DNA from: Candidatus Omnitrophota bacterium
GTDB taxonomy: Bacteria; Omnitrophota; Gorgyraeia; JACQQV01
Length of the DNA: 64,000 nt
NCBI GenBank assembly: GCA_016206785.1
Contig: JACQQV010000021.1
Location: 63,509-127,508 of the forward strand
Reading direction: 5' to 3'
A program made the position numbers and the translations under genes. The notes beneath the pieces were generated by a model, which was given only the letters and a program-made list of their open reading frames with translations, did no database searches and had not been told where the DNA came from. Of this stretch, positions 1-64,000 are shown piece after piece (within the stretch, counting starts at the first letter, position 1; the number at the start of each line of letters is the position of its first letter).

Positions 1-46
1 TCGTCCACACCCTTCAGTTTTTCATTGAGGAGAAATGGCCACTCCC

Positions 47-1844
47 CTAGGAGGGAATCGAAAAGAGTTGCCAGAAGCGCTCCGACGCCCTGATAATAGA
101 GGGGAAGGAGTTCTTCTTGAAATCGATTTTCAATATCGCGGTGACGTTTCATTTTGTCAAGAAAGGAATCAGCAAATGGATATCCCCAGGCATGCTTTCC
201 GAGAGCGTAAACCAGGGCCTTCTGGTTTTGGGGGGAGACGCTCTCTACCTGTCTCAAGACATATCCGAATATTCGATCCTGTTTCAAACGCATCCGAAAG
301 GGTAAACCTTCAAGAGATCCTATGAGTCCCTCGACGAAATAAGGCTGATCTTCTTGACCCAGAGAACTCGCCCAATAATCGATCCTCTTCAAGAAAGCCT
401 TCTCGGAAGAACTCCACGCATTGCCGATCTCCTTAAGATAAAAAGGTTGATACATCCTGTCTAACTGTTTGACCCAAAGGAAAAGTTTTTCGAGATTTTC
501 CAGTGTCTCAGGGCGATAGACCATGTCTTGGCTTAAACCAAGATGGAAGTCGAACCGTTCGGAAGGAGATAAGCGCATATCCAATGCCTTTATTAAGTCT
601 GAAAGTTGGTTAAGATCCTGACCATGGCGATACGCAAGGGCCCACCCCAATTGACGATAGGAATACCCTCGATGCTTCAAGGAAAGGGCGAATTCTTTGA
701 ACCTCAGGAGATTCAGTTCACCCACACATCCCATCCCTAAAAGCAAAATAAGAATACCCAAAGAGACCTTTTGAAAGATTCTTGAGAAGTTTCCTAAACG
801 GACAAGTGCCAGAGCGATCACAGCAAAGAAAAAAGGAAAAAGAGGAACATAATAGCGGAATTCATAGATCCCCAGATGGAATCGACTGAGGCTTGCAGCG
901 GATAGGAAGAAGAGGGGGAACAGAAAAAAGAAATAAATTTTTTTATTCTCCTTTTCAAACTGGCAGAGGATGCCATAAGAAAAAAAGAGGGCGGCGTAAT
1001 AGACGATGTTGAAAAGTGTTATATGCGATAAGACATGGGTTCCTTCTCGATAATTGAAGGAAAAGAGTTGTATCAAACGAAGCGTCGCCAGTTTCAAGAA
1101 ACGAAAAGGAATAATCAGGGGCCGTTCCACAGAAGAATAGACAAAAGCCTCCTTGACACGATCGAAGCCATGAAAACCATAGAGGCCATTATAGAGTAGC
1201 CAGGGACTGAAACCGACGAGAAAAAAAAGGAGGAAAAGATAAAATTCTTTTTTTCGGAAGAGCCTTCGATCCTCGTAGCACCAGAAGAGAATAAAGCATG
1301 CGAGACTGACGACCTGCTGATAACTGAAATAAGTGCCGAATCCTTCTACAAGACCTAACCAGGCTGCACAACGCAGAGAATGTTTTCCATCGTACAGAAT
1401 ACGAAAGAGGAAGAAGAGTCCGAGTGCCGTAAAAAGAAGGGATTCGGCATGAACCCCCATTGCATACATCGCATAGAGGGTAAGATACGGAGGTGAAAAA
1501 AGGTAAAGGAGCGCTATATAAAGAGCTGCTTTCCTTCCAAAAAAGCGCTTCATGAACAGAGCCCATGTGAGGAACGTCCCCAATTGGAAAAAGAGGGCCG
1601 TCAGGCGAAGGACAAAAACACTTTTCCCAAAGACAAGAAACGAGGGGACCGTCAGGACTCCATAGACCAGGCTCCCGCCACTGTAGTGATCTGCAGCATA
1701 ATCAAAAAAGGGGATCTTTAATCCCTGGATGAGTTCTTTGGCAATGGTTCCTCGCTGGAGTTCTTCTGTGAAAGGCTCTGGGAAACAGTAAAGAAGGTGG
1801 AGAATTCGGGTGAGCAGAAAAACAATGGCGAGAAGAAAAATCAT
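47..1844 (-). CDS. GT-C fold membrane glycosyltransferase (ArnT/PMT-like, GT39/GT83-type), ~599 aa; absent from the supplied ORF track
   Basis: Manual minus-strand translation from ATG (revcomp of cat 1842-1844) to TAG (47-49) gives an uninterrupted ORF: MIFLLAIVFLLTRILHLLYCFPEPFTEELQRGTIAKELIQGLKIPFFDYAADHYSGGSLVYGVLTVPSFLVFGKSVFVLRLTALFFQLGTFLTWALFMKRFFGRKAALYIALLYLFSPPYLTLYAMYAMGVHAESLLF... It has at least 10 hydrophobic helices. The N-terminal region resembles ArnT/PMT-family polyprenyl-phosphate-sugar transferases. Its start abuts the stop of the upstream rSAM gene (TAAATG). Confidence 0.7.
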
Positions 1845-2930
1845 TTACGGGGCGGGTCGTCTCAAGCGCTCCTCGGCCAGAGCGAGCGCTTCGTAGTAAG
1901 GAACAGGGGCATCGAAGTTGTCCGCCTCCCCCCATCCATCCCGAGGGCAGCCACGGTAAAGGGGATGAAGACTTTTTCCGTCGGAAGGCTCTTTTTTCGC
2001 ATAAGCATCAAACCAATCAAGAAGGGTGCGCCACCCCTCGTGAACGGTTCCCTTCATTAGATTATACTTAGGGAAAGGAAAACTGACGCAAAAATTCATC
2101 TCCCCATAGGGAGTAATCGCGCAGGAGTTTTGGGCAGCCCGGCAATTCATCCGCCCTTTCCATCGCCTCGGTCCTTCCTCTCCTTTCTCGAGCGGTTTGT
2201 GGTAAACAAGAGGAAGGGGATCTTGAAGAAGTTGAGCCGCTTTGTCAGGATCGAGGCGGTAAACAAGCGGCTCGAGTGAACCGTCCGACTTGGGATGAAT
2301 TACGGTACTGGTTACGGCTCGGATTCCCCACCCCTTGGCCATCGCCTGCATCCTCTCCACTTCCTCAACGTTCACAGTCATGGCAGGAATGATGAGCGTT
2401 ACGGGGATCTTCTTCTTGATCAACCGCTCAATTCCAGAGATACATTTAGAGAAGGAGCCTGGAACAGAGGTCACTCTTTCATAAATCTTCCTTGTCGCTC
2501 CATAAAGTGAGAGGTCGACCTCCAGAGGAAGGAGAGATTGGAGACAATCGGCAATTTCCTCTGTCAGGAAGGTCCCATTTGTTTTCAGGGTAACGGCGAA
2601 TCCCTCCTCTTTAGCGCGAGTCAAAATGTCAAGAAAGTCTCTCCGCGTAAACATCTCTCCGCCTGTCAGGGTTAAAGAAAGGCATCCTTCTGTTCGGAGT
2701 TCTTTAAAAATAGAAATGATTTTCTCCGTCGGCATCTCCTCTTTCTTGGCCCTATGGGTAGGATTATAGCAATGGACGCAGCGGAGATTGCACCCGTAGG
2801 TCAGTTCCATAGTCGCCTCTAAAAGGGTCCGTGAGGATTCTGTTTTGCTAACGACGTTATCCCAAAACTCGATAGGAGAACGCTCCGGGATCGAAGGGGT
2901 TTTAGGATCTAGCGAGGGCATAGGCTTCAT
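1845..2930 (-). CDS. radical SAM/SPASM-domain peptide maturase-like protein (PqqE/MftC-like), 361 aa
   Basis: ORF track. Carries the CxxxCxxC motif LTYGCNLRCVHCYNP and a C-terminal Cys-rich SPASM-like region (CRAAQNSCAITPYGEMNFC). Paralogous to the two rSAM genes at 4040-6087. Confidence 0.8.
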   Translation of the reverse strand: MKPMPSLDPKTPSIPERSPIEFWDNVVSKTESSRTLLEATMELTYGCNLRCVHCYNPTHRAKKEEMPTEKIISIFKELRTEGCLSLTLTGGEMFTRRDFLDILTRAKEEGFAVTLKTNGTFLTEEIADCLQSLLPLEVDLSLYGATRKIYERVTSVPGSFSKCISGIERLIKKKIPVTLIIPAMTVNVEEVERMQAMAKGWGIRAVTSTVIHPKSDGSLEPLVYRLDPDKAAQLLQDPLPLVYHKPLEKGEEGPRRWKGRMNCRAAQNSCAITPYGEMNFCVSFPFPKYNLMKGTVHEGWRTLLDWFDAYAKKEPSDGKSLHPLYRGCPRDGWGEADNFDAPVPYYEALALAEERLRRPAP

Positions 2931-3831
2931 CAGGACGCGCCGCCTCCTTTAGAAAAGAAATAGCGCTTTGTTCTTTCACAAATCCGAATTGATAGCATGG
3001 GACACTCGAAAAAAGCTCTTCACAGAAGGCGAGCGCTTTTTGAATCCGTCCGCCATCCCAGTGTGGGAGGAAAAGTTGTGGGAGAAGAACCTCTGGGAAG
3101 TCTGACAGTGAAAGAGGCTTAAGAGAATTCTGAGAAGCGTGCTGAAGAAAAAAAAGTCCCCTAAGAGGCGCCGATTCTTGAGAGATTCGGAATGTATCCC
3201 CTGGCCACGGAGTTCCATGAAGGAAAAAAGAAGCGCCATCCTTTCGAATAATGACGGTCTCATCGCTCAAGATAGAAACGCCTCCTGTTCCAAGAAACAG
3301 ATGCGCAAGCGTACTCTTTCCCGAGCCAGAAGGACCCACAAAAGCTCTTCCCTCTCCCCCTTCTCGAATCCCAAGTCCATGGACAACGACCCCCTCTCCT
3401 TGACTTAAGAGGTGCACAAGAAGAATCTGCCCTAAGGGCTTCATAAATTCTGTAAAGGGCCAGCGGGGCTTTATCGGCGGAAAGAGTCTATGGAGAGGTC
3501 CAGAAACCCATCCAGGGGCAGCATAGACTTCACCTTCCGAGAAATCTTTCGTAAGGTGAGCAAGGAACTGTCTCTGCTTTGTCTTTGAATGAAAGGTTTC
3601 GATCCAATAATGGCCATCGCTTTCGTAAAGGGCCCAATGGTCTTTCAGTTCAAAAAGGACCCTTTCTTTTAAGAAATCGGGGAAACCGTTCTCGCAATGA
3701 ACCGTCAGATGAACCCTTGGTTTCCCCCGAAGAGGAAAAAGATCGTACCTGAAGGGAAAATCTCGTGGATGAGAATTTTCCCACTCAATGTGAAATCCAA
3801 TTCCTCCGATTTCGAGACTGAAAGAAGGCAT
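2902..3831 (-). CDS. HPr kinase C-domain-like P-loop protein (HprK-related kinase, as found in PqqD/lasso-peptide-kinase contexts), 309 aa
   Basis: The C-terminal half carries VVHGLGIREGGEGRAFVGPSGSGKSTLAH, which resembles the HprK P-loop GxSGxGKS(E/T). There is no N-terminal HPr-kinase regulatory domain. It lies 8 nt downstream of the candidate precursor ORF. Confidence 0.6.
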   Translation of the reverse strand: MPSFSLEIGGIGFHIEWENSHPRDFPFRYDLFPLRGKPRVHLTVHCENGFPDFLKERVLFELKDHWALYESDGHYWIETFHSKTKQRQFLAHLTKDFSEGEVYAAPGWVSGPLHRLFPPIKPRWPFTEFMKPLGQILLVHLLSQGEGVVVHGLGIREGGEGRAFVGPSGSGKSTLAHLFLGTGGVSILSDETVIIRKDGASFFLHGTPWPGDTFRISQESAPLRGLFFLQHASQNSLKPLSLSDFPEVLLPQLFLPHWDGGRIQKALAFCEELFSSVPCYQFGFVKEQSAISFLKEAARPDEAYALARS

Positions 3832-3842
3832 CTAAGGGGTAC

Positions 3843-4034
3843 CTAAGACGAGATCGCGCTGTTTCCCTGCGTTCTACTCCAACTTCGGCATCCATTTGCC
3901 CTACAGGTATTCGTACCGCTGTCAGAAGCAGAGGTCCCATTGGTGGCGCACTGAGAGAGGATCGCCTGTTCATGGTTTAACCGGATTCTAAAAATTTTCG
4001 GTGTTTCATACATCCTTTTCATTGTCTCTTCCAT
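3843..4034 (-). CDS. candidate RiPP precursor peptide, 63 aa (MEETMKRMYETPKIFRIRLNHEQAILSQCATNGTSASDSGTNTCRANGCRSWSRTQGNSAISS)
   Basis: A small ORF wedged between the rSAM gene (ends 4040) and the HprK-like gene (starts 3831). Minus-strand upstream sequence is gataAGAAGGAGGTaaagacaATG, a near-perfect Shine-Dalgarno about 7 nt before the ATG. The peptide has a charged leader-like N-terminus, then a Ser/Thr/Gly/Asn-rich segment with 3 Cys, and ends in Ser-Ser. Confidence 0.45.
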   Translation of the reverse strand: MEETMKRMYETPKIFRIRLNHEQAILSQCATNGTSASDSGTNTCRANGCRSWSRTQGNSAISS

Positions 4035-4039
4035 TGTCT

Positions 4040-5119
4040 TTACCTCCTTCTTATCTTTTCAGCCAAAAGATGCGCTGTCTGACAGAAATGATCGACCGGC
4101 ATCTCACTCTCTCCATTTTCAAAACGTGCCGGAAAAGGCATCTTCCCGCACATCGAATAGACCGTACACTGCCGACAGGGCGAATCGGTTTGATAGGTCA
4201 TTGTACGAATTTTTGGAAAAACTTCTTGGATCGCTTCCTGAAAGGAGTAATGTTTTAATGAAACTCTCGGCTCCCCAATAAAAGTACACGTTCCAAGCTC
4301 TCCCCAAGCCGAAACATGAAACGTATTGGTCCCGCAACCGCAGCGGTAAAGCCGATCGGTCGGCTCATCCGAAATTTCCACACAACGATCCTCGGTATCT
4401 ATGTCCTCGCCATTTATTTCAAGTTCAACAATTTCCTCTGGAGTGAGTCGATAGGCGCAGGGCTTCAAAGAACCATTCAAATCAGGATAGATATCGGTAC
4501 TGAAACGGAACTCCAGCCCGAAACTTTCGACCAGTTCTTTAATCTCATGGAGCCTTCCCCTGTTGAGCGTCATCGCTTTTGTTTTCACCTTGACCGGAAG
4601 TTTCCGTTCCACAAGAAGCCGCAATCCTTCAACAAATCGCTTGAAGGATCCGGGAACCTGAGTCACCGCGTCGAAAACCTCTTCCGTTCCTCCGTGGCAA
4701 CTCGTCTCAATCAAAAAAGGTGGGTCCTTCGCAAGCCGATCCGCAATCTCGGGAGTGATTATGGTGACATTCGTAAAAAGAATGAGAAGAAATCCTTTTT
4801 TCTTTGCATAGTCATAAATATCAAAAAAGTCCTTCCGCATGAAGATTTCGCCACCCGTAAGACAAAGCCAGAGACACCCCGCTTCATGGATTTCATCGAT
4901 CATCCGAAGGACCTCTTCATAAGAAAGCTCTTTTTGAATGTCCTGAGGGTTATTGTGGCAGTCGGTATAGCAGTGGACACAACGGATATTGCATTTATAG
5001 GTAAGTTCGATCTGGCCCCGGATTGGCATCCTTAAGTCATATCCCTTGTCATTGATCGCACTGCTGAAATCATGATACTCTATCTCAGGAATCGTTTCCT
5101 TCATCTTAAGGCCTCTCAC
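4040..5119 (-). CDS. radical SAM/SPASM-domain protein, 359 aa
   Basis: ORF track. Carries IELTYKCNIRCVHCYTD (CxxxCxxC) and SPASM-like C-terminal cysteines (CRQCTVYSMCGKMPF, CGCGTNTFHVSAWGELGTCTF). Confidence 0.8.
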   Translation of the reverse strand: MRGLKMKETIPEIEYHDFSSAINDKGYDLRMPIRGQIELTYKCNIRCVHCYTDCHNNPQDIQKELSYEEVLRMIDEIHEAGCLWLCLTGGEIFMRKDFFDIYDYAKKKGFLLILFTNVTIITPEIADRLAKDPPFLIETSCHGGTEEVFDAVTQVPGSFKRFVEGLRLLVERKLPVKVKTKAMTLNRGRLHEIKELVESFGLEFRFSTDIYPDLNGSLKPCAYRLTPEEIVELEINGEDIDTEDRCVEISDEPTDRLYRCGCGTNTFHVSAWGELGTCTFIGEPRVSLKHYSFQEAIQEVFPKIRTMTYQTDSPCRQCTVYSMCGKMPFPARFENGESEMPVDHFCQTAHLLAEKIRRR

Positions 5120-6087
5120 GGAGTTGAAGAAACCGCTTTGATTGGGATAAATCCGTTCTTCTTGAACATAAACTCCTTTTTAGGAAACCGGCATGGAAAA
5201 TGGGGAAGGTGATTGTAAAATCCATCGTGAAAAGAACCTTTTCGAAGGTCGTAACCCTTCATCCGGTTCCCGGAACAGAGTTGAAGCATCCCATACGCAT
5301 CGATATGAAAATTAAAGAAGCCTGATTCGCATTGGTAGGTTTCTGCCTCTCGTAATTGGATTTCCTTTTCCCGAAGCATCTGCGGATCTTTTTCCTCGAT
5401 CTCTCTCAGTTCTTTTTCAGAAAGTTGATATTCAAAAACATCCTCTGAGCCATCCAGGCGGTTCCGGATCTCCTCGCCAAATTTGAAGGAAACGTTTCCC
5501 AGACCCTTCACAAAAGCCCTGATCTTCAGAATCTCATCCCGATTCACCGTGAGTCCCGTCACCTTCAAAACAAGGTGGAGGTTTCTTTCTAAAAGAAGGT
5601 TGATCGCCCGTAATACTTTCTGAAAAGAGCCTTCTCCCTGCGTCACCTTTTCAAAAATCTCTTTCGATGTGGCATGAAGACTGATCTCGACGGAAAAAGG
5701 AGGATTTTCTTTCAGAAAATCGGAAACCTCCTCGGTAATCAAGGACCCATTGGTAAAAAGGGTGATTAAAAATCCCTTGTCCTTGGCAACCTTATAGATC
5801 TGGAAAAAATCTTTTCGCATAAAGATTTCGCCACCCGTCAAGGTAAGCCAAAGACATCCTCCTTTATGAAGTTCACCTAAGATCCGTAGGACTTCCTCAG
5901 TTTGAAGTTCTTTGGGAAAATATTGAGGATGATTATAGACATCTGTGTAGCAATGGATACAGTGAAGATTGCAGCGGCAAGTCAATTCCCATTGTCCGAT
6001 AAGAGGGAGTCTTCCCCTCTCACTCTTTGCGACGAGCCGCTTGAAAAACTCACGATCCGTAACAGAAGAAAGAAAATCGCATGCCAC
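5116..6087 (-). CDS. radical SAM/SPASM-domain protein, 323 aa
   Basis: ORF track. Carries WELTCRCNLHCIHCYTD (CxxxCxxC) and C-terminal Cys residues (CESGFFNFHIDAYGMLQLCSGNRMKGYD). It overlaps the downstream paralogue by 4 nt, which suggests translational coupling. Confidence 0.8.
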   Translation of the reverse strand: MACDFLSSVTDREFFKRLVAKSERGRLPLIGQWELTCRCNLHCIHCYTDVYNHPQYFPKELQTEEVLRILGELHKGGCLWLTLTGGEIFMRKDFFQIYKVAKDKGFLITLFTNGSLITEEVSDFLKENPPFSVEISLHATSKEIFEKVTQGEGSFQKVLRAINLLLERNLHLVLKVTGLTVNRDEILKIRAFVKGLGNVSFKFGEEIRNRLDGSEDVFEYQLSEKELREIEEKDPQMLREKEIQLREAETYQCESGFFNFHIDAYGMLQLCSGNRMKGYDLRKGSFHDGFYNHLPHFPCRFPKKEFMFKKNGFIPIKAVSSTP

Positions 6088-6092
6088 CCGCT

Positions 6093-6395
6093 CTATTCTC
6101 CCTTTTCCGCACCCGCAAAATGTTTCGGCTCTATGAGTCCTTCCCTCCTCAGTTTTTTAAGGAAGGAAAGCACATCATGCTTCACCCTTTTGGGTTCTGC
6201 TTCGAAGTTTTGTTCAATGTGTGTGATAAGTTCCTGAACGGTTCTACTCCCGTCCAACGCCTCCCAGATCGCTGCGCCAACAGGAGTGAGTTTGAGGAGG
6301 TCTCCCTCATCCTGATCCACGAGGATCGCTTCTTCCTCTACCCGTCGCCAAGGAATTCTTCCATTCTTCTCGAAGATATCCGTAAGTCTAAACAT
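6093..6395 (-). CDS. PqqD-family (RRE-like) small protein, 100 aa
   Basis: MFRLTDIFEKNGRIPWRRVEEEAILVDQDEGDLLKLTPVGAAIWEALDGSRTVQELITHIEQNFEAEP... matches the PqqD/RRE pattern: P..R..GE..L......L.N..A..IW.L.DG..T..E. Confidence 0.65.
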   Translation of the reverse strand: MFRLTDIFEKNGRIPWRRVEEEAILVDQDEGDLLKLTPVGAAIWEALDGSRTVQELITHIEQNFEAEPKRVKHDVLSFLKKLRREGLIEPKHFAGAEKGE

Positions 6396-7947
6396 GAAAA
6401 TGGATGAGGCGTAAAAAATAATTTTTTGTCTCTAGCCAAAGAAGAAAAAGGATTTTCCTTGCTTCTCTTCCCATTTTGTAGGTGAGGCCCTCACGAAAAT
6501 AGATCCAAAAAAGACGGAGATGTAGAAGTAAGGGATGGAAACCGAGACGCGCCGCTTCAAGTAGGTTCTCTTTTGCCAGACGAGACTCTTTTTTCTTGAG
6601 AAAGGCGGAACCGATCCAGAATTTCAGAATCGCCTCCGGCCCTTTGAGTTCGAGCGACTTCCGGAAAGCACTCAGGGCTCTATCCCACTCTCCCTGCTCG
6701 AAAAAAAGAGACCCTATCCCATAATAAGCCGTGGCCAGTCTGGGATTCTTCGAAAGGGCCTCTTCATAATAAAAGAGCGCCTGGGAAAAATCTTTCTCCG
6801 CCCTAAATGTATGGCCCAAACCGCAGAGTGCATGGGCGTGATTCGGGTCGAGGGTAAGAATCTTTTTGTACTCTTCCTCTGCCTTTTTCCATTGACCAAG
6901 ATTCTGATAGGCCGGTCCAAAATTGTTGTAGGCGGTGGCGTAGGTGGGATCCGCGGAAACCGCTTCTCGATAAAGTCGGGAGGCCTCTGTTTTCTCTCCC
7001 CTTTTTAGAAAGAGCAAAGAAAGATTGTAAAAGCTTGCAGCATCTTTTGGATTGACCCCAAGGGCCTTTCGATACTCCAAAATCGTCTCCTCCACCTTCC
7101 CCTCCTCTTCAAAGGCTTGTGCAGATCTTTTGTGATGATAAGCATCGTTTGGAGCGGAGGGGTCTCGGATAAGTTGTGCAAGGGCGTCTCCAAAATATTT
7201 ATAAGGAAGTGGAGTAAATCCCCCCTCGACAGAATAGGCAATCGTGACACAATCACTCCGGATACCCTTTGATCGCAAGGCGTCGACAACATTCTCTGGG
7301 AAGAGCCACGGTTTCTTACAGCGAGGGTCTTCATCCCCATGTTCTAAAAACCCTGAGATGAGGAAATCGGTATCAATATCAAGAAGAACCTCTTCTTCAA
7401 TAGTGGGAAGGTTCTGAAGAGTGCAGACAATCAATGGAAAGCCATAAAGTGTTGCCTGAGCCTTTGTTCCCTCAATACGGATATCGGTAAACGCTTCTGG
7501 ATGGTTTCTCCGAAATTCTCGAAAGATATAACCCATCTCTTTTTCCCAAGAAACCCCTCGGGGGGCTTCCGGGGTCGCCCAATAAAAAGCCCGAAGAAGG
7601 CCCTGCCGGAGAGCAGGGCAGATATAATTTCCGATATGGACGAAGGACTCTGTCCCTCGATCTGTGAAGTTCCAAAAGATCTTTTGTTGGGTAAGCGCTT
7701 CTAATTCTTGAGGAGAGGAGATACTGAGGAGATCGGAGAAGGACCTCTCAGGAATCCAATTGAAGTCGATGTGGGCATCGATATGGAGGAGGATGCGGTT
7801 TGAAAAGTTCCCTCTCTGCCAGGCCCAGAGGGCCTCATCATGATCTTCCATCAGGGTGACGGCAGGGAGAGGATCAATTCCTACCCGATCGTCTTGGGGA
7901 GTTGAAGACCTTCTTAAAGAAGGTTGGGTCGCTAACGCGTCGGTCAC
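6388..7947 (-). CDS. fusion protein: N-terminal UPF0489-like domain (putative metal-dependent hydrolase fold) plus C-terminal TPR repeats, 519 aa
   Basis: The N-terminus carries MEDHDEALWAW...ILLHIDAHIDFNW, which resembles the EDHHEVL...HFDSHPD signature I associate with UPF0489. The C-terminus carries at least 6 TPR-like repeats (AYNNFGPAYQNLGQWKKAEEEYKKILTLDPNHAHALCGLGHTF...). Confidence 0.6.
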   Translation of the reverse strand: MTDALATQPSLRRSSTPQDDRVGIDPLPAVTLMEDHDEALWAWQRGNFSNRILLHIDAHIDFNWIPERSFSDLLSISSPQELEALTQQKIFWNFTDRGTESFVHIGNYICPALRQGLLRAFYWATPEAPRGVSWEKEMGYIFREFRRNHPEAFTDIRIEGTKAQATLYGFPLIVCTLQNLPTIEEEVLLDIDTDFLISGFLEHGDEDPRCKKPWLFPENVVDALRSKGIRSDCVTIAYSVEGGFTPLPYKYFGDALAQLIRDPSAPNDAYHHKRSAQAFEEEGKVEETILEYRKALGVNPKDAASFYNLSLLFLKRGEKTEASRLYREAVSADPTYATAYNNFGPAYQNLGQWKKAEEEYKKILTLDPNHAHALCGLGHTFRAEKDFSQALFYYEEALSKNPRLATAYYGIGSLFFEQGEWDRALSAFRKSLELKGPEAILKFWIGSAFLKKKESRLAKENLLEAARLGFHPLLLHLRLFWIYFREGLTYKMGREARKILFLLWLETKNYFLRLIHFHV

Positions 7948-7950
7948 CGA

Positions 7951-8235
7951 TTATTTCTCTCGGATGATTCCGGTTTCCTTAAATTGCGCCAGAAGCCCCA
8001 AAAGATCTTTCTCTGCAACGTGAGGATCTATCTCAAATTCGGAGATAACCGTCTCGCAGACCTCTCGGACCGATTTCTTTCCATCAATCAGTTCCCAAAT
8101 CCTCGCCCCTACCTCATTCAACGTGAAGATGGCAGGTTCTTCCCCTAAGGTTTGACGAATAGGGACAAGGACCGTTTCTTCCGCGATTTTCCTTGATACA
8201 ATATTGGGAGATTTTTCGTAACTTGTTTCTAGCAC
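7951..8235 (-). CDS. PqqD-family (RRE-like) small protein, 94 aa
   Basis: ...PNIVSRKIAEETVLVPIRQTLGEEPAIFTLNEVGARIWELIDGKKSVREVCETV... fits the PqqD pattern. This is the second stand-alone copy in the locus. Confidence 0.65.
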   Translation of the reverse strand: MLETSYEKSPNIVSRKIAEETVLVPIRQTLGEEPAIFTLNEVGARIWELIDGKKSVREVCETVISEFEIDPHVAEKDLLGLLAQFKETGIIREK

Positions 8236-8278
8236 TGTAAATAACCTCGTTTCATCATAAAAGATTTAGACCGGTTTG

Positions 8279-9085
8279 TCAAGGTTTTTGTGGGGTGAGA
8301 ATCGCATTGCAGTTGCTGAAATCCATCTCCACAACTTTAAAGTTCGAGTTCTCTATCTCACTCAAAAGCTCCGAGGGTTTGCTGAAAATGTGCCAATAGT
8401 GACCCATAAAGCAGACGTCTCCTTCTTCTAGCTCCCGATTGCCGCCAGAAAGGATTGCAAGCCACTTTTTGAGCCGGAACTTCCAACCCTTTTCCCGGAA
8501 ATCATCTCTACCACAAAACTCTAGATAAAAAAATCCGTCGTCTTTGAGATGAGATCGCATCTTTCTTAAAAAGGCGATCCGCCTTGTGCGGGTAGGAATT
8601 TCGCTATACATCGACTGGCTCAGAAAAAGCGCGTCATGCTTTCTTGCCGGTGATAAACTATCAAGTACATTTCCCACTTCAAAGTGGCAATTTTTTAAGG
8701 AAAGGGCACGGACATGTTCTTTTGCTCTTTCTACAAGATCCTGGGAGGTCTCGATTCCCGTAACCTCAAATCCTAATTTCGCCAAGGCGAGGGATTCCCG
8801 ACCACCGCCAGACATCAGTACAAGACACTCCTTTTTTCCTTTTAAATATTTTGTCACAAATTGAGATTCTTCTGGGCTCAGTCCCCTCGTTCGTACCGCT
8901 TCCCCCGCCAAAGCCTCTGAAAAGTCCCTCCGATTATAAAACTGTTCAACAAATTTTTCGAGATCTTTAGGTTTTGAGAGAACTAGTACAAGTGACCCAA
9001 AGGCTGAAGAAATCTTTTCCTGAAAACGATTCAAGAGAAGGTCGATGCGCACCAAAACGGAAACAAGGAAAAACCGAGCACTCAT
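8279..9085 (-). CDS. class I SAM-dependent methyltransferase, 268 aa
   Basis: Carries the motif I-like segment CLVLMSGGGRESLALAKLGFEVTGIETSQDLVERAKEH, and DALFL/post-I motifs. Confidence 0.65.
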   Translation of the reverse strand: MSARFFLVSVLVRIDLLLNRFQEKISSAFGSLVLVLSKPKDLEKFVEQFYNRRDFSEALAGEAVRTRGLSPEESQFVTKYLKGKKECLVLMSGGGRESLALAKLGFEVTGIETSQDLVERAKEHVRALSLKNCHFEVGNVLDSLSPARKHDALFLSQSMYSEIPTRTRRIAFLRKMRSHLKDDGFFYLEFCGRDDFREKGWKFRLKKWLAILSGGNRELEEGDVCFMGHYWHIFSKPSELLSEIENSNFKVVEMDFSNCNAILTPQKP

Positions 9086-10161
9086 CTATTTTTTAAGAGG
9101 GGTTCAATGACTTCTACCAAGGCTTGGGCAGCGAGTCGATGACCACGTTCATTGAGATGAAACGGGTCTCCTTTTCTATAAAGTTTTTCTCTCAGGTGAC
9201 GTTGTAAACTTTCCCGGATATCGATCAGCGGAACCTGCAAGTTGTGCGAAATGCGTCGGAAACGATAAAAGGAGGGACGGATTTTTAAGATCCCCAGCTC
9301 GTGAAGATCCGGAAAATAGGCAAACAACACTTGAGCGTGAGAGCGACGTGCTAACTGAACCAGCTCGCGCAACCGTTGTTCCGCCTCCTGCCAGTAGCGC
9401 GCCTCCCGAGATCCTGTTGCGTTGTAAGAGACCTGAAGCGCCCAAAAAGAAATAACGGAACCGATGCGCTGATCCAAAAATTTCAATAAGAAACTGTGGG
9501 GCAGCAAGGAAGAGTAGAAATTGTGAAAAGGCGACGATGGAGAAGAAACCTCGGGTTCCGGTAAAAGACAAAGCCTCCCTTGATCATCGACGTTAAAGAG
9601 GGATGGGTAAATGTCGTTCCTATAGAAATTAACAATAACAATATCCGGTCTCAAAAGAGGAAGGAGTTCCTTAAAGATACGAACTTCCTGTTCAGTATTA
9701 TAATTATCAGAGGCGGCATTGAATACAATAGGAGGATTACGTGGAAATTTTTCCTTGAGTAACACTTCAAGTCTTTTACAAAAAGTTGTCTCAAAAGGAA
9801 CCCCGTAGCCAAATGTGATAGAGTCTCCCAAACAGAGGACGACATCGTCTTTTTCTTTCACCTTCGGCCATTCCGGTCCCCGCCAACCCTGTGTATTGAT
9901 TTCATACCATGCCCCTTGCCAGCGAATGCGTGCTCCTCGTCGATACCGGTGGACGACCTCAGGATCTGCGACAAAAAGACCGGGAATGTCGGACATGAAA
10001 AGATAAGGGTCTGGCGCATTTTCCGGCAAGGCCTTGATCACCTCCGCTTCCGGCATACGACGAGAGACAAAAACAAACCGATAAAATCGGAGGATCCCTT
10101 CTGCCGCCAAGCAAGCGAGGCACAAGCCGACTACCACAAGAAAAAATCGTGTACGAGTCAC
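9082..10161 (-). CDS. SGNH/GDSL-family hydrolase with N-terminal signal/TM segment, 359 aa
   Basis: Carries VVLCLGDSITFGYGV (the GDSx block). The N-terminus MTRTRFFLVVVGLCLACLAAEG is hydrophobic. The start codon, by my reading of the sequence, is GTG (cac 10159-10161). Confidence 0.65.
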   Translation of the reverse strand: MTRTRFFLVVVGLCLACLAAEGILRFYRFVFVSRRMPEAEVIKALPENAPDPYLFMSDIPGLFVADPEVVHRYRRGARIRWQGAWYEINTQGWRGPEWPKVKEKDDVVLCLGDSITFGYGVPFETTFCKRLEVLLKEKFPRNPPIVFNAASDNYNTEQEVRIFKELLPLLRPDIVIVNFYRNDIYPSLFNVDDQGRLCLLPEPEVSSPSSPFHNFYSSLLPHSFLLKFLDQRIGSVISFWALQVSYNATGSREARYWQEAEQRLRELVQLARRSHAQVLFAYFPDLHELGILKIRPSFYRFRRISHNLQVPLIDIRESLQRHLREKLYRKGDPFHLNERGHRLAAQALVEVIEPLLKNR

Positions 10162-10166
10162 GGCTG

Positions 10167-10175
10167 ATTATACCA
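10167..10175 (-). promoter_or_regulatory. extended -10 promoter candidate (TGGTATAAT on minus strand) for the SGNH/methyltransferase/RiPP operon
   Basis: Plus-strand attatacca 10167-10175 is minus-strand TGGTATAAT. It sits only 6 nt upstream of the GTG start at 10161, which implies a leaderless or near-leaderless transcript. Confidence 0.35.
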
Positions 10176-10178
10176 CTC

Positions 10179-10207
10179 TTGACCTCCTGAAAAAACAGAT
10201 TTATGCT
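10179..10207 (+). promoter_or_regulatory. sigma-70-type promoter candidate for the 10231 gene: TTGACC-N17-TATGCT
   Basis: TTGACC at 10179-10184, a 17-nt spacer, then TATGCT at 10202-10207, about 24 nt before the ATG. Confidence 0.4.
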
Positions 10208-10230
10208 AAACTATATCGAGAAAGAGAAGG

Positions 10231-12126
10231 ATGGTAGAAACAGTGAAGCCTATTGGTGTTTTAACCGATCTTCTTCAAATAACGGACATTCCAGAGATTA
10301 TCGATCTTTTGATCGCGTCCAAGAAGGCCCGTTTCACCATTGAAGGCTTCAGCATGTACCCCACCCTCCGAGTAGGAGACATCGTTGAGGTGGACCCCCT
10401 AACAAAAGAAACGCTTGAAGTAGGAGACCTTGTTGTTTTTCAAAAAGAAAAGAAACTCATCTGTCACCGCCTGGTAGAGATTTTTGAGAAAAACGGGGAG
10501 GCGTGGATTAAGACAAAGGGGGATACGGTCGAGGAGAGTGACACCCCACTCGCCCTTCGTCAGATCCTGGGAAAGGTGACGCGCATTGAGCGAGACGGAA
10601 TTCCTCGGATCCCCTCGGCCGTTCCTCAAAAACTTTCCTTTGCAGAAATCATCTTCTTCTCTGCCTATCGGCAATTCGGGGGAAAACTCAGACCGAAACT
10701 GAGAACAGTTTTCTTACGCAGTCTCTCTTCTCTTTTATTCCGCCGCGTGTATCGCTTCCTGTTCCGTCCCGATGTGATTTATTCTGTCAGAATTCCAACT
10801 GCTTCGACTCCTGATCCGAAATTCTGGCGGTCTGTTCAAAGTCTCCCGGGGGCGAATGAGTCTTTACAGGACGCTTCGGTCTATCGCTTTTTTGCAAAGG
10901 TAGGCAAAAATGTCGTTGGAAGTCTTGAGGTGCGGACTCTCGATAAAACCGCTTCGCAATGGAGGGTTTCCCATCTTTTCGTGAGGGCAAGGTACCGGGG
11001 GTGCCACGTTGCAACAACACTCCTGAGAAGATCGTTTCAGAGGCTCAGACGACAAGGAGCCTCCTTATTAAGCATAGAAGTGGGTCCTCAAAATCGTCCC
11101 GCACTTTCCCTTCTAAAACAACTAGGCTTCGACGACGCCGTACAAAAAGATCCTTTCGTCCTTCAGAAAGACCTTTCGTTCCCGCTCAAGCGCTTAAGAG
11201 GCGAAAAAGAACTGCAACCGTTTCTTTATCACGCTCTTCCCTCTGATACGCTCAAAGAAAGCTTCCTCAGGAGCGTCGCAAAACACCTCTTCTTCGAACA
11301 GGCCCTTCTTGAGATAGACACCGTTTTCAAAAATGCGGGAATACCTTTTATCGTACAGAAGGGAATGGCACTTGCGTATACCCTTTACCCCGACCCTGCG
11401 ACGCGACCGATGGTGGATATCGATCTGTATCTACGTAAAAACGATGTCCCCTCGGCCATATCCCTTTTAGAAGGACTCGGCTATGAACTGGGAGCAGCCA
11501 AGTTTCGAGAAGAACTGATCACCTTCGGGGGAGAGCTCAGCTTCCACAAAAAAAATGCCCCTTTTGTTGAACTCCACTGGTGCCTTGAACAGTATGAGCG
11601 ATTGAAAGGAATTGTAAAAGTTGACGAGGAAGACCTGTGGAAAAGGACTGTCTCCTATACGATTTCAGGAAGAAAATTTCTGACCCTCTGTTCAGAGCAT
11701 CAACTGCTCGCGCTTTCCATCCACCTCGGTCTCATTCATCGGTTTCGTGGCTCTCTCAAGTGGTTTCTGGACATCGATCAGTTCGTCATGAAATTCGGGG
11801 AGGACCTGGATTGGGAGGAACTTTTTCAAACCGCACGGCGATGGGGAATTGAACGGGTGTTTTGCCAAGTGCTCCTTGCAACCCAGGAGCTCTTCAACAC
11901 CCCCCTTCCTCCTCTTCCGATTCAAAATTCTTCATTCTTCCTGAGACATCCCATCTTTCAATGGTTCCTCCCAGATCGTCCCTCCGACCGCCTCCGGGTC
12001 CTCTTCCGGATCTTCTTCCCGAGCCGGGAATGGCTCATCTACCGATATCGCCTCAAACGGCGCGACCTCATCCCCTTCCACCGCTTCCTCCATCCTCTCT
12101 TTGTTCTTATCGGCAAGACAAGGTAG
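10231..12126 (+). CDS. tri-domain protein: N-terminal S24/S26-type peptidase-like domain, central GNAT acetyltransferase, C-terminal nucleotidyltransferase-like (NTP_transf_5-type) domain, 631 aa
   Basis: The N-terminus carries EGFSMYPTLRVGDIVEVD...DLVVFQKEKKLICHRLVEIF...KTKGDTV (compare signal-peptidase/LexA G-S-M-x-P-T-L...GD motifs). The central region ...SLEVRTL...VRARYRGCHVATTLLRRSFQRLRRQGASLLSIEVGPQN is GNAT-like. I assign the C-terminal region to uncharacterised nucleotidyltransferases. The upstream RBS is GAGAAGGatg. Confidence 0.6.
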   Translation: MVETVKPIGVLTDLLQITDIPEIIDLLIASKKARFTIEGFSMYPTLRVGDIVEVDPLTKETLEVGDLVVFQKEKKLICHRLVEIFEKNGEAWIKTKGDTVEESDTPLALRQILGKVTRIERDGIPRIPSAVPQKLSFAEIIFFSAYRQFGGKLRPKLRTVFLRSLSSLLFRRVYRFLFRPDVIYSVRIPTASTPDPKFWRSVQSLPGANESLQDASVYRFFAKVGKNVVGSLEVRTLDKTASQWRVSHLFVRARYRGCHVATTLLRRSFQRLRRQGASLLSIEVGPQNRPALSLLKQLGFDDAVQKDPFVLQKDLSFPLKRLRGEKELQPFLYHALPSDTLKESFLRSVAKHLFFEQALLEIDTVFKNAGIPFIVQKGMALAYTLYPDPATRPMVDIDLYLRKNDVPSAISLLEGLGYELGAAKFREELITFGGELSFHKKNAPFVELHWCLEQYERLKGIVKVDEEDLWKRTVSYTISGRKFLTLCSEHQLLALSIHLGLIHRFRGSLKWFLDIDQFVMKFGEDLDWEELFQTARRWGIERVFCQVLLATQELFNTPLPPLPIQNSSFFLRHPIFQWFLPDRPSDRLRVLFRIFFPSREWLIYRYRLKRRDLIPFHRFLHPLFVLIGKTR

Positions 12127-12147
12127 CTCATTCGTCGTTCGGCGTTC

Positions 12148-12248
12148 GGGACTAAGTCCCTATGACGGTAAGACTTGTTCCTTGCCAAGGCGGGACTTAG
12201 TCCCGCCTTCATGGGGGGAAAGTCTAAGGCGAAGAGGGACTTAGTCCC
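12148..12248. repeat. three copies of the 13-nt palindromic motif GGGACT(W)AGTCCC at exact 44-bp spacing between convergent genes
   Basis: Copies at 12148-12160 (GGGACTAAGTCCC), 12192-12204 and 12236-12248 (GGGACTTAGTCCC). The middle copy is embedded in a 25-nt near-perfect palindrome, CAAGGCGGGACT-T-AGTCCCGCCTTC. Confidence 0.6.
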
Positions 12249-12350
12249 GGTTTGCTCTGTTTGCTGTTTAGGACAGGTAAGCGGTGCTCGAACCACACCA
12301 GGGGCTACTTATCCTTGGGGACAAATTAGAGCCAGGTCGGAAAACGTCCC

Positions 12351-13206
12351 TCAGACGCGGACCCAGCGAATTCCTTTTTCCTTGCGGAACCAAGTCTCCT
12401 GACGTTTGGCGTATTGGCGGGTTAAGCGTTGAATATGGGTAATAGCCTCTTCGAGGGAAGATTCCCCTTTGAGGTAAGAGAAAAGTTCTTGAAGCCCGAT
12501 GATTCTTTTTGCAGTAAAACTCAGTCTCTTCCGGAGAAGCCTCTTAACTTCCGCAACAACATCATTGCGAATCATCTTTTCCACCCGACGATCGATCCTC
12601 TGATAAAGAACTTTTCGGGGGTGGCGTAATCCGATTTTCTGAATCCGAAACAAAGCTGAGAACCCACCTCCCCCCTCTGCGAACTCCGAGGGTTTTCTCC
12701 CGGTGACTTCGTAAATCTCAAGGGCGCGAATCAGACGATAGGTATCGTTGGGATGAATCTTTTTTGCCCGACGGGGATCGATCGCACGTAATCTTTCGTA
12801 CAAATAAGCGTTTCCCTTCTCCTTCACAAGCCTTGAATATTTTTTCCGAATCGTGGGATCGGCTTTGACGGGAGCGTGCTTTCCTCCCAAAAGGGCCTTG
12901 AGATAAAAACCGCTCCCCCCCACAAGGATTGGCACCTTTCTTCGGCGTGCAATGTCTTGAATAACACTTTTTGCGCGTTGGGAAAATTCAGCCGCGCTAA
13001 ATTCCTTATGTAGAGGGAGAAAACCGATAAGATGATGGGGAATTTTCTTTTGATCCTCTGGGAGGGGTTGGTTGGTGAGGATTGGAACGCCTCGGTACAC
13101 CTGCATGGCGTCGCAGGAGATAATTTCACCTTTGCATCGTTTCGCCAGGCGGAGGGCAAGCCGGCTTTTCCCGCTGGCGGTAGGGCCAACAATGACAATA
13201 AGTTTT
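12351..13206 (-). CDS. miaA: tRNA dimethylallyltransferase MiaA
   Basis: LIVIVGPTASGKSRLALRLAK...ISCDAMQVYRGVPILTNQP... The track ORF extends to 13298 and overlaps the upstream ATPase gene. The likely true start is a GTG (VKKLIVIVGPTASGKS) at about 13206. Confidence 0.85.
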
Positions 13207-13207
13207 T

Positions 13208-14023
13208 TCACCTCGCTTCCTGAACAACTTCCTGGATGGTCTGCTCGTCGATGGAAGTGGCTTTTTTGCCCAATCCTGAGAGAAGGGACAGATTGCATAA
13301 AGTATTGATCTTCCTCGGAATGCCTCCGCTATGTTCGTAGATGAGCTGGATCGCATCGTCCGTAAAGATCGGGTCCTCTCGACCGGCGGTCGTAAGCCGG
13401 GTCTGGATATAATGGCGCGTCTGCTCTTCGTCCAAACCCTCCAGATGGCATTTGATCTCGATCCGCTGCGAAAAGGGCTTGAATCGGTTCACATGTTCCC
13501 TCAACTCAGGTTGGCCGAACAAAAGGAGGGTCAGTAAAAACTGGTCGTTTGACTGAAAGTTGAGGAGGAGCCGCAATCCCTCCAGCACAGAAGGATCTTC
13601 GATCACATGGGCCTCATCCACAATAATGACCGTCTCGCTCCCATCCTTCAAATTATCGTAAAGGATATCCTTCAGCTCATTGAGGAGAAATGTCGCCACA
13701 AGATCCGATTTCTTCGTCGGGAGGTTCTTTCCGCCCCCTAATGCTTGAACGATTGCAGCCAGAAGTTCAATGTAATCCAGTTTTGGATTCCGGATGAAGG
13801 CGATCTTATATTTCTCTCCAACCAGCCCTTTCAACAGGGCTTCCCCCAATAACGTCTTTCCACATCCAAAGATCCCTGTCAACATGGCTGCCCCCACCTT
13901 CTCTTGGACGGCATACAAGAGCCTTGAAAGGGCTTCGTCATGTTGGGGGGAGGCGTAGAAGAATCGGGGATCGGGAGTATTTTGAAAGGGCATGAGATTG
14001 AATTTCCAATATTCTTTATACAT
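13208..14023 (-). CDS. ExeA/MshM-like AAA ATPase (putative secretion ATPase of PEP-CTERM loci), 271 aa
   Basis: Walker A is LTGIFGCGKT and Walker B is VIIVDEAH. The gene lies next to the PEP-CTERM/exosortase locus. Confidence 0.7.
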   Translation of the reverse strand: MYKEYWKFNLMPFQNTPDPRFFYASPQHDEALSRLLYAVQEKVGAAMLTGIFGCGKTLLGEALLKGLVGEKYKIAFIRNPKLDYIELLAAIVQALGGGKNLPTKKSDLVATFLLNELKDILYDNLKDGSETVIIVDEAHVIEDPSVLEGLRLLLNFQSNDQFLLTLLLFGQPELREHVNRFKPFSQRIEIKCHLEGLDEEQTRHYIQTRLTTAGREDPIFTDDAIQLIYEHSGGIPRKINTLCNLSLLSGLGKKATSIDEQTIQEVVQEAR

Positions 14024-14032
14024 GTTCAGACT

Positions 14033-14458
14033 TCAATTCAACATAATCTTTTCGTCTTTTTCGTTATAGGTAAACCGAGGTTTGCCATTCACCTTATGCA
14101 CCTCGGCGTCCGTCACGTTGAGGGTCCCATCCGGCGAAACCGTCACCCAAAAATCGACATCGAGGGCTTCCCCGGTCGTCTGGTCCACAAAATCGGCACA
14201 GGAGAAATAACCATCCTTGGTGGATAGTTTTCCGACCCGCTCATGGACCCGTTGAAAGGTGAGTTTTCTCTCTTGGCCTGTTTTATCGTCATGGATCGGG
14301 AAAAAGCCGCCGTTCTTATGGGTCACTTCCAAGGCATACGTCTGCATCGCCGTCCGGATTTCCTCATGGGTCGGCTCTACAGCATAAAGCTTCGTTCCAG
14401 CGAATGCCACAACGCCTGCGATGACCGCATATAAAAGAAGACGACTGTCGCCTTTCAT
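14033..14458 (-). CDS. hypothetical secreted/periplasmic protein, 141 aa
   Basis: ORF track. The N-terminal signal-like segment is MKGDSRLLLYAVIAGVVAFAG. No recognisable family. Confidence 0.45.
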   Translation of the reverse strand: MKGDSRLLLYAVIAGVVAFAGTKLYAVEPTHEEIRTAMQTYALEVTHKNGGFFPIHDDKTGQERKLTFQRVHERVGKLSTKDGYFSCADFVDQTTGEALDVDFWVTVSPDGTLNVTDAEVHKVNGKPRFTYNEKDEKIMLN

Positions 14459-14459
14459 C

Positions 14460-15431
14460 CTACACCTCCTTTTGTTTTGCGTGAACGTCTCTAAATTGAA
14501 ACTCTGTTTCTACCCTTTGAAAAGGTTTCCCGTCCAACTCGACATACGGATAGAAAAAAATATTGACCGGCTCGCCCTTCTGTTTTGGAACCAGTTGGAT
14601 ATTACGCCCTGTACTGATGAGAAGACGGTTTGCATCATAAGTTCCGAAGTAATACTCCCGCTTCTCTGGGTATTTCCATGCTTCCGAGGCATCCACGGAA
14701 ATCCACCCCTTTCCGTCGACATAAAACTCGGCCCAGCAGTGATACCCTGGAATTTTACCCTCTGATTCCTGTTCAGGGATAGGGATCCCGATTTTAAAAC
14801 GCGAGGGAATTTTACTCGCCCGCGCCAAGGAGATAAAGAGCGAATGAAAATCGGTGCAGTTCCCTTTGCCGACAAGACAGGCTCGCGCCGTATCCCCATT
14901 TCCCCATCCCGGTGTCGTCTTGTCATACTGCATATGGGAAAGGACGTAGTCATAAATGGCCCTTCCCTGTTCTAAAGGAAACACCTTCCCTTGGGTTACT
15001 TCTTTGGACAACCCCTGAATTCTTTCATCCACCACCATCCATTGGCCCGAGCCGAGGTGGAGACGTCTTTGAAAGGGGGTCTCCTGCAAGGGGTTTCTTC
15101 TTTCCTCTACAGTCACATGGTAGGTAATGGCAACGTCGATCTTTTGGGGAAGTGGCGGCTTCAGAAAAAGATGGAGGATCTCATTGCCATAGCGAGGTTC
15201 CTGAAAGATTTGATAAGGGGAAGAGGCGACGATTTTTCGGTCCAGGATCCTCTGGTTGGCCTCTGTGCGTGCCAAAGGGATCCAGATCCGGATCTGTTTT
15301 GCGTCGGGGGGAATTTCCTGAATCAAGGCATGGTAAGTGAGCTCAAACTCCCGCTCTGATTCTCGGGCTTCACTTTTTGAATCACTCAATATCAATAATG
15401 GGGTTACAATAAGTACTATCCATTTCCTCAT
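14460..15431 (-). CDS. transglutaminase-like cysteine protease domain protein with signal peptide
   Basis: Carries GKGNCTDFHSLFISLARASKIPSRF...GYHCWAEFYVDGKGWISVDASE, the Cys-His-Asp transglutaminase core. The likely start is MRKWIVLIVTPLLILS at about 15431, preceded by a GAGGAG RBS. The track ORF is over-extended to 15524. Confidence 0.75.
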   Translation of the reverse strand: MRKWIVLIVTPLLILSDSKSEARESEREFELTYHALIQEIPPDAKQIRIWIPLARTEANQRILDRKIVASSPYQIFQEPRYGNEILHLFLKPPLPQKIDVAITYHVTVEERRNPLQETPFQRRLHLGSGQWMVVDERIQGLSKEVTQGKVFPLEQGRAIYDYVLSHMQYDKTTPGWGNGDTARACLVGKGNCTDFHSLFISLARASKIPSRFKIGIPIPEQESEGKIPGYHCWAEFYVDGKGWISVDASEAWKYPEKREYYFGTYDANRLLISTGRNIQLVPKQKGEPVNIFFYPYVELDGKPFQRVETEFQFRDVHAKQKEV

Positions 15432-15444
15432 CTCTTTTTTCTCC

Positions 15445-16242
15445 TCATTCTTTTTGGGCGGGCGAAAAGGGGGTGACCAGAAGCCCCAGGAAGCTCTGCC
15501 ACCTCTCTGCTTCAAATGCGTCAAGTCCGTAATGGAGGGTCAAGATGTCCTCTTTCCTCCGGAAACTTTTAGCAAAGCGGTCCCAGAAAGAAAAAATACT
15601 GGAATAGTTCGAATCGGTCTCCGGCTGGAAGTGGGAATGATGGACCCGGTGCATATTCGGGGTGACAAGGAGGATGCGAAAGAGACGATCCCACCTTTCA
15701 GGCAAAGCCACATTGCTATGATGAAAAAGGATAATCGGAAGAAGAATCGTTTCGTAGAGGATCAGTTGCCAAAGAGTCAAGCCTAAGAGATACAGGATGC
15801 CGAATCTCACAAGAGAAGAAAGAGTCAGCTCTCCGATATGAAACCGGAGTGCTGTGGTGACGTCTAACTGGGGATCGCTATGATGCATCCTGTGAAACCG
15901 CCATAAAAAAGGCATCTGGTGGTTCGCCCTATGCCAAAGGTACATCCAAAGATCAAAAACAAAAATGGCGATAGCGGCTTCGGTCCAGAAAGGGATTTCG
16001 ATCCAGTGGAGGAGTCCGAACCCCTGGAATTCCGCCGCCTCTGTGATAAACGCGGTCGCCCCTGAGAAAAGGAATCCCGTCATCGCTCCATTCATGAGTC
16101 CCATCGCAATATTGCGGGACCCGTGACGGAGTCTTTCCTTTCTTTCCTTGAAAAGCGGAAGCCACGCTTCAAGGATCAAAAGTAGCGAGAGGATCACGAT
16201 CTCAAGAAGAATCTTCCCTTCTTTCAAACCCTCTGGATCCAT
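15445..16242 (-). CDS. fatty acid hydroxylase/sterol desaturase superfamily membrane protein, 265 aa
   Basis: Carries the histidine boxes HRANH...HRMHHSD...HHSHF. Confidence 0.7.
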   Translation of the reverse strand: MDPEGLKEGKILLEIVILSLLLILEAWLPLFKERKERLRHGSRNIAMGLMNGAMTGFLFSGATAFITEAAEFQGFGLLHWIEIPFWTEAAIAIFVFDLWMYLWHRANHQMPFLWRFHRMHHSDPQLDVTTALRFHIGELTLSSLVRFGILYLLGLTLWQLILYETILLPIILFHHSNVALPERWDRLFRILLVTPNMHRVHHSHFQPETDSNYSSIFSFWDRFAKSFRRKEDILTLHYGLDAFEAERWQSFLGLLVTPFSPAQKE

Positions 16243-16446
16243 GGGTCTATTCTACCATAAGGCGGGTCCTGTCTCGGCATTTCCCATTCGTCCTCGCTCC
16301 ACCCATCTCCGGCCGGCTCACCATCTCGCCGGCGCTCATGGCGTGGCCGCACTTATTCGTGCGGCCATTCGCCCCCGTGGGGGCTGAGTAAAACAGGTGG
16401 TCCCCTTCCGCTGCGGGCGAATGGGAGCCCTTGCCGAGCCACCCGC
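16243..16446. other. GC-rich structured intergenic region with a perfect 8-bp hairpin (16337-16358 ggccgcac-ttattc-gtgcggcc) and repeated CCATTCGCCC / GGGCGAATGG motifs
   Basis: Plus-strand CCATTCG occurs at 16283 and 16364, and its reverse complement CGAATGG occurs at 16418. The region lies between the MFS stop and the desaturase start. No convincing ORF. Confidence 0.4.
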
Positions 16447-17550
16447 CTATGGGCGAAGGAGCCAGCGCTGAATGAGAAGGATCAGGGTGAGAACGACACC
16501 GGAAGCGACGTAGGGAGCGCGGACGTCAAAGAGTTGGCCAACCCCGCCCCCCACAATCGGTCCGAGGCAGATGGCAAGACCGATAAACGCCTCGTGAGAA
16601 CTCGAACCGCCGCCGTGAGGACCTGTCTCCTTGAGGCTGACAAGGAGACTCGCAGAATAAGCGGTGCCGGAAAAACAGCCAAACAGGAAAAAAGAGATTG
16701 CCCAAAGAATCGGGTGATAGGTAAAGGCGATGGCGAAGACGGTAAAAATCGCCACGACCTCCCAGAAAAAAAGGAAATTTGGTCTTTCCCATCCTTCGAG
16801 GCGACCCAAAAAGATGAAAAAAAGGACCTGACCGACACCGATCAAAAGAAGAAAAGCCCCGATCGTGCTCGGTGAAAGCCCGAGTGCAAGCCCGTATTTG
16901 GGGAAAAGGCTCCGGAAGATAGAGGCGGAAAACCAGGCGGCGAAATTCGCGAGCCAACAAGCAATGAGAAACTTTCCAGGTTTTACAGAAGGAATTTTTG
17001 AAACAGTTTCTTTTTCCAACGGGCGAACCGGGAAACCCGCCAACAGGAAAACGACCGGAAGCAGAAAAAGGATCCCGACCCAGATCGGGAGGAGCCTTCC
17101 TCTTTCAAAGAGAAACCCCGCTAAGAAAGGGGCGATAATCTGACCCGGGCTCCAAGAGAGATTAAAGAAGCCGACACTCCGCTTTAAGGAAGTGCTCTCG
17201 CTCGCCTGGGAAATCCAGTTCTCAAGAGAAGGCCAGAAAACTCCCATCGCAAGACTCCCGATCGGGTAGATCCAGAAGACCGAAAAAAGCGTTGGCAGAA
17301 AAGGGTAACTGAAGGAAGTTAGGATAAAAAGTGCCGCTCCGAATAAGGTGAGACCTTTGGGCGAATAGCGACGTGCAAATCTTCTATTCGATGCAGCCCC
17401 CACCATAAAGACAAAGGCGCCAATCCCAGAAAGGGCTCCCAGTTGAAAGAGTGTGGCGTTGAAGTGATCGATAAGGTAGAAAATAATCCCGACAAGGATA
17501 ATGGTAAGGCCTGTATTTTGGAAAAAAGCGGAAAGATAGAGAGGGGTCAT
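16447..17550 (-). CDS. MFS transporter, 367 aa
   Basis: About 12 hydrophobic helices with typical MFS loop motifs. ORF track. Confidence 0.75.
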   Translation of the reverse strand: MTPLYLSAFFQNTGLTIILVGIIFYLIDHFNATLFQLGALSGIGAFVFMVGAASNRRFARRYSPKGLTLFGAALFILTSFSYPFLPTLFSVFWIYPIGSLAMGVFWPSLENWISQASESTSLKRSVGFFNLSWSPGQIIAPFLAGFLFERGRLLPIWVGILFLLPVVFLLAGFPVRPLEKETVSKIPSVKPGKFLIACWLANFAAWFSASIFRSLFPKYGLALGLSPSTIGAFLLLIGVGQVLFFIFLGRLEGWERPNFLFFWEVVAIFTVFAIAFTYHPILWAISFFLFGCFSGTAYSASLLVSLKETGPHGGGSSSHEAFIGLAICLGPIVGGGVGQLFDVRAPYVASGVVLTLILLIQRWLLRP

Positions 17551-18863
17551 GCGGCGCTGCCAAGGAGGGTTTTCCCGAAGAAGGAATCGACTTTTACCTG
17601 AAGAAGATCCCCCGGTGCGGCGTATTTGGCACGAAACACCACTTCACGGCTTGTGCGGGTCCTTCCTTTGTATTCGGATTTGTCCTTCTTGCTCTTTCCT
17701 TCCACAAGGACTTCAACGGTCTCCCCCATCATGGAACGTAACTTCTTTTCCGTCATCCGTCCCTGAAGTCTGAGAAGTGATTGATTACGCGCCTCTTTGT
17801 CCTTTTTGGAGACATCGTCCTTAAAATTCATAGCATCCGTGCCGGGTCGCGGCGAAAATTTAAAGATAAAGGCATCATCGAATTCGACCTCCCCCATCAG
17901 TTGAAAGGTCTTTCCAAAATCTTCTTCTGTCTCGCCGGGATACCCTACAATGACATCGGTCGTCACGGCCCCTTTTGGAAAACGTTTTCGAAATTCCTCG
18001 ATCCTCTTTTTATAATTCTCGACGGTGTATCCACGGCGCATATGGGAGAGGATCCGGTCTGAGCCGGATTGAATCGGAAGATGGAGATGTTCGCAAACAC
18101 GAGGATGTTCTCTTATCGCATCGAACAGCTTTTCGTTCGCATAAACAGGGTGGCTTGTCGTAAACCGGATCCGGTGAATTGTATCCGCAGCACGGTTCAC
18201 CTCCCCAAGAAGTGTCGCAAGATCCGTCGAGGGACTCAAGTCGCGGCCATACGCGTCCACGATCTGTCCGATGAGAGTGACTTCTTTATAACCCTGCGCA
18301 TCAAGCGATTTAACTTCGCTGAGAATCATTTCAACCGGCCGACTCTGCGCAGTCCCCCGGACCGTCGGAACGATGCAGAAGGTACAGTTGTGGTGGCACC
18401 CCTCCATGACGGTCACCCAGGCTTTGATTTGTCCCTCGCGGGCGATCGGACGTCCCATGACCTGCGGCCTCTCCTCTTTATCGACCGCTGCAAGGCGTGT
18501 TCCCTCCCCCTGCACCCTCTCAATCAGCTCTGGAATGTCGTAAATATTCCGCGGCCCTGAAATAAAATCGACGTGGGGGAGTCTGTCAAAGATCGCTTCC
18601 TTGTAATTCTGAGCCATGCACCCCACGATTCCGATGACGAGATCGGGCCTCTCCCGCTTGAGTTGTTTCAAATCTCCCACCTTCCCAAAAACCCGATCTT
18701 CCGCATGCTGCCGGACTGAACAGGTATTAAAAAGGATAATATCTGCTGTTTCTTCTTTCTCCGTCGGAAAATAGCCCCTTTCCCGGAGCATTCCCATAAT
18801 GATCTCCGAGTCAAAATCATTCATCTGGCATCCGTAGGTCTGTAGATAAAAGTTTTTACTCAT
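17547..18863 (-). CDS. miaB: tRNA-i6A37 methylthiotransferase MiaB
   Basis: The N-terminus is MSKNFYLQTYGCQMNDFDSEIIMGMLRERGY (MTTase N-domain). A radical SAM CxxxCxxC (CHHNCTFC) and a TRAM-like C-terminus follow. Confidence 0.9.
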   Translation of the reverse strand: MSKNFYLQTYGCQMNDFDSEIIMGMLRERGYFPTEKEETADIILFNTCSVRQHAEDRVFGKVGDLKQLKRERPDLVIGIVGCMAQNYKEAIFDRLPHVDFISGPRNIYDIPELIERVQGEGTRLAAVDKEERPQVMGRPIAREGQIKAWVTVMEGCHHNCTFCIVPTVRGTAQSRPVEMILSEVKSLDAQGYKEVTLIGQIVDAYGRDLSPSTDLATLLGEVNRAADTIHRIRFTTSHPVYANEKLFDAIREHPRVCEHLHLPIQSGSDRILSHMRRGYTVENYKKRIEEFRKRFPKGAVTTDVIVGYPGETEEDFGKTFQLMGEVEFDDAFIFKFSPRPGTDAMNFKDDVSKKDKEARNQSLLRLQGRMTEKKLRSMMGETVEVLVEGKSKKDKSEYKGRTRTSREVVFRAKYAAPGDLLQVKVDSFFGKTLLGSAA

Positions 18864-18874
18864 TCCTCAATGCG

Positions 18875-19129
18875 TTATGCGACGACTTTGTAGACCTTAT
18901 CGTTGGGGTGGACTTTCTGGTCTACTTTAAGGCCCACCTCCTGTCCCACCGCCGCTGTCTCAATATTCTTGTAGTCGATTTGCATGGAGCCGACCTGCTG
19001 AGTGAAATCGTAGCCATGGCCCTTGATGTGAATCGTATCGCCGACCTTAATGCTATCCGTGAGTTGAATCATTCCAACACCGACCTTGCCGAAGTAATGG
19101 GTAATAACTCCAACCTCTTTTTCTTCCAT
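18875..19129 (-). CDS. small EF-Tu domain-2-like (translation elongation factor-like) protein, 84 aa
   Basis: ORF track. MEEKEVGVITHYFGKVGVGMIQLTDSIKVGDTIHIKGHG... has a beta-barrel domain-2-like pattern. Confidence 0.4.
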   Translation of the reverse strand: MEEKEVGVITHYFGKVGVGMIQLTDSIKVGDTIHIKGHGYDFTQQVGSMQIDYKNIETAAVGQEVGLKVDQKVHPNDKVYKVVA

Positions 19130-19176
19130 GGGGCCCCTCCCTTGTTCAGACTTCTTCTAAAACGAAAGTTGCTCCT

Positions 19177-19431
19177 CTACCTAAAAACCTTCTTCCATAA
19201 AAGAAGTAAAAGGACCAAAACCGGGGGGCCGGCGAAGCGGTTCCAAAGACGTAAGCCGTTCCCTGATTTCTCTATCGTGATCTTAAATCCCAAAAGACGT
19301 AACACCCACGTGTAATAACGCGCCGTCCAACGATCTACAAAATGGGGGGTGAGCCATGAAAGGATTGTGAGTTTTGCGACAACAAGGACCAGTAAAAGAT
19401 AAACGGCCTGACCCAGCATTTCACCCATCAT
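19177..19431 (-). CDS. small membrane protein (DUF), 84 aa
   Basis: ORF track. Two hydrophobic segments. Confidence 0.35.
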   Translation of the reverse strand: MMGEMLGQAVYLLLVLVVAKLTILSWLTPHFVDRWTARYYTWVLRLLGFKITIEKSGNGLRLWNRFAGPPVLVLLLLLWKKVFR

Positions 19432-19619
19432 CCAATTCCACCGATATCGTCTTCATCATACTCTTCTATCTTCAACTCGTCTGGACTCACTTCCTCCGGC
19501 ACCTGGTATTCAGATGTTTTTCTACAAACGGTGCACAGGCATTTGGCAATCTTCACCTCTTCATCATAGGAGAAGAATGTCATTTGGGTAGCGCCGCAGA
19601 CCTTACAGGCCGCTTTCAT
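19428..19619 (-). CDS. small zinc-ribbon protein, 63 aa
   Basis: Two CxxC pairs (CKVCG...CTVCRK) and an acidic C-terminus. Confidence 0.4.
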   Translation of the reverse strand: MKAACKVCGATQMTFFSYDEEVKIAKCLCTVCRKTSEYQVPEEVSPDELKIEEYDEDDIGGIG

Positions 19620-19643
19620 GATTGATCCATTATACCAAAAAGC

Positions 19644-21041
19644 TTACAGTCTTACCTTCTGACCCCGTTCCGGGATAAGGGAGTGCGGGATACCCTGTTC
19701 TCTCAGGGCCTCCTGGAGGGTTTCACCTTGGGACCTTTCCCCATGGACAATGAAAATCTGTTTTAAGGTCTTTCCGCACTGGGTGATGAAATTTAAGAGC
19801 TCTTTCTGATCTGCATGTCCGCTAAAGGCGTTTAAGATCGACACTTCCGCCCGAAGCAAATGCGGTTCTCCAAAAATTTTTACACTTTTCTCCCGTTCCA
19901 CGATCCTTCGTCCAAGCGTTTCCTTCGCCATAAACCCGACGACGAGGATCGTATTCTTCGGATCCTCGACGCTGTTTTTAAGATGGTGGAGGATGCGACC
20001 CGATTCGCACATGCCGGAAGCCGAAAGGATCACCATCGGTCCGGAACGTTCATTGAGTTTCTTTGACTCTTCGACGTCCCGAATATACTCGATCCCTTCG
20101 GCGCCGAAGGGGTCTTTCCCCTCTTTCAACATGTTGCGCGTCTTGTCATCCCAGCACTCTGGATGATTCCTGAAAACTTCGGTCAAATTTGAAGCGAGGG
20201 GGCTATCGACATAAATAGGAATGGGGGGGAGGGATTTTTCTCGGATCAACTCATTCAGATAGTACACAACTTCCTGGGTTCTTTCTAAAGCAAAGGTCGG
20301 GACAATCAGCTTTCCTTTTTTCTGAATCGTCTTTTCTACGACAGTTTTTAATTCCACCTTCGCCTTTTGAATATCGTCGTGAAGGCGCCCCCCATAGGTA
20401 CTCTCAATGATGAGATAGTCCAAACGCTCCGGAATCACTGGATCGCGCAAAATCGGAAGAGAGGCCCTTCCCAGATCGACCGCATAGGCAATCCGGATCG
20501 ATTTCGGTTTTGCTGCAATCTCAAGCACTGCGATCGCGGACCCTAACACATGTCCTGCATCGTAAAGGACACAGGTCGCCCCCTCCACCACAAGAAAAGG
20601 TTTTTCGTACGATCTCTCGAAGAAACGTTTCAAGGAATGTTGGGCGTCCTTTGTGGTGTATAAAGGATGACGGGGAGGAAATCCTTTTCTGCGATGAATC
20701 TTATTGACAAATCGGATGTCTTCCTCTTGGATATGGGCGCTGTCGAGAAGCATATGGGTACAGAGATCTTTCGTCGCTTCCGTCGCATAGATCGGCTGGT
20801 GAAAGCCGCTCCGGATGAGGTTCGGGATATTGCCGCTATGATCAATATGGGCATGTGAAAGCACCATGGCGTCGAGGGACTCTGCCTCGAAGGGGAAATG
20901 CCGGTTCACTTCATACGATTCATTCCGTCTTCCCTGATAAAGTCCACAGTCGAGAAGAATCTTTTGGCCGTTCGCTTCTACCACATGCATGGAGCCGGTA
21001 ACATTTTCTAACCCGCCTAAAAATTGTATGGAGGAATTCAT
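19644..21041 (-). CDS. MBL-fold beta-CASP RNA-metabolising hydrolase (RNase J-like), 465 aa
   Basis: Carries the HAHIDHSGNIP metallo-beta-lactamase motif, with beta-CASP-like downstream motifs. Confidence 0.8.
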   Translation of the reverse strand: MNSSIQFLGGLENVTGSMHVVEANGQKILLDCGLYQGRRNESYEVNRHFPFEAESLDAMVLSHAHIDHSGNIPNLIRSGFHQPIYATEATKDLCTHMLLDSAHIQEEDIRFVNKIHRRKGFPPRHPLYTTKDAQHSLKRFFERSYEKPFLVVEGATCVLYDAGHVLGSAIAVLEIAAKPKSIRIAYAVDLGRASLPILRDPVIPERLDYLIIESTYGGRLHDDIQKAKVELKTVVEKTIQKKGKLIVPTFALERTQEVVYYLNELIREKSLPPIPIYVDSPLASNLTEVFRNHPECWDDKTRNMLKEGKDPFGAEGIEYIRDVEESKKLNERSGPMVILSASGMCESGRILHHLKNSVEDPKNTILVVGFMAKETLGRRIVEREKSVKIFGEPHLLRAEVSILNAFSGHADQKELLNFITQCGKTLKQIFIVHGERSQGETLQEALREQGIPHSLIPERGQKVRL

Positions 21042-21412
21042 GGCTGTCCCGTCGGACCCCCTTGTTGGGCCCGCCGATAGACATACTGATGGATACGGTC
21101 TCTGTCCTGGAACTTAAGTTCCAGGAATTCAACGCCCATCTCGAAGAAAGCGACCTCCCCGTCGGCCATCTTCTTGGCTTTAGCCCAACTCACCTTTCCC
21201 TGTGTCCGAAGAGGAGGAAGATTATCCGGAAGATGGATGATGAGTTCGAGGCGAGTATTCGCCTCTATGGCCTTGTGGAGGGGAAAACGGAGCCCCTTTC
21301 CGCCGATATTCTCGCACATCACGGAATAACTTTCTCCGCCCCCTCCGCGAAGAAAAACCTCGACGGGAATCGTGGTATCCAGTCTTTCGAATTTTCCTCT
21401 TTTACGATCCAT
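21038..21412 (-). CDS. PilZ-domain protein
   Basis: PilZ-like sequence (RLELIIHLPDNLPPLRTQGKVSW...). The likely start is MDRKRGKFERL at about 21412. The track ORF extends to 21466 and overlaps the LOG gene. Confidence 0.55.
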   Translation of the reverse strand: MDRKRGKFERLDTTIPVEVFLRGGGGESYSVMCENIGGKGLRFPLHKAIEANTRLELIIHLPDNLPPLRTQGKVSWAKAKKMADGEVAFFEMGVEFLELKFQDRDRIHQYVYRRAQQGGPTGQP

Positions 21413-21989
21413 CACTCTCCAAGATTTCCCGGAAGGCCCTGGCTGCAGCCTCGGGGGTAGAAACAAACCGTATCATTTGCTTCATACGATCCGCTTCCTT
21501 CGTAAAATGAAATTGGGGATCTGTCCCGGATTCCTGTCGCGCTTTTTTGACAGTAGCCTTCCAAAAATTTCCAAGAAAAACCATCGGTTTGAGCGGCATA
21601 AATTTTTTGTGGGTGTATTCCAAAACAAGGCTTACCTCAAGAAGGGTTCCTGTTCCTCCTTTGAAAACGAGATACCCATCCGCAATCGTCACCAGACGCT
21701 CAAGTCGCTCAAGGAGACTCCGTTTTTTCTCCACGCGATCGATATAGGGATTGGCCTTGAGGTTTTTCCCGGAGAAAGTGATGCCGATTGTTTCTCCGCC
21801 GGCCTCCTTGGCCCCCTTTGCAGAAGCCTCCATCGTTCCCCCAAACCCTCCATTACAAAGGAGGAAGCCGGCACGGGCAAGGGCCTCTCCGGTCCGACAG
21901 GCCAAAAGATACTCTTTCGAGCCCGGTTTGGGCCTGTAGCTCCCAAAGAGTGTAATAATCTTGGATCCTGTGCGAGGTTTGACACCCAT
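21402..21989 (-). CDS. LOG-family (TIGR00730-type Rossmann fold) protein, 195 aa
   Basis: Carries GGFGGTMEA...GGTGTLLEVS, typical of LOG/cytokinin riboside 5-prime-monophosphate phosphoribohydrolase-like proteins. Confidence 0.75.
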   Translation of the reverse strand: MGVKPRTGSKIITLFGSYRPKPGSKEYLLACRTGEALARAGFLLCNGGFGGTMEASAKGAKEAGGETIGITFSGKNLKANPYIDRVEKKRSLLERLERLVTIADGYLVFKGGTGTLLEVSLVLEYTHKKFMPLKPMVFLGNFWKATVKKARQESGTDPQFHFTKEADRMKQMIRFVSTPEAAARAFREILESDGS

Positions 21990-21997
21990 TTGGCTTT

Positions 21998-22006
21998 ATT
22001 ATATCA
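21998..22006 (-). promoter_or_regulatory. extended -10 promoter candidate (TGATATAAT on minus strand) abutting the LOG gene start
   Basis: Plus-strand attatatca 21998-22006 is minus-strand TGATATAAT. The ATG at 21989 lies 8 nt downstream, which implies leaderless mRNA. Confidence 0.35.
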
Positions 22007-22139
22007 AATAAACCCGAACTTTCCCGGATCGTCCATCTCTGTCACACCATATAATTAACTTCTGTCTCTTTTAACACAACCTAACTTGTTTAAAATAAAT
22101 TAATTAAGAAAATTTATATTGTTGCTTACCCGAAATATC

Positions 22140-22168
22140 TTGCATTTTAACCCTGCGTCATGTAAAAT
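22140..22168 (+). promoter_or_regulatory. sigma-70 promoter candidate for rpoN: TTGCAT-N17-TAAAAT
   Basis: TTGCAT at 22140-22145, a 17-nt spacer, then TAAAAT at 22163-22168, 21 nt before the ATG at 22190. The region is AT-rich. Confidence 0.4.
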
Positions 22169-22189
22169 TAGGGTAAACTTAAGAAACGT

Positions 22190-23527
22190 ATGAAACTCAT
22201 TCAGCACCTTGAACAGCGTCAGATCCTTGCCCCTTCTTTAAGGCAAGCACTCCATATTCTTCAACTCTCCACCCTGGAACTCCAGACCCTCATGGAAAAA
22301 GAGCTCCAGGAAAACCCCTGTTTGGAAGAGGAGCGGCCCCGCGGGTCGCAGGAAAAGACACTCCCCTTTGAAACGGTTGTTCCCCCCACATCCCATTTTT
22401 CAGCCTCTGAAGAGGATGAGGAGATATGGAACTACCGGGAGAGTTTGGTGACCAAGCCGATAACGCTGGGTGAACATCTGCTCCATCAGCTCCGTCTCTT
22501 TTGTACTTCAGAACAGGATTGCCGGATTGGGGAAGTCCTCATCGGCTCCCTCGATGAGAATGGATACCTCCGTGAGTCGGTCGAAGAGATTGCGGCCCTG
22601 CATCATGTCTCCCCCACCGACGTCGAACGGCTTCTTTCTCTCATTCAGGGATTTGATCCTCTTGGCGTCGGTGCACGCGATCTTGCAGAATGCCTTCTTC
22701 TTCAACTCGACTCCCACTCTCCGCTCGAGTCCACAATCATTCGTGATCACCTCTCGGACCTACAGGCCAAACGAGTGGACCTCATCCAAAAGAAACTCAA
22801 GGTCTCCGAAGAAAAACTCAAGGAAGCGGTCCGCCGCATCATGGCCCTGGAACCGAAGCCGGGACGTTCCTTTAGCCATCCCAAAACCAGCTACGTGACT
22901 CCTGACATCACTGTAAAGAAGGGGAAGGAAAACACCTTTGAGATTCTCCTCAATGATGAGGAACTCTCCCCTCTACGACTCAACCCCACCTATGAAAGGC
23001 TTTTAAAGGGAAACAACCTCTCCGAATCAGATAAAACTTTCTTAAGAGAAAAAATGCAGTCGGCCCAGTTTCTCATGCGGGCCATTCGCCAAAGGAAAGA
23101 GACACTCCAGCAACTCGCAGAAGCGCTTGTCGCGTTTCAGAAAGAGTTTTTTGAGCAGGGCCCCAGCGCTCTCAGGCCCATGACGATGGATGAGATGGCG
23201 AGCTGCATTCAGAAGCACCGTTCGACGGTAAGCCGGGCGGTCAAAAATAAATTCATCCAGACTCCCTATGGTCTTTTCGAGATCAAATTCTTCTTCACGG
23301 GCGATATGGGCAGTTTGGAGAACGAGGGAGTTTCTTCGAGAGCGGTTAAGGAAAGAATTAAAGAATTGATACAAAATGAAAATCCCGCCGCTCCCTTAAG
23401 CGACGACGAGATCCTTCAAAAACTTCAGGAAGAGGGGATTTCGATTAAACGTCGGACGGTTTCCAAATATCGGCAAACCCTTGGGTTTTCTTCCTCTTTC
23501 CTCAGGAAAAATAGACTTTCCCGTTAA
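22190..23527 (+). CDS. rpoN: RNA polymerase sigma-54 factor RpoN, 445 aa
   Basis: The N-terminal region I is Gln/Leu-rich (LRQALHILQLSTLELQ). The C-terminal RpoN box is KRRTVSKYRQ, and a HTH precedes it. Confidence 0.9.
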   Translation: MKLIQHLEQRQILAPSLRQALHILQLSTLELQTLMEKELQENPCLEEERPRGSQEKTLPFETVVPPTSHFSASEEDEEIWNYRESLVTKPITLGEHLLHQLRLFCTSEQDCRIGEVLIGSLDENGYLRESVEEIAALHHVSPTDVERLLSLIQGFDPLGVGARDLAECLLLQLDSHSPLESTIIRDHLSDLQAKRVDLIQKKLKVSEEKLKEAVRRIMALEPKPGRSFSHPKTSYVTPDITVKKGKENTFEILLNDEELSPLRLNPTYERLLKGNNLSESDKTFLREKMQSAQFLMRAIRQRKETLQQLAEALVAFQKEFFEQGPSALRPMTMDEMASCIQKHRSTVSRAVKNKFIQTPYGLFEIKFFFTGDMGSLENEGVSSRAVKERIKELIQNENPAAPLSDDEILQKLQEEGISIKRRTVSKYRQTLGFSSSFLRKNRLSR

Positions 23528-24549
23528 AAAATCACCATCGTGAGCTTGGCGAGTTGCGCCAAAAGATCCAAGTTTTGGGCCTTGAGGCGATTTTCCCGCT
23601 TGTGACTATTGATGCTTAAGATCCCTAATACCTTCTCCTGGCGGGAAAGAGGCATGACAATTGAAGAATCAATCTCGCTTCTTTTCAAGCGGTGCTTCAG
23701 GGCTGGATCGAGGGGCATTTCCGGATCAATGAGAAGCGGCCGATTCCGCTGGGCCACCCATCCTGCAACCCCTTCCCCAACTTTTACCTCCGCTTTCTGA
23801 ATCACTTCCTCGTTCAATCCGAGGGCGGCTCGAATACGAAGCGTCTGGGAAGGTGAATCCAAAACCATCACAGAACCAGAATCGGCTTTGGTCGCCCGCA
23901 GCGCGAGATCAAGGAGGGTTGAAAAAAAGTTGTCCAATTCATCGGGCTTCGTCGCAAGATCCTTTTTCCAGGAAGAAGTGAACTCAGAGAGGATCTGTTC
24001 GTGTCCTCCCTTGAGAGCGGTCGGTTGGACAAGATAATTACAGACTTCCGACAAAAGCTCAAGCATCGCCTTCATGCCGACGAAGGAAAAAAGTTTTGCT
24101 TCCTGATCAAGGCCCTCCAAGGAAAGAAGATCCCATCCCTGCTCCTTGGCCAGTCCCTCCAATTCCTTTTGGGATCTCCTTGAACCGAGCAAAAGAGGAC
24201 CTACGACAAGATAGGCCATGACCCGTGAAGATTCACTAAAAATGGGAATTACTGCGTAGGTAAAACCGAGCGACTCGGTCCCTTCCGCCGCCGCGTGTGT
24301 GGCTTCGCTTTTGCGGATGAGGCTCTGAATGACTTCGGAAGGCGTCCTGAATTTCAGTCGGGAAGGATTTTTGGCAGCGGCGATCAACTCCCAGATTTTC
24401 GGCGTGTGTTGAGGGAGGGTCAACAGTTTCGCCCTGGGGTCAACGGTGTAGACATCTACGCCCAGAACTTCTGCGAAACGGCTCAGGATGAATGCCCATT
24501 GATCGACATTGATAAGATTCGGTAATGACTCGCCGCCTGGTTCAACCAT
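23524..24549 (-). CDS. GAF-domain protein, 341 aa
   Basis: ORF track. A GAF-like C-terminal region (MVLDSPSQTLRIRAALGLNEEV...SIVMPLSRQEKVLGILSINS). It converges with rpoN. Confidence 0.55.
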   Translation of the reverse strand: MVEPGGESLPNLINVDQWAFILSRFAEVLGVDVYTVDPRAKLLTLPQHTPKIWELIAAAKNPSRLKFRTPSEVIQSLIRKSEATHAAAEGTESLGFTYAVIPIFSESSRVMAYLVVGPLLLGSRRSQKELEGLAKEQGWDLLSLEGLDQEAKLFSFVGMKAMLELLSEVCNYLVQPTALKGGHEQILSEFTSSWKKDLATKPDELDNFFSTLLDLALRATKADSGSVMVLDSPSQTLRIRAALGLNEEVIQKAEVKVGEGVAGWVAQRNRPLLIDPEMPLDPALKHRLKRSEIDSSIVMPLSRQEKVLGILSINSHKRENRLKAQNLDLLAQLAKLTMVIF

Positions 24550-24584
24550 AGATGTCCCCCCATCTCTTTGAGAGTTAACCTGGA

Positions 24585-25988
24585 TTAAACATGCTGAAGC
24601 GCCTCACCCCTTCCTCCAAATAAATTGTATTTTCTCATCTTATTATAGAGGGTGGTGCGGTTGACACCGAGAAGCGCGGCCGCTTTTTTACGATTCCAAT
24701 GGCACTCCTGAAGAGTTCTTAAAATCATCTCTCTCTCCGGTTCGCCGAGCATCTCTTTTAAGGAGCGGCTTGTCGTCTCTCCTCCTTCGGCAGAAACCGA
24801 CAGTTGATGAAAAAGATCGGGTAGATCTCCTTCGGTTAAAAGATCTCCATGCCCAACGATGGTTGCCCGTTCCATGACATTCTCGAGTTCCCGGACATTG
24901 CCCGGCCACTGATACGCTTCGATCGCCTTAAGAAACCCATCCGAAACACCCGAAAATTTCTTTTTGTTCTTCACTGAAAATTTTTTTAAAAAATGTTCGA
25001 TAAGGACAGGGATATCCTCTTTCCGCTCACGGAGCGAAGGGAGCCCAATCGCAATGACATTCAGTCGGTAATAAAGGTCTTCGCGGAACTTTCCTTGCTC
25101 GATGAGTTCTTCCAAATTCTGATTGGTGGCGGCGATGATCCGGACATCGACCCGAATGGTCTTGGTGTCGCCGACCCGCTCAAATTCCCCCTCCTGGAGG
25201 ACGCGGAGAAGTTTAACCTGAAGCGCCGGCGAAAAGGTGTCAATTTCATCCAGAAGGATGGTGCCGCCGTCCGCCAACTCGAAACGCCCCATCCGGTCCT
25301 TGATGGCACCGGTGAAAGCGCCTTTCACATGGCCAAAGAGTTCGCTCTCCAAAAGGGTCTCAGGAATCGCCGCGCAACTGACCTCCACGAAGGGTTTGTC
25401 CTTCCGAGCCGGATCATTCGCATGAATGGCCAAAGCGACCAACCGTTTCCCCGTACCACTTTCCCCCTTGATGAGAAGGGTCGCTTTCGTATCAGCGATC
25501 GTCTCGATCAAGGTATAGATCTTCTGCATCTTCTCATGTTTTCCAATGAGCTGATGGAAGGTATCACGGCCTGTGCGGGCCAGTTGCTGCCGGAGGGCGA
25601 TGTTTTCTTCGATGAGGTTTTTCTGTTCAAAAAGTTTTTTGATGACGATCTTGATCTCACCGTCCATGATGGGCTTGGTGATATAATCGGCCGCCCCAAG
25701 CCGCATCGCCTCGACCGCCTGATCAATCGTCCCGTAGCCCGTGATGAGGATCACGGGGATCTCCGGGTGCTTTTCTCTCACCTGCTTCAAAAGATCTATC
25801 CCGGAGAACTTCGGCATTTTGATGTCGGCGATCACGATATCGATCGGAAGCCGCTCGATTTTTTGCAGGGCCTCTTCCCCATCGGAGGCCATCTCCGCTT
25901 CATACCCTTCGAAACGAAGGGTTTCGTAGAGAGATTTCCGAATGAGTGGTTCGTCGTCGACAATGAGGATGCGTCCGTTACCTGGCAT
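24585..25988 (-). CDS. sigma-54-dependent response regulator (NtrC family; candidate PEP-CTERM-system regulator PrsR-like)
   Basis: Receiver domain [14 protein letters not shown]...D, AAA+ sigma-54 activator domain ([28 protein letters not shown]), and a C-terminal Fis-type HTH. The likely start is [10 protein letters not shown]; the track ORF starts at 26015. Confidence 0.9.
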
Positions 25989-27291
25989 AAACCGTAGACT
26001 CCTTTGGAACCGCATAATTTAAGGGGAAATGGACGAGGAACGTGGCTCCCCGACGCTCTTCACTTTCCACCTCAATCCGCCCGCCGTAGGAGCGGACGAG
26101 CTCATAACAGATGGAAAGTCCCAGACCGCACCCTTTGTCGATCTCTTTCGTCGTAAAGAACGGATCGAAAATGAAGGGCCGATTCTCTTTTGAGATGCCA
26201 CATCCTGTATCCGAGATACGTACCGTGATTTCATGGTCGCTGCGAAGGGTTGCGATCCGAAGTGTCCCCCCGTGAGGCATCGCCTCCAGGGCATTCTTAA
26301 TGACATTGGTAAAGATCTGGTCGATCCCTTTGTCCAGGAGTAACGGAAGGGCGGGATGGTACGCTTTAATGACTTGAACCCTGGAAGTATAAAAGTAATC
26401 GTTCAGGTTGGAAAGGACATCTTCAAGAACTTCATTCACATCCACCGGATTCATCGTGACGCGCTGGCGACTGGAAAAGGTGAGGAGGTTTTTGACGATA
26501 TTCACCATCCGGGTAAGGCCCTGTTTCACCTCCAGGAGATATTCCCGGACCATGTCCCCTTCCTTCAGGTGATTGAGAGAGAGATGAATGTAGCGAAGGG
26601 TTCCGTCCAGAGGGTTGTTCAGTTCATGAGCGATCCCCGCCGCCAATTTTCCGATCGAGGCCATTTTCTGAGAAAGTTCAAGCTCTGTTCCCAGTTGACG
26701 CTTTTCCTCCATCAGAAGGAGGGCGGTCTTGCGGGCTTCCTCCGCGTCATGATGAGACTTCTTGGCTTCGGCACCCAGATGTATCCTTTCAATCCCTTCG
26801 GCCACGTAAGAGGCGAAAAGGGTCATCCACTCCAGATCTTTGGAGACAAAGGGACGCTTCGATTTTTTATCGGTGAGGTTCAAGATGCCTAACAATTTCC
26901 CTTGAAAGACGATGGGGACAGAAAGGAAGGAGGTGGTACGGTAATGGGAAAAGCCGTTCCCGTTTTGGAACCGGAAATCGTTACGGATATCCTCAACCAG
27001 AATGGGAGATTGCCGGCTTGCCACATATCCCAGGATCCCCTCATCGAGCTTGCGCCTCACCTCCGGAAAGTGGGAGAGATACTCTCCAGAGGCCCCTTTA
27101 AGGACCAACTCTTTCTTGTTTTCGTCGACGAGGAAAAGGGATCCGACCTCCGCTTGAACCAGGTTGAGCGCTTCCCTTAAGGAGGTGTCTAAAAGGGAAT
27201 TAAGGAATTTTGCAGTTTGAATTCGCTCCAAAGCGGCCCGGAAACGGAGAATCGGGTCGAGTGGTTTACGTCGAAAGGTATCAAGAAACAT
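25978..27291 (-). CDS. GAF-domain sensor histidine kinase (cytoplasmic), 437 aa
   Basis: N-terminal GAF, H-box HELNNPLDG, and HATPase_c (GGTLRI...DTGCGI...GLGLSI). Confidence 0.8.
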   Translation of the reverse strand: MFLDTFRRKPLDPILRFRAALERIQTAKFLNSLLDTSLREALNLVQAEVGSLFLVDENKKELVLKGASGEYLSHFPEVRRKLDEGILGYVASRQSPILVEDIRNDFRFQNGNGFSHYRTTSFLSVPIVFQGKLLGILNLTDKKSKRPFVSKDLEWMTLFASYVAEGIERIHLGAEAKKSHHDAEEARKTALLLMEEKRQLGTELELSQKMASIGKLAAGIAHELNNPLDGTLRYIHLSLNHLKEGDMVREYLLEVKQGLTRMVNIVKNLLTFSSRQRVTMNPVDVNEVLEDVLSNLNDYFYTSRVQVIKAYHPALPLLLDKGIDQIFTNVIKNALEAMPHGGTLRIATLRSDHEITVRISDTGCGISKENRPFIFDPFFTTKEIDKGCGLGLSICYELVRSYGGRIEVESEERRGATFLVHFPLNYAVPKESTVYAR

Positions 27292-28159
27292 TTTTCTGTG
27301 TCCTCCTTGATGATTTTAACCGCTCAATCCGTTTTTTGAAAAGAGCGACATCCTTATGGTCGGGATAAGATTGGATGAATGATTCGTAGATCGCGATTCC
27401 TTTTTCCGGCTGTTTGAGCCGCAGGCTATAGGCATCGATCCTTGGAAAGTACATCCGACTCATCCTGGGATAGGTGAGAATAATTTCTTTAAGGACCTCC
27501 AGGGCTTTTTCCCATTTCTTCTGTTCCTCATACCCTCCCAGAAGATAGCTCATCGCCAAAAACTGTAGAGGTTTTTTAGGATGTTCCTGAATCAGTCGGC
27601 GGTAGTAGTCGGCCGCGGCCTCGTAACTTTCACTCCCCTTCTTACTGTCTGTCTTAAGGTCATGCCTTGCAATATAAAGAGGGATCTCAAGCCCGAGTTG
27701 ACTCTCCGGATACCGATCTCTTAAAAGACGGTACTCCTTCAAGGCCGCCTCCCAATGACCTTCCTTTTCATACGAGAATCCTACCAAGAATTGGGACCTT
27801 GCGTTAAAGGCCTTATCGTCGGGAAAATCCTTCCGGATCTTTGTCAAAAAATTTCTTCCCTCTTGATATTTTTTTTCGAAGATGAGGAGTCCTGCAATGG
27901 AGAGGTTGGATTCCTTGATCAAGGTGGGGTTCCCGGGATAATCTTTGATGATACCCTCAAAGCGTTTCCGTGATTTCTCGAACAAAGGGGGCGGCGTCGA
28001 CTCGGGGTTTACCACAATTTTCTGGGAGAGGGCCTTTGCTTTCCAAAAGCGTGTTTCCGTCGCATAGGTATTCTTTGAGGCATCCTTGGATCCCAAGTAA
28101 CGCAAACCCCCGTAGACCAGAAGAAGGAGGATCAGATAAACGCTAAGCGCTTTTTTCAT
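27281..28159 (-). CDS. TPR-repeat protein with signal peptide, 292 aa
   Basis: The N-terminus MKKALSVYLILLLLVYGGLRYLGS is signal-like. Multiple TPR-like repeats follow. Confidence 0.6.
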   Translation of the reverse strand: MKKALSVYLILLLLVYGGLRYLGSKDASKNTYATETRFWKAKALSQKIVVNPESTPPPLFEKSRKRFEGIIKDYPGNPTLIKESNLSIAGLLIFEKKYQEGRNFLTKIRKDFPDDKAFNARSQFLVGFSYEKEGHWEAALKEYRLLRDRYPESQLGLEIPLYIARHDLKTDSKKGSESYEAAADYYRRLIQEHPKKPLQFLAMSYLLGGYEEQKKWEKALEVLKEIILTYPRMSRMYFPRIDAYSLRLKQPEKGIAIYESFIQSYPDHKDVALFKKRIERLKSSRRTQKNVS

Positions 28160-29015
28160 GCCGTATCCTTAGAAAAAAGAGGGTTACACTCACCGCAATA
28201 AAGGTGTCGACGAGAAGCGTGGCCACGATCCCCACTCCCAAAAGCCAGACAATCGCTTCCGGCTGGAGGGTTCTTTGAACCAGAAAAGCGCTCCTTCCCT
28301 TCAAAAACCAGATCGGGCTATAACATAGCGCGGGAAAAAGGAGCAAAAGAAACACACGCCCAAAATGCCTCCCACCAAACACAATCCCTTCTCCGAGGGC
28401 GCGGAAGAATTTCTTGTTCTCAAGGACAAGGCAAGGAAAGATGAACAGGACAAGGGTTTGGATTGCGACGGCGATCAAGAAATTGAGGTAGCGAAAGCTC
28501 TTCGTGAGAAATTCAAGGGCTTTGCGTAGAAAACCCCTTCCGGCAAATTCAAACCCCGCCCTTAAAAAGGAGACCTCCCGCCCGCTCACAAAACCGAGCA
28601 GAAAAACGATGAACAGGGAGACGAGGATCAGAGCAAAGAGACGTTTTCTCACCTTCTTCCAGGCCGCTCCGAAGGTCAGGGGATGTCCTTCGGAGAGTGA
28701 GGCGGCCATTACGATCGTAACCGCAGTCAGGATCCCCCCAACGAAAATATAGATGAGAAGCTGGGCATACCCAAAAAGACTCGGCACAATAAAAAGGAAT
28801 GCCGGATAATGAAGACTGAATTCGCCAAAGAAACGCTTGATGGGAGGAAGAAAGAAGGTTTTTAAAGGAGGTTGAAGGCTAAAGCAGAGGATCTCAAGCC
28901 AGAGTGCTTCCAGAAACGCGACGATGGAAAGAGGTAAAAGGAGACGGGGTGTTTTTCGAATAAGATCATAGGCATCCAACCAGATATTTCCAAGTGTGTT
29001 CAATTTTTTAGACAT
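28143..29015 (-). CDS. polytopic membrane protein of unknown function, 290 aa
   Basis: ORF track. At least 6 hydrophobic helices. It is the first gene of the apparent operon with the TPR protein, histidine kinase and response regulator. Confidence 0.4.
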   Translation of the reverse strand: MSKKLNTLGNIWLDAYDLIRKTPRLLLPLSIVAFLEALWLEILCFSLQPPLKTFFLPPIKRFFGEFSLHYPAFLFIVPSLFGYAQLLIYIFVGGILTAVTIVMAASLSEGHPLTFGAAWKKVRKRLFALILVSLFIVFLLGFVSGREVSFLRAGFEFAGRGFLRKALEFLTKSFRYLNFLIAVAIQTLVLFIFPCLVLENKKFFRALGEGIVFGGRHFGRVFLLLLFPALCYSPIWFLKGRSAFLVQRTLQPEAIVWLLGVGIVATLLVDTFIAVSVTLFFLRIRHEKSA

Positions 29016-29048
29016 TGTTTATAGTTTACCATCCCTAAAAGGTAAGTC

Positions 29049-29094
29049 AAGTAAAAATTTAAAAAATTACAGGGGTAGATTTCTCTACCCCTGT
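29049..29094 (-). terminator. rho-independent terminator downstream of PEP-CTERM gene 29161..30189
   Basis: Perfect hairpin ACAGGGGTAGA-tttc-TCTACCCCTGT (29069-29094; 11-bp stem, 4-nt loop). On the minus strand a U-rich tract follows it (plus-strand aagtaaaaatttaaaaaatt, 29049-29068). Confidence 0.7.
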
Positions 29095-29160
29095 AACGTT
29101 ACACCGTCATTCCGAGGGAACCTATCTCATTTTACTACAACAAGTTAAGACTTGTATGAA

Positions 29161-30189
29161 TTACTTCTTAATCAGTCTTTTTCTCCCGAAGCCGGCCATC
29201 CCCAGAAGACCTGAACCTAACAGGAGCATGGATGAAGGTTCTGGAATAACGCCATCCGTTGTTGGGGGGGGAGGTGGTTCATTAATCCCCGCTCTCCCGA
29301 AAACGTGGAAAAGAGCCAGGAAGATGTTGTCATCATGAGAAGGGTTTATGGTTGTCACCGCGATAGTGGTATCCCCATCGGTAATTTGTGGCACGAGGTT
29401 GTACCGCTCATGATCCTCTGCATAGGTTGGGAGTAAAGGTGAGAAGGGATCATCAAAGCCGCCGACAGTAATCAATTGACCATTCGAAATAGAACCGATC
29501 CCATCATCATTGTTCCCGGCATTTTCTGTGATCGTAACGCCATTCACGGTGATCGTGGATCTCTGACCGCAACAGCTGAAGTTATCTCCGATGATCATTT
29601 CTGCAAAAAACCCTGCATCGGCCGGATGGAGCGGATCAGCAAAATTGATTGCCGTTGCATCCCCGCCAACTGCAGAAAAACCATCGAGGATTCCCACTGT
29701 CGCAACGGGGAGGGCCGGGTGAGAGTAAACGACGACCAGCGCCTCACCATCCTGACCTCCGAATCCCTCTGTCACCGTGAAGTTATAAATACCGCCCGGG
29801 CCTCCATCAATGATCGGTTTGACAATCCCGGTCACATCGGCACGGGCCGAGCCCAATCCACAACAGGCTGTTACATTGAATACACTCGGACCGAACGCAA
29901 CAGCATTTCCGTCTAATGTTGCGGTAGGAGCTGCCAGGCTGCCGAAAAATCCGGTGTAGAGATACGCGTTCAACACCGTTGCCCCCACGGGCACACTTGC
30001 GGAAATCGTGCCTGTCTGTCCTGTACTTCCGAAACCATCCGAGGAGTAGCCGACATTTCCCACAAACGTAACGAACTCTGTCAAGCTGGCATGCGCTACT
30101 CCCGCGACGCCAAGGGTGAGAAATGCCACCCCGATGACTGCCACGAACACCTTTTTCACGATAGGCCCCCTTCCCTGTTCATGGTTCAT
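29161..30189 (-). CDS. PEP-CTERM sorting-domain protein, 342 aa
   Basis: N-terminal signal peptide, Gly/Thr-rich body, and C-terminus VIPEPSSMLLLGSGLLGMAGFGRKRLIKK (PEP motif, TM helix, basic tail). Confidence 0.85.
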   Translation of the reverse strand: MNHEQGRGPIVKKVFVAVIGVAFLTLGVAGVAHASLTEFVTFVGNVGYSSDGFGSTGQTGTISASVPVGATVLNAYLYTGFFGSLAAPTATLDGNAVAFGPSVFNVTACCGLGSARADVTGIVKPIIDGGPGGIYNFTVTEGFGGQDGEALVVVYSHPALPVATVGILDGFSAVGGDATAINFADPLHPADAGFFAEMIIGDNFSCCGQRSTITVNGVTITENAGNNDDGIGSISNGQLITVGGFDDPFSPLLPTYAEDHERYNLVPQITDGDTTIAVTTINPSHDDNIFLALFHVFGRAGINEPPPPPTTDGVIPEPSSMLLLGSGLLGMAGFGRKRLIKK

Positions 30190-30210
30190 GGTGTGTGTTG
30201 CAAAAAGACC

Positions 30211-30537
30211 TTACGAGGTCTTCTTTCTAAACAACCTTCGAAGCCTTGAGCGACCGAGAGCACTACTGAGAAGTCCGGTGCCGAACAAAAGAAGGGAGCC
30301 AGGTTCTGGAGTATGGGCAAGGGTCGATGTTTCATTCCCATCACTCCCCCCATTTTCTGAAGAGACAAGCGTCACGACCCCGCTACTACTTCCGTAATAC
30401 TCTCCACCTGAACTCCCTGTTCCACTCAGTGCTCCTAAAAGACTGCTGAACGCCCCTCCCCCGCCTCCCTCCTCACAACCTGAAAGGAGGATAAGGAGAA
30501 GGGGTAAAAGGAGGAGAATAGATTTATCTCTGAACAA
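30211..30537 (-). CDS. small PEP-CTERM protein with lipoprotein-type signal, 108 aa
   Basis: LLSGC lipobox-like segment, Gly/Ser-rich body, and C-terminus TPEPGSLLLFGTGLLSSALGRSRLRR. Confidence 0.75.
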   Translation of the reverse strand: MFRDKSILLLLPLLLILLSGCEEGGGGGAFSSLLGALSGTGSSGGEYYGSSSGVVTLVSSENGGSDGNETSTLAHTPEPGSLLLFGTGLLSSALGRSRLRRLFRKKTS

Positions 30538-30579
30538 TCAAAATCACTTCCTTAATACAATACCCAGATTCGCCGAGAC

Positions 30580-31221
30580 TTAGGCGGCGTTCCTTTTCCT
30601 TCTTGCAAACCCCAATGCGCCGAGAAGCCCTGACCCGAAGAGGATCATGCTGGTCGGTTCCGGAATGGTGGTATGGAATCCGGCATCCGGAATCCGGTCA
30701 TCGGGTGGTGCGCCTGCGTTATCCAGAAGGCTAAAGGTATTGAACCCTCCGAGCGGAAAGCTGGCAAACATCCCTGATGGGATACCATATTCCACCGCGG
30801 ATCCCAAGACGGCCGAGGGCGCGCCTCCGACAGGAGTTCCACTTCCATCGAAGACGGTAAAGCCTGAGGCACGGAAGTCAAAGATCCTGTCGGCCAGGTC
30901 TGTGAAATCACCGTCCGCGTTGGTATCGAGTCCTGTGGTGTAGAAAACAGGGTCGATCGGCGGAAGGATATCGAGCGACGTGAAGGTCGGCACCCCATAG
31001 AGTTCGATGAGGACATAAAGTGCCCCCGCGTCACTCTGCATCGCAACCCGCGAGATGTCATAGGCATCCGGGATCGCTCCCTCATTCGGGTCAAACCCGT
31101 TGATCAAAAGTCCTGCCACCCATTCGCCGGCGGAATTAATCCCGTCGACGACGACGGCAGAGGCATCACTGGTAAATAAAAGAAGTGATGCCATCACTAC
31201 TGCTAACGTTACCTTTTTCAT
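30580..31221 (-). CDS. PEP-CTERM sorting-domain protein, 213 aa
   Basis: Signal peptide MKKVTLAVVMASLLLFTSDASA. C-terminus IPEPTSMILFGSGLLGALGFARRKRNAA. Confidence 0.85.
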   Translation of the reverse strand: MKKVTLAVVMASLLLFTSDASAVVVDGINSAGEWVAGLLINGFDPNEGAIPDAYDISRVAMQSDAGALYVLIELYGVPTFTSLDILPPIDPVFYTTGLDTNADGDFTDLADRIFDFRASGFTVFDGSGTPVGGAPSAVLGSAVEYGIPSGMFASFPLGGFNTFSLLDNAGAPPDDRIPDAGFHTTIPEPTSMILFGSGLLGALGFARRKRNAA

Positions 31222-32012
31222 TCTATTTCCTCCTTTTTAAACAACGTTTTCTTCTTACGCTTTAATAATCCTAAAAGACCCACACCTAAGAGCCCAAAAG
31301 AACTCGGCTCGGGGATGACATGGAGACATCCTCCAAGTTGCGGGCAGATCGCCCATTCCTCAAACCCATCATTGGAGGCGAAGTTGGTGCCGAGTTGGGA
31401 ATAGAGATAAACAAAATCCGAGTCCGCGGCTGTTGTAAAGAGACTCTCCGGAATGTAGGCGAACATATCCCCCTTGCCGCTGCCAGGATTTAGGATGTAA
31501 TTCAACTTCACATAACTATCTCCCGCAGCATCGAGATCATAGATAGGAACGCCGAGAGAAGCAAGATTGGAGGTGATGCTACCGCTATTTTTAATGAAGA
31601 TTTGCAGTTCGTCCAACGAGAGGAAAGCATCCGGCGCGGTTTGGTTAATGTCTAACAAAAACTCGCGGTAATCGACACCATTAATCGTAACGACGGGTAC
31701 ACTCCCTAAGGTAATGGAATGAGTAAAGACTGGACTTGTGTTCACATCGGGCCAAAGAGGGAGCGGGCGACCATCTGTGTTATATCCCTCTTCGGTCCCA
31801 TTATGTTGAATGCGAACAAATGAATCAATGATGCCGGTCCCTGTTGCATGGCGGTTAAGGTCAGTCTGCAGGAAGAAAGCCCCATTAACGAAACCTGAGG
31901 AGGCCGCGGTTGTGAGGTCCAGGACGACCGCCTGCGCTTCGGAAACGCTACCCATAATGCCGATGCCTACCATCATGAGAAGAGCGCTACAAAAGAATAC
32001 GAACCGCTTCAT
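31218..32012 (-). CDS. PEP-CTERM sorting-domain protein
   Basis: C-terminus VIPEPSSFGLLGVGLLGLLKRKKK. The likely start is MKRFVFFCSALLMMV at about 32012. The track ORF starts at 32024. Confidence 0.8.
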   Translation of the reverse strand: MKRFVFFCSALLMMVGIGIMGSVSEAQAVVLDLTTAASSGFVNGAFFLQTDLNRHATGTGIIDSFVRIQHNGTEEGYNTDGRPLPLWPDVNTSPVFTHSITLGSVPVVTINGVDYREFLLDINQTAPDAFLSLDELQIFIKNSGSITSNLASLGVPIYDLDAAGDSYVKLNYILNPGSGKGDMFAYIPESLFTTAADSDFVYLYSQLGTNFASNDGFEEWAICPQLGGCLHVIPEPSSFGLLGVGLLGLLKRKKKTLFKKEEIE

Positions 32013-32023
32013 TCTCACCCCCA

Positions 32024-32824
32024 TTACCTCGCCCCTTTACCGGTTAAGACCACAACAAACGTGTTTACCAGAATCCGAAGATCGACCAAAAGACACATCT
32101 TGCGAATATAGAGAAGATCGTATTTTACTTTCTTCCGGACATCCTGAACCGTCTCGTCGTATTTGTGCCAGACCTGTGCAAGTCCCGTAATCCCCGGTTT
32201 GACCTTCAGTCTTCTCTCGTAATCCGGAATCGCTTCCCGAAGCTGATTCACAAATTCAGGCCGCTCCGGTCTTGGACCGATAAAGCTCATCTCCCCGCGG
32301 AGCACGTTCCAGAGTTGCGGAATCTCATCGAGGTGCATCTTCCGGATCCATTTCCCACCGGCAATGAGACGGGGGTCATTCTCTTTGGCCCAGACCGCCC
32401 CGGTCTCTTTTTCGGCATCCACACGCATGGTACGTAACTTATAAATGGTAAAGAGGACTCCCTCTTTTCCGACCCGCGCTTGTTTAAAGAAAATAGGACC
32501 TGGTGAAACGATCTTGATGAAGAGCCCAACAAGGATTAAAAGCGGAAGGGCCGAGAGGAGTCCGAGGAAAGATACGGTGCAGTCGAAAATTCTTTTAAAC
32601 TCCTGAAAACGGCGGCGGGCAAAACGGACGATCGCCCCCACTACGCCACCACCCCCCAATAAGATCGCACTGCTCGGTTCAGGAAGAACCGCGTGATTAT
32701 TCGCAAGGTCGCTGGCCGAAGAAGAACCGACGTAGAGAAACGAAGCCAACCCGATGAGGGCGAAAATGAATACTCCCACGACCAGTGCAATCCGGATTTT
32801 CCCTTTGAGACTTTTATGCGACAT
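32024..32824 (-). CDS. bacterial sugar transferase (polyprenyl-phosphate glycosyl-phosphotransferase, Bac_transf/EpsB-like) with an N-terminal TM segment and an internal PEP-CTERM-like motif
   Basis: The C-terminal catalytic domain is ...IVSPGPIFFKQARVGKEGVLFTIYKLRTM...DEIPQLWNVLRGEMSFIGPRPERPEF... The N-terminal region MSHKSLKGKIRIALVVGVFIFALIGLASF... contains VLPEPSSAILLGGGGVVGAIVRFARRR. The track ORF extends to 32926, but a sigma-54 promoter lies inside that extension, so the start is probably MSHKS at about 32824. Confidence 0.75.
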   Translation of the reverse strand: MSHKSLKGKIRIALVVGVFIFALIGLASFLYVGSSSASDLANNHAVLPEPSSAILLGGGGVVGAIVRFARRRFQEFKRIFDCTVSFLGLLSALPLLILVGLFIKIVSPGPIFFKQARVGKEGVLFTIYKLRTMRVDAEKETGAVWAKENDPRLIAGGKWIRKMHLDEIPQLWNVLRGEMSFIGPRPERPEFVNQLREAIPDYERRLKVKPGITGLAQVWHKYDETVQDVRKKVKYDLLYIRKMCLLVDLRILVNTFVVVLTGKGAR

Positions 32825-32894
32825 GAAACTTCTTTCTTTGTTCAGAGTTGAACCAAACAGGGCATAAAAATAGCGTGACATACTGTTATAAGAA

Positions 32895-32909
32895 GCATGT
32901 TTCGTGCCA
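32895..32909 (-). promoter_or_regulatory. sigma-54 (-24/-12) promoter on minus strand: TGGCACGAAACATGC
   Basis: Plus-strand gcatgtttcgtgcca at 32895-32909 is minus-strand TGGCACG-AAAC-ATGC, matching the consensus TGGCACG-N4-TTGC(W) with a single change (TTGC to ATGC). It lies about 70 nt upstream of the proposed MSHKS start. rpoN and a sigma-54-dependent regulator are encoded nearby. Confidence 0.6.
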
Positions 32910-33005
32910 ACTCCCTTTCTTCTCAAAAAAATTTCTCTGTTTTCATAATTTTTAACTCTTTTATCTACAATAAGTTACGAGATTATTTTTGGCCGTTTTT
33001 AGGAC

Positions 33006-33036
33006 TGTCTAGGATATACGTGGACATACTTAGACA
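33006..33036. promoter_or_regulatory. candidate enhancer/UAS dyad TGTCTA-N19-TAGACA about 100-130 nt upstream of the sigma-54 promoter
   Basis: TGTCTA at 33006-33011 and its exact reverse complement TAGACA at 33031-33036. The distance from the -24/-12 element is typical for a bacterial enhancer-binding-protein site. Confidence 0.3.
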
Positions 33037-33118
33037 ATCCATTCTTTTTTTGTTGATCAAACTCGACATCGTGTTGACGGTTCGTGTTGGAGGTTAACCA
33101 GTTAGCGGGTTGGCGAGT

Positions 33119-33742
33119 TCAGGCGTGGGGTTCTTGGGTTAAGATCGGGAGAAGTTCTCCGATAAACCGTTTTGCTGTTATGAGGGATTCCTCTTCACTC
33201 TTTGAAATCGGAACGATGATCCGGACCATAGCCCCTCCCAATCCCTTACCGGTCGCTTGCTTCATGACCCACCGGATCTGCTGAGTGAAGTAATCATTGG
33301 TGAATTCCTTGCCCAACATGTACCAATAGAGAACGACGTTTTGGCTCTTTCCCTCTCCGGCAAGGAGTCGGTTTACCGTTAGGGTTTGACCGGGAAAGGA
33401 AAGACTCTCCTTCGTCGTCTTTGTGACAGAAACCCCGCTTCCAATCAGACAGACGACCGGAGGATGGCAGACACGGCGGTTGGTTTCGGAATAGATCACA
33501 AACAGATCAACGGATTCACCCTTTTTGTTTCGATACTGCCGCAGGGCCAAATTCCTTGTTTCAAGAATCTCGTAATCATGGTCGGAGACGGCGACGTCAC
33601 TTGCTTTCCATTCACCGATCTCCATCGGAATTTCGCGGATGTCCCGAATATCCTTCTCCACCCTCTGCATCTGGTAAAAGTGGAAGGAAATGGCACCGAC
33701 GATGACGAAAAGGAAACTGCTGACAACCCAATGCTTCTTCAT
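33119..33742 (-). CDS. EpsI-family exosortase-associated protein, 207 aa
   Basis: N-terminal TM helix. ...GESVDLFVIYSETNRRVCHPPVVCLIGSGVSV... matches the EpsI signature. It overlaps the exosortase gene stop by 4 nt. Confidence 0.7.
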   Translation of the reverse strand: MKKHWVVSSFLFVIVGAISFHFYQMQRVEKDIRDIREIPMEIGEWKASDVAVSDHDYEILETRNLALRQYRNKKGESVDLFVIYSETNRRVCHPPVVCLIGSGVSVTKTTKESLSFPGQTLTVNRLLAGEGKSQNVVLYWYMLGKEFTNDYFTQQIRWVMKQATGKGLGGAMVRIIVPISKSEEESLITAKRFIGELLPILTQEPHA

Positions 33743-34545
33743 CGGAGAATCCTTCCGACGGTGGAGAGGCCACCCAGTGCGAGTCCGAACACGACGAATC
33801 CGGAGAAATCATGAAAGAATTTGAGGGCCGCTTCAACGCCGTAGATATCGGCGATACCTGCAAGAAGGATGATGCGGACGATATTGGCAATCATGGCGAT
33901 CGGAATGGAAGAAAGGAAAAAGAGCGTTTTCCTCGGAAAAGAGGCCTGTTTGAGATACGCAAAAAGGACGCCGAGTGTCAGAAGCGACAAAAGCGACCGA
34001 AGGCCGCTACAGGGATCTTCCACCGCAACCACCGCATTTTTCATGTAGATCAGATGACCTTTTTGAAGAGCGGGAAACCCGATCGCATGAAGTACATGGG
34101 TCGCACACATCGCTGCGAAAAGTTTAAGACGCACCGTCGCCGTTCCAACGACCACGAGGGGAAACGGAACCATGAAAAGGAGAAAGATTATCGGAAAGGC
34201 CGCCGCCCGAAGCATCTTTTTCCCCCAGAGAAAAAGCACGAGTCCCGTGACGGTTAAGAGGATGGAGAAGGCCGAAGTGAAATAGACCTTGATCAAAGCA
34301 CTCACCAGATGGACCAAGAGTCCTGTGATCAGCAGAGGAAGGCCCCATCGGGAGGGCGAAGGAACGATAGTGGCGATCTCCTTCCGTTTACGCCAAACCA
34401 GATAAAGACTCACAAAGGGAATCAAGAATCCATGGCCGAAATAGGAATCTTTCGCGCTCCAACGGTCCACCATCCAGACAATCGTCGGGAAATAAGCGAA
34501 GGTGAGCAGAAGACTCATGACACCGAGTGAAATCCACTTTTTCAT
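33739..34545 (-). CDS. exosortase (EpsH/Xrt family)
   Basis: Polytopic membrane protein with the exosortase Cys motif AVEDPCSGLRSLLSLL and the Asn/Arg motif IANIVRIILLAGI. The likely start is MKKWISLGVMSLLLTF at about 34545. The track ORF's extra 24 N-terminal residues are translated from the upstream repeat region. Confidence 0.85.
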   Translation of the reverse strand: MKKWISLGVMSLLLTFAYFPTIVWMVDRWSAKDSYFGHGFLIPFVSLYLVWRKRKEIATIVPSPSRWGLPLLITGLLVHLVSALIKVYFTSAFSILLTVTGLVLFLWGKKMLRAAAFPIIFLLFMVPFPLVVVGTATVRLKLFAAMCATHVLHAIGFPALQKGHLIYMKNAVVAVEDPCSGLRSLLSLLTLGVLFAYLKQASFPRKTLFFLSSIPIAMIANIVRIILLAGIADIYGVEAALKFFHDFSGFVVFGLALGGLSTVGRILR

Positions 34546-34566
34546 AGGGCTGTCTTCCCGAAAAAT

Positions 34567-34694
34567 TCCAATAACCAAATCACAATGACCAAATAAGCTC
34601 CAATACCCAAATTCCAAACACCAAACCGAGGTTTAATTATTGGTGATTGGTTCTTGGTGATTATTTGGAACTTGGAATTTGGTGCTTGGTGATT
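34567..34694. repeat. imperfect palindrome built from degenerate heptad repeats: ACCAAAT-like units at 34567-34626, a central gaggtttaatta, then ATTTGGT/TTGGTGA-like units at 34639-34694
   Basis: Left arm is ccaataaccaaatcacaatgaccaaataagctccaatacccaaattccaaacaccaaacc. Right arm is ttggtgattggttcttggtgattatttggaacttggaatttggtgcttggtgattg. The arms are approximately reverse-complementary. The structure lies in the GT2-exosortase intergenic region. Confidence 0.6.
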
Positions 34695-34702
34695 GTTTCT
34701 CA

Positions 34703-35824
34703 TCATTGTGTTTTCCAAGTCACCTGCTGCTGTCGTGAAAGATAGCGATAAAGACCGACGAGGGCAGAGACATTTAAAAGACAGAAGACATACGGTTGAG
34801 AAAAAAGACGCCGTGCCTTTTGCGGTGCAACCGCTCCGAGAGTCGCACAGCCGTAAAAAGCGATCTGCAACATGAAAAAAATCCGGTAGAGGGGCTCATG
34901 GAGCAGGAAAAAATCGGATAAAAAGAGCGCGATCAAAAAGAAAGGCGCAAGAACCCTTAAGAGTTTGTGGGATATGAATTGAAGGGCGACGCGACTTCGG
35001 AAGGGATTGAGCATGGAAGAGAACTGCACAAAACTTTGATAATTCCCCGCCAGGGTTCTCACCTTCCGTTCATATTCCTGTCGTGGTGTGGAAGAGACAT
35101 CATCATACACCCATGCCCTTCCTTCAAAGAGGGTGCGGTATCCCTGAGAAACCACTTTCATCGGAAGATAAAGGTCGTCCAAGATCGTCTCTTCCGGCAT
35201 GGGATGATACAAAAGGCGGCGGATGGCATAGAGCGCTCCTGTGGCTCCGATCACAGAGCCCGCCTGACTCTCATGACCTCGGATGAATTTCTCATAGTTC
35301 CAATAGAATCCGAGTCCCTTCGCGACCGAGCCATTTGTTCCTTCAAGCACGAGTTCCCCACTGACACATCCCACCGCCGGGTCGCTGAAATTTCGAACCA
35401 AATGACGAATCGCCTGCCGATCGATCTTCTGTCGGGCGTCCGTAAAAACCAGAATCTCGCCTCTCGCCTGCTCAGCCAAGCCATTGAGCATCCGGGGTTT
35501 CCCCCCCCTTTCATTCAAAACGACAAGGCCAACCCTTTCCCCTTCGTACTGTGCCAAAATGCTTGCAGTATTGTCTGTGGAACCGTCGGAACCGACGAAG
35601 ATCTCAAGTTTATCCTCCGGATAGTCGAGGGAAAGAAGATTTTCCATTTTCTTGGCGATCACCTTCTCCTCATTAAAAGCAGAAAGAAGGACAGAGACAG
35701 AGGGTAAATGTTCTGAGGCCCGGACAGGACAAGGAAAGTACTTTGCCCAAATCCATAAAAGAAGCGGGTATCCTAAGTAAATATAAAAAAGTATCGTCGC
35801 TGAAACCCAGAAAAGAAAGGTCAT
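34703..35824 (-). CDS. family 2 glycosyltransferase (membrane-associated, cellulose-synthase-like), 373 aa
   Basis: Carries the GT2 motifs SVLLSAFNEE...DGSTD...VFTDA, with C-terminal TM segments. Confidence 0.8.
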   Translation of the reverse strand: MTFLFWVSATILFYIYLGYPLLLWIWAKYFPCPVRASEHLPSVSVLLSAFNEEKVIAKKMENLLSLDYPEDKLEIFVGSDGSTDNTASILAQYEGERVGLVVLNERGGKPRMLNGLAEQARGEILVFTDARQKIDRQAIRHLVRNFSDPAVGCVSGELVLEGTNGSVAKGLGFYWNYEKFIRGHESQAGSVIGATGALYAIRRLLYHPMPEETILDDLYLPMKVVSQGYRTLFEGRAWVYDDVSSTPRQEYERKVRTLAGNYQSFVQFSSMLNPFRSRVALQFISHKLLRVLAPFFLIALFLSDFFLLHEPLYRIFFMLQIAFYGCATLGAVAPQKARRLFSQPYVFCLLNVSALVGLYRYLSRQQQVTWKTQ

Positions 35825-35825
35825 G

Positions 35826-36608
35826 CTATTTCTCCTTTACTGCCTTCCCTCGGACTCTTTCATAGAGGGTGTGGCCCAAGAGCCGATAGGCCGATTGCTT
35901 GACCAGATACTCAAAAACGAGATGACCCTTTGTACGCCCCTCTACGATAGAAATAAAATCATCAAGCGTGTAGGGCCGTTTGATGGTCCACCGCTTAAGA
36001 CGGAACGGATCTGCGTCTTGGCGATTCACGCCGATGTCGGAGGTGCAGGCGGCCCGATAGCCGACTCCTTTGACCGCTTCTAAGACGCGGTGGTTGTAAC
36101 GGCCGCGCGGGATTGAGAAAAAAGGAACCTCTTTTTTAAGAATCTCTTCCAGTCTCTTCTTGGATCGGGTCAGTTGATCATGAAGTTTTTGATCGTCGAG
36201 CCGCGTCAAGAAAATGTGGTCGAACCCATGGGAGCCAACTTCCATCCCTTCTCCATTCAACCGTCTAAGTTCATCCGTGGTTAGATGATCTTCGGTATTC
36301 AATGTCCCGGGATTCACGAAGAAGGTTGTAGTAAAGCCGTGACGTTTCAAAATCGGAAATGCAATGGAAAAGTCGCTTGAGAGGCCATCGTCAAAAGTGA
36401 TCACGATCGGTTTCTCAGGAAGCGGTTTGCCGGTGAGCCAGTTTACCAGTTCTCTTAAAGAGATGGAATGAAAGTTCCCCCTTGCAAGATAGGCCATCTG
36501 TGCCTCAAACTGCGCCTGGGTGAGTGTGTACAATCCATTCCCGGCGCTGTTTTCTTCCACCAAGCCATGATACGTCAAGATTGGAACTGACGGTGCGTTG
36601 CGTTTCAT
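35826..36608 (-). CDS. polysaccharide deacetylase (NodB-type)
   Basis: Carries VPILTYHG...ITFDDG...HGFDHI motifs. The likely start is MKRNAPSVPILTYHG at about 36608. The track ORF extends to 36683. Confidence 0.8.
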   Translation of the reverse strand: MKRNAPSVPILTYHGLVEENSAGNGLYTLTQAQFEAQMAYLARGNFHSISLRELVNWLTGKPLPEKPIVITFDDGLSSDFSIAFPILKRHGFTTTFFVNPGTLNTEDHLTTDELRRLNGEGMEVGSHGFDHIFLTRLDDQKLHDQLTRSKKRLEEILKKEVPFFSIPRGRYNHRVLEAVKGVGYRAACTSDIGVNRQDADPFRLKRWTIKRPYTLDDFISIVEGRTKGHLVFEYLVKQSAYRLLGHTLYERVRGKAVKEK

Positions 36609-37618
36609 CTGGGTCTCGGCAGACCCACCCCGAACAGAATGTGGGCGATGGTATTGACCATAAAGAAATCGATCTGGCCCCACTCACGCGCAAGCTGTGC
36701 CAAAGGAGCCGTGGATCGAAAAATGGCAAAGATGACAAGATTTCCGACGAGGACAAGCCAAAGAAACCCGATGGGAACGGTCGTCCCAAAACGCCAAAGA
36801 TCGGACCTCTTCCCCGCGAACTGTTGCGATGTCCTCCATTGCCCTGTCCGGCTCAGGAGCTTACGTGCATAGAAGACATACCAGATAATGTAGTGGTAGA
36901 TGACGATTAGCGCAAACCGTTCTGCAGAGGTGAATAGAGGTTCGCCAAATGGCTGCGCCAAACACAAACCGCCCAGAATGCCCACCGCGCTCCATCCAAA
37001 AAGTGAACGGGATGAACGGGGGGCAGGCAGGAGATAGTACCATCCGTACGCGATCCAGAGGACCGTCCAGAGGGCAGCCACAACCGGCAGCGCCCTATGC
37101 CACATATGATCTGCCATCGCCAACTGATCGATCAAGACCAGACCAACCGCCAGCGTCACCCAGAAGGTGCCACGTGTTGTCCAAGCGGCCGGCTGATACC
37201 CGTTTGCCGTCTGCTGCCTGAAAAGAACCTCGTTGGAGGCATGATGGGTCATAAACACCGCTTCGACGAATAGGAAATTTACCTGCGTGGGCAACCACCA
37301 TCTCAGCAAAGCGGCATAAGCGCCCATGACTGTGAGGAAGGCGGCAAGGTACCCGAAGGCGGCCGGCAGATTCCCATATCGTCGACAGACTAACCTCCAG
37401 GTGAAGATGTAGGCCAGGGTGAAATGTCCGTAGCCAAGAAAGTTGCGCATACGGATGATGTTCAGAAAGTGCAAGAGATTCGCACTCGCTGCCCACGCCA
37501 GCAAAAGAAACAGACACCCCATGGACCATGCCGTCACGCTTCCGTAATCGTAGAGTCCGGGGTGCGAGAGGCTGACTGATTGGGCAGAAAGAGTCACGCT
37601 GGACTGATGTTGTCTCAT
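36605..37618 (-). CDS. polytopic membrane protein, unknown function, 337 aa
   Basis: ORF track. At least 8 hydrophobic helices, rich in Trp/Tyr. Confidence 0.4.
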   Translation of the reverse strand: MRQHQSSVTLSAQSVSLSHPGLYDYGSVTAWSMGCLFLLLAWAASANLLHFLNIIRMRNFLGYGHFTLAYIFTWRLVCRRYGNLPAAFGYLAAFLTVMGAYAALLRWWLPTQVNFLFVEAVFMTHHASNEVLFRQQTANGYQPAAWTTRGTFWVTLAVGLVLIDQLAMADHMWHRALPVVAALWTVLWIAYGWYYLLPAPRSSRSLFGWSAVGILGGLCLAQPFGEPLFTSAERFALIVIYHYIIWYVFYARKLLSRTGQWRTSQQFAGKRSDLWRFGTTVPIGFLWLVLVGNLVIFAIFRSTAPLAQLAREWGQIDFFMVNTIAHILFGVGLPRPR

Positions 37619-40600
37619 TCTGCACCCTTTAACGATTCAATGGCCTGCGCGATCCGACCTCGTAACTCCAAGAGACCCTCCGGCTGTTTCGGGTATTCTC
37701 GCATCGAACGGGCAAGGGTCTCCGCATCATTTAACGCCGTCTCTGCCTGTTGAATGGTCTCTGCCAGGAGACTCCCCTTCGCTTTAGCCCTTGCAATCTT
37801 ATCCGACAGAATCGCAATCATGTCATAATCCTCCATCCCATCGCGTAGTAGTTCGAGACGGATGGAACCGACCGGACCCTCCGGGCCCGGATAGAAAAGA
37901 ACCCCATTGTCGTTCTGTTCCCACTTGGTGTTCTCCGGATTGGTGTAGGGGTTTACGGTCCAGAAGTTCACGCACCAATAGAGAAGCCCTGTCACTTTGT
38001 ACTTCCAGCACATCCAAGGAAGAATCCGGTAGGCCATCATCGGGTAATCGATCACAAAGGTCGGATAGGGATAGGAGGGACCTGAACAATAGATCCAAAG
38101 TTCCTTTCCCGCTTTTCTAATCTCTTCCGCCTGTGCGGGGTCGAAAGAGACGTTTCTAAGACAAACAATATCGATATCCTTAAACCAGTCCGCATATGAA
38201 GAGTACATCGGCGTTTCCATAAGAGTGACCATATTCCTCAGGAAAGGGCTTGCTTGATGAACCTTCTCTGCGACTCTCGCGACCTTCTCTGTACCGGCAG
38301 GAGATTCATCAGAGGTGTAAAGATAAGAGCGGTCGAGGAGATTGTGATCTCGTAAAATGGCGGCGTAGCTCTGATAAAGGGGGACAACGGGGGTAAGGTC
38401 TGCTGGCCAATTGTTTCCGCTGCTCCCACTATATTTTCCGATACCGAAAGAGGTCATTCCAAGATTCAAAAGGCGCTTGACTCGCTCAATACTTTCTGGT
38501 CTTGCCGGATCGATATTGAGGATCGGAGAAATCCGATAGCGAAGCATCCTCTCGTAATACCGGTCTTCCAATTGGGAAATAGATTCTCGCCACTTCGGCC
38601 ACCAATCGGGAAAGAAATTTTGATAACCGTCGACCAAACGACCCGTATAGAGGTCAAAAGCGGTCTTGAGGCGTGGGGTCTTCGGAAGTTCAAAGTCCCA
38701 AATGTGTACCTCAAGAGCTACTTTCTTCTGAGGACCATTTTTGGGTTGAATGAAAATTGATCCTTGATAAAGACCGGCCGGTGTCCCGGGGGGTGCGTAG
38801 ACGGTCACCCAAATCGGCTGAAGCTTCCCTCGCTTCACGTCAAAAGTTTCTTTTGAAGGAAGGGGATCGGGAACAAAGCCGATCAGTTCCGGGAGATACT
38901 GTGTTTTCCTGAGTTCAACATATCCGACCGGATAGGTCACGATTTCTTTTTTGTCAATCTTAGTGCCTGTCGTCGCATTCACAAGGTCTTCTGCCTGAAT
39001 CCGAACCTCTTTTAAATCCCCCGCGAGAGAAGAGAGAACGATCTGCGTCGATTCGTATTCGTTGGCAGCGAGGGAGAGTTGAATCGGATTGGCATGCCCA
39101 AGACCTTTGAATGGGGCATCTCTGAGAACCCTTTGGAATGGAGAAACAATTCGCACCTCGTAATCGAGGCCTTTGGCTTCGGACTTGGCAACGATTTCCT
39201 CTTCTTTCTTTTCATAGTAAGGTTTAAGAAAAGAGGGATTCCTGACACCGAGCAAATAAGGAACCGTGTAAAGAAGCGGGGGGACCCGATCATAAGTGAT
39301 TTTGCCGAAGACCATCCCGTTCCGGAGCGGATCTTCACTACGGTCCTGGGCCTGAATCTGCGCCATGAGTCGGCGACGGCCCTCTTCCATATATTTTGCC
39401 TCGCCGGTGAGTTCGTACGAATAAGCGAGCGCATCGAAGAAAGGAAGATACTTTTCGTTCTGAATCAAATAATCGGTCCCTTTTAGGATTGCCTCTTTGA
39501 CACGGGGATTACCCGTGAGACGATGATACGTGATGAGAGACGGAAGGGTATGAAGTGCCATAAATCGGCTATCCGATTCATCCGGCCAGCTGTCCGCGCG
39601 GGGGTTATAGTCTTTCGCCCAACTTCCGTCTTCTCGCTGGCCCTCCACAAAGAGAGCGGCCCACCGGTCAGCCGCTTCCTTATATCGCTTGTCGCGCGTT
39701 GCCTGATAAAGGAGGGTCTCACCCCAGAGGAGATTGGCAATCGCCCGTTGAGGGGCGATATCCGGATGTCGGGTATAGGTAATCGGGTTCTTGAGATAAA
39801 AACTTCCGACCTCTTTCGCCACATCAAAAGAGCGTTCATAACCGGTTAAATAATAATAGAGAAGAAAACCGAGGAGATGCGTATGGGAGGCCTCATCGGA
39901 GCGTCCTCCCCAATGGTTTGCGTTATGCCGGTGCATCGCTCCCACATGGCTATGGTCACTGTAGATTTTTCCCTTAAGCCGAGGATCCCTCTCAACCATG
40001 TCATAGTGGATGGTATCGACATCCATGATGTGACGGGAAGAGGCTTCCCCAAAAGCAAAATATTTGTAAAGGCCGGTCCTTGCAAATTGTAAAAGGGACG
40101 CTGCATGCGTTCCGACCTGTTCGCAGTTAAACCAACCCCATCGTCCCTCGGGATGCCAACCCCATTCCGGATAGGATTTATCATAGGCATCTTTGCGATA
40201 CCAGAAACGGGTGTCTCCATAATCGAGCATCCCGTACCAGCCGAACGCCTTCGGCTGTCGCGCCGCCCAATCAAAAAGACGGGCGATGAGTTCCTCCCCT
40301 TCCACAGAAACTTGGTGAGGGCCGAGAGATCCGAGCGCGTAACTGACGTACACCCACTCGGGGTCTGCGTGAAGAATCGGTGGATGCTGAAAAGCACTCA
40401 GCGTCTGATGAAGGGTTTGGGGTTCCGCAACACCTGAATGAAAGGAGAAAATAAGTTCATGAGTCTTACCGAGTCCGAAGGCGGAACCGCGTGCGACCGC
40501 ATCGGGCCCATAGGCCGCATCCTGTGTTTCGAGATTGAGTGGACCTGCCGAACGAGGCCAGAGAGAGATCTTGATTTTCCCTGCAACATCCACAAGGATC

Positions 40601-42384
40601 TCCTTGGGATATTGCTGCCAGAAATCTCTGACAAAAACCGAAGTCCCTGAGGAAAGGGACGAAAGATTCACCCACCCGGACGCCTCTTTCCCTTCATGAA
40701 TCACATCCGTTCCTTGCGAAAGACGGAAAAGATCCTGCTTGGGCTGGGAAAGGAGCAAAGGTCCTTTCATCTTCCCAACGAGAACCTGCGTGGGAAGACC
40801 GACCTGATAGGCGGTCTCTTTCTGGGTAGGAGAGGAATGCTCCATCGCAATCTCTTCAATCGTTTCGTTCTCAGGGAGACCTTTGACATCTTTATATTCA
40901 TGATGGTAGATATTTTCAGGATAGCCGGTATAAATAAAGGTGTGATAGACGCGAACGTCGCTTTTCCCTGCAAAGGCCTGGATCCGAACGTTATACTGAC
41001 AGAATTTCTTTCCTTCTGCGTTCCGAAACCAACCACTCGCCTTGAGGGTTACCCGCAGAGGTCCTCGCTCTTCAAGCTTTAGAGAGTACTCTTCCGCATC
41101 CAAGGAAGAGCGGTACTCGCTTCCTCGAAAACGGATCACAAGGTCTCCTCCCCCATCGGCTACCTTTTCATCCTCTAAAAATTGTTTATCACCGTTTAAA
41201 TCCAAAAAGGCCTTTTGGAAAAGGGTAAAATTCTTTTTGCTCACGGAAAATTGCAGAGGACCTGTCGTGATTGTGACTGAGGAGGGATCTTCTGAAATAC
41301 GAAGAGGACTCTCTGGTTCAGTGGGCGGGGGTGTTTGATGAATTTCAAGGAAAAGTTTTTTGTCTGCCGTCCCCTGAGGAAGCTGCGTATCTACAAGAAG
41401 CCACTGGATGGAACCATCTTCCCAAAATCCCAGAGGACGGATTTGAAGCGGAAGTTCCTCCCCCTCCGCCGTCATGAGTCGGAAAGAAGTCGTGCTACTT
41501 AAAAGTCCATAAGGAAATGGAACCCCCCCAGAGACTGGAAATCTGTCAGGAAGCGTAGCGGTGAGGCTCGCAACTTTGATGGGAACTTGCAAGAATGTCT
41601 CTCCGCTTGTCTTGGAAACGGCCTGCCATTTCTTCGCGACCTGTTGAAACAGGAGACCGCTCACGACATTCGGAGAGTTTGCAGTGATGGACCCACCAAA
41701 CGGCTCTTTCTCTGAGGCCGCCACAGGAGTTTGTGGTTCAGGAGCGCCCTCGAGTTCCGGAGAAAGACGAGATTCCTCTTGTCGAGCCTTTTTCTCCTTC
41801 GGGATCAGCTTAACGTCGTCGAGGAAAAAGATCGCGGCCGTTTTTGGATTCCAGCGGAAAAAATTAAGTTGGACGATCTCTTTCAGATCGACAAAAGAAG
41901 CGATATCTTCAAGAGGAACCCTGTAAGAAAGAGAGTTGTTCGCCGGGATGTACATATCCTCTTTATAACGGCGGTCCTTTCTATCCTTAATCTGAAGGAT
42001 GAGACGCTGCTGGGAAGACCCGGGATTAAACAATGTGAAGACAAGGGTTTCATAACCCCGCCAGTCCCTCGCCTTTTTGTTCTTCTCGAAGAAGTCTTCC
42101 ATCATAAAAGTGGGGTTCTGATCCCCCCCATAGGTGAGCTTGGCGGAATGCCTACCGCGGGCAACATGTTCATCGGAAAGAAATGCAGAAACGTTTGTCG
42201 CTTCCCATCGTTCCAAATCTTTTTCGGACTCAAAGTCGCCAAGCATGAGTTCGCCGGAGGCGAAAATGAACTCTTCCTTTGACCTTCTTCCCTCCCCTTG
42301 ACCCTTTTCATGAGACCTGGATAGAAACTGCCCTATCGCGATTCCGAGGAGGAGAATTGCTCCAATCTGAAACCATTTTTTCAC
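37615..42384 (-). CDS. giant secreted multidomain protein (1589 aa) with a central alpha/alpha-toroid-like (glycosidase/lyase-like) region and a C-terminal DUF4091/GH123-like domain
   Basis: The N-terminus is signal/TM-like: MKKWFQIGAILLLGIAIGQFL. The central region carries W/Y-rich repeats: ...WYGMLDYGDTRFWYRKDAYDKSYPEWGWHPEGRWGWFNCEQ... The C-terminus ...ELWIYCSGPSYPYPTFVIDYPMMAYRILPWMCWKYKVTGLLYWCVNFW... resembles DUF4091-type glycoside-hydrolase domains. Confidence 0.65.
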   Translation of the reverse strand: MKKWFQIGAILLLGIAIGQFLSRSHEKGQGEGRRSKEEFIFASGELMLGDFESEKDLERWEATNVSAFLSDEHVARGRHSAKLTYGGDQNPTFMMEDFFEKNKKARDWRGYETLVFTLFNPGSSQQRLILQIKDRKDRRYKEDMYIPANNSLSYRVPLEDIASFVDLKEIVQLNFFRWNPKTAAIFFLDDVKLIPKEKKARQEESRLSPELEGAPEPQTPVAASEKEPFGGSITANSPNVVSGLLFQQVAKKWQAVSKTSGETFLQVPIKVASLTATLPDRFPVSGGVPFPYGLLSSTTSFRLMTAEGEELPLQIRPLGFWEDGSIQWLLVDTQLPQGTADKKLFLEIHQTPPPTEPESPLRISEDPSSVTITTGPLQFSVSKKNFTLFQKAFLDLNGDKQFLEDEKVADGGGDLVIRFRGSEYRSSLDAEEYSLKLEERGPLRVTLKASGWFRNAEGKKFCQYNVRIQAFAGKSDVRVYHTFIYTGYPENIYHHEYKDVKGLPENETIEEIAMEHSSPTQKETAYQVGLPTQVLVGKMKGPLLLSQPKQDLFRLSQGTDVIHEGKEASGWVNLSSLSSGTSVFVRDFWQQYPKEILVDVAGKIKISLWPRSAGPLNLETQDAAYGPDAVARGSAFGLGKTHELIFSFHSGVAEPQTLHQTLSAFQHPPILHADPEWVYVSYALGSLGPHQVSVEGEELIARLFDWAARQPKAFGWYGMLDYGDTRFWYRKDAYDKSYPEWGWHPEGRWGWFNCEQVGTHAASLLQFARTGLYKYFAFGEASSRHIMDVDTIHYDMVERDPRLKGKIYSDHSHVGAMHRHNANHWGGRSDEASHTHLLGFLLYYYLTGYERSFDVAKEVGSFYLKNPITYTRHPDIAPQRAIANLLWGETLLYQATRDKRYKEAADRWAALFVEGQREDGSWAKDYNPRADSWPDESDSRFMALHTLPSLITYHRLTGNPRVKEAILKGTDYLIQNEKYLPFFDALAYSYELTGEAKYMEEGRRRLMAQIQAQDRSEDPLRNGMVFGKITYDRVPPLLYTVPYLLGVRNPSFLKPYYEKKEEEIVAKSEAKGLDYEVRIVSPFQRVLRDAPFKGLGHANPIQLSLAANEYESTQIVLSSLAGDLKEVRIQAEDLVNATTGTKIDKKEIVTYPVGYVELRKTQYLPELIGFVPDPLPSKETFDVKRGKLQPIWVTVYAPPGTPAGLYQGSIFIQPKNGPQKKVALEVHIWDFELPKTPRLKTAFDLYTGRLVDGYQNFFPDWWPKWRESISQLEDRYYERMLRYRISPILNIDPARPESIERVKRLLNLGMTSFGIGKYSGSSGNNWPADLTPVVPLYQSYAAILRDHNLLDRSYLYTSDESPAGTEKVARVAEKVHQASPFLRNMVTLMETPMYSSYADWFKDIDIVCLRNVSFDPAQAEEIRKAGKELWIYCSGPSYPYPTFVIDYPMMAYRILPWMCWKYKVTGLLYWCVNFWTVNPYTNPENTKWEQNDNGVLFYPGPEGPVGSIRLELLRDGMEDYDMIAILSDKIARAKAKGSLLAETIQQAETALNDAETLARSMREYPKQPEGLLELRGRIAQAIESLKGAE

Positions 42385-43505
42385 GAAGAAATTCCTTTCG
42401 CTTGCAATAAGCGTTCATAGAGTGCTTCTGTCTTTTCAACCATCCGTTCTACCGTGAATGCTTTCGTAATAGACTCGCGCGCCTTCTGTCCGATCTCCGC
42501 AACTCTTCTTGGATCCTGAAGGAGAGAAGAAAGTGCCTCAACCAATTCATCGGTTTGCCCATGGCGGACCAGAATGCCGGTCTCGCCGTCTTGGACCACC
42601 TCGGGTGTCCCACCCACGCGTGTGGCAACCACACATTTTCCCGCTGCCATCGCCTCTAAAACAACATTGGGACAGCCCTCATATCGTGATGGCAAAATGA
42701 AAAGATCGATTCCCGCCAGAAGTTCAGGAATGTCTGAACGGGCACCAAGCCATCTGAGATGCGTTGCAATGCCCAATTCTTCTCCAAGACGGACAAGAGA
42801 AGTATACAAAGGCCCGTCACCGATTAAAAGGAGATAAGGCTTTACGTTCTTTTTGAAGAGTTGGGACGCCGCTTGAAGGAGGGTGCGGTGATCCTTTTCA
42901 GGACCGAGGCGCCCGACCGTTCCCAAAACGAAAGCGTCTTCCGGAATCTCAAGGGATTTCCGAAGATGACCATTCTGCATGGGGTAAGGAAAACGACCGA
43001 GATCCACGCCATTATGAATGGTATAAATCTTAGAAATTTTAATCTTTTCCCGGGCGGCCAGAATTTCTCCGATGCAAGAGGCGTTCCCTATGACCGCATC
43101 GCACCACCTTCCCAAGTAGCGGTCTACAAGAATATAGCGCTGCTTCTTATCCGGTTCGGTACTCCGTACGGAACTGATGAGCATTGGAACTCCGGCCATT
43201 CTTGCGGCAAGCCTTCCGTAAAAGTCGGCTGTAAAAAGATAAGTGTGAACAATCGTCGGAGAGAACTGGCGGAGGGCCTTCCAAAGTTTAAAGAGCACCG
43301 GAAACGAGATCTTCCCCCGCTGGTCGAAGAGAATGACAGAAAGACCGGCTTTTTCAAAGGCGTCTTTCAGAGCAATCTTTTTTTCGGAAAGAGCATAGAG
43401 GACCGGTTGGAAACGTCGCCGATCGAGCCGCTTCACCAGTTCCAAGAGTTGGCGCTGGGCCCCTCCCAATCCCAAGTCATCGATCACAAACGCAATCTTT
43501 ACCAT
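42381..43505 (-). CDS. GT4 (GT-B) glycosyltransferase, 374 aa
   Basis: N-terminus MVKIAFVIDDLGLGGAQRQLLELVKRL. C-terminal EX7E-like region LPSRYEGCPNVVLEAMAAGKCVVAT. Confidence 0.8.
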   Translation of the reverse strand: MVKIAFVIDDLGLGGAQRQLLELVKRLDRRRFQPVLYALSEKKIALKDAFEKAGLSVILFDQRGKISFPVLFKLWKALRQFSPTIVHTYLFTADFYGRLAARMAGVPMLISSVRSTEPDKKQRYILVDRYLGRWCDAVIGNASCIGEILAAREKIKISKIYTIHNGVDLGRFPYPMQNGHLRKSLEIPEDAFVLGTVGRLGPEKDHRTLLQAASQLFKKNVKPYLLLIGDGPLYTSLVRLGEELGIATHLRWLGARSDIPELLAGIDLFILPSRYEGCPNVVLEAMAAGKCVVATRVGGTPEVVQDGETGILVRHGQTDELVEALSSLLQDPRRVAEIGQKARESITKAFTVERMVEKTEALYERLLQAKGISS

Positions 43506-44890
43506 TGGAGCGCTACCTCTTTGAATCCTTCTCTGTTTCTCATCTTAACCCACGCCGTCCCCTTCCCTTCGACCCTGACTCTGGGATCCCCATCGAACGG
43601 GGATTCAATGACAACGTGTCTCAAGAAGCCACGAAGTTCCTCTACCGATCCTTCTTTGAATTGGAAATGTCCTTCCGTATCGCCGACAGAGACGACCTCG
43701 ATCCGTTCTGAACTATACGTGATCAGTTGATAAGGAACATTCGCGAGGATCTTCTGATTCGCATAAGGTGGAATGACGAAGTTCCGGTAGTCATTTGGAT
43801 TCCCGGAGCGCCCGGCCTCGGCCGCCTTGAGAATGTTGTAAGCCTCTCGCGCCGTAGCATAATGGAGCCGGTATCGTTTCCCGTCGTTATACTTTTTCTC
43901 CAACGTCTCATACATCTTCTCGGCCCCCTTCCCTAAAAGGGGTTCATGGTCTCTGGCGATCGCCCCATGGGTAAAAACCTTCACAAAAATCCACTCGGGC
44001 CGACCTTTCACATGGATCGCTGTCCTCATCCAGCGGTCGATCCGTTTTGACGTTGGAAGATCCCAAACGGTTACATCCCCATGGTCATAGCGGAGCCTTC
44101 CTTTCTCAAAGGAAAGGATGCTCGGGCCTTCAAAGATAAGAAGGTCGCCCCACGCTTCACCTTCTGCCTGTACGATTTGACCTTTGTCGTATGATTTGGG
44201 ATGTGACGGATCATCCTTTGCGTAATAGAGACTGTTCGTGAGCGTCGGATTCATCGTCCCCCAGGATGAATGCGTAAAATCTGCGTAGCAGCCGGTCTTG
44301 CGCAGAATCTCCAGTTCATTGTTGACTCCACAAAACTGCCCCTCTCTCGAATTGTCCAGCGCCCACATCCCATGGATAAAGGCATACATCGTCTTGGGTT
44401 TTTCTTCTGCCGTAATAAATGCCCCCGTCACCTGTGAAAGTTTGATCCGTCTTTGAAGTTCACGGGTCACCGTGAGAGGTGTGTCGTTGTTGTGATGGAG
44501 ATGGAGTTCCACCTCCCCATACCCCTCATAAGCAAGTTTTGCAAGTCTCGTGAGATTTCGAAGGGTCACATCCCCCCTGTCATCGGCCCAATACCAGAAA
44601 AAGGTGTGTTGCGGTTTCCTTCCATCCGCATCCCGGTGGCGGTCTGCGAGGCGTCGGTACATCTTCTCCCATCGTTCAACAGCAGCGATGTGGTGTGGTT
44701 CAAAGTGGTCGACGAAAACGAAAACAATGTCTACGGGTTGCTTTGAGGAAAAGGAGGGATCTTTCTGAAAAATTTGTTGAGCCAACAAACCGGGAAGCCA
44801 CGGCTTTGTCCGATGAACATAGAAGCCGATCCCGCTTGCGGCCAAAAGAAATAAAACGACAATCAGTTTTCGTAACGTACTCTTACGCAT
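43499..44890 (-). CDS. conserved hypothetical protein with N-terminal TM anchor (unassigned family)
   Basis: ORF track. The TM segment is LIVVLFLLAASGIGFY, followed by a His-rich motif VFVFVDHFEPHH...HLHHNN. The likely start is MRKSTLRKL at about 44890. The track ORF extends to 45010. Confidence 0.45.
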   Translation of the reverse strand: MRKSTLRKLIVVLFLLAASGIGFYVHRTKPWLPGLLAQQIFQKDPSFSSKQPVDIVFVFVDHFEPHHIAAVERWEKMYRRLADRHRDADGRKPQHTFFWYWADDRGDVTLRNLTRLAKLAYEGYGEVELHLHHNNDTPLTVTRELQRRIKLSQVTGAFITAEEKPKTMYAFIHGMWALDNSREGQFCGVNNELEILRKTGCYADFTHSSWGTMNPTLTNSLYYAKDDPSHPKSYDKGQIVQAEGEAWGDLLIFEGPSILSFEKGRLRYDHGDVTVWDLPTSKRIDRWMRTAIHVKGRPEWIFVKVFTHGAIARDHEPLLGKGAEKMYETLEKKYNDGKRYRLHYATAREAYNILKAAEAGRSGNPNDYRNFVIPPYANQKILANVPYQLITYSSERIEVVSVGDTEGHFQFKEGSVEELRGFLRHVVIESPFDGDPRVRVEGKGTAWVKMRNREGFKEVALQW

Positions 44891-47198
44891 CGTGAAGAAG
44901 TTCCTCATAAAGTTTTTCGGTATCGCGAAGGAGTTTTTCCCTCGAATAGTGCGAAAGGACGGTCTTTCGCGCCTCTTTCCCGATCCGTTTCGCTTCCTCC
45001 GGGTGATCAAGGAGATAGGCGATCTTTCCGGAGAGGGCCTTGACGTCTCCTACAGAAATTAAAAAGCCGTTTTGGCCGTCCTGGATCAGGCGCGCATGGT
45101 CTCCTACACGTGAAACAATAACCGGCAGTTCAGTGGCCATCGCTTCAAGGACCGCCAGGGAAAGGGCTTCTCGTGAAGAAGTAAGCACAAAGAGGTCGGC
45201 ACTTCGATAGATCCCTTCGACATTTTCTCTTTCTCCTAAGAATTGAACCCGCCCATCGAGACCCAACCTCGCCTTCAATCTCAAGAGTTCCTCCCTCTCC
45301 TGTCCCTCTCCAACCAATATCAAGTTTAAATCAGTCCTTGCAAGTGACGGCTCTTTAAGTGCCTTTAAAAAAATATCGTGCCGTTTCTCAGGAGCCAGCC
45401 GCCCGATACTCAGGGCAATTTTCTTTTCAACAGAGAAACCAAGTTCTTTGCGCCACCTCAGGCAATCCGGATCGGGTTTAAAACGTTCGGTGTCGATCCC
45501 ATTTGGAATGACAGTACATTTCCGTTCGGCGACGCTCGTGACCTTGCAAAATTCTTGCCGGACCATCTCGGCAACAAAAATGATTTTATGACAAAGAAGC
45601 GAAAGAACCTTATCGGCGAAACGATGGAGCGGCCCTCGCCATTCCTGAATGCCATGTTCTGTTGCGATGCGGACCGGCACACCGGCCAACCACGCTGCAA
45701 TCCTTCCCCAGACATTGGCTCCCCAAAGATGGGTATGCACGATTTGAACTTTTTCTTTCCGCATGAGTGTCACAAGTTTCGGAATCACGGAAAAATCGAG
45801 GCCGCTCCGTTTGTGAAGTGCCACGACCGGAATCCCCGAGGGGATGAGCCGTTCGGCGAGCGAACCGGGATGATTGAGGCAGCAGATGAGAGGATCAAAA
45901 CGCCTCCGATCCAGTCCTTCTGCCAGAGACACCACCAGACCCTCAGCCCCTCCCATCTCAAGCGACCAGATCACGTAAAGAATTTTGATCTTCCCGGTTT
46001 TTTCTTCAAAGAGACGCGATAACGCCTTAAGATGGAGGTCCGAATTAAATTTCTCCGATACCGTGCGGTGCGCTTCTTCCCCATAACGGTTCGCCAACGG
46101 AGGGTCCTTCAGTATCGTTTCAATGGCCCCTGCGAGTGCCGCGGGATTTTTTTCTGGGACAAGGAGGCCGTTTCTCCCTGAAGTCACCGCTTCAGGAATG
46201 CCGGAAATCTCCGTGGAAACGACAGGAATTCCGACAGCCATCGCTTCCAAGAGAACGTTCGGGATGCCGTCCCGGTCTCCACTCGGAGCGATCTCAGACG
46301 GAAGCACGAAACAGGCGGCCTTTCGATAATAATCCAGAAGTTCTTCTCTTGAGAGAGAACCGGCCAACCGGACAACATGCTCCAATTGTTCTTCCTTAAT
46401 TTCCTCTTCCAGTTTGCTACGCAAGGGTCCCTCTCCGACAATGACGCACTCAAAGGAGAACCTTTTTGCTTTAAGAAGAGAAAGCGATCGAATCAACGTG
46501 AAAAATCCTTTTGTTTCCACAACTCTTCCGACCGAAAGAATGAGCGGTGTACCCTCTTTCCGAAGGGGCTCCCTTTTCTGAAAGCGGTTTAAGTCCACAC
46601 CATGATAATTGAGAAAGATCTTTTGTTCGCATCCCGGCGATGTTGTAGAAAGGAACTTCCGGTTATGCTCTGTACAGGTCACAACAAACTCGGCTTCCTC
46701 GAGTTTCTCTTTGAGTGTGGGATTCCCCACATAAAGATCCCACGCGTGCCCTGTGAAACTGAAAGGAAGGTTGAGGAGTCTCGCCATCATCCTTGCCGAA
46801 GTTGTTGGAAAGGTCGCCCAATGGGAATGGAGATGACCGATTCTCATCCCTTTAGCGCGATGTACCAAGGCGAGTGTTTTTACATACACGACGAGCACTT
46901 TTAAGAAAGAGACGAAATCTTTTCCATCCGCCATCATTTCTCCCAGGGCTTCGATGGACCTCATCGGTTGTCTGAGGAACTCGAGCAGTCCCTCTCCCCA
47001 CACCGTGGGTGAGGAGAGAGGGGCATACTCTACCCAATGAAGAAGTGACCCAACCTCGGGGTGGATGATCCGATCGCGGCACTTCTTTAGTGAAAAAATC
47101 CGCAACTCGACCCCTACTTCCCGCAAGGCGAGAAACTCCTTCAAGATAAAGGTTTCGTGCAACTCTGGAAATTGGCTCACAACAATGCCGAGTTTCAT
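44883..47198 (-). CDS. tandem double GT4 glycosyltransferase fusion, 771 aa
   Basis: Two complete GT-B/GT4 modules, each with a Gly-rich N-terminus (…KILYVIWSLEMGGAEGLVVSLA…) and an E-x7-E C-terminal motif (…LPSEIAPSGDRDGIPNVLLEAMAVGIPVVST…; …VLTSSREALSLAVLEAMATELPVIVS…). Confidence 0.8.
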   Translation of the reverse strand: MKLGIVVSQFPELHETFILKEFLALREVGVELRIFSLKKCRDRIIHPEVGSLLHWVEYAPLSSPTVWGEGLLEFLRQPMRSIEALGEMMADGKDFVSFLKVLVVYVKTLALVHRAKGMRIGHLHSHWATFPTTSARMMARLLNLPFSFTGHAWDLYVGNPTLKEKLEEAEFVVTCTEHNRKFLSTTSPGCEQKIFLNYHGVDLNRFQKREPLRKEGTPLILSVGRVVETKGFFTLIRSLSLLKAKRFSFECVIVGEGPLRSKLEEEIKEEQLEHVVRLAGSLSREELLDYYRKAACFVLPSEIAPSGDRDGIPNVLLEAMAVGIPVVSTEISGIPEAVTSGRNGLLVPEKNPAALAGAIETILKDPPLANRYGEEAHRTVSEKFNSDLHLKALSRLFEEKTGKIKILYVIWSLEMGGAEGLVVSLAEGLDRRRFDPLICCLNHPGSLAERLIPSGIPVVALHKRSGLDFSVIPKLVTLMRKEKVQIVHTHLWGANVWGRIAAWLAGVPVRIATEHGIQEWRGPLHRFADKVLSLLCHKIIFVAEMVRQEFCKVTSVAERKCTVIPNGIDTERFKPDPDCLRWRKELGFSVEKKIALSIGRLAPEKRHDIFLKALKEPSLARTDLNLILVGEGQEREELLRLKARLGLDGRVQFLGERENVEGIYRSADLFVLTSSREALSLAVLEAMATELPVIVSRVGDHARLIQDGQNGFLISVGDVKALSGKIAYLLDHPEEAKRIGKEARKTVLSHYSREKLLRDTEKLYEELLHDA

Positions 47199-48784
47199 TC
47201 TTTGACTCCATATTTCATTTTGTCCAACCTCCGAAGCGAAGAAGAAATGGAGCGGGATCGTGCCACTGCAGGAACAGGAATCGGTAATGTCCTCACCGCA
47301 GTTTTCACTTTCCCCACCCCTTCCTGGAGTTCTGGCGATGTTGATGTTTCAAACAAAAGCCCGCGAAGCATCAGCGCAGAGAGGATCCAGAAATAACCGG
47401 AAATTTCTTCATGGTGCAGGCGCGAACCAAACATGTTTGCCATAAGGACTCCGAAAAGCCCTGCGAGAAAGCCGAGGGCCGTTGCCTTCAAAAAAGGATC
47501 CTTTGCCGTCTTATAAAGGCGATACGTCTTCCAGATAATTAGGGAAAGGACCCATAAGAAAATGAGGAGTGCAGGAATCCCCATTTCTGCGGCGATAATG
47601 ATGTAACTATTGTGAGCGTCCATGCGTCGTCCGCGAAGTTCAGGGGCATAGAAGGGGATCACAGCCCCGAACGTTCCATATCCGGTTCCCCAAAAGGGGT
47701 AATCGGCGATGATCTTGAGCGCCCCTTTCCAGATGATGAGCCTTCCTCGGGAACTTCCCTCAAGAACGACTTCTTCACCCTCATACCCTTCGGCGGCAAT
47801 TTCTCTGCGACCCTGTTCATCCATCTGCTCCACATTCTTAAAGGTTGAAAGCAAACGATAAACAATCCCCTGAGGCAAAAGAATAGGATTCATGAGCGCA
47901 ATCACCAACGCGAAAATGGTGAAGACAAATAAGATTTTACTTCTGAAAAAAGAGAGGGCGAGGCCTCCGGCAAAAAAGGAAAGATACCCGCCGCGTGAAA
48001 AGGTGACCTGGATCCCACGGAAACAGATAAGCATTGGAACCAGAAGGAGCCAATATCGGGGTTTCGTGCTGTTGCACAGGAAAAAACTGCCAAAAAGAAA
48101 CATGTAATAACAAAAGAAAGCGGCAAGCATGTTCGGCTGCTCCGCAATCCCTCCCACCCGCTCTTTTTCAATGCTTCCCACTTGCCCGATGTCGATATGT
48201 TCTTTAATGGTCAAGAGCCCGACCACGGCGACAGCGATCATGATGATCAAAACAACTGTTTTAAGAGTCCGACGGTCCCTTACAATCAAGAGAGTGAGGA
48301 AATAAAGGAAAATAGGTGTGAGCCATCTCTTAAGAGGAATAATAAATTTCTCCATATACCACGCGCCATATTCCCAGCTCCCTCGGATAAGACTGATGGC
48401 TCCTACCAAGGCAAAAAGAAAGACCGCGAAATTTAAGGCCGATTTTGGAAAGGTTCCCACCTTTTCCTTCTTGAGGGGAGACATGTATCCAAAAATCGCC
48501 AAAAGGCACAAAATATTCATGAGATTTAAGGCGGTCATCAGCCCGCCGAAATTCCCTTGCAAGGTACGACTAAAAGGAAGATAGGCCACTAACACATAAA
48601 AGGGAATTTCAGGATAGAAAAGAGTGCTAAAGAAAAGCGCTGCGCCTCCCAATATCCCCCCCATCACAATGGCGGGGAGGGGAAGCGAGATCTCCTTGTT
48701 CACGACATAAGCAAGAATGAGACTCAGGACGCCGAATACGAAGAGCGGTTTCCAGGAAACTCTTTCAGAAACATTATTTCTCAT
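47195..48784 (-). CDS. O-antigen ligase-like (Wzy_C domain) polytopic membrane protein, 529 aa
   Basis: At least 10 TM helices. A Wzy_C-like loop (…FSRGGYLSFFAGGLALSF…) and a C-terminal soluble tail. Confidence 0.7.
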   Translation of the reverse strand: MRNNVSERVSWKPLFVFGVLSLILAYVVNKEISLPLPAIVMGGILGGAALFFSTLFYPEIPFYVLVAYLPFSRTLQGNFGGLMTALNLMNILCLLAIFGYMSPLKKEKVGTFPKSALNFAVFLFALVGAISLIRGSWEYGAWYMEKFIIPLKRWLTPIFLYFLTLLIVRDRRTLKTVVLIIMIAVAVVGLLTIKEHIDIGQVGSIEKERVGGIAEQPNMLAAFFCYYMFLFGSFFLCNSTKPRYWLLLVPMLICFRGIQVTFSRGGYLSFFAGGLALSFFRSKILFVFTIFALVIALMNPILLPQGIVYRLLSTFKNVEQMDEQGRREIAAEGYEGEEVVLEGSSRGRLIIWKGALKIIADYPFWGTGYGTFGAVIPFYAPELRGRRMDAHNSYIIIAAEMGIPALLIFLWVLSLIIWKTYRLYKTAKDPFLKATALGFLAGLFGVLMANMFGSRLHHEEISGYFWILSALMLRGLLFETSTSPELQEGVGKVKTAVRTLPIPVPAVARSRSISSSLRRLDKMKYGVKE

Positions 48785-51515
48785 GTTGAGAGACCTTTTC
48801 TGCCAAGGAAAGAATGCGATTCACAAAATGTGTCAGGGAAAATTCATTTTGGACCCGCTCATAAGCCTTCTCCACCATTTTCTGGACTTCGGAGCCTCCT
48901 CCCATGACGCGAAGGATCGCTTCGCGAAGAGCCACCGGATCTCCTGGAGGAACCACAATCCCAGTAACCTCCGGCGTGACATGGTCAAGTACCCCCGGAA
49001 CTTCACTCACAATGACTGGCTTTTTGAGAGCCATCGCGTTTAAGTAGCTCTGTTGGCCTGTGCTTTGAAGGAGACCTCGCGTGAGAGGAAGAACCACCAT
49101 CCGGGCCCCCGCCATGAGTTTCCGAAATCCGAGGGGATCTGTTGTTTGAGCAGTCACATGAGGAGGAAGGGGTTTTCCATTCCAGAAAGCCACCTGTTTT
49201 GCAACGATCAGAGTCGGGAACGAAAGGGATCGGACCGCCTCAAGAAGCGTTTCATAATCTCTGGAGGAGTCCCCACCGGCAAAAATATAATTCCCGTTTT
49301 TTCCTTCTACGTCATATCCATCGAGTGACGCATGATGCGGCATAAAAACGAATTTTTCTCTCGGAATTTTGAAATAAGCACTATAGGTGTCGCACTCCTG
49401 CCGCGACCAGACGAGAAATAGTCTTACCGAGCGGGCAATCCATCGGAGGACCATCCCCTTCCACCACTTCCGAAGAGGATTCGTTTCAGATTTCCAAAGA
49501 CAACAGGTCATCAGGTGCGGAATTCTTTTGCCCGGTAAGAGGGACTGAAGTATTGCGAAAAAGCCATCTTCTCTTTCGCATCCTGTAATAAGAACATCAT
49601 ATTTTCGTCTCGCCTTAAGGAGACGAAACGCCAGGGTCCAGTCCCGGAAACCCCAATGGCCCAAGAGACCTCGTTTTTCCTCACTCCTCGGCTTTAAGAG
49701 AGTGGTCTCCTTTTGCCAGTGAGGACTTTGTGGAATGGGATAGGTCGTCAGGATCCGGACGCCGCTACGATTCAGCTGAGGGCGTGTCAATATGTTAGGA
49801 AGAGAATGGGAAATTTCCTTCTTCGCCTCAAACAGCCTTTCAAAAATCGTCATTCCCTTGATCCGGAAGCTCAGAATCCTTTGGCCGGTCTCGCAAATTC
49901 CAATGCGACGATAGGTCCGAAGGGACGTCTCGTTTTGGACATTAATCACGCAGTAGAGATACCGAATTCCTTCCTCAGCGAGTCGATTGCAAAACTCTTC
50001 AAAGGCCTTCAGGGCAATTCCTTTCCCGCGATACTCTGCCTGGGTCATTGCGTCGTAAAAGAAGGCCTCGTTTTCTCTAAGGGGGAATCTTCTCGAATTC
50101 TCCCACACGCACCACTCGTTCGGACTAACCCAGGTCGTATGAATCAGCTTGCCGTTGACAAAGGCTCCGAAACAACGATGCCCCCGCTTCCACCGCACTC
50201 CGAATTTATCAACGTCGTTCGTCTCTTTGAGTCTCGCAATCTCGCTCAGAGTCGCACGGTCCCCAGCGTCGAGCCAGCGGTATTCTATACCACCTCCTAC
50301 AACAGTTCGAACACCCTTTGCCCTGTTGTTTCTGGAATCCATCACAAAGACCTTAAAAAGATCCCTCTGAAACCAACGGCTCTTGGGATTCATTTTCTTA
50401 AGAAAACTCCGAACGGTAGAAGGAAAATGGACGAGCCTTTGTAACCAGGTCAATAACCTCCCCCGGAAGGTCGTCCCCAAGATCAGAACCCTCCCCACCT
50501 CTCGGATACCCTGGGTCCAGTCATACTTGTAGTTCTCCCCCCCACGCAACAGATCCACCTCCCGAATCCCCCGCTTGCAGCAGTCCTCGAGGATATATCC
50601 CATGAGGATTTGAAAAACCCCCGATTGCTTGTAGGCCGGATCGAAGCCGGTCTGATAGGCAAAGAGCCGCCCCTGATACTCAAAACCGTACTGAACAGCA
50701 ACCCGCTTCCCGTTGAGTTCAAGAAAAGAGAGATGGAGCCGACCGCGTCCGGCCAACTCCTGGGCCAGGCGACTGTGGAAGAGACGGTACGCCTCGAAAC
50801 TGAACTTGTCCGCCGACCCAATCGAAATCCTGCGCTTTCCATGGAGCTCCATAAAATTTTGCATGTCTTGCTCAAGGGTGGAGGGGTTCCCGGCTTTTAC
50901 AAAAGTTGTTTGGAATTCCCTGTTCAGCTTCGTCCGGCGCCTTCGGATATTTTTCTGCATGCTGTCCTTCAGAGAGGCGACGTAAGTATCCCATCCCTGC
51001 CCGTCCAGTTGGACATAGGGGGCAACCTCCCCCAAGCGCTTCTCAATCAGGGCCCTCCCACTCCCCTTGAGCTCTTCCCCGAGACGTCGACAGAAAGGAT
51101 CCTCTACATCGATATCGCGCAACATCATCGTGTCCCACTCATGTTGAATAGAGACGAGGAAATCCTTCACCTTCTGGATAACCGCCTCTTCATAGCCGGG
51201 AGCCACAAGGCCAGTGAGATGATCAGGGCAAACCAGGCCACCTGTTCCGACAAAACGAAGTTCCCTTACCGAAAGGATCTTTTTCATCTTACGTCGCGTC
51301 AGATAGAATGGAACGCCGCCGACCAGTTGATCTTTATCATAGGCAAGTAAAAGATAAAGCTGATTTCCCCTGCCGAAGACGGACCACCAACTCCCGAGCC
51401 ACTCAACCGTCAAAAAGATGTTGGGACGCGGCGCGGCATCGAGGAGGGCATTCCACTCCCCCCGCACCTGATAAAATTCCCGCAGTGTCTGAATCACCCG
51501 TACAGAAAGAGACAT
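48774..51515 (-). CDS. 913-aa fusion: FemAB/BioF2-like GNAT domain plus a second GNAT acetyltransferase plus a GT4-like glycosyltransferase domain
   Basis: The N-terminal 350 aa are FemAB-like (…LTVEWLGSWWSVFG…FLELNGKRVAVQYGFEYQGRLFAYQTGFDP…). The middle region is GNAT (…AEYRGKGIALKAFEEFCNRLAEEGIRYLYCVIN…). The C-terminal region is GT-B-like (…KPVIVSEVPGVLDHVTPEVTGIVV…). Confidence 0.7.
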   Translation of the reverse strand: MSLSVRVIQTLREFYQVRGEWNALLDAAPRPNIFLTVEWLGSWWSVFGRGNQLYLLLAYDKDQLVGGVPFYLTRRKMKKILSVRELRFVGTGGLVCPDHLTGLVAPGYEEAVIQKVKDFLVSIQHEWDTMMLRDIDVEDPFCRRLGEELKGSGRALIEKRLGEVAPYVQLDGQGWDTYVASLKDSMQKNIRRRRTKLNREFQTTFVKAGNPSTLEQDMQNFMELHGKRRISIGSADKFSFEAYRLFHSRLAQELAGRGRLHLSFLELNGKRVAVQYGFEYQGRLFAYQTGFDPAYKQSGVFQILMGYILEDCCKRGIREVDLLRGGENYKYDWTQGIREVGRVLILGTTFRGRLLTWLQRLVHFPSTVRSFLKKMNPKSRWFQRDLFKVFVMDSRNNRAKGVRTVVGGGIEYRWLDAGDRATLSEIARLKETNDVDKFGVRWKRGHRCFGAFVNGKLIHTTWVSPNEWCVWENSRRFPLRENEAFFYDAMTQAEYRGKGIALKAFEEFCNRLAEEGIRYLYCVINVQNETSLRTYRRIGICETGQRILSFRIKGMTIFERLFEAKKEISHSLPNILTRPQLNRSGVRILTTYPIPQSPHWQKETTLLKPRSEEKRGLLGHWGFRDWTLAFRLLKARRKYDVLITGCEREDGFFAILQSLLPGKRIPHLMTCCLWKSETNPLRKWWKGMVLRWIARSVRLFLVWSRQECDTYSAYFKIPREKFVFMPHHASLDGYDVEGKNGNYIFAGGDSSRDYETLLEAVRSLSFPTLIVAKQVAFWNGKPLPPHVTAQTTDPLGFRKLMAGARMVVLPLTRGLLQSTGQQSYLNAMALKKPVIVSEVPGVLDHVTPEVTGIVVPPGDPVALREAILRVMGGGSEVQKMVEKAYERVQNEFSLTHFVNRILSLAEKVSQHEK

Positions 51516-53665
51516 TATCGATACCCCAACAGCCGGCAGGCCAATGTGCTGAACGGCTCTTCGTAGGCCGGCACCCGTTTCAGAATAAATGGTTCTTGAA
51601 AGTCGCGATTGACCCCGTAAAGGGTGGTGCAGGCGGCTGTGAATCCATTTGCCTTAAGGGCGCCAATGGCCCTTTCATCGAAATCTCCCGCTTCGCCGTT
51701 CGGATAGGCAAAAAGGGTTACCCTTTGCCCCGTCATCGCTTCAATCCGTTCCTTCGACCCGACAATCTCCTTCTCCAACATCCCGTTACTCATTTTGGAG
51801 AGGATCGGATGAGAGATGGTGTGGGCACCAAAAGAGATCCCTGCTTGCGACATCACTTTCGCCTCCTCCCACGTCATCATCCTCGCACCGTCTTGGTGAA
51901 AAAACGTGGGCGTCATCTGCGCCAGTTTCTCGACGAGGGTATTCCTCTCTGGATCCGGCAACCGCTTCAGCCATTCTTTCAACGCCTTGAGGGTGGTTAT
52001 TTTTTCCCAGACGGTTTTTGTCGGAAAACGTCTTTCGATGCCGTTTCCGCCAAGGGTCAATGTCTCTCCCTCGAAACGGGAAACCAACGAGGTGACACAA
52101 TCTGTCCAGAGCGGCCTCTGGTCATCCATCGCGCCCGTTGTCAGAAAGACGGTCGCCGGAAGTTTCATCGCGGAAAGGGCCGGAAAGGCGACCGAGAATG
52201 TGTTTCGGATGCCGTCGTCAAACGTCAGACTGACCGTCCGGCGAGGAACTCTTTTGCCTCGGGAGAGGGTATCCACCACCTCTCCAAGAGGGAGTACCGT
52301 AAAGTGACGCTTTAAAAAAGCGAGCTGCCGTTCGAAATGTGTAACGCTAATCCCGGTAAAATAGGGAACCTCTTCTTTCAAAACACGGTGATACATGAGG
52401 ATCGAAAATGCGTTCTCTCTTCCGAGGCGCCAAGGAACCGCACGGGTCCCCGACCAGGCCACATCCGCCGCTCTTTCCAAGAGGGTCCGTCGAAGGCGCC
52501 GTTTGACCTGTGCAAGTAGCTTTCCCTTCGCACGGAGACGCAACCGCTCATAAGTTTCAAGAGCCTCTCCTGCCACACGCGCCATTGAAAAATGCCGTAA
52601 GATCCTCTCCCGCCCCGATTCCGACATCTTTTTTCTCTTCTCATGATTTGTAATAAGTTCTTTCATCGCTTCTGCGAGCGCCGAGGGGTCGGAAGGAGGG
52701 ATTAGAATTCCATCCTGGCCGTTTCTAACCAATTCCGGAATACCCCCTACCTCCGTCGCAATGACCGCCTTTCCAAGGGCCATCGCTTCTGCGATGGCAA
52801 GCCCAAGTCCCTCTCCCAAAGAGGGAAGGACAACGAGATCCATCGCCGCCATGACCGGTTTTACGTCCGACTGCCACGGAATAAAACGGATCTTCCCGCC
52901 CAGCGATAACGTTTCCGCAAGGTTCCGAATCCGTTCTTCATAAGCCCCTTTTCCGTTCGCTCCGACCAGAAAAAACGAAACATTTTTCTCCCTTTCCAGA
53001 ACCTTCTGTGCGGCGTTAAGAAACTGATCATGCCCCTTCCCTTCCACAAACCGTGCGATCATCCCTACCGCGCACTCCCCTTCCGGCAAGGCGAGTTTTT
53101 GCCGCTCATCGCTTCTCACCGACGGATTCATCTCAAATTCGCGAAGGTCGATTCCGTCGTAGAGGGTCTTAACGCTCCGGGATCCCTTCAAGGAGTCGAG
53201 CCGGTAAACATTCCTTACCGCATTCGAGACACACAAATATTCATCGACCCAACGGCTCGCCCAGCGGGAAAGATTTCCCATAAACATTGTCTCGTTTCCG
53301 CGCGCATGCGAAACCAAAGGAATGCCTAAGCATTTCGCAGCCGCTGCGCCGGATAAGCCAGAGGCGACACCCGTATTCAAATGGACGATTTCTACTTTTT
53401 CCTTAAGACAGAGCGCGGTAAGAAAAAGGATCTCGGCGAATAAACGGGGGATAATAAAGAGTTTTCCCCTTCCAAAGAATTTCGGAATCGTGAAAATAGA
53501 TACCCCCAATTCACGGAGTTTCTCAACATTCGGGCCTGTCTTTCGCACGGCAACCGTCGGAGTCACCCCATGATGCTGTAACACCTTGGCCAGCCGGTAG
53601 AGCGAAGCGGAGGATCCGCCGGAACCTGAACCCGCTTCGATATAGAGCACATGGAGGGCACTCAT
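51515..53665 (-). CDS. 716-aa fusion: GT4 glycosyltransferase plus polysaccharide deacetylase (NodB) domain
   Basis: The N-terminus is GT4 (…LYIEAGSGSGGSSASL…LPSLGEGLGLAIAEAMALGKAVIAT…). The C-terminus is NodB (…ILMYHRV…LTFDDG…). Confidence 0.8.
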   Translation of the reverse strand: MSALHVLYIEAGSGSGGSSASLYRLAKVLQHHGVTPTVAVRKTGPNVEKLRELGVSIFTIPKFFGRGKLFIIPRLFAEILFLTALCLKEKVEIVHLNTGVASGLSGAAAAKCLGIPLVSHARGNETMFMGNLSRWASRWVDEYLCVSNAVRNVYRLDSLKGSRSVKTLYDGIDLREFEMNPSVRSDERQKLALPEGECAVGMIARFVEGKGHDQFLNAAQKVLEREKNVSFFLVGANGKGAYEERIRNLAETLSLGGKIRFIPWQSDVKPVMAAMDLVVLPSLGEGLGLAIAEAMALGKAVIATEVGGIPELVRNGQDGILIPPSDPSALAEAMKELITNHEKRKKMSESGRERILRHFSMARVAGEALETYERLRLRAKGKLLAQVKRRLRRTLLERAADVAWSGTRAVPWRLGRENAFSILMYHRVLKEEVPYFTGISVTHFERQLAFLKRHFTVLPLGEVVDTLSRGKRVPRRTVSLTFDDGIRNTFSVAFPALSAMKLPATVFLTTGAMDDQRPLWTDCVTSLVSRFEGETLTLGGNGIERRFPTKTVWEKITTLKALKEWLKRLPDPERNTLVEKLAQMTPTFFHQDGARMMTWEEAKVMSQAGISFGAHTISHPILSKMSNGMLEKEIVGSKERIEAMTGQRVTLFAYPNGEAGDFDERAIGALKANGFTAACTTLYGVNRDFQEPFILKRVPAYEEPFSTLACRLLGYR

Positions 53666-54609
53666 TCGTCTTTACGCTCCTTCAAAGTTGCTACTGCACA
53701 GACGCCGCTCGCGGCAGTTGCCAGATACGGTTTCACATGTTTGAACAGTTTTACAACTCCTCCATCTGTATCCTCTTCAAAATAGCTCCCCAATGTGGGT
53801 TGGGACCAGACGGCGGCGGCAAAATGTCGCGTCGCACTCCGATACAAACGTTTACGATAGTACTCCTTCGCCAAGAGGTAATGGCGAACGGCCAGCCGTG
53901 TTTTCAAAAGAGGCGTATAGTATTTAAACATCGGGTCTCTCAAGAGTTTTTGAAATATCTTAATCTGTTCACCAAACATATGGATGAGGTTAGATGAGAG
54001 GCTCTGATTGGAAAGACGGTAGGTTGCGAGCGTTTCCCGGAGACCACAAAAGTCATACCTCGCCGCCAATCTCATCCAGAGATCGTAATCATCGGGACCC
54101 TTCAGGCTCTCATCAAAACCACCCACCGCTTTGATGCATTCCAGACGCGCTACCACCGTAAGCGTCGGAATAAAATTCATCTGCAGGAGTTCTTCGAGTG
54201 TCTCGGGATGAACCTTATCTGGCTTATTCCCGAGAAAATGCCCTTCATCGTCTACCACCTGTGCTATTGCATAAAGGAAGCCAAGCGTCGGACGACGTTC
54301 CAGAAATGCTACTTGCCGTTCCAGTTTTTCGGGAAGCCAGGAGTCATCATCATCAAGAAATCCCACATATGTCCCCCGCGCTTCCCCGATACCCCTATTG
54401 CGGGCTGCGGCGACGCCGCGATTGGTCTGGAAAAAGTAGCGTACGGCTCTCCCGAATTTCGCGACCAGATCGGCTGTCCCATCTGTCGAGCCGTCATCCA
54501 CCACAATCAGTTCCCAGTCCTGATAGGTCTGGTCCAAGACGCTTTGAATCGCCCTTGACAGAAGATGGGCCCGGTTATACGTTGGGAGTATCACACTAAC
54601 TTTTGGCAT
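53662..54609 (-). CDS. GT2 glycosyltransferase, 315 aa
   Basis: MPKVSVILPTYNRAHLL…VVDDGSTDGT… (classic GT2 DxD context). Confidence 0.8.
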   Translation of the reverse strand: MPKVSVILPTYNRAHLLSRAIQSVLDQTYQDWELIVVDDGSTDGTADLVAKFGRAVRYFFQTNRGVAAARNRGIGEARGTYVGFLDDDDSWLPEKLERQVAFLERRPTLGFLYAIAQVVDDEGHFLGNKPDKVHPETLEELLQMNFIPTLTVVARLECIKAVGGFDESLKGPDDYDLWMRLAARYDFCGLRETLATYRLSNQSLSSNLIHMFGEQIKIFQKLLRDPMFKYYTPLLKTRLAVRHYLLAKEYYRKRLYRSATRHFAAAVWSQPTLGSYFEEDTDGGVVKLFKHVKPYLATAASGVCAVATLKERKDE

Positions 54610-55768
54610 GGTTCATCCTTAAATAACGACCACTCTTTCGTTCTTTCCAGAACTCCTCTTTGACTGAAAATTTGTTCAATAAAGCGGAGAAGAGCACCTT
54701 TAAACGGGATATTTGACACGGGTGTCCAAAATAGTACTTCAGATAAAACGTAGCCCCGGGGCGGTCTTCGATGAGAATGCGCAACATCGCCTCGCGTGTC
54801 CGCCGGGCTTCCTTCGGCCAATGTTTAAGTAATTTTAAATAATCGCTTTCGGCATCCCGTATCAAATTGGCCAGGCGGAAGAGAGTATTGGAAACGTATG
54901 TTTCCTCCTCATTTTCCAACTTCTTTTCCTGACGGCGTATGAATTCCTGGGTCGCCTGCATGTCTCCTTTGGCGAACGCCTCCACAAGATTGTATTGATC
55001 ATGGGCAAGAAGGCTCCGCCTCGTAAGAGTTCTCTTTTCCTCCTCATTCTTTAGAAAGGAGGAACGATAGGCAAGGGCCTCATCGGTCACGCGTAGCCCC
55101 AGGCGGAGATACCTCCAAAGATCCCGCTGACGCAGTTGTATGAAATTGGATTGTCCATGTCGTCGGTGCGCAACGGTCCAAGCACGCAGACGGACCATTT
55201 GTGTCCTTGAAGAGAGACGGAGCCACAACGAATAATCGGACATCCCGGAGTGCTCTTCAGGCCAGCCTCCCGCCTCTTCCAGCGCTTTCCTTCGGAAAAG
55301 AGCGGTGGCAGGGGCGCAGCCCAATCCGTGCATCGGGTAAAATTCCCACGGATCAAAGGTCTCAACGCCCACATCAGAAAGGTCGTATCGCACATCGCTA
55401 CCGTCTTGAAAAGGCCGCATCTGCGCAACGGCGGCAGAAACTTCGGGATGCCTTTCAAGGGTTTCGTTCAATAACGCCAAATGTTCCGGATGCCAAAGGT
55501 CATCCTGGTCCAAAAATGCCACACGCTCTGCGCGGGTGTGGGAAAGCCCAAAATTTCTTGAAGCGGTTCCGCCCTTCTTGATCGCGGAATCCTTCACAAG
55601 AAAACGGACGCCTGGATAGCTTTTAATTAATTCCGGAGAACCGTCCGTGGAGCCATCATCGACCACAATGACCTCTTCGGGCTTAAGGCGCTGCGCAAAA
55701 ACCGAATCGAGAGTCTCGCGAATCCATTTTGCCCCGTTGTAAAGCGGAATAATGACAGCGATCGCCAT
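54596..55768 (-). CDS. GT2 glycosyltransferase, 390 aa
   Basis: MAIAVIIPLYNGAKWI…VVDDGSTDGS…FLDQDDLW…. Confidence 0.8.
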   Translation of the reverse strand: MAIAVIIPLYNGAKWIRETLDSVFAQRLKPEEVIVVDDGSTDGSPELIKSYPGVRFLVKDSAIKKGGTASRNFGLSHTRAERVAFLDQDDLWHPEHLALLNETLERHPEVSAAVAQMRPFQDGSDVRYDLSDVGVETFDPWEFYPMHGLGCAPATALFRRKALEEAGGWPEEHSGMSDYSLWLRLSSRTQMVRLRAWTVAHRRHGQSNFIQLRQRDLWRYLRLGLRVTDEALAYRSSFLKNEEEKRTLTRRSLLAHDQYNLVEAFAKGDMQATQEFIRRQEKKLENEEETYVSNTLFRLANLIRDAESDYLKLLKHWPKEARRTREAMLRILIEDRPGATFYLKYYFGHPCQISRLKVLFSALLNKFSVKEEFWKERKSGRYLRMNHAKS

Positions 55769-56721
55769 TACACTCCCTCTCTGTTCAAGTCAACCAAGTC
55801 TTCTATCGTTTCTTTCGATAGATACTGTTTCAACTGCCGCTCGGCAAACGCCTCTATCGCCGGGCCACGCTCCGGAAAGTGAGCGGCCGCATGGGAAGTG
55901 ATTAAAAGTCTCGGTGTCTTCCAGATGGAGTCGCTCTCCGAAACCGGTTCAGGAACGATCACGTCAAGGCCTGCCCCTCCCAGATGGCTTCCTCGTAGGA
56001 CTTTCACAAGCGCTTCTGTTTGTAGCGTCTCTCCCCGACCCACATTCACTAAAACCGCATGTTTAGGGAGTGACTGAAGCATCCCTTCGTCAAAGAGCGC
56101 TTCCGTGCTCGTATTTCGAGGGAGCGCAAGGAAACATAAATCTGCCTCTTTAAGATGCGTGGGCCAACTCTCAGCGTTGTAGCGGGCCTCGCAGAAAGGG
56201 GCCGCCAGTCCTTCTCCGCTACGCGAAGCCCCTATGACAAAAAGCCCCCGACTCTTTAAAATCTTTGCGATCTCCCGACCAATGTGGCTCATGCCGACCA
56301 CCATCGCCGTCTTGGGCGAAGGAAGTGGGGCAAGTTCCAAGTGCCATTTGGGTTGACTAGGACGTAGAAACTCATCTACCTTTCTTGTCACAAGACTATC
56401 GGAAAGTTTCAGTGCAAACCGGGCGATCACATCAGAAAAAAGGGTGCACCGTGACAGGATCACCTGTTTATCCCGAAGCATCTGAAGGGGAAGCCGATCT
56501 GTGCCGCCTGCGGTCGATTGGACCCATTTCAACCGGCGTACATGCGGCATCACCTGTCTTAAATAACGATGCCCGAAAATGACATCTGCCTCCTCTGCCG
56601 CCCGGATCGCCTCCTCCTCGGAATGTGCAACCGCGACATGGCTCTTTTGAGTGATCGCCTTCAATCTCGAGACGTGAGCCTCGCTCGGCTCATGGGTGCT
56701 ATACATTAAAAGAATATTCAT
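55768..56721 (-). CDS. D-isomer-specific 2-hydroxyacid dehydrogenase (NAD-binding)
   Basis: GMSHIGREIAKIL…GxGxxG-like NAD site and the catalytic R/E/H region (…VNVGRGETL…ITSHAA…). The likely start is MNILLMYS at about 56721. The track ORF starts at 56805. Confidence 0.75.
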   Translation of the reverse strand: MNILLMYSTHEPSEAHVSRLKAITQKSHVAVAHSEEEAIRAAEEADVIFGHRYLRQVMPHVRRLKWVQSTAGGTDRLPLQMLRDKQVILSRCTLFSDVIARFALKLSDSLVTRKVDEFLRPSQPKWHLELAPLPSPKTAMVVGMSHIGREIAKILKSRGLFVIGASRSGEGLAAPFCEARYNAESWPTHLKEADLCFLALPRNTSTEALFDEGMLQSLPKHAVLVNVGRGETLQTEALVKVLRGSHLGGAGLDVIVPEPVSESDSIWKTPRLLITSHAAAHFPERGPAIEAFAERQLKQYLSKETIEDLVDLNREGV

Positions 56722-57496
56722 GATGCAACATCTCCCGGATCGCTTCACAAAAACGCTCATGGTCCGCCGCTTTCGCTTCGGGTCCTCGCCGGCTACTCGC
56801 TTCAAAGGCGACGTGTATCGCCCGAACTTCGGCCACCAAGTCCCGATCTTTACATTCTTTTTTGAAGGTGCGTCGCATGAAGCTTAACCCGCACCCAAGG
56901 CGGGTTAACTCATGCAGAATATGCGTAAACCGAATCGGATATCCTCCCCCTAAAATGGTGACACCCCCAAATCCATACACTCTCCCTGGAAGCGCTTGGA
57001 AAATGCGCTCGACAGTCCCATCCAGAACGTATTCCCAAATCGATTTTCCCCCTTTTGCGATCATGAGGTCATTCAGTCCGATATAGACATACTCCCAGCC
57101 GAGTTTCGCAAGATCCCGACTCTCCGCCTCCAGTTGCGGCGTTTCAATTTGAACAAGGGTCTTTGCCCGACCTTTGACGATTTTAAGAAAGGACTCCACG
57201 TCCCGACAATTCCTTGCCATCGGAAGCATGAGGATCCTTGCGCCGTGGTCCAGTGCCGTTTCCACCTCTGTCGCGGTATGTGCCCCCGGACAATTGATCC
57301 GCACCGTCACAGGAATGTGCAGATGACTCGCGAGATTGGAGACATCCTCCGGCGAATCGCCGTTGATTTCAACGTCATACCCCTGCTGACGGCTCCCCTT
57401 TCCCTTCGTCTCCCAGTCCACAATGACGCTGTCAAGACCAGCGCGCTCTGCTTCTTGTGCGAGTGTCAAATCGGTTGTAAATAAAAATAATTTCAT
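56699..57496 (-). CDS. HpcH/HpaI aldolase / citrate-lyase-beta-like family protein, 265 aa
   Basis: TIM-barrel aldolase pattern (…VRINCPGAHTATEVETALDHGARILMLPMA…IETPQ…). This assignment comes from overall pattern rather than a single diagnostic motif. Confidence 0.6.
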   Translation of the reverse strand: MKLFLFTTDLTLAQEAERAGLDSVIVDWETKGKGSRQQGYDVEINGDSPEDVSNLASHLHIPVTVRINCPGAHTATEVETALDHGARILMLPMARNCRDVESFLKIVKGRAKTLVQIETPQLEAESRDLAKLGWEYVYIGLNDLMIAKGGKSIWEYVLDGTVERIFQALPGRVYGFGGVTILGGGYPIRFTHILHELTRLGCGLSFMRRTFKKECKDRDLVAEVRAIHVAFEASSRRGPEAKAADHERFCEAIREMLHHEYSFNV

Positions 57497-60400
57497 CTAT
57501 ACCTCTATAGACTTTACAAGAAGACGCTTCCCAGAGGGTTCCCGCGGGATCTCCGATACCGCTTTGGCGCCTACCGTGAAGTCTTTTCCGAAAAAACTTT
57601 GAAGATCGTGCTCGAGAGAGGCTCCAATCTGCGGTGTCCACTTTGAAGTCGGAACATAGAGAAATTGAAGCTCAGAGTCACCCCGCCGTACCGCCTGATA
57701 CTCCACGAGATGCGGCGTATAGTCATGCTGAATTTGCAGAAGGTGGTCAATCATACTCGAGAAAACGATGCGGCCGGAACGGGTTGTGATCCGATCCGAA
57801 GTCCTTCCTTCAATGTGTGCAATGGTCGGCCAGCTCCGTCCGCACCGACATGGTTCAGAGACGCGTACAAGGTCTCCTGTGTCATAGCGGATAAAAGGCA
57901 TTGCCTCGTTGGTGAGATCGGTGATGACGATGTGCCCCACCTCGCCCGAGTCTGCCGGAGAACCGTCCTCCCGCAGAATTTCACAGACGTACCATTCTGG
58001 ATTAAGATGCATCAGATCCGGAACGTCCGGGCAGGAGAACCCAACGGTTCCAAATTCCAAACTCGCATACTGATTGATCGTACCTGTTCCAAAAGCCTGT
58101 TCGATGAGCCTTCGCTGTGCTGTACTCATCGTTTCTGCCGTTGCGATCACACATCGGGGACGCCGCACCACTTTTAATCCCTGACGCTCAATCTCCTCTG
58201 CCATCACCAAAAGGGCCGATGTATAGCCTGCCAGAACATAAGAAACAGGTGCCCTTGTGATGCGTGCCAGATGAAAAGGCACAGTACGGGCCGAGAGATC
58301 AAAGACAGAGATGAAACGGGGTGGCTCCTGACCCAGCATCACCTTGAACCATTCCCCCACGCGCCGCTCACTTTTATGAAAAGGTGCGCCAATCCAAACA
58401 AGTCGATCACCTGGCTGGATTCCCGCCCACCGGTCAGCGAGACGACGGCATGCAATCCGCATCGGCATCCCCGCAATATCCCGATAGAATCGAAACGCCT
58501 CCCCTGTGGAACCCGAAGTAAATGCGAGGTGAAATCTTGATCTGTCCACCTTCTCTGCCACGCATCCCTGAGGAAAAACACGGGCAAGATCCCGTTTCGA
58601 AATAATCGGCAACCTTTTTAAGAGTTCAAACCCCTCTAAATTTTCTCCGCGACAGACGCTGCCATTCCACCGCTCTCGATAAAAAGGAACCTGGGTGACC
58701 GCATGGTGAATCAAGTGAGAAATCCGGGCAGCCACTCGTTTCTGTCGTTCTGTATCGTTTTCCCATTGCGAGCGGTCTAAGGCGATAAATTCTCTCTCTG
58801 TCCGAGCGTGTATCTCAGGACTCGTCTTCCACGGTTGACTGACAATATGCCGTGCCTCAAACCGACGCTGCCTTAACAACTGTACCGCTAGCGGAACCGC
58901 GGCCAACACCGTCTGGCGCATCGGCCGCGCACGTTCCTCAAGTGATTTCATGAGGGTGGAAGGTGTTTCATGAAGGAGAGTACCCATATGTTCGACGAGT
59001 TGGTCCGCTGTCAATCCTTCAAGCGGCAGGACGTGATGGCTTTGACCCATCGGTCTCATGACTCCCATCATTTTCATGGTGTAGTAGTCGCTGACACTGA
59101 CGGCGATTGCTGGTCTTGCGGTCGAGAGGGTAAAAAGGACACCGTGATACCGGGTTCCGATGACCAGATCCATTCTCCCTAAAATCCCCTTGATGACAGA
59201 AGGCGTGTGATCCCCTCGAACAATGAAAGAGCGTTCCCGATGCCGCATTCGGCCGATGATCCGTTTCGCCTCAACCCGGTCATCCTTGGCCGGATCCTGA
59301 TTCACGAACATCGGCACAAAAACGATAGCGGCATTGAAACGTTCCACTGCCTGATCGAATGCTTCTGCAAAGAGATCCCGCAAACGATCTTCGCTGAAGG
59401 AGCTGGTGGCCACGAAACGGGCCGTCACACCGATCCAAGGAGTGTGAGAGTGGGGGAAGAGGTCTTCCTGACGGAGGGCCGCTTCTACCGCCTCGGCAGG
59501 AACCGCTTCAAGCGCCCAAGCGTCGTCGGCGACGTCGAGAATCTTTGGACAGACGACGCCGATCTGTCGAAGCACCTCCCGGGAGATCCCATGATCGCGA
59601 AGGGTGATGACCTCTGCTCGGTTTAACGCAACGCGCGCAAACCACCGGTCAAACGGCCGTGTGAGGGGTCCAACCGTCTGACCGGAGAGGACCGACCGCT
59701 TTCCGAAAATCCGACCTGCTAAAATGACCAGCGCCCGGTGGTATAGACCCTCTGCCGCATAGAGGCTGTTCATCGCCCCAGCCCCCACCATGTAAAGCAA
59801 GTCTGCCTGCTGGATCGCCTTGAGGATGCGATCGGCTTGTGAGGGTAAGCACCATGTCTTGCCAAACGTCTTAAGGAAAAAAGCATTCAACAAGATCCAT
59901 CCCCCATAAGTGATCGCTTGGACGGTTGAGCGAATTTCCGAGATTCGAAATCGTCGGTGAGACGGAAGGACGAGATTCGCTATCCTGCTCAGACGAGTGG
60001 CAATGCCCCCCGCTCCCCTCGCCACCGCCTCTACGATAGGATAACCTGACTTTAGTAATCCTGTGAGGGAAAGAAGGACATCTGTCGGTTGATTGAGATC
60101 CGCCTGACGCACCTCTTCCGGTGTCAACTCCCGATGGATAAGAGTGACCGTACGGATCGGCCCAAACTCCTTTGCAAAGGCGCTCCGCGTGACGTTGTAC
60201 ATCGCATCATCCCCTCGGTTCCCTCGATGAGAAGGAGTCACGAAAAGAACCGTCGGTATTTTCTGAGAGACAGAGGCCGATGGCCTCCTGCCATGCATCA
60301 CTGTCCAACGTCCAACGGTCCTTTTTATCCTGAGGGGTCTGATGAGACTTAACACGGCATTCCGGGCTGTATGTTTGGCGCGCCGGACAAATCCGCCGGG

Positions 60401-61537
60401 AACGCTCTGGGTGCGATGGGGCGGGTCACTGACCGTCATAAAGAGGCCGCTAAAGTTAAATCCATTCTCCGCCAGGAATTCCGCCTGGCGATCGAGGACG
60501 GCAATGCGGCGCCTCAACCAATAGTGATAAAAAGGATCGACCTTTTCAGTGCGGAGAAGATGCTTTCCGAAAGAACGGCGCAGAGTTTCTGTCATCGGTC
60601 CTCTTCCTTCTTGCGCGTAGGCGCTGAGTTGAACTCCGAAGGAAAAAGGTAACACGACCAGAGGAGATCGCCACGTCGCCCTCGCGCGCCATCGCCCAGG
60701 AAGGAGATTCCATTCTAAAAGCCTGGAAGTCCACTCCACCGGAGAGACCCCCTCCAGTGATGCAAAAACAACCGCACCGCCATCACCCGTCGTCAGGAAT
60801 GCACTCTTCTCCCGAGAAACAGTCACCCATCCCTGGTCTCTGATAAATTGATCTACTGTAAAGATCGCCTCTCCCAAAACCTCTCCGACCCGAGCCAGGA
60901 GTACCTTTAAACAACTCATACGATCGGGGGAGTTTTTGAACCAGTCGCGCCGCAACAAAGCGACCTCTTCGATGAAGTGCGGGGTAGTGATTTTTCCGGT
61001 GACTGTTTGAAGCACTTTGAGACAAGACACCAGGTTATTCAGGAAAGCCAGGACGGCTCGGATGGAGAGTTCCGTCTCGCCCAACAGGCGGGCGTACCTT
61101 AACGCATGAAACCCGAGTTGGTCTACCGTATGAATCACGGACAATATCGCCGCCTCTTTCTCTGTATATACCTCCTGCATCAACACCTTCCCGTGAATAG
61201 GGCGAAGGCGTGGAAGAGGAAACGCTTCCTGGAGATGATGAAAAACGCTCTTTGGAACAATGCGAGGCTCCCCCCGAAATGCGACGTGACCGGCACCGAA
61301 AAGGGGCCGGGCTGAGAATTCCTCCGGGCGGCTCTTTGTCAACCGGTCCTCGACCACGCAGACCAGATCGAGATCGGAAATCCCCAGGATAGTCGGCTCG
61401 CCCTGTTGATAGACCGCCAAGAGCTCCGGTCGCTTCGCTAAGTGGCTCACAAAAACCTCACGGGCTTTCTCATAATCTTCCGGAGCAGCCAATGAGGGTT
61501 CCCCTATCCACCGGATTTGATCAAGATATTTTTTCAT
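57497..61537 (-). CDS. about 1350-aa tri-domain fusion: N-terminal nucleotidyltransferase-like, central polysaccharide pyruvyl transferase (CsaB/WcaK-like), C-terminal CapK/PaaK-like adenylate-forming enzyme (F390-synthetase family)
   Basis: The N-terminus is …ILGISDLDLVCVVED… (the GxSDxDL nucleotidyltransferase motif). The middle is …VLFVTPSHRGNRGDDAMYNVTRS…RDHGISREVL… (PS_pyruv_trans-like). The C-terminus is …HLAFTSGSTGEAFRF…YDTGDLV…GRTSDRI… (phenylacetate-CoA-ligase-like). The likely start is MKKYLDQ at about 61537. The track ORF starts at 61567. Confidence 0.75.
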   Translation of the reverse strand: MKKYLDQIRWIGEPSLAAPEDYEKAREVFVSHLAKRPELLAVYQQGEPTILGISDLDLVCVVEDRLTKSRPEEFSARPLFGAGHVAFRGEPRIVPKSVFHHLQEAFPLPRLRPIHGKVLMQEVYTEKEAAILSVIHTVDQLGFHALRYARLLGETELSIRAVLAFLNNLVSCLKVLQTVTGKITTPHFIEEVALLRRDWFKNSPDRMSCLKVLLARVGEVLGEAIFTVDQFIRDQGWVTVSREKSAFLTTGDGGAVVFASLEGVSPVEWTSRLLEWNLLPGRWRARATWRSPLVVLPFSFGVQLSAYAQEGRGPMTETLRRSFGKHLLRTEKVDPFYHYWLRRRIAVLDRQAEFLAENGFNFSGLFMTVSDPPHRTQSVPGGFVRRAKHTARNAVLSLIRPLRIKRTVGRWTVMHGRRPSASVSQKIPTVLFVTPSHRGNRGDDAMYNVTRSAFAKEFGPIRTVTLIHRELTPEEVRQADLNQPTDVLLSLTGLLKSGYPIVEAVARGAGGIATRLSRIANLVLPSHRRFRISEIRSTVQAITYGGWILLNAFFLKTFGKTWCLPSQADRILKAIQQADLLYMVGAGAMNSLYAAEGLYHRALVILAGRIFGKRSVLSGQTVGPLTRPFDRWFARVALNRAEVITLRDHGISREVLRQIGVVCPKILDVADDAWALEAVPAEAVEAALRQEDLFPHSHTPWIGVTARFVATSSFSEDRLRDLFAEAFDQAVERFNAAIVFVPMFVNQDPAKDDRVEAKRIIGRMRHRERSFIVRGDHTPSVIKGILGRMDLVIGTRYHGVLFTLSTARPAIAVSVSDYYTMKMMGVMRPMGQSHHVLPLEGLTADQLVEHMGTLLHETPSTLMKSLEERARPMRQTVLAAVPLAVQLLRQRRFEARHIVSQPWKTSPEIHARTEREFIALDRSQWENDTERQKRVAARISHLIHHAVTQVPFYRERWNGSVCRGENLEGFELLKRLPIISKRDLARVFPQGCVAEKVDRSRFHLAFTSGSTGEAFRFYRDIAGMPMRIACRRLADRWAGIQPGDRLVWIGAPFHKSERRVGEWFKVMLGQEPPRFISVFDLSARTVPFHLARITRAPVSYVLAGYTSALLVMAEEIERQGLKVVRRPRCVIATAETMSTAQRRLIEQAFGTGTINQYASLEFGTVGFSCPDVPDLMHLNPEWYVCEILREDGSPADSGEVGHIVITDLTNEAMPFIRYDTGDLVRVSEPCRCGRSWPTIAHIEGRTSDRITTRSGRIVFSSMIDHLLQIQHDYTPHLVEYQAVRRGDSELQFLYVPTSKWTPQIGASLEHDLQSFFGKDFTVGAKAVSEIPREPSGKRLLVKSIEV

Positions 61538-62441
61538 TAAATCTCCTAAACGGACGCCCGATCCCATACACCCACCGCTTTAAAAGTGGCGATACGATCG
61601 CTGTGTCGTATATCAAGTAAGCGGTGTTGACAATGGGAGAACGCTCCACTTTCTGATAGGCCTGCGGAGTCGTATTCGAGAGTTGGAGCATGTCGTGTGT
61701 TTCACCCCAGAGTATCTGCAATCCAATCGACCGGAATTTTCTGATCGTCCGCTCTCCCCCGTGGTTGGGCTGCATGGGACGCCTGGAATCTTTTCGTAAT
61801 GCCCCGTTGACAATTAAGATCCCATTTTCAGTTAAGGAGCCCCGAAGTTCTTTCATCGTCGCGATCGGATCCTCCACATGCTGGAGGACGTGAAAACAGG
61901 TAATCATATCAAACTTGTTCTTGGGAAGTGCGTTTTGCTTTAAGTCAAGAGATTCCGCTGAAAGCCCCCGCCGTTCAAAACGCCATTTGGCAAAATCCAA
62001 CATGCGACTCGAGATATCGGCGACCGTTGTTGCAATTCCCTCTCGGGCAAAAAAGATCGCTCCGGATCCCGTTCCAGCCCCATAGTCAAGATAGTGACGC
62101 ACGCCTAAACGCTTTGCCAGATCCAAGGCGTAGAGGTAAAGGAGGGGACTACTGTTTTCAGTTCTCATGGCGCTATTATGCATGACAAAGAAAATATGAC
62201 TGAATGACTCATCGTAGAACTTCGTTCGAGCGAGCGCGTCGTCCTGGCGCTTTTCTTCCCACTCTTTCGCAAACGCTTCTGTGCCGTTGTAAAAAAGTTT
62301 TTCTACTTCTGGCCGAGGAAGTTTCGAATACTCCTCTAGTTCGTCCAAAAAGTTTGTCACCACATCTTTACGCGGATTAAGACAAATCCCCTTAACCCAC
62401 TGCTGACGATAGACGGTGACATCAATAGAATTTCCCATCAC
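61521..62441 (-). CDS. class I SAM-dependent methyltransferase, 306 aa
   Basis: …HYLDYGAGTGSGAIFFAREGIATTVADIS… (motif I) and …FDMITCFHVLQHVEDP… (post-I/motif II). Confidence 0.75.
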   Translation of the reverse strand: MMGNSIDVTVYRQQWVKGICLNPRKDVVTNFLDELEEYSKLPRPEVEKLFYNGTEAFAKEWEEKRQDDALARTKFYDESFSHIFFVMHNSAMRTENSSPLLYLYALDLAKRLGVRHYLDYGAGTGSGAIFFAREGIATTVADISSRMLDFAKWRFERRGLSAESLDLKQNALPKNKFDMITCFHVLQHVEDPIATMKELRGSLTENGILIVNGALRKDSRRPMQPNHGGERTIRKFRSIGLQILWGETHDMLQLSNTTPQAYQKVERSPIVNTAYLIYDTAIVSPLLKRWVYGIGRPFRRFNEKIS

Positions 62442-63997
62442 GCCATCTTCTTCTGAAGCACCTTTTCGTAGAGGGCTTCGATCTTTTCTTTTGTTCTCTG
62501 GATATCAAAATGATCCTGCGCTTTCTTCTGCGCCGCCTCTCCCATCTTTCGGCGCTCTTTTTCTCCCCTTAAGAGGGAAAGGAGAGCGTTTGCGAATGCG
62601 TTGGGATCGCCAGGAGTCACCAAAAGTCCTGTGACCCCGTCTTCAACAAGTTCCGGAATCGCCCCTACCCGGGTCGAGACAACTGGGATTGCATGGGCCA
62701 TCGCTTCAAGACAGACGAGTGAAAAGCCCTCCGGCATAAGAGAGGTCTGGGCTAAAAGATCAAAGGCTGGATAAAGAGTTTCGGGATGTTCCACCCAGCC
62801 GGTAAACTGGATATTGCCTGAGAGGCCCTGTTCGGAAACCAGACCCTTGAGATGAGCAAGGTAATTGGAGGGGGCCTCACATTCATCCCCGGCAATAATC
62901 GCCCTCGCGTCTGGATAGACCTTTACAACCTCTGCCATTGCCTGAATAAATTCATGCTGACCCTTCAAAGGCATCAACCGACTCACTACACCCATGGTGG
63001 GTGCTCCATTTAAAATCCCGAGTCTTTTACGAGTTTCCTCCCGATGTAAAGAGGAAGGAGACGTGCCTTTCACATCAAGGCCATTCGGGACATAATGGAG
63101 TTTCTCGGATAAAACGCCTTGGCCCTCACAGATCCTTTTCGAGGAGTGACTGATGACCACGAGCGCCTTCAAGAATTGAACCAAGAACAACTCAGGATTT
63201 GTCAGCGGTCTATTGGCGCGCAAATGAGAGACGATGGGAATTCCTAAAAGACGGGCCGCAAAGACCGCTACGAACGGCGAGCGGGGACTGTTGTTTAGAT
63301 GGATGAGGTCCGGCTTAATCGCCCGAAACTCTCGAATGAGCCGATAAAAAAGAGGAAGGTAAAATTCGAAGAGGTTTCGAAGAAATCCTCTCCCTGTCGC
63401 CTCCGGCCGAAGTCGAACAGAATGAACAGGGATCCCCATCTCAAGCATCTCATCGGTCGATTTCCCTGATTGATGCACAATGACAACCGGATCCCAACGG
63501 CTTCGATTCAGAACTCTTAGAAGGCGAAGGAGGGAAACGGCCGAGCCGCCGCTCCCAGACCCCGCATCAAGATATAAGACACGGTATTTCATATTTCCAT
63601 TCGACGGACGGGTCTTGCGCACGCGTCGTTCATAGAGGTAATTCTTAATCGCATGCACTGCACGCCGTGCCATCGAACGCACAAACGGCATCGGATCATC
63701 CCAAGCGAAGATCCCGAAGACGTTTGTCCCCCAGAGAGAGCCCAACCACTGCCTCCATGAAAGCAGGCCCTGCCGATGGTAGGCGCGAAAGGCATCGCAG
63801 TCCTGTTCGAAAAACAGAAGTTTCTTGCGATAGGTTCTTGCGTGTTGTTCCTCTACACGCCCTCCCAGCATTTCCCGATAGGCAAGATATGGCGCATCAA
63901 TGCCGCTCGCCACGACCAGCGCCAACGAGATAGCACATCGGGGGTTCACCTCGATCAATTTGAAACGATTGTCCCGTGGATCCTTTTTAAATTCCAC
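62438..63997 (-). CDS. GT4 glycosyltransferase whose N-terminal 120 aa look like the C-terminal part of an ATP-grasp domain; the gene probably continues beyond the window end
   Basis: …FKLIEVNPRCAISLALVVASGIDAPYLAYREMLG… (ATP-grasp C-terminal-like) followed by a GT4 module (…VLYLDAGSGSGGSAVSLLRL…MPEGFSLVCLEAMAHAIPVVST…). The ORF is open to within 3 nt of the window edge. Confidence 0.7.
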   Translation of the reverse strand: MEFKKDPRDNRFKLIEVNPRCAISLALVVASGIDAPYLAYREMLGGRVEEQHARTYRKKLLFFEQDCDAFRAYHRQGLLSWRQWLGSLWGTNVFGIFAWDDPMPFVRSMARRAVHAIKNYLYERRVRKTRPSNGNMKYRVLYLDAGSGSGGSAVSLLRLLRVLNRSRWDPVVIVHQSGKSTDEMLEMGIPVHSVRLRPEATGRGFLRNLFEFYLPLFYRLIREFRAIKPDLIHLNNSPRSPFVAVFAARLLGIPIVSHLRANRPLTNPELFLVQFLKALVVISHSSKRICEGQGVLSEKLHYVPNGLDVKGTSPSSLHREETRKRLGILNGAPTMGVVSRLMPLKGQHEFIQAMAEVVKVYPDARAIIAGDECEAPSNYLAHLKGLVSEQGLSGNIQFTGWVEHPETLYPAFDLLAQTSLMPEGFSLVCLEAMAHAIPVVSTRVGAIPELVEDGVTGLLVTPGDPNAFANALLSLLRGEKERRKMGEAAQKKAQDHFDIQRTKEKIEALYEKVLQKKMA

Positions 63998-64000
63998 ATG

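Follow-up and report, generated by a model that had tools for sequence, protein, structure and literature searches.

In the window, the whole stretch of 64,000 nucleotides analysed here, a plus-strand ORF (10231..12126; 631 aa, ATG start) encodes a tri-domain protein that on balance appears to be a fused maturation or tailoring enzyme of a SynChlorMet-like radical-SAM/SPASM RiPP pathway, as judged from sequence and gene context. This protein comprises an S26B-like peptidase, a helical linker, a GNAT acetyltransferase, a PF14907 nucleotidyltransferase and a conserved C-terminal tail. The first-pass annotation had proposed a peptidase, a GNAT acetyltransferase and a nucleotidyltransferase within one polypeptide, and all three domains score above their Pfam cutoffs. 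The protein is 100% identical to the NCBI record 'MAG: signal peptidase I [Candidatus Omnitrophica bacterium]', and this automatic name is misleading.

The ORF is divergent from a minus-strand operon ending at 10161. The 69-bp intergenic region carries a sigma70-like promoter, TTGACC-17-TATGCT (10179..10207, plus strand; a consensus match only), and a GA-rich ribosome-binding site just precedes the ATG. The protein has no transmembrane segment, its top 19-residue Kyte-Doolittle window reaching 1.33. As it lacks a membrane anchor, it should act in the cytoplasm, a location that we infer both from the absence of a hydrophobic segment and from the presence of acetyl-CoA- and NTP-dependent domains in the same polypeptide. 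The conserved linker (10621..10845, plus strand; residues 131-205) contains predicted helices at residues 137-165 and 168-177, and the stand-alone peptidase genes encode an equivalent C-terminal helix, either hydrophobic or amphipathic. Structure models were of moderate confidence (mean pLDDT 73 and 68).

The peptidase domain (10303..10620, plus strand; residues 25-130) matches Pfam Peptidase_S24 over residues 29-116 with 27.7 bits (cutoff 23.3) and the NCBIfam model of archaeal-type signal peptidase I, TIGR02228, with 59.1 bits, above the curated cutoff of 51.85. The family profile matches SEC11C (E 2.3e-13) and SEC11A (E 5e-12) far better than bacterial signal peptidase I (E 4.5e-5) or LexA (E 1e-3). 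The S26B affiliation, which the first-pass annotation had advanced tentatively, is thus borne out, and the motifs on which it was based are all present: GFSMYPTL with Ser41 (codon 10351-10353), CHRL with His79 (10465-10467) and KGDTV with Asp98 (10522-10524), all on the plus strand, align with boxes B, D and E of SEC11A/C. Ser41, His79 and Asp104 (10540-10542) align with Ser56, His96 and Asp122 of SEC11A, which form its catalytic triad (bioRxiv 10.1101/2020.11.11.378711), and Asp98 aligns with SEC11A Asp116.

These four residues are invariant in all nine close tri-domain homologues, including the Ser and the His in place of Lys that had been singled out at first reading. In the wider family, His79-Arg80 and Asp98 are found in all of the 102 peptidase-domain copies, whereas the nucleophile position is occupied by Ser in 92 and by Cys in 5 (the other 5 copies are truncated) and the position of Asp104 by Asp in 73 and by Glu in 6. 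The simplest explanation for the exchange of Ser for Cys at position 41 is that the catalytic nucleophile lies there. That Ser/Cys, His and Asp are so strictly kept in the 102 copies speaks for a catalytic role. Enzymes of the S24 type, such as LexA and UmuD, use a Ser-Lys dyad; this dyad is absent from the family, in which all 102 copies have His as the base.

The GNAT domain (10858..11175, plus strand; residues 210-315) matches Acetyltransf_1 (PF00583) over residues 213-300 with 45.5 bits (cutoff 20.7) and has the GNAT fold. Its neighbours are mostly N-alpha-acetyltransferases (RimI, Ard1/Naa10, Naa30 and Naa50). The CoA-binding loop, R/Q-x-x-G-x-G/A in motif A, reads R256-G-C-H259-V-A261. 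Position 259 is Gly in 37 of 42 relatives and Arg in P0006, and His occurs only in the window protein. Owing to this atypical His259, the window copy may bind acetyl-CoA poorly.

The nucleotidyltransferase domain (11245..11910, plus strand; residues 339-560) gives the strongest Pfam score of the three, with 157.8 bits for NTP_transf_5 (PF14907) over residues 339-556 (cutoff 31.2). K377-G378, D396-x-D398, E435, E447 and H449 do not vary between the close homologues, and the two Asp residues of the metal-binding DxD, D396 and D398, are retained throughout a set of 74 diverse relatives. This part of the protein has no sequence match in the PDB, whether searched as a single sequence or as a profile; its modelled fold, of the Pol-beta type, is nearest to ANT(2'') and LnuA. 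The C-terminal region described at first reading as nucleotidyltransferase-like is therefore a genuine nucleotidyltransferase domain. It is followed by a conserved tail (11911..12123, plus strand; residues 561-631) that stand-alone PF14907 proteins also have. A reading as a MenT/AbiEii-like toxin was dropped, PADLOC having returned no credible defence-system match.

Peptidase and nucleotidyltransferase are combined in 89 of the 169 relatives examined, and 28 of these 89 also carry the GNAT; single permuted forms have the order nucleotidyltransferase-S26 and S26-nucleotidyltransferase-GNAT. By sequence, the conserved core is the peptidase plus the nucleotidyltransferase, the GNAT being an optional insert. 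Other fusions join PF14907 to Wzy_C O-antigen-ligase-like domains (P0034 and P0062), and P0042 combines S26, nucleotidyltransferase and Poly_export/SLBB in one protein. At three loci, the two core domains are encoded by split genes. L007 has a nucleotidyltransferase gene followed by an overlapping gene for a 160-aa S24/S26-like protein; in L044, genes for PqqD, a radical SAM enzyme, a precursor, ScmC and S26 are divergent from that of the nucleotidyltransferase, and L023 is similar. The search for stand-alone homologues in related clusters, proposed at first reading, has thus yielded split peptidase and nucleotidyltransferase genes beside pqqD, radical SAM and scmC genes. The fusion had also been put forward as not seen described. 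Indeed, no experimental study of the peptidase-nucleotidyltransferase family was found in full-text literature searches, but the fusion is not rare, as it is abundant in metagenomes. Full-text searches on PF14907/NTP_transf_5, on SynChlorMet, on the combination of HPr kinase, PqqD, nucleotidyltransferase and radical SAM, and on S26 or signal peptidases in RiPP pathways gave nothing relevant; two of the four 'S26' matches listed were opened and proved to be figure numbers.

The divergent operon of the window, entirely on the minus strand, begins with a GDSL/SGNH hydrolase that has a hydrophobic N-terminus (9082..10161), followed by a SAM-dependent methyltransferase (8279..9085) whose homologue is found next to the gene of the tri-domain protein or of the nucleotidyltransferase in L005, L007, L009, L010 and L012. 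Then come a PqqD-family peptide chaperone (RRE; 7951..8235), a protein combining UPF0489 (peptide-arginase-like, weak) and TPR (6388..7947), and a second PqqD-family chaperone (6093..6395). Two radical SAM proteins related to SPASM-type peptide maturases (5116..6087 and 4040..5119) have NCBIfam rSAM/SPASM matches that are all below cutoff and give no SPASM domain match; a third such protein (1845..2930), whose matches are also below cutoff, lies at the other side of a putative precursor peptide and a ScmC/HprK-like P-loop protein. The precursor (3843..4034) has 63 aa, a leader with YETPKIFRIRL, three core Cys and a C-terminus in ...AISS; a 58% identical homologue, P0177, occupies the same operon position in L057. 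The ScmC/HprK-like protein (2902..3831), a putative peptide kinase, is homologous over its full length to a ScmC protein of PF27840 (E 8e-23). The operon includes no GT-C or Wzy_C gene.

This context is largely conserved. The gene lies beside genes for PqqD, radical SAM/SPASM and HprK-like (ScmC) proteins in 6 of 7 informative Omnitrophota lineages, and its split form does so in other phyla. The tri-domain gene adjoins pqqD, with or without scmC and radical SAM genes, in the window, L001, L005, L009, L010 and L011/L057, and L057 repeats the operon order of the window. Neighbours in L001, L005, L009 and L010 have precomputed Pfam PF27840 ScmC matches. Of 42 loci around PF14907 genes in other phyla, 20 have PqqD and 19 have ScmC-like matches; outside Omnitrophota, these ScmC-like matches mostly cover the P-loop region only. 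The P0009 lineage (L003, L004 and L014) has an intact gene but no radical SAM, PqqD or ScmC gene within 10 kb, and miaA is the only neighbour kept in every lineage. The genes upstream in L003 are pseudopilin-like and not RiPP genes; two 84-aa genes among the upstream genes of L003 were rejected as precursors, as they look like small secreted or membrane proteins. A PMT_2 GT-C protein ends the operon in L001 and L005, and a Wzy_C protein that of L044. The link to a RiPP-like operon that the first-pass annotation had drawn therefore holds, through the conserved neighbourhood and the split-gene versions, with one lineage lacking RiPP genes nearby.

Precursors adjoining the gene have a Y-x-x-P-[KEQ]-[ILV] leader and Cys-containing cores, and the C-terminal residue is Ser or Thr in all seven. 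No consistent AxA-like site (small residues at -3/-1) precedes the first Cys in these seven precursors, so the cleavage site is not predictable. For the fused maturation enzyme favoured here, the pathway can be pictured as follows. PqqD would bind the precursor via its leader. The radical SAM/SPASM enzymes would then cross-link the precursor, and the HprK-like ScmC would phosphorylate its Ser/Thr tail. The nucleotidyltransferase domain would decorate the phosphorylated tail, by analogy with the hexoses that PsmK/PsmN place on phospho-Ser. The S26B-like domain would cut off the leader in the cytoplasm, and the GNAT would finally acetylate either the N-terminus freed in this way or an amine of a side chain. 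A broader proposal, which we advance only tentatively, is that these proteins form a new class of RiPP leader peptidases: soluble, cytoplasmic Ser(Cys)-His-Asp enzymes of the S26B type fused to a PsmN-like nucleotidyltransferase and, in many cases, to an N-acetyltransferase as well. A single polypeptide would then cut the leader, cap the N-terminus and decorate the phosphorylated C-terminal Ser/Thr, giving undescribed tail-modified thioether peptides that in some lineages may be passed to GT-C or O-antigen-ligase-like membrane enzymes.

The membrane enzymes found in some of these loci also allow a role in envelope glycoconjugate or polysaccharide synthesis, which we consider unlikely. The nucleotidyltransferase would activate a sugar-phosphate or a nucleotide, or transfer it onto a lipid- or peptide-linked intermediate used by GT-C or O-antigen-ligase-like enzymes, and the peptidase would act on another envelope protein. 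The PF14907-Wzy_C fusions, the Poly_export/SLBB protein P0042, the PMT_2 and Wzy_C genes that end the operons of L001, L005 and L044, and the pseudopilin-like genes of L003 are all consistent with this role, as is the fact that hexose addition is the only known effect of PsmN. However, the loci with GT-C or Wzy_C genes still carry PqqD, radical SAM, ScmC and precursor genes, so that glycosylation is more simply seen there as a further step of peptide tailoring; moreover, the window operon has neither enzyme, and its peptidase is unanchored and fused to cytoplasmic enzymes. Self-immunity or product inactivation, in which the GNAT and the ANT/Lnu-like nucleotidyltransferase would neutralise the mature peptide or another antibiotic in the producer, seems less probable still. 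What is conserved beside these domains is a protease with its triad intact, which immunity by chemical modification would not require; a nucleotidyltransferase of the same type has a biosynthetic role in pseudomycoidin and, in lasso clusters, is joined to the leader peptidase; and the GNAT is no further from N-alpha-acetyltransferases than from resistance enzymes.

Two further readings concern the peptidase domain. It could be a self-cleaving or regulatory module like that of LexA/UmuD, or a non-catalytic peptide-binding fold presenting the substrate to the GNAT and the nucleotidyltransferase. We give this reading a low probability, similar to that of immunity, because the invariant His-Arg base and the S26B 'TKGD' box contrast with the Ser-Lys of S24, because the profile favours SEC11C over LexA, and because the Ser/Cys, His and Asp are so strictly conserved. 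That the protein is a standard signal peptidase I of the secretory pathway, as its TIGR02228 score and its NCBI name would have it, is highly improbable given the missing transmembrane anchor, the fused acetyl-CoA- and NTP-dependent enzymes and the RiPP-like neighbourhood; furthermore, a related genome encodes a conventional Peptidase_S26 of 280 aa in a gene of its own (L005, 16977-17819).

In many radical-SAM RiPP clusters, no leader peptidase has been assigned. To our knowledge, a cytoplasmic S26B-type enzyme would add a new fold to the proteases listed for RiPP pathways. If the maturation role is correct, a cytoplasmic S26B leader peptidase would depart clearly from the characterised S26B enzymes. 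The repeated fusion of a peptidase to a nucleotidyltransferase, with the S26 fold here and the unrelated B2 fold in lasso clusters, suggests by analogy that PsmN-type enzymes may act on the leader-bound precursor. The tri-domain protein would offer a compact, expressible system for working out PsmN-type chemistry. The S26-PF14907 architecture is also a simple genome-mining handle for SCM-like clusters, which occur in several phyla, including Omnitrophota, Chloroflexota, Acidobacteriota, Gemmatimonadota and deltaproteobacteria.

The N-terminal domain has the same fold as the S26B enzymes SEC11A/C, yeast Sec11, Bacillus subtilis SipW and the archaeal signal peptidases, with which it shares box B (S-M-x-P), box D (H-R) and box E (T-K-G-D...D). 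Characterised S26B enzymes work at the outer face of the membrane. Unlike them, the tri-domain protein has neither a membrane anchor nor partner subunits; its peptidase is joined to cytoplasmic enzymes that depend on cofactors, and its family lies in a RiPP-operon context and includes relatives with a Cys nucleophile. A small signal-peptidase-like protease, SodX, removes the N-terminal propeptide of a cytoplasmic substrate, nickel superoxide dismutase; the match to its model TIGR02754 is weak (19.6 bits for a cutoff of 63.25), and context and substrate differ. In microviridin biosynthesis, the GNAT MdnD caps the N-terminus exposed by leader cleavage. As with MdnD, the GNAT is encoded with RiPP genes, but here it is fused to the presumed leader peptidase and its CoA loop is atypical.

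The SynChlorMet (SCM) cassette, HPr-rel-A and GeoRSP are NCBIfam/TIGRFAMs families defined from genome context. The window operon is built from the same parts as these systems, namely a ScmC/HprK-related P-loop protein, PqqD-family chaperones and radical SAM/SPASM enzymes. Its scores remain far below the equivalog cutoffs: 23 for ScmC (cutoff 125), 44.8 for ScmD (cutoff 100) and 76-87 for ScmE/F (ScmE 80.9 and ScmF 87.1; cutoff 400). By these scores, the operon is related to the SCM cassette and is not an equivalog-level member of it. None of the matched SCM-type models covers the peptidase-nucleotidyltransferase protein.

The closest functional parallel is the lasso peptide pseudomycoidin, for which PsmN is required for the addition of hexoses to the phospho-Ser made by the HprK-like PsmK. 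The DxD of PsmN (D134/D136) is essential, its mutant being inactive, and no in vitro activity of PsmN has been demonstrated. The assignment of PsmN to PF14907 comes from its published description and from shared structural neighbours, not from direct sequence comparison: its Phyre2 templates were 4xje and 5cfs, and these structures are among the best matches of the nucleotidyltransferase model obtained here. Four Firmicutes PF14907 loci (L047, L051, L053 and L055) were considered as lasso clusters and rejected; they lie among housekeeping genes, so that the link to PsmN stays indirect. In lasso clusters of Firmicutes, such a nucleotidyltransferase is 'in several cases fused to the B2 protein', the leader peptidase. 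The fused protease is a transglutaminase-like Cys protease there, whereas it has a Ser-His-Asp S26B fold here; the window also differs by a radical SAM/SPASM core chemistry instead of lasso cyclisation and by the inserted GNAT. PsmK/PsmN and the window nevertheless have in common the DxD, an ANT(2'')-like nucleotidyltransferase, an HprK-like kinase, a PqqD-type leader-binding protein and a precursor ending in Ser.

The ORF located at 10231..12126 (+) starts with ATG, is preceded by a sigma70-like promoter (10179-10207) and a GA-rich ribosome-binding site, and is separated by 69 bp from a divergent minus-strand operon. The three-domain fusion proposed by the first-pass annotation is real: the ORF is intact, and Pfam places the domains of its 631-aa product at residues 29-116 (Peptidase_S24), 213-300 (Acetyltransf_1, a GNAT) and 339-556 (the nucleotidyltransferase, or NTase, NTP_transf_5/PF14907; 157.8 bits). 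An NCBI entry automatically named 'MAG: signal peptidase I [Candidatus Omnitrophica bacterium]' has exactly the sequence of this protein, whose N-terminus matches TIGR02228 (archaeal-type signal peptidase I, NCBIfam) with 59.1 bits for a curated cutoff of 51.85.

In a PDB search with the single sequence, the peptidase region matched only SEC11C and SEC11A, with GFSMYP, CHRL and TKGD...D facing SGSMEP, VHRV and TKGDNNAVDD, respectively. Once the SEC11A numbering is adjusted for the PDB chain being shifted by one residue, Ser41, His79, Asp98 and Asp104 of the window protein correspond to Ser56, His96, Asp116 and Asp122 of SEC11A; in the human SPC, Ser56/His96/Asp122 form the catalytic triad and Asp116 is a stabilising residue (bioRxiv 10.1101/2020.11.11.378711). 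The profile of the family (74 members) is far closer to SEC11C (E 2.3e-13) and SEC11A (5e-12) than to bacterial SPase I (4.5e-5) or LexA (1e-3), and therefore the S26B-like assignment, tentatively made earlier from the His found in the Lys position, is correct. The window protein has no transmembrane segment (the highest 19-residue hydropathy window is 1.33) and its peptidase shares a polypeptide with enzymes that depend on acetyl-CoA and NTP; from these two facts we infer that this domain would be cytoplasmic. In this, it would differ from characterised S26B enzymes. Its sequence places the domain in S26B, but its topology does not.

A search of 5.8 billion clusters brought up eight other tri-domain proteins, 42-58% identical, all of which keep the four peptidase residues as well as K377, G378, D396, D398, E435, E447 and H449 of the NTase. 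With E < 1e-30, a profile matched 293 of the 1.84 billion representatives searched. Domains were mapped with sub-profiles in 169 proteins, a sample being confirmed by Pfam: 89 carry the peptidase and the NTase in any order (28 of these with a GNAT), 13 the peptidase and GNAT only, and 67 the NTase only. Permutations occur once each, in P0097 (NTase-peptidase) and P0058 (peptidase-NTase-GNAT). These counts indicate that the peptidase-NTase fusion is common and forms the conserved core of the family, the GNAT being an optional insert.

The Ser/His dyad, on which the first-pass annotation made catalysis depend, is conserved. His-Arg and Asp98 do not vary across 102 copies of the peptidase, of which 101 have Met42 and 99 have Pro44; 92 use Ser as the nucleophile and five use Cys, the other five being truncated. 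The Cys forms (C-M-x-P; P0029, P0063, P0079, P0119 and P0167) keep His-Arg and the box E Asp. Such a replacement, confined to a single position while all else stays the same, is as expected for a functional nucleophile. Both forms are encountered among otherwise alike relatives of ~745 aa. Motif A of the GNAT reads R-G-x-G-x-G/A in relatives (R256 in 42/42, G257 and G259 in 37/42 each). Position 259 (codon 11005-11007), in most relatives the central Gly of the acetyl-CoA loop, is His in the window protein and Arg in its orthologue P0006. This His makes the activity of the window GNAT uncertain, and the domain may be weakened in both proteins.

Reading away from the tri-domain gene, the minus-strand operon encodes a GDSL/SGNH hydrolase (9082-10161), a methyltransferase, the peptide chaperone PqqD, a 519-aa UPF0489/TPR protein (6388-7947), a second PqqD, two SPASM-maturase-like radical SAM enzymes (rSAM), a 63-aa putative precursor (3843-4034; annotated as hypothetical protein HY590_03375), a ScmC/HprK-like P-loop protein and a third rSAM. 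The hydrolase, missing from the simpler operons of four related loci (L001, L005, L009 and L010), is probably exported or anchored because its N-terminus is hydrophobic. The 519-aa protein carries an N-terminal UPF0489 at the Pfam threshold (27.7 vs 27 bits) followed by TPR repeats, and weakly matches NF052474, 'peptide arginase, FlmR/OhkR family' (32.9 bits, cutoff 350); its L057 counterpart is a TPR-PqqD fusion. As the precursor core has three Arg, an Arg-to-ornithine conversion is conceivable.

The tri-domain gene also adjoins a PqqD gene, in some cases along with genes for ScmC, rSAM/SPASM and a methyltransferase, in L001, L005, L009, L010 and L011; the extension of the latter, L057, repeats the window gene order with a precursor 58% identical. 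The L012 sequence stops after a divergent methyltransferase fragment. In all tri-domain loci outside the window, miaA is convergent with the gene. In the window, the tri-domain gene separates the variable RiPP region from a conserved Omnitrophota core block downstream (12351-18863, minus strand: miaA, AAA_22 ATPase, 141-aa ORF, transglutaminase-like protein, fatty-acid hydroxylase, MFS transporter, miaB), which is syntenic in L001, L005, L009 and L012; as listed, its miaA and AAA_22 ORFs share ~90 bp. An AbiEii-type nucleotidyltransferase toxin gene and an 81-aa partner, inserted next to miaA (L011 3730-4398 / L057 1955-2623), appear unrelated to the RiPP genes. In the P0009 lineage (L003, L004 and L014), the intact tri-domain gene adjoins miaA, and no rSAM, PqqD or ScmC gene lies within 10 kb; genes for pseudopilin-like proteins (N_methyl motif), a DUF4900 protein and two 84-aa secreted/membrane proteins are found upstream. 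This lineage may encode the substrate at another site, or the protein may serve another role.

Split versions, of the kind that the first-pass annotation had proposed to look for, carry the same RiPP-gene association. In L007, a methyltransferase and ScmC precede a stand-alone NTase, which an overlapping 160-aa S24/S26-like gene follows. In L044 (a deltaproteobacterial MAG), which L023 resembles, the NTase gene diverges from those for PqqD, rSAM, the precursor, ScmC, a 156-aa peptidase and a Wzy_C protein. According to local profiles, 42 PF14907 loci of other phyla include 20 with PqqD, 19 with a ScmC-like match (in many cases to the P-loop region only) and eight with the peptidase, fused in five.

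Seven small ORFs adjoining rSAM genes encode putative precursors (window 3843-4034 (-), L057 10001-10183, L010 676-852, L001 7502-7672 (-), L005 2977-3342 (-), L044 7995-8207 (-) and L023 3843-4025). They share the leader Y-x-x-P-[KEQ]-[ILV]-x-[RK]-[ILV], with the first Cys 18-20 residues past its Tyr, variable Cys-containing cores and a C-terminal Ser or Thr in all seven (AISS, GISS, STAS, SSTS, SATS, PANS, ISAT), which recalls paeninodin and pseudomycoidin, where the C-terminal Ser is phosphorylated. They show no obvious cleavage motif of the AxA type.

Other roles are less well supported than RiPP maturation. PADLOC gave no defence-system match. An ordinary signal peptidase, as the protein is annotated, must be set against the lack of a transmembrane segment and the fusion to cofactor-dependent enzymes, and a LexA-like or non-catalytic N-terminal domain against the SEC11-type profile and the conserved nucleophile. 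A self-immunity enzyme would fit the GNAT and NTase folds, both classic among antibiotic-modifying enzymes. A role in envelope glycoconjugates draws on PF14907-Wzy_C fusions (P0034, P0062), an S26-NTase-Poly_export/SLBB fusion (P0042), the L003 lineage devoid of nearby RiPP genes, and the membrane proteins that end related operons, PMT_2 (GT-C; L001 5476-7494 (-) and L005 1015-2976 (-)) or Wzy_C (L044 4387-6456 (-)). These fusions and operon ends hint that the peptide tail undergoes lipid-linked glycosylation or ligation.

For RiPP maturation, the closest precedent is the pseudomycoidin lasso cluster, in which the C-terminal Ser receives a phosphate from the HprK-like PsmK and the addition of one or two hexoses to this phosphate needs PsmN, an 'uncharacterised nucleotidyltransferase' modelled on 4xje and 5cfs and inactive as a D134A/D136A mutant (PMC6993621); in vitro activity of PsmN is still lacking (PMC11912497). 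In several Firmicutes lasso clusters, the NTase is fused to the leader peptidase B2 (PMC8498205). By analogy with this shared logic, maturation could be viewed as follows, each step and their order being conjectural. The rSAM/SPASM enzymes would cross-link the precursor in a leader-dependent manner and ScmC would phosphorylate its tail, which the NTase domain would then decorate; the S26B-like domain would cut off the leader in the cytoplasm, and the GNAT would acetylate the new amine.

Neither the peptidase-GNAT-NTase architecture nor an S26-type RiPP leader peptidase was found described in the literature, the library being limited, so that this absence is no proof; the first-pass annotation had not seen the fusion described either. 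The window operon scores far under the equivalog cutoffs of the SCM, HPr-rel-A and GeoRSP systems, which it nevertheless resembles. The domain families and the tailoring logic are known, and their combination here is widespread but uncharacterised. The logic is that of the lasso clusters, whereas the protease fold and the core chemistry differ.

Follow-up and report, generated by a model that had tools for sequence, protein, structure and literature searches.

A conserved internal PEP-CTERM-like signal on a small phosphoglycosyl transferase of Omnitrophota

The window analysed here, the whole 64-kb stretch of DNA, encodes a small, PglC-like phosphoglycosyl transferase (PGT) with a PEP-CTERM-like signal ahead of its catalytic domain. 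Judged from the sequence and from its relatives, the protein is best read as an old and conserved fusion between a PEP-CTERM protein and a PGT, with a passenger that has become vestigial in the window, and not as a local fossil or the product of a frameshift. The comparative evidence, namely conservation, synteny with exosortase and EpsI, and promoter type, favours a functional exosortase recognition site. The exosortase may recognise the PGT, probably with cleavage.

Results

The PGT gene and its catalytic domain

The PGT gene is the only Bac_transf ORF in the 64-kb window (Table 1). An ORF check found its reading frame unbroken over 32024-32824, and the 266-residue product is 100% identical to P0001, annotated by NCBI as "sugar transferase, Candidatus Omnitrophica". 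A preliminary description of this DNA had given the gene a span of 32024-32926 and 300 residues. That start lies too far upstream, and the gene likely begins at ATG 32824. We prefer this codon, and rejected ATG 32881 and TTG 32926, because a sigma-54 promoter lies inside the longer ORF and because a conserved block at 32829-32866 ("RYFYALFGS") is interrupted by a stop codon in a close relative, L027.

The catalytic domain looks intact, with its invariant DE dyad, PRP motif and PglC fold. It scores 217.9 bits with PF02397, above the gathering score of 27, and none of 113 sequences departs from D166, E167 or P184-R185-P186. The dyad and the PRP motif align to LDELPQL and GPRP of PglC, and we take over the role of the Asp-Glu dyad from that enzyme. 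The membrane helix at the start of the domain aligns from PglC residue 10 onward, appears in the AF2 model as a helix spanning residues 73-106 with pLDDT above 90, and contains a proline, P94, that is invariant in the family alignment. By homology with PglC, we assume that residues 77-106 form a re-entrant helix. Identity to PglC is 36-37% over ~185 aligned residues (for 8e37, sequence E 1.6e-28 and Foldseek E 2e-12), and the Foldseek match to WbaP (8t53) has an E-value of 8e-10. The earlier label of an "EpsB-type transferase" is wrong, and the enzyme is a small PGT like PglC with an N-terminal addition: TIGR03013 and TIGR03025 match over no more than their last 190 positions (252-443 and 256-445), and both scores are below the cut-offs (266.3 against 393.35, and 288.2 against 295.55).

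Table 1 Features of the PGT locus and its surroundings in the window
Feature	Coordinates	Strand	Details
PEP-signal-bearing small PGT gene	32024..32824	minus	266 aa from ATG 32824; PF02397 E 9.6e-65
Signal peptide or signal anchor (putative), residues 1-37	32714..32824	minus	basic N-region MSHKSLKGKIR, long hydrophobic helix, small-x-small SSA
Variable periplasmic linker (putative vestigial passenger), residues 38-45	32690..32713	minus	uncharged or acidic
Internal PEP-CTERM-like module, residues 46-73	32606..32689	minus	VLPEPSSAILLGGGGVVGAIVRFARRRF; PEP codons 32675-32683
Bac_transf catalytic domain	32045..32596	minus	PF02397 residues 77-260; Asp166-Glu167 dyad (LDEIPQL), GPRPERP
N-terminal membrane helix of PGT domain, residues 77-106	32507..32596	minus	KRIFD...SALP...IKIVSPGP
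Sigma-54-type -24/-12 promoter	32894..32909	minus	TGGCACGAAACATGCT; ends 69 nt before ATG; 1 mismatch to TGGCACG-N4-TTGCW
EpsI, exosortase-associated periplasmic protein	33119..33742	minus	TIGR02914 97 bits (cut-off 42.8); PF11984 E 2.7e-32
Exosortase	33739..34617	minus	PF09721 E 7.8e-68; probable start at internal ATG (MKKWISLG...) near 34545
PEP-CTERM protein 1	31218..32024	minus	PF07589 28.3, TIGR02595 21.8 bits; start codon overlaps PGT stop by 1 nt
PEP-CTERM protein 2	30580..31221	minus	PF07589 28.3, TIGR02595 23.0 bits; overlaps protein 1 by 4 nt
PEP-CTERM protein 3, small, Gly/Ser-rich	30211..30537	minus	PF07589 24.8, TIGR02595 19.9 bits
PEP-CTERM protein 4	29161..30189	minus	PF07589 26.3, TIGR02595 20.3 bits
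"memb290", conserved multi-pass membrane protein, no known family	28143..29015	minus	constant companion of the PGT branch
Regulatory block	23524..28159	minus	Pfam
TPR protein	27281-28159	minus	Pfam
GAF-histidine kinase	25978-27291	minus	Pfam
Sigma-54-dependent response regulator	24585-26015	minus	PrsR model TIGR02915 424.5 bits, below cut-off 502.6
PocR-GAF protein	23524-24549	minus	Pfam
rpoN, adjoins regulatory block	22190-23527	plus	Pfam

The N-terminal module

The internal PEP-CTERM-like motif that the preliminary description had noticed is real: ORF and peptide lie exactly where it placed them. The module is found between the N-terminal hydrophobic segment and the Bac_transf domain (PF02397), with 193 of the 266 residues after it; it is thus internal and not at the C-terminus, likewise in all homologues. 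In LPEPSSAILLGGGGVVGAIV the Pro-Glu-Pro tripeptide directly abuts a hydrophobic helix, which is followed by the basic cluster RFARRRF (family median of 6 K/R in the 14 following residues). The junction to the enzyme is seamless, the basic cluster ending at residue 73 and PglC homology beginning at residue 76.

The AF2 model has an N-terminal helix at residues 5-35. Across the family the N-region carries a net charge of +3 and the hydrophobic region has a median length of ~17 residues; it is 27 residues in the PGT of the window, and a signal anchor is possible because of this length. A C/S/A-Y-A-Q motif stands 10-13 residues ahead of the PEP family-wide. The linker between them carries ~1 bit of information per column, compared to 4.3 bits for P and E in the family alignment, and its length is kept near 10 residues across the family. 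A family charge count found no excess of K/R in the linker. The resulting charge pattern (net +3, about 0, then 6 K/R in 14 residues) fits an in-out-in topology by the positive-inside rule. AF2 confidence is low over residues 30-70 (pLDDT 56-67).

Conservation among close homologues

The preliminary description had asked whether the motif was conserved or unique. It is conserved: every one of the 117 full-length close homologues, most of them from Omnitrophota MAGs, has the module in frame. A separate small PEP-CTERM ORF at that position, named beforehand as the sign of a local event, was seen in none of the homologues, and there is no frameshift. Material from many studies shows the same in-frame architecture, which recurs in 117 independent protein clusters as well as in 31 species-level genomes.

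P and E of the tripeptide are invariant in 115 of 115 aligned homologues and the third position is P in 94%. The P-E-P codons use all synonymous alternatives and are saturated (34 distinct DNAs), which argues that selection acts on the protein. The conserved S/T at +4, L at +7 and G at +11 of the PGT signal are common to the substrates. The signal also has features of its own, S-T-G at +9 to +11, W at +15 and RFARKRF, where substrates have GLGLxGL and variable basic tails.

The scores of the PGT segment with the generic PEP-CTERM HMMs are borderline, at or below the curated cut-offs. Scoring with TIGR02595, a check suggested at the outset, gave a divided answer, with 15.6 bits for the full protein and 16.3 bits for the isolated N-terminal 77 residues on either side of the cut-off of 16. 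PF07589 gave 15.7 and 18.5 bits, respectively (cut-off 20.7), and a precomputed PF07589 match exists for 4 of 120 homologues. A lineage-specific profile was built from 74 PEP-CTERM tails, taken only from neighbouring genes of other genomes. It assigns 15.3 bits to the PGT segment and 19-46 bits to the four PEP-CTERM proteins of the window, and the best remaining ORF of the window reaches 3.9 bits (all six-frame ORFs of at least 60 aa). With the same profile all PGTs of the family are recovered, their scores lying at 10.6-36 bits, compared to 4.6 bits for the best unrelated ORF among 1,748. The matches of a 76-residue junction profile (A2) in a word-indexed protein database were almost all short gene fragments and give no family size.

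The locus and its promoter

In related loci with enough flanking DNA, the gene order is exosortase, EpsI, sigma-54 promoter, PGT, PEP-CTERM genes and membrane protein, with 1-6 PEP-CTERM genes directly after the PGT, often translationally coupled. By PF07589 and TIGR02595 four such genes follow in the window, one more than the three that had been counted before. The exosortase lies two genes upstream of the PGT in the window, and upstream too in related loci with enough upstream DNA. It passes TIGR02602 (174 bits, cut-off 105.6) and the exo/archaeosortase signature TIGR04178 (71 bits) and misses the cut-off of the XrtA model TIGR03109 (197.9 bits against 208), which points to an unnamed XrtA-like exosortase subtype. 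Of 32 related loci, 30 have the same sigma-54 motif upstream of their PGT gene; sigma-54 sites have been described at an average of 71 nt upstream of PEP-CTERM genes (Haft 2006, PMC1569441). PrsR/PrsK/PrsT-like regulators and rpoN are also found within the window.

Deeper relatives

Among the best 150 representatives at 50% identity, ~20 carry the same signal before a PGT, with passengers of 10-250 aa; in the more distant relatives, periplasmic passengers of 100-250 aa precede it. Three types of passenger have homologues among free-standing PEP-CTERM proteins (E 1e-61 to 4e-12), and these homologues include Omnitrophota genes located directly after the PGT gene. For the passengers of P0238 and P0139, no homology to any of the PEP-CTERM proteins compared could be detected. 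At L041, the fusion gene is the last in a run of PEP-CTERM genes. We read the fusion as old because distant relatives carry full passengers homologous to free-standing PEP-CTERM proteins. The earlier suggestion of a fossil in-frame fusion thus holds as to the origin by fusion; its fossil or local character does not agree with a module in frame in 117 of 117 homologues and an invariant P-E.

Some relatives (P0129, P0131, P0137, P0164, P0252, P0166, P0154 and P0176) lack the PEP but have the signal peptide, passenger, helix, basic cluster and PGT. Since the second helix and basic cluster occur there without PEP, the hairpin does not need the tripeptide structurally. P0129, at locus L038, has lost the PEP, yet its gene follows two PEP-CTERM genes. 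This loss, together with that in several deeper relatives, implies that the signal is dispensable in some lineages. As to co-loss of PEP and exosortase, the PEP-less relatives are mostly on contigs of 1.5-4 kb and L038 is the sole informative case; it argues against a strict dependence. Gains and losses across the relatives were derived from UPGMA clustering, which is a rough guide.

Discussion

Our leading proposal, which we hold tentatively and at somewhat less than even chances, is that the N-terminal 75 residues constitute a minimal working PEP-CTERM-type protein placed on a PglC-like small PGT, most likely cleaved by the exosortase and so tying priming to sorting. The basic N-region and first helix would insert the chain with its N-terminus inside, and signal peptidase would probably cut after the conserved small-Y-A motif. 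The ~10-residue linker and the PEP would then be exposed at the periplasmic face, the Gly-rich helix would cross back, and RFARRRF would lead without a spacer into the cytoplasmic PGT domain. The exosortase two genes upstream would recognise the PGT signal in the same way as those of the four co-transcribed PEP-CTERM proteins, most likely cleaving at the PEP. The former sorting helix would remain as the anchor of the PGT, in or beside the exosortase/EpsI machinery, and the first step of lipid-linked glycan synthesis would be tied, in place and in amount, to PEP-CTERM processing. With ~10 periplasmic residues, cleavage would release nothing useful, and therefore the benefit would have to come from the encounter itself.

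PEP-CTERM proteins are believed to carry glycans and/or to be joined to exopolysaccharide. In a further reading, possible but doubtful, the enzyme is a client of the exosortase: the priming PGT would be recruited, and perhaps cleaved, via its internal PEP-CTERM signal, and priming and sorting would form one machine. If so, the lipid-linked glycan of the PGT would be candidate material for glycosylating PEP-CTERM proteins or for attachment to them, which would bear on what exosortases join their substrates to. A transfer of mature PEP-CTERM proteins to the amine at the N-terminus of the PGT stub was rejected as unlikely, since surface proteins would then be held at the inner membrane.

Several observations count against cleavage with a coupling of priming to sorting: PEP-CTERM is defined as C-terminal (Haft 2006, PMC1569441) while the PGT copy is internal, the PEP has been lost in P0129 and several deeper relatives, the generic HMM scores are borderline, and AF2 confidence is low over residues 30-70. 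The losses and the scores also fit an inherited anchor, in which two helices remaining from the old fusion hold or orient the PGT, the PEP caps the second helix at the interface or aids insertion, and the exosortase ignores it. Small PGTs tolerate many N-terminal additions, the PEP-less relatives listed above keep the rest of the architecture, and L038 lost the PEP despite adjacent PEP-CTERM genes. However, the hairpin of these relatives stands without PEP, and across the 117 clusters of the Omnitrophota family P-E is never lost, in contrast to a randomised linker and saturated codons. A mere anchor would also leave the conservation of the substrate-like S/T, L and G positions unaccounted for, and would make the strict gene order and shared sigma-54 control a coincidence. 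We consider it rather unlikely.

To docking without cleavage, the conservation, synteny and profile evidence applies equally. Here exosortase or EpsI would bind the signal, the stub being too short for catalysis or the signal a poor substrate, and the PGT would be a stable subunit or pseudo-substrate that scaffolds a priming-sorting complex or gates exosortase activity. The conserved features that substrates lack (S-T-G, W and RFARKRF) and the steady linker length would suit such a role. Against it, the 100-250 aa passengers homologous to ordinary substrates look normally cleavable, and a non-cleaved exosortase ligand is without known precedent; we judge docking alone to be distinctly improbable. 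An artefact, in which a small PEP-CTERM ORF was joined to a separate transferase gene by a frameshift, a chimeric assembly or a mistaken gene call, might be suspected from the rarity of the architecture and from the 300-aa ORF that begins too far upstream. The continuous frame, the seamless junction and the recurrence in 117 independent clusters and 31 species-level genomes make it scarcely credible, and no related genome with two separate ORFs at the PGT position was seen.

In sortase, exosortase, archaeosortase and rhombosortase systems, the signal is by definition a tag at the C-terminus of an exported protein. The scope ascribed to sorting systems would broaden with a conserved copy that is internal and has a cytoplasmic enzyme on the side retained after the cut. 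As a Rosetta-stone-type fusion, the PGT links the exosortase pathway directly with lipid-linked glycan synthesis at its first committed step, the two having previously been connected by gene neighbourhood only, and it offers a testable physical link from glycan priming to protein sorting with a small, well-defined experimental handle. For annotation, a dedicated family model for proteins now called only "sugar transferase" would mark an Omnitrophota-wide type of exosortase locus.

Comparison with known systems

With the PEP-CTERM/exosortase system (EpsH, XrtA-type; TIGR02595, PF07589) the PGT shares the tripartite arrangement of PEP, Gly-rich helix and basic cluster after a signal-peptide-like N-terminus, as well as the adjacency to exosortase and EpsI, a sigma-54 promoter ~70 nt upstream and PrsR/PrsK/PrsT-like regulators. 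It differs in that the signal is internal and followed by a 190-residue cytoplasmic enzyme, and in that the exported part is only ~10 residues. In the original description, the PEP-CTERM domain was found, with practically no exceptions, close to the C-terminus (Haft 2006, PMC1569441). With the small monotopic PGTs of PglC type (PF02397; PDB 8e37, 8g1n) the protein shares its catalytic core and N-terminal membrane helix, together with the Asp-Glu dyad and the PRP motif. PglC begins at PGT residue 67 or later, so that the signal-like helix, the periplasmic stub and the spanning PEP-CTERM helix are additions. The large PGTs of TIGR03013 (XrtA/PEP-CTERM glycosyltransferase, EpsB_2) and TIGR03025 (EPS_sugtrans) have in common with it an exosortase/EPS locus and a closely related catalytic domain, but the PGT lacks their N-terminus of four helices plus a cytoplasmic domain.

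In streptococcal "C-pep" sensing, a C-terminal peptide released by sortase has a second function. A functional membrane remnant after a sorting cut would be common to both cases, but there it is a short signalling peptide produced by a Gram-positive sortase, whereas the putative cleavage of the PGT would leave a whole enzyme. Control of exopolysaccharide priming through a protein-protein contact on the PGT is known from EpsW-EpsZ in Myxococcus (PMC12802240); there the partners are a large PGT and a response regulator of the cytoplasm, in contrast to the membrane sorting signal and exosortase proposed here. We found no description in the literature, and no curated model, of a PEP-CTERM signal fused to a phosphoglycosyl or sugar transferase (PF02397, Omnitrophota). 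The architecture is a new variant built of known parts.

Architecture of the PGT gene and its product

The minus-strand ORF from 32926 to 32024 encodes VLPEPSSAILLGGGGVVGAIVRFARRRF, exactly as given in the preliminary description, which had reported a sugar transferase with an internal PEP-CTERM-like motif. The start codon is most likely the ATG at 32824, giving a small phosphoglycosyl transferase (PGT) that is 100% identical to a database protein from a Candidatus Omnitrophica MAG, P0001, annotated merely as 'sugar transferase'. We disfavor the longer ORF from 32926: the sigma-54-type promoter TGGCACGAAACATGCT lies inside it, and in one relative, the related locus L027, a stop codon follows the block between promoter and start codon. 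Two close relatives, L006 and L027, share this block (YALFGSTLNK if translated) as conserved DNA. Because of that stop codon we regard it as non-coding, and it could be a sub-clade-specific 5'-UTR regulatory element.

Coordinates of the features discussed (nucleotides in the window; residues in the PGT)
Feature	Position	Strand	Remark
rpoN	22190-23527	plus	
290-aa membrane protein	28143-29015	minus	No family assignment
PGT	32024-32824	minus	266 aa
Leader block TATGCCCTGTTTGGTTCAACTCTGAACAAAGA	32829-32866	minus	
Sigma-54 -24/-12 promoter TGGCACGAAACATGCT	32894-32909	minus	Ends 69 nt before PGT ATG
EpsI	33119-33742	minus	
Exosortase	33739-34617	minus	
337-aa protein of the EPS locus	36605-37618	minus	No Pfam/NCBIfam match
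1,589-aa glycoside-hydrolase-like protein	37615-42384	minus	
503-aa protein of the EPS locus	43499-45010	minus	No Pfam/NCBIfam match
Wzy_C-domain protein	47195-48784	minus	
Basic N-region and long hydrophobic helix	Residues 1-37		Ends Ser-Ser-Ala
Short linker	Residues 38-45		
PEP / Gly-rich helix / Arg-cluster module	Residues 46-73		
Bac_transf domain	Residues 77-260		PF02397, E 9.6e-65

The C-terminal 190 residues match the small monotopic PGT PglC (8e37, E 1.6e-28) and also the WbaP catalytic domain (8t53) by sequence. The AF2 model has a mean pLDDT of 82, with values above 90 across most of the catalytic domain and low confidence at residues 30-70, and a Foldseek search with it finds 8e37 at E 2e-12. 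An Asp-Glu dyad (D166-E167) and a PRP motif are invariant among 113 aligned sequences. Residue 10 of PglC aligns to residue 76 of the PGT, so the sequence ahead of about residue 67 has been added, and the Arg cluster of the sorting module joins the PGT domain without a spacer. The earlier label 'EpsB-type' must be dropped, and the enzyme falls outside those large families, as the matches to TIGR03013 and TIGR03025 are limited to the last 190 profile positions and both score below the cut-offs. No other Bac_transf ORF occurs in the 64-kb window.

Conservation of the internal module

The best 120 database matches to the PGT (57-83% identity, typically ~258 aa, mostly from Omnitrophota MAGs) all share its layout, except for three N-terminally truncated gene calls. 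In a motif-anchored alignment Pro and Glu are found in 115 of 115 sequences; the third position is Pro in 108, Ala in six and Val in one. Positions +4 (Ser/Thr), +7 (Leu) and +11 (Gly) hardly vary, and the ten columns preceding the motif carry ~1 bit each. Among 34 distinct DNAs the first Pro is encoded by CCT (18), CCG (10), CCC (3) or CCA (3), Glu by GAA (19) or GAG (15), and the third-position Pro by CCG (12), CCA (10), CCC (7) or CCT (3). Every synonymous alternative is used, and the constraint therefore acts on the amino acids.

The generic models give borderline scores. TIGR02595, with a cut-off of 16, gives 15.6 bits for the whole protein and 16.3 bits for the isolated N-terminus; the corresponding values for PF07589 are 15.7 and 18.5 bits (cut-off 20.7). 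This prompted us to train a lineage-specific profile on 74 C-terminal PEP-CTERM tails, all encoded beside homologous PGTs in other genomes and none in the window. Run on every six-frame ORF of 60 aa or more in the window, it assigns 15.3 bits to the PGT segment, 19-46 bits to the four annotated PEP-CTERM proteins and 3.9 bits to the next ORF, which confirms the internal motif proposed earlier. Among 1,748 ORFs of 36 related loci every PGT scores 10.6-36 bits and the best other ORF 4.6 bits, setting aside additional PEP-CTERM proteins missed by the simple C-terminal pattern used for calling. The module has the motif, the helix, the basic cluster and a co-occurring exosortase. Its internal position and borderline curated scores led us to call it PEP-CTERM-signal-like in working, not a regular family member.

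Exosortase locus and sigma-54 control

Along the minus strand come glycosyltransferases, a Wzy_C-type protein, acetyltransferase and deacetylase genes and the 1,589-aa protein, followed by a deacetylase, a GT2 and the exosortase. EpsI and the PGT are separated by a 294-bp gap that contains the sigma-54 promoter. Downstream of the PGT lie four PEP-CTERM genes, of which the first two are coupled to it in translation, then the 290-aa membrane protein, a TPR protein, a GAF histidine kinase, a sigma-54-dependent response regulator and a PocR-GAF protein. The core order (exosortase, EpsI, PGT, one to six PEP-CTERM genes, 290-aa protein) is found again, wherever the contig extends far enough, in three long metagenomic contigs and in 31 species-level genomes; the genomes were fetched by the junction peptide FAR[RK][RS]Fx[EDQ]FK and nearly all are labelled Omnitrophota. 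The 1,589-aa protein, inside the EPS/exosortase locus, combines PcRGLX-like (rhamnogalacturonan-lyase-like) domains with a GH123 catalytic domain; at the same site loci L001 and L003 have smaller versions and a Peptidase_C1 gene. PF05635 ('23S rRNA intervening sequence protein') genes lie beside or between exosortase and EpsI in two unrelated loci (L003, 5935-6288; L041, 1820-2173).

A -24/-12 motif, TGGCAC-N5-TTGC (extended, TGCTTATAT), lies upstream of the PGT gene in 30 of the 32 distinct loci drawn from L001-L036. Sigma-54 sites average 71 nt upstream of proteobacterial PEP-CTERM genes (Haft et al. 2006, PMC1569441), and the window promoter agrees in type and spacing, here in Omnitrophota. 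In its regulation the PGT gene thus resembles the exosortase substrates, together with which it is transcribed. The rpoN gene adjoins the PocR-GAF protein, response regulator and histidine kinase (22190-27291), so that sigma factor, activator and target promoter all lie within 11 kb. For the response regulator PrsR is the closest match after AtoC (424 bits, below the 502.6 cut-off). Between promoter and PGT many related loci have a short conserved ORF (~38 aa; consensus like MKK.I....E.KKDIDVYLAIQR) (L003, 7880-7996; also L001, L012, L013, L019, L022, L025 and L030); it is merged into the PGT gene call in some database entries, e.g. P0078, and is absent from the window.

Origin of the fusion

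A profile search of 1.84 billion representative proteins yielded 79,280 PGTs, in which the Omnitrophota family forms a few clusters at 50% identity. About 20 of the best 150 representatives carry the PEP / helix / basic module ahead of the catalytic domain, with periplasmic passengers of ~10 to ~250 residues; examples are P0130 (458 aa), P0128 (485 aa), P0268 (480 aa), P0168 (428 aa), P0161 (421 aa) and P0139 (372 aa). Homology to PEP-CTERM proteins that stand on their own is seen for three types of passenger. The passengers of P0128 and P0268 match, over its C-terminal half, a 525-aa PEP-CTERM protein of L037 (E 1e-49 to 1e-61) and also the gene that immediately follows the PGT in several Omnitrophota loci, that of P0161 matches proteins of L042, L005 and L029 (E 1e-37 to 1e-24), and that of P0130 a protein of L012 (E 4e-12). 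In L041 exosortase and EpsI are followed by a series of PEP-CTERM genes whose last member is the fusion gene; after it come the 290-aa and TPR proteins. The architecture is therefore a PEP-CTERM protein fused to a small PGT, the fusion being either old or recurrent. In the Omnitrophota form the passenger has dwindled to a stub, but the signal has been retained. The earlier interpretation holds in part: the fusion that it suggested is the likely origin; the family is lineage-wide, and the fusion is ancient and maintained, not a fossil.

In a rough catalytic-domain clustering, PEP-bearing proteins fall in one small-PGT branch, intermixed with PEP-less ones. Eight relatives (P0129, P0131, P0137, P0164, P0252, P0166, P0154 and P0176) have lost the PEP and kept signal peptide, passenger, second helix and basic cluster; P0134 has PEV instead. 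P0129 (L038) has lost the PEP, yet lies directly after two PEP-CTERM genes. One sub-branch of PEP-bearing PGTs (P0125, P0139, P0161) has an Arg/Lys-rich insertion of 20-35 residues in the catalytic domain after a conserved RVG, e.g. RVGLNRRKKRGNRSYQGDRRKANRFGNLF.

Proposed function

The best-supported reading, which the preliminary description had also raised and which we favor from sequence and gene context, is that the module acts as a working exosortase signal. The chain would insert with its N-terminus inside, the stub and PEP would face the periplasm, and the Gly-rich helix would bring the chain back to the cytoplasm, with the PGT on the inner leaflet. The charges (N-region net +3, linker approximately neutral, six Lys/Arg within 14 residues past the second helix) fit the positive-inside rule and this in-out-in topology. 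Most family members have a small-Tyr-Ala-Gln motif 10-13 residues N-terminal of the PEP, which resembles a signal-peptidase site and is a candidate for signal-peptide cleavage. The adjacent exosortase would engage the PEP as it does for co-expressed substrates. The comparisons establish the architecture, its conservation, the gene context and the origin; from these we infer signal-peptide cleavage, recognition and cutting by the exosortase, and the purpose.

That the architecture is an artefact can be excluded, because there are many independent in-frame copies. It might be a mere inherited membrane anchor: the PEP-less relatives indicate that the signal is dispensable, but they also keep the hairpin, which thus does not need a PEP, and this makes the invariance of the PEP in Omnitrophota harder to explain structurally. 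If the module is recognized, the PGT might dock at the exosortase without cleavage; cleavage is probable, since the long-passenger relatives resemble ordinary substrates. A cleaved enzyme would stay anchored beside the exosortase by its former sorting helix. A plausible benefit would be that the priming of lipid-linked glycan is coupled to PEP-CTERM protein processing; these proteins are believed to be linked to exopolysaccharide and/or to carry heavy glycosylation (Haft 2006, PMC1569441; Haft 2023 preprint). The locus also holds polysaccharide deacetylases, and the Wzy_C protein is a candidate for the step that places the PGT-primed glycan on PEP-CTERM proteins; its best NCBIfam match is TIGR03097, 'putative O-glycosylation ligase, exosortase A system-associated' (51 bits, below the 188 cut-off).

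The observation widens from one gene to a conserved, lineage-wide family, whose hosts are uncultured. The fusion offers a concrete experimental handle on the link between exosortase and polysaccharide synthesis, and we expect it to surprise specialists in sorting systems or PGTs. The PEP-CTERM/exosortase system and PglC-type PGTs are already known; our literature searches and the NCBIfam models contained no description of their combination or of an internal signal position. The founding PEP-CTERM paper stresses the C-terminal location of the domain (Haft 2006, PMC1569441), whereas in the PGT the signal is internal.

Follow-up and report, generated by a model that had tools for sequence, protein, structure and literature searches.

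Sigma-54 promoters that work with an activator plus IHF are well established (glnAp2 with NtrC, nifH with NifA and Pu with XylR). For PEP-CTERM genes, control by sigma-54 has, to our knowledge, been predicted in Proteobacteria only and tested in a few floc-forming strains. A 17-nt motif ending in TTTACA (motif 1) was described ca. 63 nt upstream of the sigma-54 motif before 99 of 167 proteobacterial PEP-CTERM genes, with a phylogenetic profile that matched PrsR, PrsK and PrsT and was stated to be shared by Proteobacteria only (PMC1569441). The pepA gene of Aquincola tertiaricarbonis RN12, a betaproteobacterium with PrsK/PrsR, is RpoN1-dependent, and its start site has been mapped (PMC9850573). 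A literature search returned nothing relevant on Omnitrophota in combination with PEP-CTERM or exosortase regulation. Here, we analyzed a stretch of 64,000 nucleotides from a Candidatus Omnitrophota bacterium (GCA_016206785.1, JACQQV010000021.1:63509-127508; the whole stretch is referred to as the window). Very probably, a sigma-54 promoter in it is real, is preceded by an enhancer and has been conserved among uncultivated Omnitrophota; the logic would be the same as in Proteobacteria but with other regulator proteins and another enhancer sequence.

The minus strand of the window carries an exopolysaccharide/exosortase locus that begins with glycosyltransferases, followed by a 1589-aa protein, a deacetylase, a GT2 enzyme and then the exosortase. 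Both the exosortase (generic model TIGR02602, 174.4 bits vs a cutoff of 105.55) and EpsI (TIGR02914) passed their family thresholds, the former scoring just under the cutoff for XrtA (TIGR03109, 197.9 vs 208 bits). The 1589-aa protein (37615-42384, minus strand) had no NCBIfam match and is kept in the loci of the closer relatives; PcRGLX and GH123-like domains in its homologues point to a putative polysaccharide lyase or hydrolase. Next to EpsI, there is a priming sugar transferase followed by four genes whose products carry the sole PEP-CTERM tails in the window.

33739 to 34617, minus strand: exosortase
33119 to 33742, minus strand: EpsI
32024 to 32824, minus strand: priming sugar transferase (PF02397), 266 aa from the ATG at 32824, opening the unit; a PEP-CTERM-like anchor lies inside the protein
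31218 to 32024, 30580 to 31221, 30211 to 30537 and 29161 to 30189, minus strand: four PEP-CTERM genes, closely spaced or overlapping and presumed to be co-transcribed

Syntenic loci were found mainly through the protein database, by transferase homologues at 57 to 77% identity, and a metagenome scan contributed two useful loci (L082 and L083). The syntenic set used throughout consists of 10 loci, all from Omnitrophota (L162, L164, L165, L166, L167, L168, L169, L170, L171 and L083). Another locus from the metagenome scan, L084 (59% identity, outside this set), had no sigma-54 site. Scanning a contig collection with the transferase gave catalytic-domain matches only, at 55% identity or less, in unrelated phyla and with no synteny, and these loci were reused as the control set.

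The gap between EpsI and the transferase contains a series of elements, all on the minus strand, which are given here from the start codon upwards, followed by one related copy found at the other end of the PEP-CTERM genes.

32825 to 32882, minus strand: predicted 5' untranslated region (UTR) of ca. 59 nt, with similar blocks in L164 and L165
32825 to 32926, minus strand: spurious N-terminal extension of the transferase, 34 codons from a TTG at 32926, which covers the promoter
32883, minus strand: predicted transcription start, 12 nt 3' of the -12 C, derived from the -24/-12 geometry
32889 to 32911, minus strand: extended promoter block GTTGGCACGAAACATGCTTCTTA (kTTGGCAyrg-N-TGCTTATAT in the relatives), scored with a position weight matrix (PWM) made from the relatives' sites only
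32895 to 32909, minus strand: sigma-54 -24/-12 core TGGCACGAAACATGC, with the GG at 32908-32907 and the GC at 32896-32895, kept in 10 of 10 syntenic loci
32953 to 32977, minus strand: dyad TAACT-N15-AGTTA, rich in AT, with its centre near -82 relative to the predicted start, a candidate site for IHF/HU-like bending or for a second regulator
33002 to 33040, minus strand: enhancer-like array of GAYTGTC/TGTC boxes in 10-bp phase, which includes a dyad and the box pair GATTGTCTAAGTATGTC (33039-33023)
33065 to 33077, minus strand: further conserved block with TCAACAC and another TGTC box (-159), from the upstream alignment (A1) and the box positions
29123 to 29147, minus strand: second TAACT-type copy TAACTTGTTGTAGTAAAATGAGATA, 20 of 25 positions identical to the first and on the same strand

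A near-consensus sigma-54 site with a single mismatch at 32895-32909 was the central claim of a preliminary description of this DNA, and both its position and its mismatch count were confirmed. The core, spelled TGGCAC-N5-ATGC, is placed in the 294-nt gap between EpsI and the sugar transferase, 70 nt 5' of the ATG at 32824. The distance from GG to GC is the canonical 10 nt, and the one departure from TGGCACG-N4-TTGC is at about -15, where T is replaced by A. No other site in the window has one mismatch or fewer to this consensus; 0.61 such sites are expected per window by chance and 48 of 100 shuffles contained at least one, so the match in the window is not significant alone. The consensus scan at up to two mismatches was noise (43 sites found vs 38.9 expected in the window). 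With the PWM built from the relatives, leaving the window's own site out, the extended block scored 21.5 bits and ranked second of 127,956 positions, the next tier lying at 10.4 bits or below. The position scoring above it, TTTGGCATGGTTCATCCTTAAAT (54602-54624, plus strand, 23.6 bits), was dismissed as a promoter: it has no -12 GC, lies inside a minus-strand coding sequence and is not accompanied by upstream boxes, and the match is probably due to chance.

In the established -24/-12 geometry, transcription starts ca. 12 nt downstream of the GC. An AGTATG block at the start predicted in this way is kept in close relatives, and the longer AAGTATG is conserved in L162, L164 and L165. The predicted 5' UTR contains a small hairpin, GTTCA-actc-TGAAC (32838-32851, minus strand), followed by AACAAAG, and similar stems are found in L164 (GTTCAA/TTGAAC) and L165. 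No Rfam match was obtained between 32500 and 33400. The 8-mer AGTATGTC occurs twice on the minus strand, once in the second TGTC box (33023-33030) and once at the predicted start (32877-32884), and the copy at the start may serve the protein that binds the boxes as an operator.

The assignment to sigma-54 comes from comparative evidence rather than from the match in the window by itself. All 10 relatives share the order exosortase, EpsI, gap, sugar transferase, PEP-CTERM genes, unknown protein and TPR protein. The sigma-54 activator and the PocR/GAF protein are also kept wherever the contig is long enough (the activator in seven of seven such loci), and the GAF kinase is retained in the closer subclade only; the distant subclade has a small protein of 99 to 127 aa in its place. 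Within 700 nt around each transferase start, every one of the 10 loci has exactly one match to TGG[CT]A[CT]-N6-TGC, and the PWM of these sites gave no second site of at least 14 bits in 148 kb of syntenic loci. The same regular expression is found in unrelated loci (3.4 Mb) at 2.2e-5 per nt, i.e., ca. 0.0055 per 250-nt upstream region. Counting the window, the site precedes the transferase in 11 of 11 loci with invariant GG and GC, and the longest stretches without variation in alignment A1, in which mean column identity is 60%, are TGGCA and TGC. L162 has the perfect consensus, TGGCACGGAGGTTGC. Even in L169 and L170, where ORF6N-type genes have been inserted after EpsI, the promoter is still directly 5' of the transferase. 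This position, maintained in all 10 relatives, supports the proposal made in the preliminary description that the element is the promoter of the sugar-transferase/PEP-CTERM operon. In the distant subclade, a small open reading frame (ORF) of 38 to 45 aa (..KDIDVYL..) that is absent from the window lies between the promoter and the transferase (L168, 4200-4319; L169, 7877-8014; L170, 7880-7996).

It had also been noticed that the transferase ORF, when begun at the TTG at 32926, runs across the motif, which is indeed the case, and argued from this that its first 34 codons are not translated. Several comparisons agree. The identical NCBI protein, from a Candidatus Omnitrophica metagenome-assembled genome, has 266 aa and begins at the ATG at 32824, and most homologues have about 248 to 262 aa. 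Nine relatives were examined, and in five of them an in-frame stop codon interrupts the extension 3' of the sigma-54 site and 5' of the start codon; where the frame is open, the conservation of the translated extension does not exceed what the DNA motif demands. The 34-codon extension is, on this comparative evidence, an ORF artefact, and gene callers have made the same over-extension in L162, L164, L165 and L171. The N-terminal 75 aa of the transferase proper (32824-32600, minus strand) consist of a signal-peptide-like helix, a linker of ca. 12 aa, P-E-P, a second hydrophobic helix and a basic cluster, RFARRRF, which is unusual, and the PEP has been kept without exception in 21 of 21 homologues. 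By its sequence features, this N-terminus is best described as a sorting signal of the PEP-CTERM type that is internal and joined directly to a PglC-like catalytic domain. The PF07589 score of the transferase is below threshold (15.7 vs 20.7), yet the domain appears among the precomputed Pfam domains of some homologues. A literature search found nothing relevant on a fusion of PEP-CTERM with a phosphoglycosyl-transferase.

Further upstream, the window contains the dyad TGTCTA-N19-TAGACA (33006-33036), expected 0.05 times by chance, which extends to 10-nt arms (33002-33011 and 33031-33040) complementary at nine of 10 positions. From the centre of the dyad, it is 113 nt downstream to the -24 GG and ca. 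138 nt to the predicted start. The location and the enhancer distance attributed to this dyad in the preliminary description both stood; the 6-N19-6 form did not turn out to be the conserved unit, as it is limited to the closer subclade. There, the dyad is made up of the first box and an inverted box, and its symmetry has been kept with two positions changed on both arms. The conserved unit is, as far as the alignments indicate, a phased, position-locked and enhancer-like array of GAYTGTC/TGTC boxes, spanning about -155 to -120 from the predicted start. All the TGTC boxes are on the same strand, with GAYTGTC as the core box. Counted from the T of TGGCA, TGTC is found at -127/-117 in the closer subclade vs -125/-115/-105 in the distant one, the layout of the latter being ATGAYTGTCAT and then GTATGTCAT, and there are more TGTC boxes near -147 and -178. 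Between -150 and -95, the syntenic loci contain 25 TGTC vs 1.9 expected. The anchored alignment shows no indels between the array and the -24 element over more than 100 nt, the distance being fixed within 2 nt. Nearly all syntenic loci have exactly one GAYTGTC-N6-TGTC, at the array position, and the 158 unrelated loci have a single one between them.

Between the array and the core, TAACT-N15-AGTTA is perfect in the window and five relatives, has one or two mismatches in most others, and sits at a fixed distance from the -24 element in the relatives. Its left half conforms to an invariant YAA-N4-TT and runs into an A/T tract, and the TAA-N4-TT and G-T columns show no variation in alignment A1. 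Compared with the IHF consensus WATCAANNNNTTR, it resembles the reverse of that sequence, but its GAT core is degenerate and the site is symmetric. The second copy is found 3' of the last PEP-CTERM gene and ahead of the terminator, a position kept in L164 (10184) and L166 (11237), and a third, weaker copy is found upstream of rpoN (22082-22106). In the region between a LOG-family gene and rpoN (22027-22106), this third copy is preceded at 55 nt by a box pair with one mismatch, GATCGTCCATCTCTGTC (22027-22043, plus strand), both being upstream of a sigma-70-like TTGCAT-17-TAAAAT and of rpoN. The layout is enhancer-like but is not accompanied by a -24/-12 element, and it could be either a chance similarity or an input of the regulator to rpoN.

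The 3' border of the unit and the genes beyond it are as follows.

29066 to 29097, minus strand: intrinsic terminator with a 14-bp stem and a T-run, predicted to end the sigma-54 unit
29023 to 29050, minus strand: sigma-70-like promoter TTGACT-16-TGgTAAACT for the regulator operon, with counterparts in L164 and L166
23524 to 29015, minus strand: regulator operon, its synteny kept in every relative that reaches far enough, made up of the next five genes
28143 to 29015, minus strand: unknown protein of 290 aa
27281 to 28159, minus strand: TPR protein
25978 to 27291, minus strand: soluble GAF-HisKA-HATPase histidine kinase
24585 to 26015, minus strand: NtrC-family activator with REC, Sigma54_activat (AAA+) and HTH_8 domains, GAFTGA and Walker A intact
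23524 to 24549, minus strand: PocR/GAF protein, last gene of the operon
22190 to 23527, plus strand: rpoN, encoding sigma-54 (TIGR02395, 422.9 bits vs a cutoff of 277)

The presence of rpoN, an NtrC-family activator and a GAF histidine kinase near the promoter, pointed out previously, was thus verified through profile scores and domains. The rpoN gene converges on the PocR/GAF gene. This adjacency of rpoN and the regulator operon is found in the window only when compared with L162 and L164, in which LOG-family, PilZ and beta-CASP genes come directly after the PocR/GAF gene. The terminator stem is conserved as sequence (ACAGGGGTAGAG....CTACCCCTGT) and not just as structure in L164 (10238-10265) and L166 (11313-11338), loci at about 71 to 76% protein identity, and the counterpart of the sigma-70-like promoter is found there at the equivalent place as TTGACA-17-TAGACT or TTGACA-17-TAAACT. 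The conserved terminator and the promoter following it place the regulator genes outside the sigma-54 unit and indicate that they are expressed separately; most likely, transcription from the sigma-54 promoter is limited to the transferase and the four PEP-CTERM genes, from ca. 32883 to 29066 (ca. 3.8 kb). No terminator was predicted between EpsI and the sigma-54 promoter, and the operon could therefore be expressed by upstream read-through as well.

What we observed, i.e., the sequence elements, their conservation, their fixed spacing and the gene content, would be explained by a genuine enhancer-dependent sigma-54 promoter of the transferase/PEP-CTERM operon, and we consider this explanation likely. 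The model, in which the start site, the pairing of proteins with elements and the signal sensed are all predictions, would work as follows. Sigma-54-RNA polymerase would bind TGGCAC-N5-ATGC (32909-32895) and initiate near 32883, giving a transcript of ca. 3.8 kb for the priming sugar transferase and the four PEP-CTERM proteins that would stop at 29097-29066. Open-complex formation would need an AAA+ activator, most likely the NtrC-family regulator (24585-26015), phosphorylated by the adjacent soluble GAF kinase. This regulator would bind the phased GAYTGTC/TGTC boxes, the dyad among them, and a DNA bend at TAACT-N15-AGTTA near -82 would deliver it to the polymerase. The regulator genes themselves would be made independently of the sigma-54 promoter, through their own sigma-70-like promoter. 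A different activator encoded elsewhere in the genome could act at the sigma-54 promoter instead.

The two upstream elements might have their roles exchanged, the activator binding TAACT-N15-AGTTA and the TGTC boxes being sites of another regulator or auxiliary sites. The TAACT dyad is the most uniformly conserved upstream element in both subclades, 43 nt separate its 3' end from the -24 element, which is inside the range of 32 to 92 nt between the predicted PrsR motif and the sigma-54 motif of Proteobacteria (PMC1569441), and its copies before the promoter of the regulator operon and upstream of rpoN are what autoregulation would lead one to expect. However, half-sites 20 bp apart with an AT-rich spacer and YAA-N4-TT suit IHF/HU-type bending better than a Fis-type HTH dimer, and -82, between the array and the promoter, is the usual place of bending sites. 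The half-site spacing, the spacer and this location are the reasons for which we favor the TAACT dyad as the bending site, and we favor the TGTC array as the activator site for its classical enhancer distance (-110 to -150) and its several phased sites, as expected for oligomerising activators. We regard the exchanged assignment as possible but unlikely, and it would alter the wiring and not the promoter class. An alternative of another kind takes the dyad as an RNA stem-loop that ends the exosortase-EpsI transcript, as a stabiliser or weak terminator, instead of a DNA enhancer. Five close relatives retain the 10-bp stem (86% of cells paired vs 26 to 40% with the partner slid), two of its pairs have changed on both sides, and RNA folding gave z scores of -4.8 in the window and -3.0 in L166. 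In L162, L164 and L165, however, stability did not exceed that of shuffles (z of +0.5 to -0.6), the distant subclade has no equivalent stem and no T-run follows the dyad. Besides, an RNA 3' structure would require neither a 10-bp phase nor a distance of more than 100 nt to -24 that varies by 2 nt at most, and the stem-loop seems to us an improbable substitute for the phased enhancer array.

The class of the promoter itself would change if a sigma-70 promoter, TAGACA-18-AATAAT (33011-32982), or transcripts reading through from exosortase-EpsI accounted for the expression of the operon, with the sigma-54-like motif non-functional. The sigma-70-like site matches at 10 of 12 positions and overlaps the right arm of the dyad, and the lack of a predicted terminator 3' of EpsI would fit read-through, but no relative has a sigma-70-like site at that position (the matches in L164, L167, L168, L170 and L171 are elsewhere). 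If TTGGCA is taken as a -35 element, the spacers in the window are just 13 to 14 nt and there is a fit, a weak one, in only three of 11 loci, and sigma-70 leaves the invariant GG and TGC at exact spacing unexplained; we hold this reading to be very improbable. A functionless chance occurrence would agree with the number of matches expected per window at one mismatch, but with same-position conservation in 11 of 11 loci at the background rate per upstream region given above, and with the upstream elements conserved together with it, chance is scarcely credible and appears effectively refuted by the comparative data.

With the enhancer-dependent sigma-54 promoter as the preferred reading, the same logic would now be extended to a candidate phylum without cultured genetics, with non-orthologous regulators and a different and very rigid enhancer grammar. 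The succession GAYTGTC-N6-TGTC, then TAACT-N15-AGTTA and then TGGCAY-N6-TGC provides a search signature for the regulon in Omnitrophota metagenome-assembled genomes. The definition of the operon marks out cell-surface-coat genes that are likely to be co-induced, and a recurrent gene-start error, the over-extension of the transferase ORF across its promoter, has been corrected. A wider reading, which we put forward as tentative and rather doubtful, is that of a circuit specific to the phylum and non-orthologous to PrsR, controlling a surface-coat operon whose priming transferase would be PEP-anchored and docked or processed by the exosortase. Its components would be the soluble GAF kinase, the NtrC-like activator, the PocR/GAF sensor, the phased GAYTGTC boxes and the symmetric bending site. 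If true, protein sorting would be physically coupled to glycan priming.

The predicted layout of the Omnitrophota promoter is the same as that of glnAp2, nifH and Pu, with activator sites at ca. -110 to -150, an AT-rich bending site and a -24/-12 core, whereas its boxes match no known NtrC, NifA or XylR sites and the candidate bending site is symmetric (TAACT-N15-AGTTA) in contrast to the asymmetric IHF consensus of Escherichia coli. The best NCBIfam matches to the kinase and the regulator were AtoS/AtoC, with the same domain architecture in the regulator and a similar kinase core, but the scores were far under the equivalog cutoffs (478.5 vs 714 and 188 vs 646) and the genomic context is unrelated. 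RN12 pepA shares with this locus a PEP-CTERM gene, a promoter of the TGGCAC/-12 TGC type and an upstream enhancer sequence; it has a mapped start and genetic dependence on rpoN, whereas the Omnitrophota promoter is predicted from comparison (PMC9850573). The proteobacterial PEP-CTERM system is the one that bears the closest resemblance. Both have a -24/-12 element before the start codon (70 nt here vs a mean of 71 nt) and a conserved activator-type motif upstream of it (PMC1569441), as well as an NtrC-family REC-AAA+-Fis-HTH regulator, a histidine kinase and a TPR protein near an exosortase/exopolysaccharide locus. The host group is different, Omnitrophota here vs Proteobacteria (PMC1569441). 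Motif 1 is absent, no TTTACA being found in the 190 nt upstream of -24, where there are GAYTGTC boxes and TAACT-N15-AGTTA instead. There is one promoter for an operon of five genes, the transferase first, in contrast to the many single-gene PEP-CTERM units in Proteobacteria. The three regulatory proteins are below the cutoffs of their proteobacterial counterparts: the kinase scored 97.7 vs 300 bits for PrsK (TIGR02916), matching in the catalytic core alone, and is soluble with a GAF domain unlike the transmembrane PrsK, and the TPR protein scored 22.4 vs 312 bits for PrsT (TIGR02917). The activator, called PrsR-type in the preliminary description, belongs to the NtrC family but obtained 424.5 bits vs the 502.6 of the PrsR cutoff (TIGR02915), which makes the name an analogy and not a membership. 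By these profile scores and the architecture of the locus, the Omnitrophota system is best regarded as an analogue of the proteobacterial PrsK/PrsR/PrsT system and not as a member of it.

Follow-up and report, generated by a model that had tools for sequence, protein, structure and literature searches.

A heptad-repeat palindrome in an Omnitrophota exosortase operon, probably a copy of a dispersed intergenic repeat

Why does a palindrome of about 130 nt separate two genes that, in related loci, overlap or lie at most 34 nt apart? The question arises in the window, by which we mean the whole 64,000-nt stretch of an Omnitrophota contig analysed here. Around the palindrome, the minus strand encodes a polysaccharide deacetylase, a GT2 glycosyltransferase, an XrtA-like exosortase, EpsI, a sugar transferase and a PEP-CTERM protein. 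A first-pass annotation, made from the letters of the window, had placed the palindrome between the GT2 and exosortase genes and offered two roles for it: an attenuator or processing site within the operon, or a phased array of binding sites for a regulator. Our analysis points elsewhere. We consider it probable that a dispersed, non-autonomous palindromic repeat, comparable to MITE, REP or ERIC sequences, has placed a copy here, which the operon tolerates and possibly uses by way of read-through translation.

Architecture of the palindrome and the start of the exosortase gene

The palindrome proved to be real. It spans positions 34568-34696, the letters observed at 34567-34694 agree with the first description, and the centre measures 15 nt. 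Read in the direction of the transcript, which is the minus strand, about eight CCAA-type heptads lead into this centre and eight TTGG-type heptads lead out of it. The features on which the argument rests are as follows.

34703..35824, minus strand: GT2 glycosyltransferase, 373 aa, upstream of the element
34547..34702, minus strand: the whole GT2-exosortase spacer holding the repeat, 156 nt (related loci: genes overlapping or at most 34 nt apart)
34640..34696, minus strand: transcript-5' arm with CCAA-core heptads, arranged as four units, 4 nt (TAAT) and three units; A/C-rich
34625..34639, minus strand: palindrome centre TAATTAAACCTCGGT, with inner bases predicted to give an apical stem and loop
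34568..34624, minus strand: transcript-3' arm with TTGG-core heptads, arranged as four units, 4 nt (CTTA) and four units, one of them degenerate (TTGT)
34546..34617, minus strand: N-terminal exosortase extension MEFGYWSLFGHCDLVIGIFREDSP, translated from a TTG codon within the 3' arm and judged spurious
33739..34545, minus strand: XrtA-like exosortase, 268 aa, downstream of the element

Within the 5' arm (34696 to 34640), CCAA recurs at offsets 7, 14, 21, 28, 39, 46 and 53, and the 57 nt contain 3 G and 19 C. In the 3' arm (34624 to 34568), TTGG stands at offsets 0, 7, 14, 21, 32, 46 and 53, with TTGT at offset 39. An inverted-repeat search gave 70 % complementarity over 60-nt arms. Each arm is made up of a 32-nt tandem duplication of 81 % identity, and Tandem Repeats Finder reported 3.4 copies with a 76 % match in the element and nothing more. 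The GC content of the roughly 130 nt is 38 %. Allowing up to one mismatch, the pattern TTGG-N3-TTGG-N3-TTGG occurred eight times in the 64-kb window, always within the element, against 0.6 expected by chance, and neither blastn-short nor nhmmer detected a second copy of the element in the window.

The element is not an assembly artefact, since Logan contigs from three sequencing runs contain the identical sequence. In all three runs, the Logan contigs also break (L003 at its end; L008, L009 and L010 at their starts) at a single stretch of 28-29 nt within the 5' arm, CCAAATTCCAAGTTCCAAATAATCACCA, and this breakpoint fits a k-mer common to other copies or to the opposite arm. Elements of this kind break short-read assemblies. 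Elsewhere in the window, at 12147-12249, we observed an unrelated palindrome of 103 nt, with 51-nt arms that are 71 % complementary and GGGACTAAGTCCC hairpins as its boundaries.

The repeat also bears on the gene model downstream. The open reading frame list had given the exosortase 292 aa from a TTG codon at 34617, a start that the first-pass annotation had already thought spurious, being translated out of the repeat. We rejected the 292-aa model on three lines of evidence: NCBI annotates 268 aa from the ATG at 34545; close exosortase homologues mostly measure 259-278 aa, with query coverage of 94-100 %; and the Pfam exosortase domain begins at residue 12 of the 268-aa form. Judged by these comparisons, the true start is the ATG at 34545 and the TTG-start extension is spurious. 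The gene model is corrected to begin at 34545, and the case illustrates how gene callers draw false N-termini from such repeats.

Presence and absence at related loci and in metagenomes

If the palindrome served this operon in particular, it should accompany the operon. The first-pass annotation had itself named absence from orthologous loci as a finding that would tell against an attenuator or processing site, and absence is what we observed at five of the six related loci (L011, L005, L006, L007 and L001), with exosortases 84 %, 77 %, 78 %, 79 % and 71 % identical, respectively, to that of the window. In L011, L005, L007 and L001, GT2 either overlaps the exosortase gene or directly adjoins it; in L006 a spacer of 31 nt lies between the two. 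The element is present in L012 (exosortase identity 81 %), where it stands 5' of the exosortase and 3' of a c-di-GMP-I riboswitch, not after GT2. The window and L012 represent filled sites, while L011, L005, L007 and L001 represent empty ones. A further locus, L004, with an exosortase of 84 % identity, has no element and a 34-nt gap, the GT2 gene not being in view.

These junctions showed several other peculiarities. At L004:3-419, an unrelated ORF of at least 138 aa lies directly 5' of the exosortase and replaces GT2 or the element, and thus the GT2-exosortase junction has been remodelled repeatedly. At L022:365-449, which is the L012 locus, a terminator-like hairpin follows a c-di-GMP-I riboswitch that scores 41 bits against RF01051, more than the gathering score. 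Both the heptad element and the exosortase gene lie downstream of this riboswitch, so that c-di-GMP appears to control the exosortase operon there. The 31-nt spacer at L006:5001-5031, ATGATAAAAAACGAATGTGGGAGTTTCTCAATG, resembles the two ends of the element, left and right, fused to each other, and may be what remains of a lost copy; in the gene call it became a 10-residue N-terminal extension of the exosortase. Just 3' of the palindrome, window positions 34549-34563 (TTTCGGGAAGACAGC) are identical over 15 nt to L001:3954-3968, the 3' coding end of GT2 in the relative of 71 % identity, which hints at a duplicated gene end or past recombination. We left the duplicated-gene-end reading aside, as L012 matches poorly at this position.

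A search for other arrays, which the first-pass annotation had recommended, gave none in the rest of the 64-kb window but was productive in metagenomes. We scanned JGI metagenomes with the aligned frame that is open in both the window and L012, in a procedure that includes a tblastn step. The scan reported 325 pattern-matching stretches and confirmed 16 loci, of which about 13 are distinct. All 16 carry the same palindrome, each in a different intergenic spacer, for example between valS and nadC, in the pepA-hemE-hemH region, upstream of polA, upstream of coxII, downstream of glgA and between convergent gene ends. Copies of the family are intergenic, occur in both orientations and are 110-160 nt long, with a GC content of 26-45 % compared with 45-66 % in their flanks. 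The GlgA protein encoded next to the L013 copy is 75 % identical to a protein from an Omnitrophota MAG, and the best named matches of the L018 CoxII protein are from Nitrospirota. By these protein similarities, the hosts of the family are Omnitrophota and probably Nitrospirota.

We also built a family profile from 12 copies, the window copy among them, with the following result in the window.

34558..34697, minus strand: family-profile match, sole copy in the 64-kb window; nhmmer E = 5.7e-37, a score that is partly circular because the window copy is one of the 12 profile members

Several contigs carry more than one copy. In L019, two copies lie 1.2 kb apart; L021, L023 and L025 also have two per contig, and the profile search revealed diverged extra copies in L021, L023, L025 and L028. 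Sister elements occupy the next spacer on three of the same contigs.

L021:3513-3631: sister element
L023:4660-4772: sister element
L025:3892-4023: sister element

The sister cores are GACAA, TCAAA and CGAAA, and the common layout is four heptads, 4 nt and three to four heptads. Truncated copies were found in L014, L016 and L027. In the copy at L019:4208-4388, GC-rich hairpins (CCTGCC...GGCAGG, about 32 and 20 nt) are nested at mirror positions in both arms. They are missing from L023:3001-3128, which resembles this copy in both the element and the 3' flank and is its likely counterpart; the difference points to a second small hairpin that is mobile or to copying from one arm to the other.

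Three observations concern sequences around the edges of this family. The hemE-hemH spacer of L023 (1812-1915), at the place where L019 has the CCAA/TTGG element, holds another repeat palindrome with the polarity reversed: GGTT-type units lead and AACC-type units follow. A metagenome protein of 151 aa, P0362, is the translation of three consecutive heptad palindromes, which shows that the element also occurs in tandem arrays and that these are wrongly annotated as genes. On the IMG/VR viral contig L037, positions 948-1014 hold about nine TTGG heptads as one arm, without an inverted partner, and possibly code on the opposite strand.

Known sources of such a sequence were also considered. Blastn gave no match to the element in plasmid and phage sequences, nor, at E <= 0.01, in 5,426 E. 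coli genomes, and we rejected an origin from phage, plasmid or E. coli on this basis. A pattern scan of viral sequences gave chance matches and one single-armed array. Rfam 15 returned no match at gathering score in the window and, at permissive thresholds, nothing in the element beyond miRNA-hairpin noise (E > 0.3), so a known RNA family was rejected as well. The repeat family is apparently undescribed, with members in Omnitrophota and on a probable Nitrospirota contig.

The features expected of a mobile repeat were present in part. The element is small and carries no transposase gene, its sole ORF being a 54-aa read-through frame with no family match. Terminal inverted repeats are present, in that the whole element is palindromic; the termini read approximately ACGAAAT...ATTTCGT in L013-L015 and are degenerate in the window. 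No transposase or autonomous parent element was found among the loci examined, where domain scans covered eight ORFs adjacent to the element, and 5-6-mers shared by the two flanks occurred at the chance rate, giving no convincing target-site duplication. ATGA stands on both sides of the element in the window, L012 and L025 (ATGAA in L021), where it coincides with start and stop codons. We infer that the family spreads by transposition or a related copying mechanism. Because the element is a dispersed repeat, and because it sits in a junction that overlaps or abuts in relatives, we do not regard it as a regulator designed for this operon; on this reading, its hairpin carries no exosortase-specific regulatory message.

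Core conservation, folding and the frame through the element

We asked which parts of the element are kept. Across 15 copies, the core columns are 91 % identical and the spacer columns 69 % (p = 1e-11). When the window copy is set against its counterpart in L012, differences fall in 4 of 60 core columns and in 21 of 75 non-core columns (p = 0.0016). Thus, the cores are kept in place, and not merely at the time of copying. This in-place conservation, together with the recurrence of the architecture with other cores, is no less compatible with a selected function than with selfish spread.

Conservation of this kind lends some support to the second role named in the first-pass annotation, a phased array of binding sites. 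In its fullest form, a heptad-reading protein would bind one unit per heptad, and the elements would form a genome-wide regulatory layer, not selfish DNA. Candidates could be a cold-shock-domain protein, binding single-stranded RNA or DNA, or an omega-type ribbon-helix-helix repressor, binding duplex DNA. The heptad of the omega repressor is WATCACW; we examined the likeness of the AATCACC units to it and rejected it, as it fits just three of the eight units. Apart from the excess of conserved cores, seen both family-wide and between the window and L012, a binding array would account for the subfamilies in which other cores keep the scheme of four heptads, 4 nt and four heptads, as if protein and sites co-evolve, and for the retention of primary sequence in hosts of very different GC content. 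It would also match heptamer repeats near start codons, for which a partner protein has been proposed (PMC4679880; bioRxiv 10.1101/2022.06.06.494920). On the other hand, filled and empty sites, nested insertions, truncated copies and unrelated neighbours are the behaviour of a repeat element, and the conservation of the cores is equally explained by the upkeep of 4-bp helices. We regard a binding array as the main rival to the repeat reading, made plausible by the conserved cores and the parallel subfamilies, though on balance unlikely.

Next, we considered the RNA. The first-pass annotation had predicted a long imperfect hairpin in the mRNA, and the folding calculation that it had called for bears this out: the minus-strand RNA has a predicted energy of -49.4 kcal/mol (z = -4.4), and 0 of 200 shuffles folded as well. 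The plus strand reached -44.9 kcal/mol (z = -3.3). The predicted fold is an AT-rich stem of 4-bp CCAA:UUGG helices with 3x3 internal loops between them, and the family consensus from RNAalifold is a periodic ladder of 4-bp helices. Its pairs are invariant, with a covariation term of +0.92; because every consensus pair is invariant, the fold gives no evidence of covariation. Sense and antisense folding were equal across copies, with few G.U pairs, and nothing marks the element as a one-strand RNA. We rejected selection on RNA structure, given the invariant pairs and the similar folding of both strands.

The stability of the hairpin relative to shuffles could nonetheless speak for an operon-specific device, an attenuator or an RNase processing or stabilising site that sets the ratio of GT2 to exosortase. 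Such a site would suit the position of the element inside a co-directional string of genes, with no promoter-like or terminator-like site found near it. There are also precedents: REP, ERIC and Correia elements alter the stability of mRNA or are cleaved by RNase III or RNase E, and known MITEs act on mRNA by way of these enzymes (PMC10969869). On the other side, the element lacks the GC-rich stem and U-tract of a terminator, as well as covariation and a preference for the transcribed strand, and the same element recurs between unrelated genes and in convergent spacers. Taken with its absence from most related loci, this makes an operon-specific role improbable, and the part of the earlier proposal that assigned the hairpin to attenuation or processing in this operon is not upheld.

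A feature that had escaped the first reading is a single frame that stays open from one end of the element to the other and is linked by ATGA overlaps to the genes on both sides.

34542..34706, minus strand: ORF54, MMRNNHQAPNSKFQIITKNQSPIIKPRFGVWNLGIGAYLVIVIWLLEFFGKTAL, the sole frame open through the element, unannotated in any source

The ATG of ORF54 overlaps the stop codon of GT2, and its TGA overlaps the ATG of the exosortase. To judge how general this is, we used 13 copies flanked by co-directional genes. A spanning frame was open in 9 of 13 in the sense orientation and in 1 of 13 in the antisense orientation (Fisher p = 0.0036), in a small sample for which the tblastn step of the scan favours open frames in one orientation. 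Because a null made by shuffling spacers leaves about 50 % of copies open, only the asymmetry between sense and antisense is informative. In the window, L012, L018, L021 and L015, the spanning frame ends on a stop that overlaps the ATG of the next gene; in L016, L024, L025 and L025b the stop is 2-11 nt from that ATG. In two cases, the window and L025, the frame also starts on the stop of the preceding gene. There is no spanning ORF in L013, L019, L028, L021b and L023b, and the open frame of L019 lengthens hemE by about 10 codons.

Does ORF54 encode a protein in its own right? It might be a tail-anchored small membrane protein acting with the exosortase, the palindrome being incidental. The frame is open in both the window and L012, the C-terminal halves of the two products are alike (LGIGxYLxxVIWLL), a Shine-Dalgarno sequence, GGAGAGG, precedes the ATG in L012, and the stop overlaps the exosortase ATG in both loci. 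The product is polar in its N-terminal half (hydropathy -1.1) and hydrophobic in its C-terminal half (+1.5); however, this order is what any CA-rich/TG-rich palindrome gives when translated. The window and L012 differ by three 1-nt indels, which restore the frame at the end but leave the 15 residues in the middle read in different frames. Most family copies have stops in the ORF54 frame, and the frame of the 3' arm varies even among open copies. No domain match was found in Pfam or NCBIfam, there is no annotation, and a search of 1.84 billion representatives gave eight weak matches, all of them translated elements. Neither the same frame nor the same residues are kept across homologues, as they would be in a conserved small protein. 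With stops, frame changes and unrelated contexts throughout the family, we rejected a small-protein gene as the general explanation, and for ORF54 itself we regard it as very improbable.

We return to the reading that we favour, a tolerated copy of a dispersed repeat, and propose how the operon may live with it. The element would be co-transcribed with the operon, and its RNA would fold into the long hairpin of CCAA:UUGG helices. The G-poor, C-rich 5' arm, if left untranslated, would be exposed to Rho. Ribosomes leaving GT2 could translate ORF54, melt the hairpin, cover the C-rich arm and re-initiate at the exosortase AUG. We propose that the insertion is tolerated and the coupling of the genes kept because ORF54 is open across the element. 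In this model the act of translation would matter, and not the ORF54 peptide.

A bolder idea would extend this to the family as a whole. Heptad palindromes may be functional intergenic cassettes in more than one phylum, with cores selected for a heptad-reading protein (for example, one with a cold-shock domain) or for a periodic helix. The read-through ORFs would be relays that couple the flanking genes and shield the Rho-prone arm, and the subfamilies with other cores would be parallel versions. We offer this as speculation that deserves some weight, although we judge it unlikely. More generally, core conservation and bridging ORFs lead to a testable model of how compact operons survive insertions at overlapping stop/start junctions.

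Comparison with known repeats

ERIC, of about 127 bp in enterobacteria, and the Correia elements of Neisseria are intergenic palindromes of the MITE type. The heptad element shares with ERIC and other MITEs its length of about 130 nt, an imperfect palindrome from end to end, placement in operon spacers in either orientation, presence or absence at corresponding sites, more than one copy on some contigs and the lack of a transposase. It has no sequence similarity to ERIC, judged by the search of 5,426 E. coli genomes, and differs from it in the 7-nt periodicity of its arms, the 4-nt core and its Omnitrophota and probable Nitrospirota hosts; neither a target-site duplication nor a parent IS was found for it.

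The cyanobacterial STRR arrays include STRR2, with the unit TTGGTCA. The element shares its 7-nt unit with the heptamer arrays (STRR, TAACTGA and TTTTGAA). Like them, it is intergenic, often runs up to a start codon or stops beside one, and is scattered over phyla in a way that points to horizontal transfer; a binding partner is suspected for both. The TAACTGA arrays of Beggiatoaceae and the TTTTGAA arrays of Nostoc lie near start codons, and a binding partner has been proposed for them, cold-shock proteins included, at one per heptamer (PMC4679880; bioRxiv 10.1101/2022.06.06.494920). Those arrays consist of two to six near-identical head-to-tail units, whereas the element fixes 4 of 7 positions, has individually conserved spacers and runs to eight units followed by eight inverted ones in a fixed 4+4 arrangement.

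REP, BIME and REPIN sequences, mobilised by RAYT, are extragenic palindromes that form within-genome families in short spacers without target-site duplications (PMC3116915, PMC3733652). The heptad element is likewise extragenic and fills short co-directional or convergent spacers. REP sequences, in contrast, are 20-40 bp long and GC-rich with a GTAG or CGTC tag, and the element is 130 nt long, AT-rich and without such a tag. It appears to represent an undescribed repeat superfamily of poorly studied phyla, one that joins the palindromic intergenic repeats with the heptamer arrays beside start codons.

Finally, Rickettsia palindromic elements (RPE) remain translatable where they insert (PMC10969869). 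RPE and the heptad element have no sequence relation and occur in different taxa, and yet both are palindromes, roughly 100-150 bp in length, that leave a frame open to the ribosome, so that the gene arrangement of the host survives the insertion. RPE lie in frame within genes and become part of the host protein, whereas the frame of the heptad element forms a separate bridge between genes.
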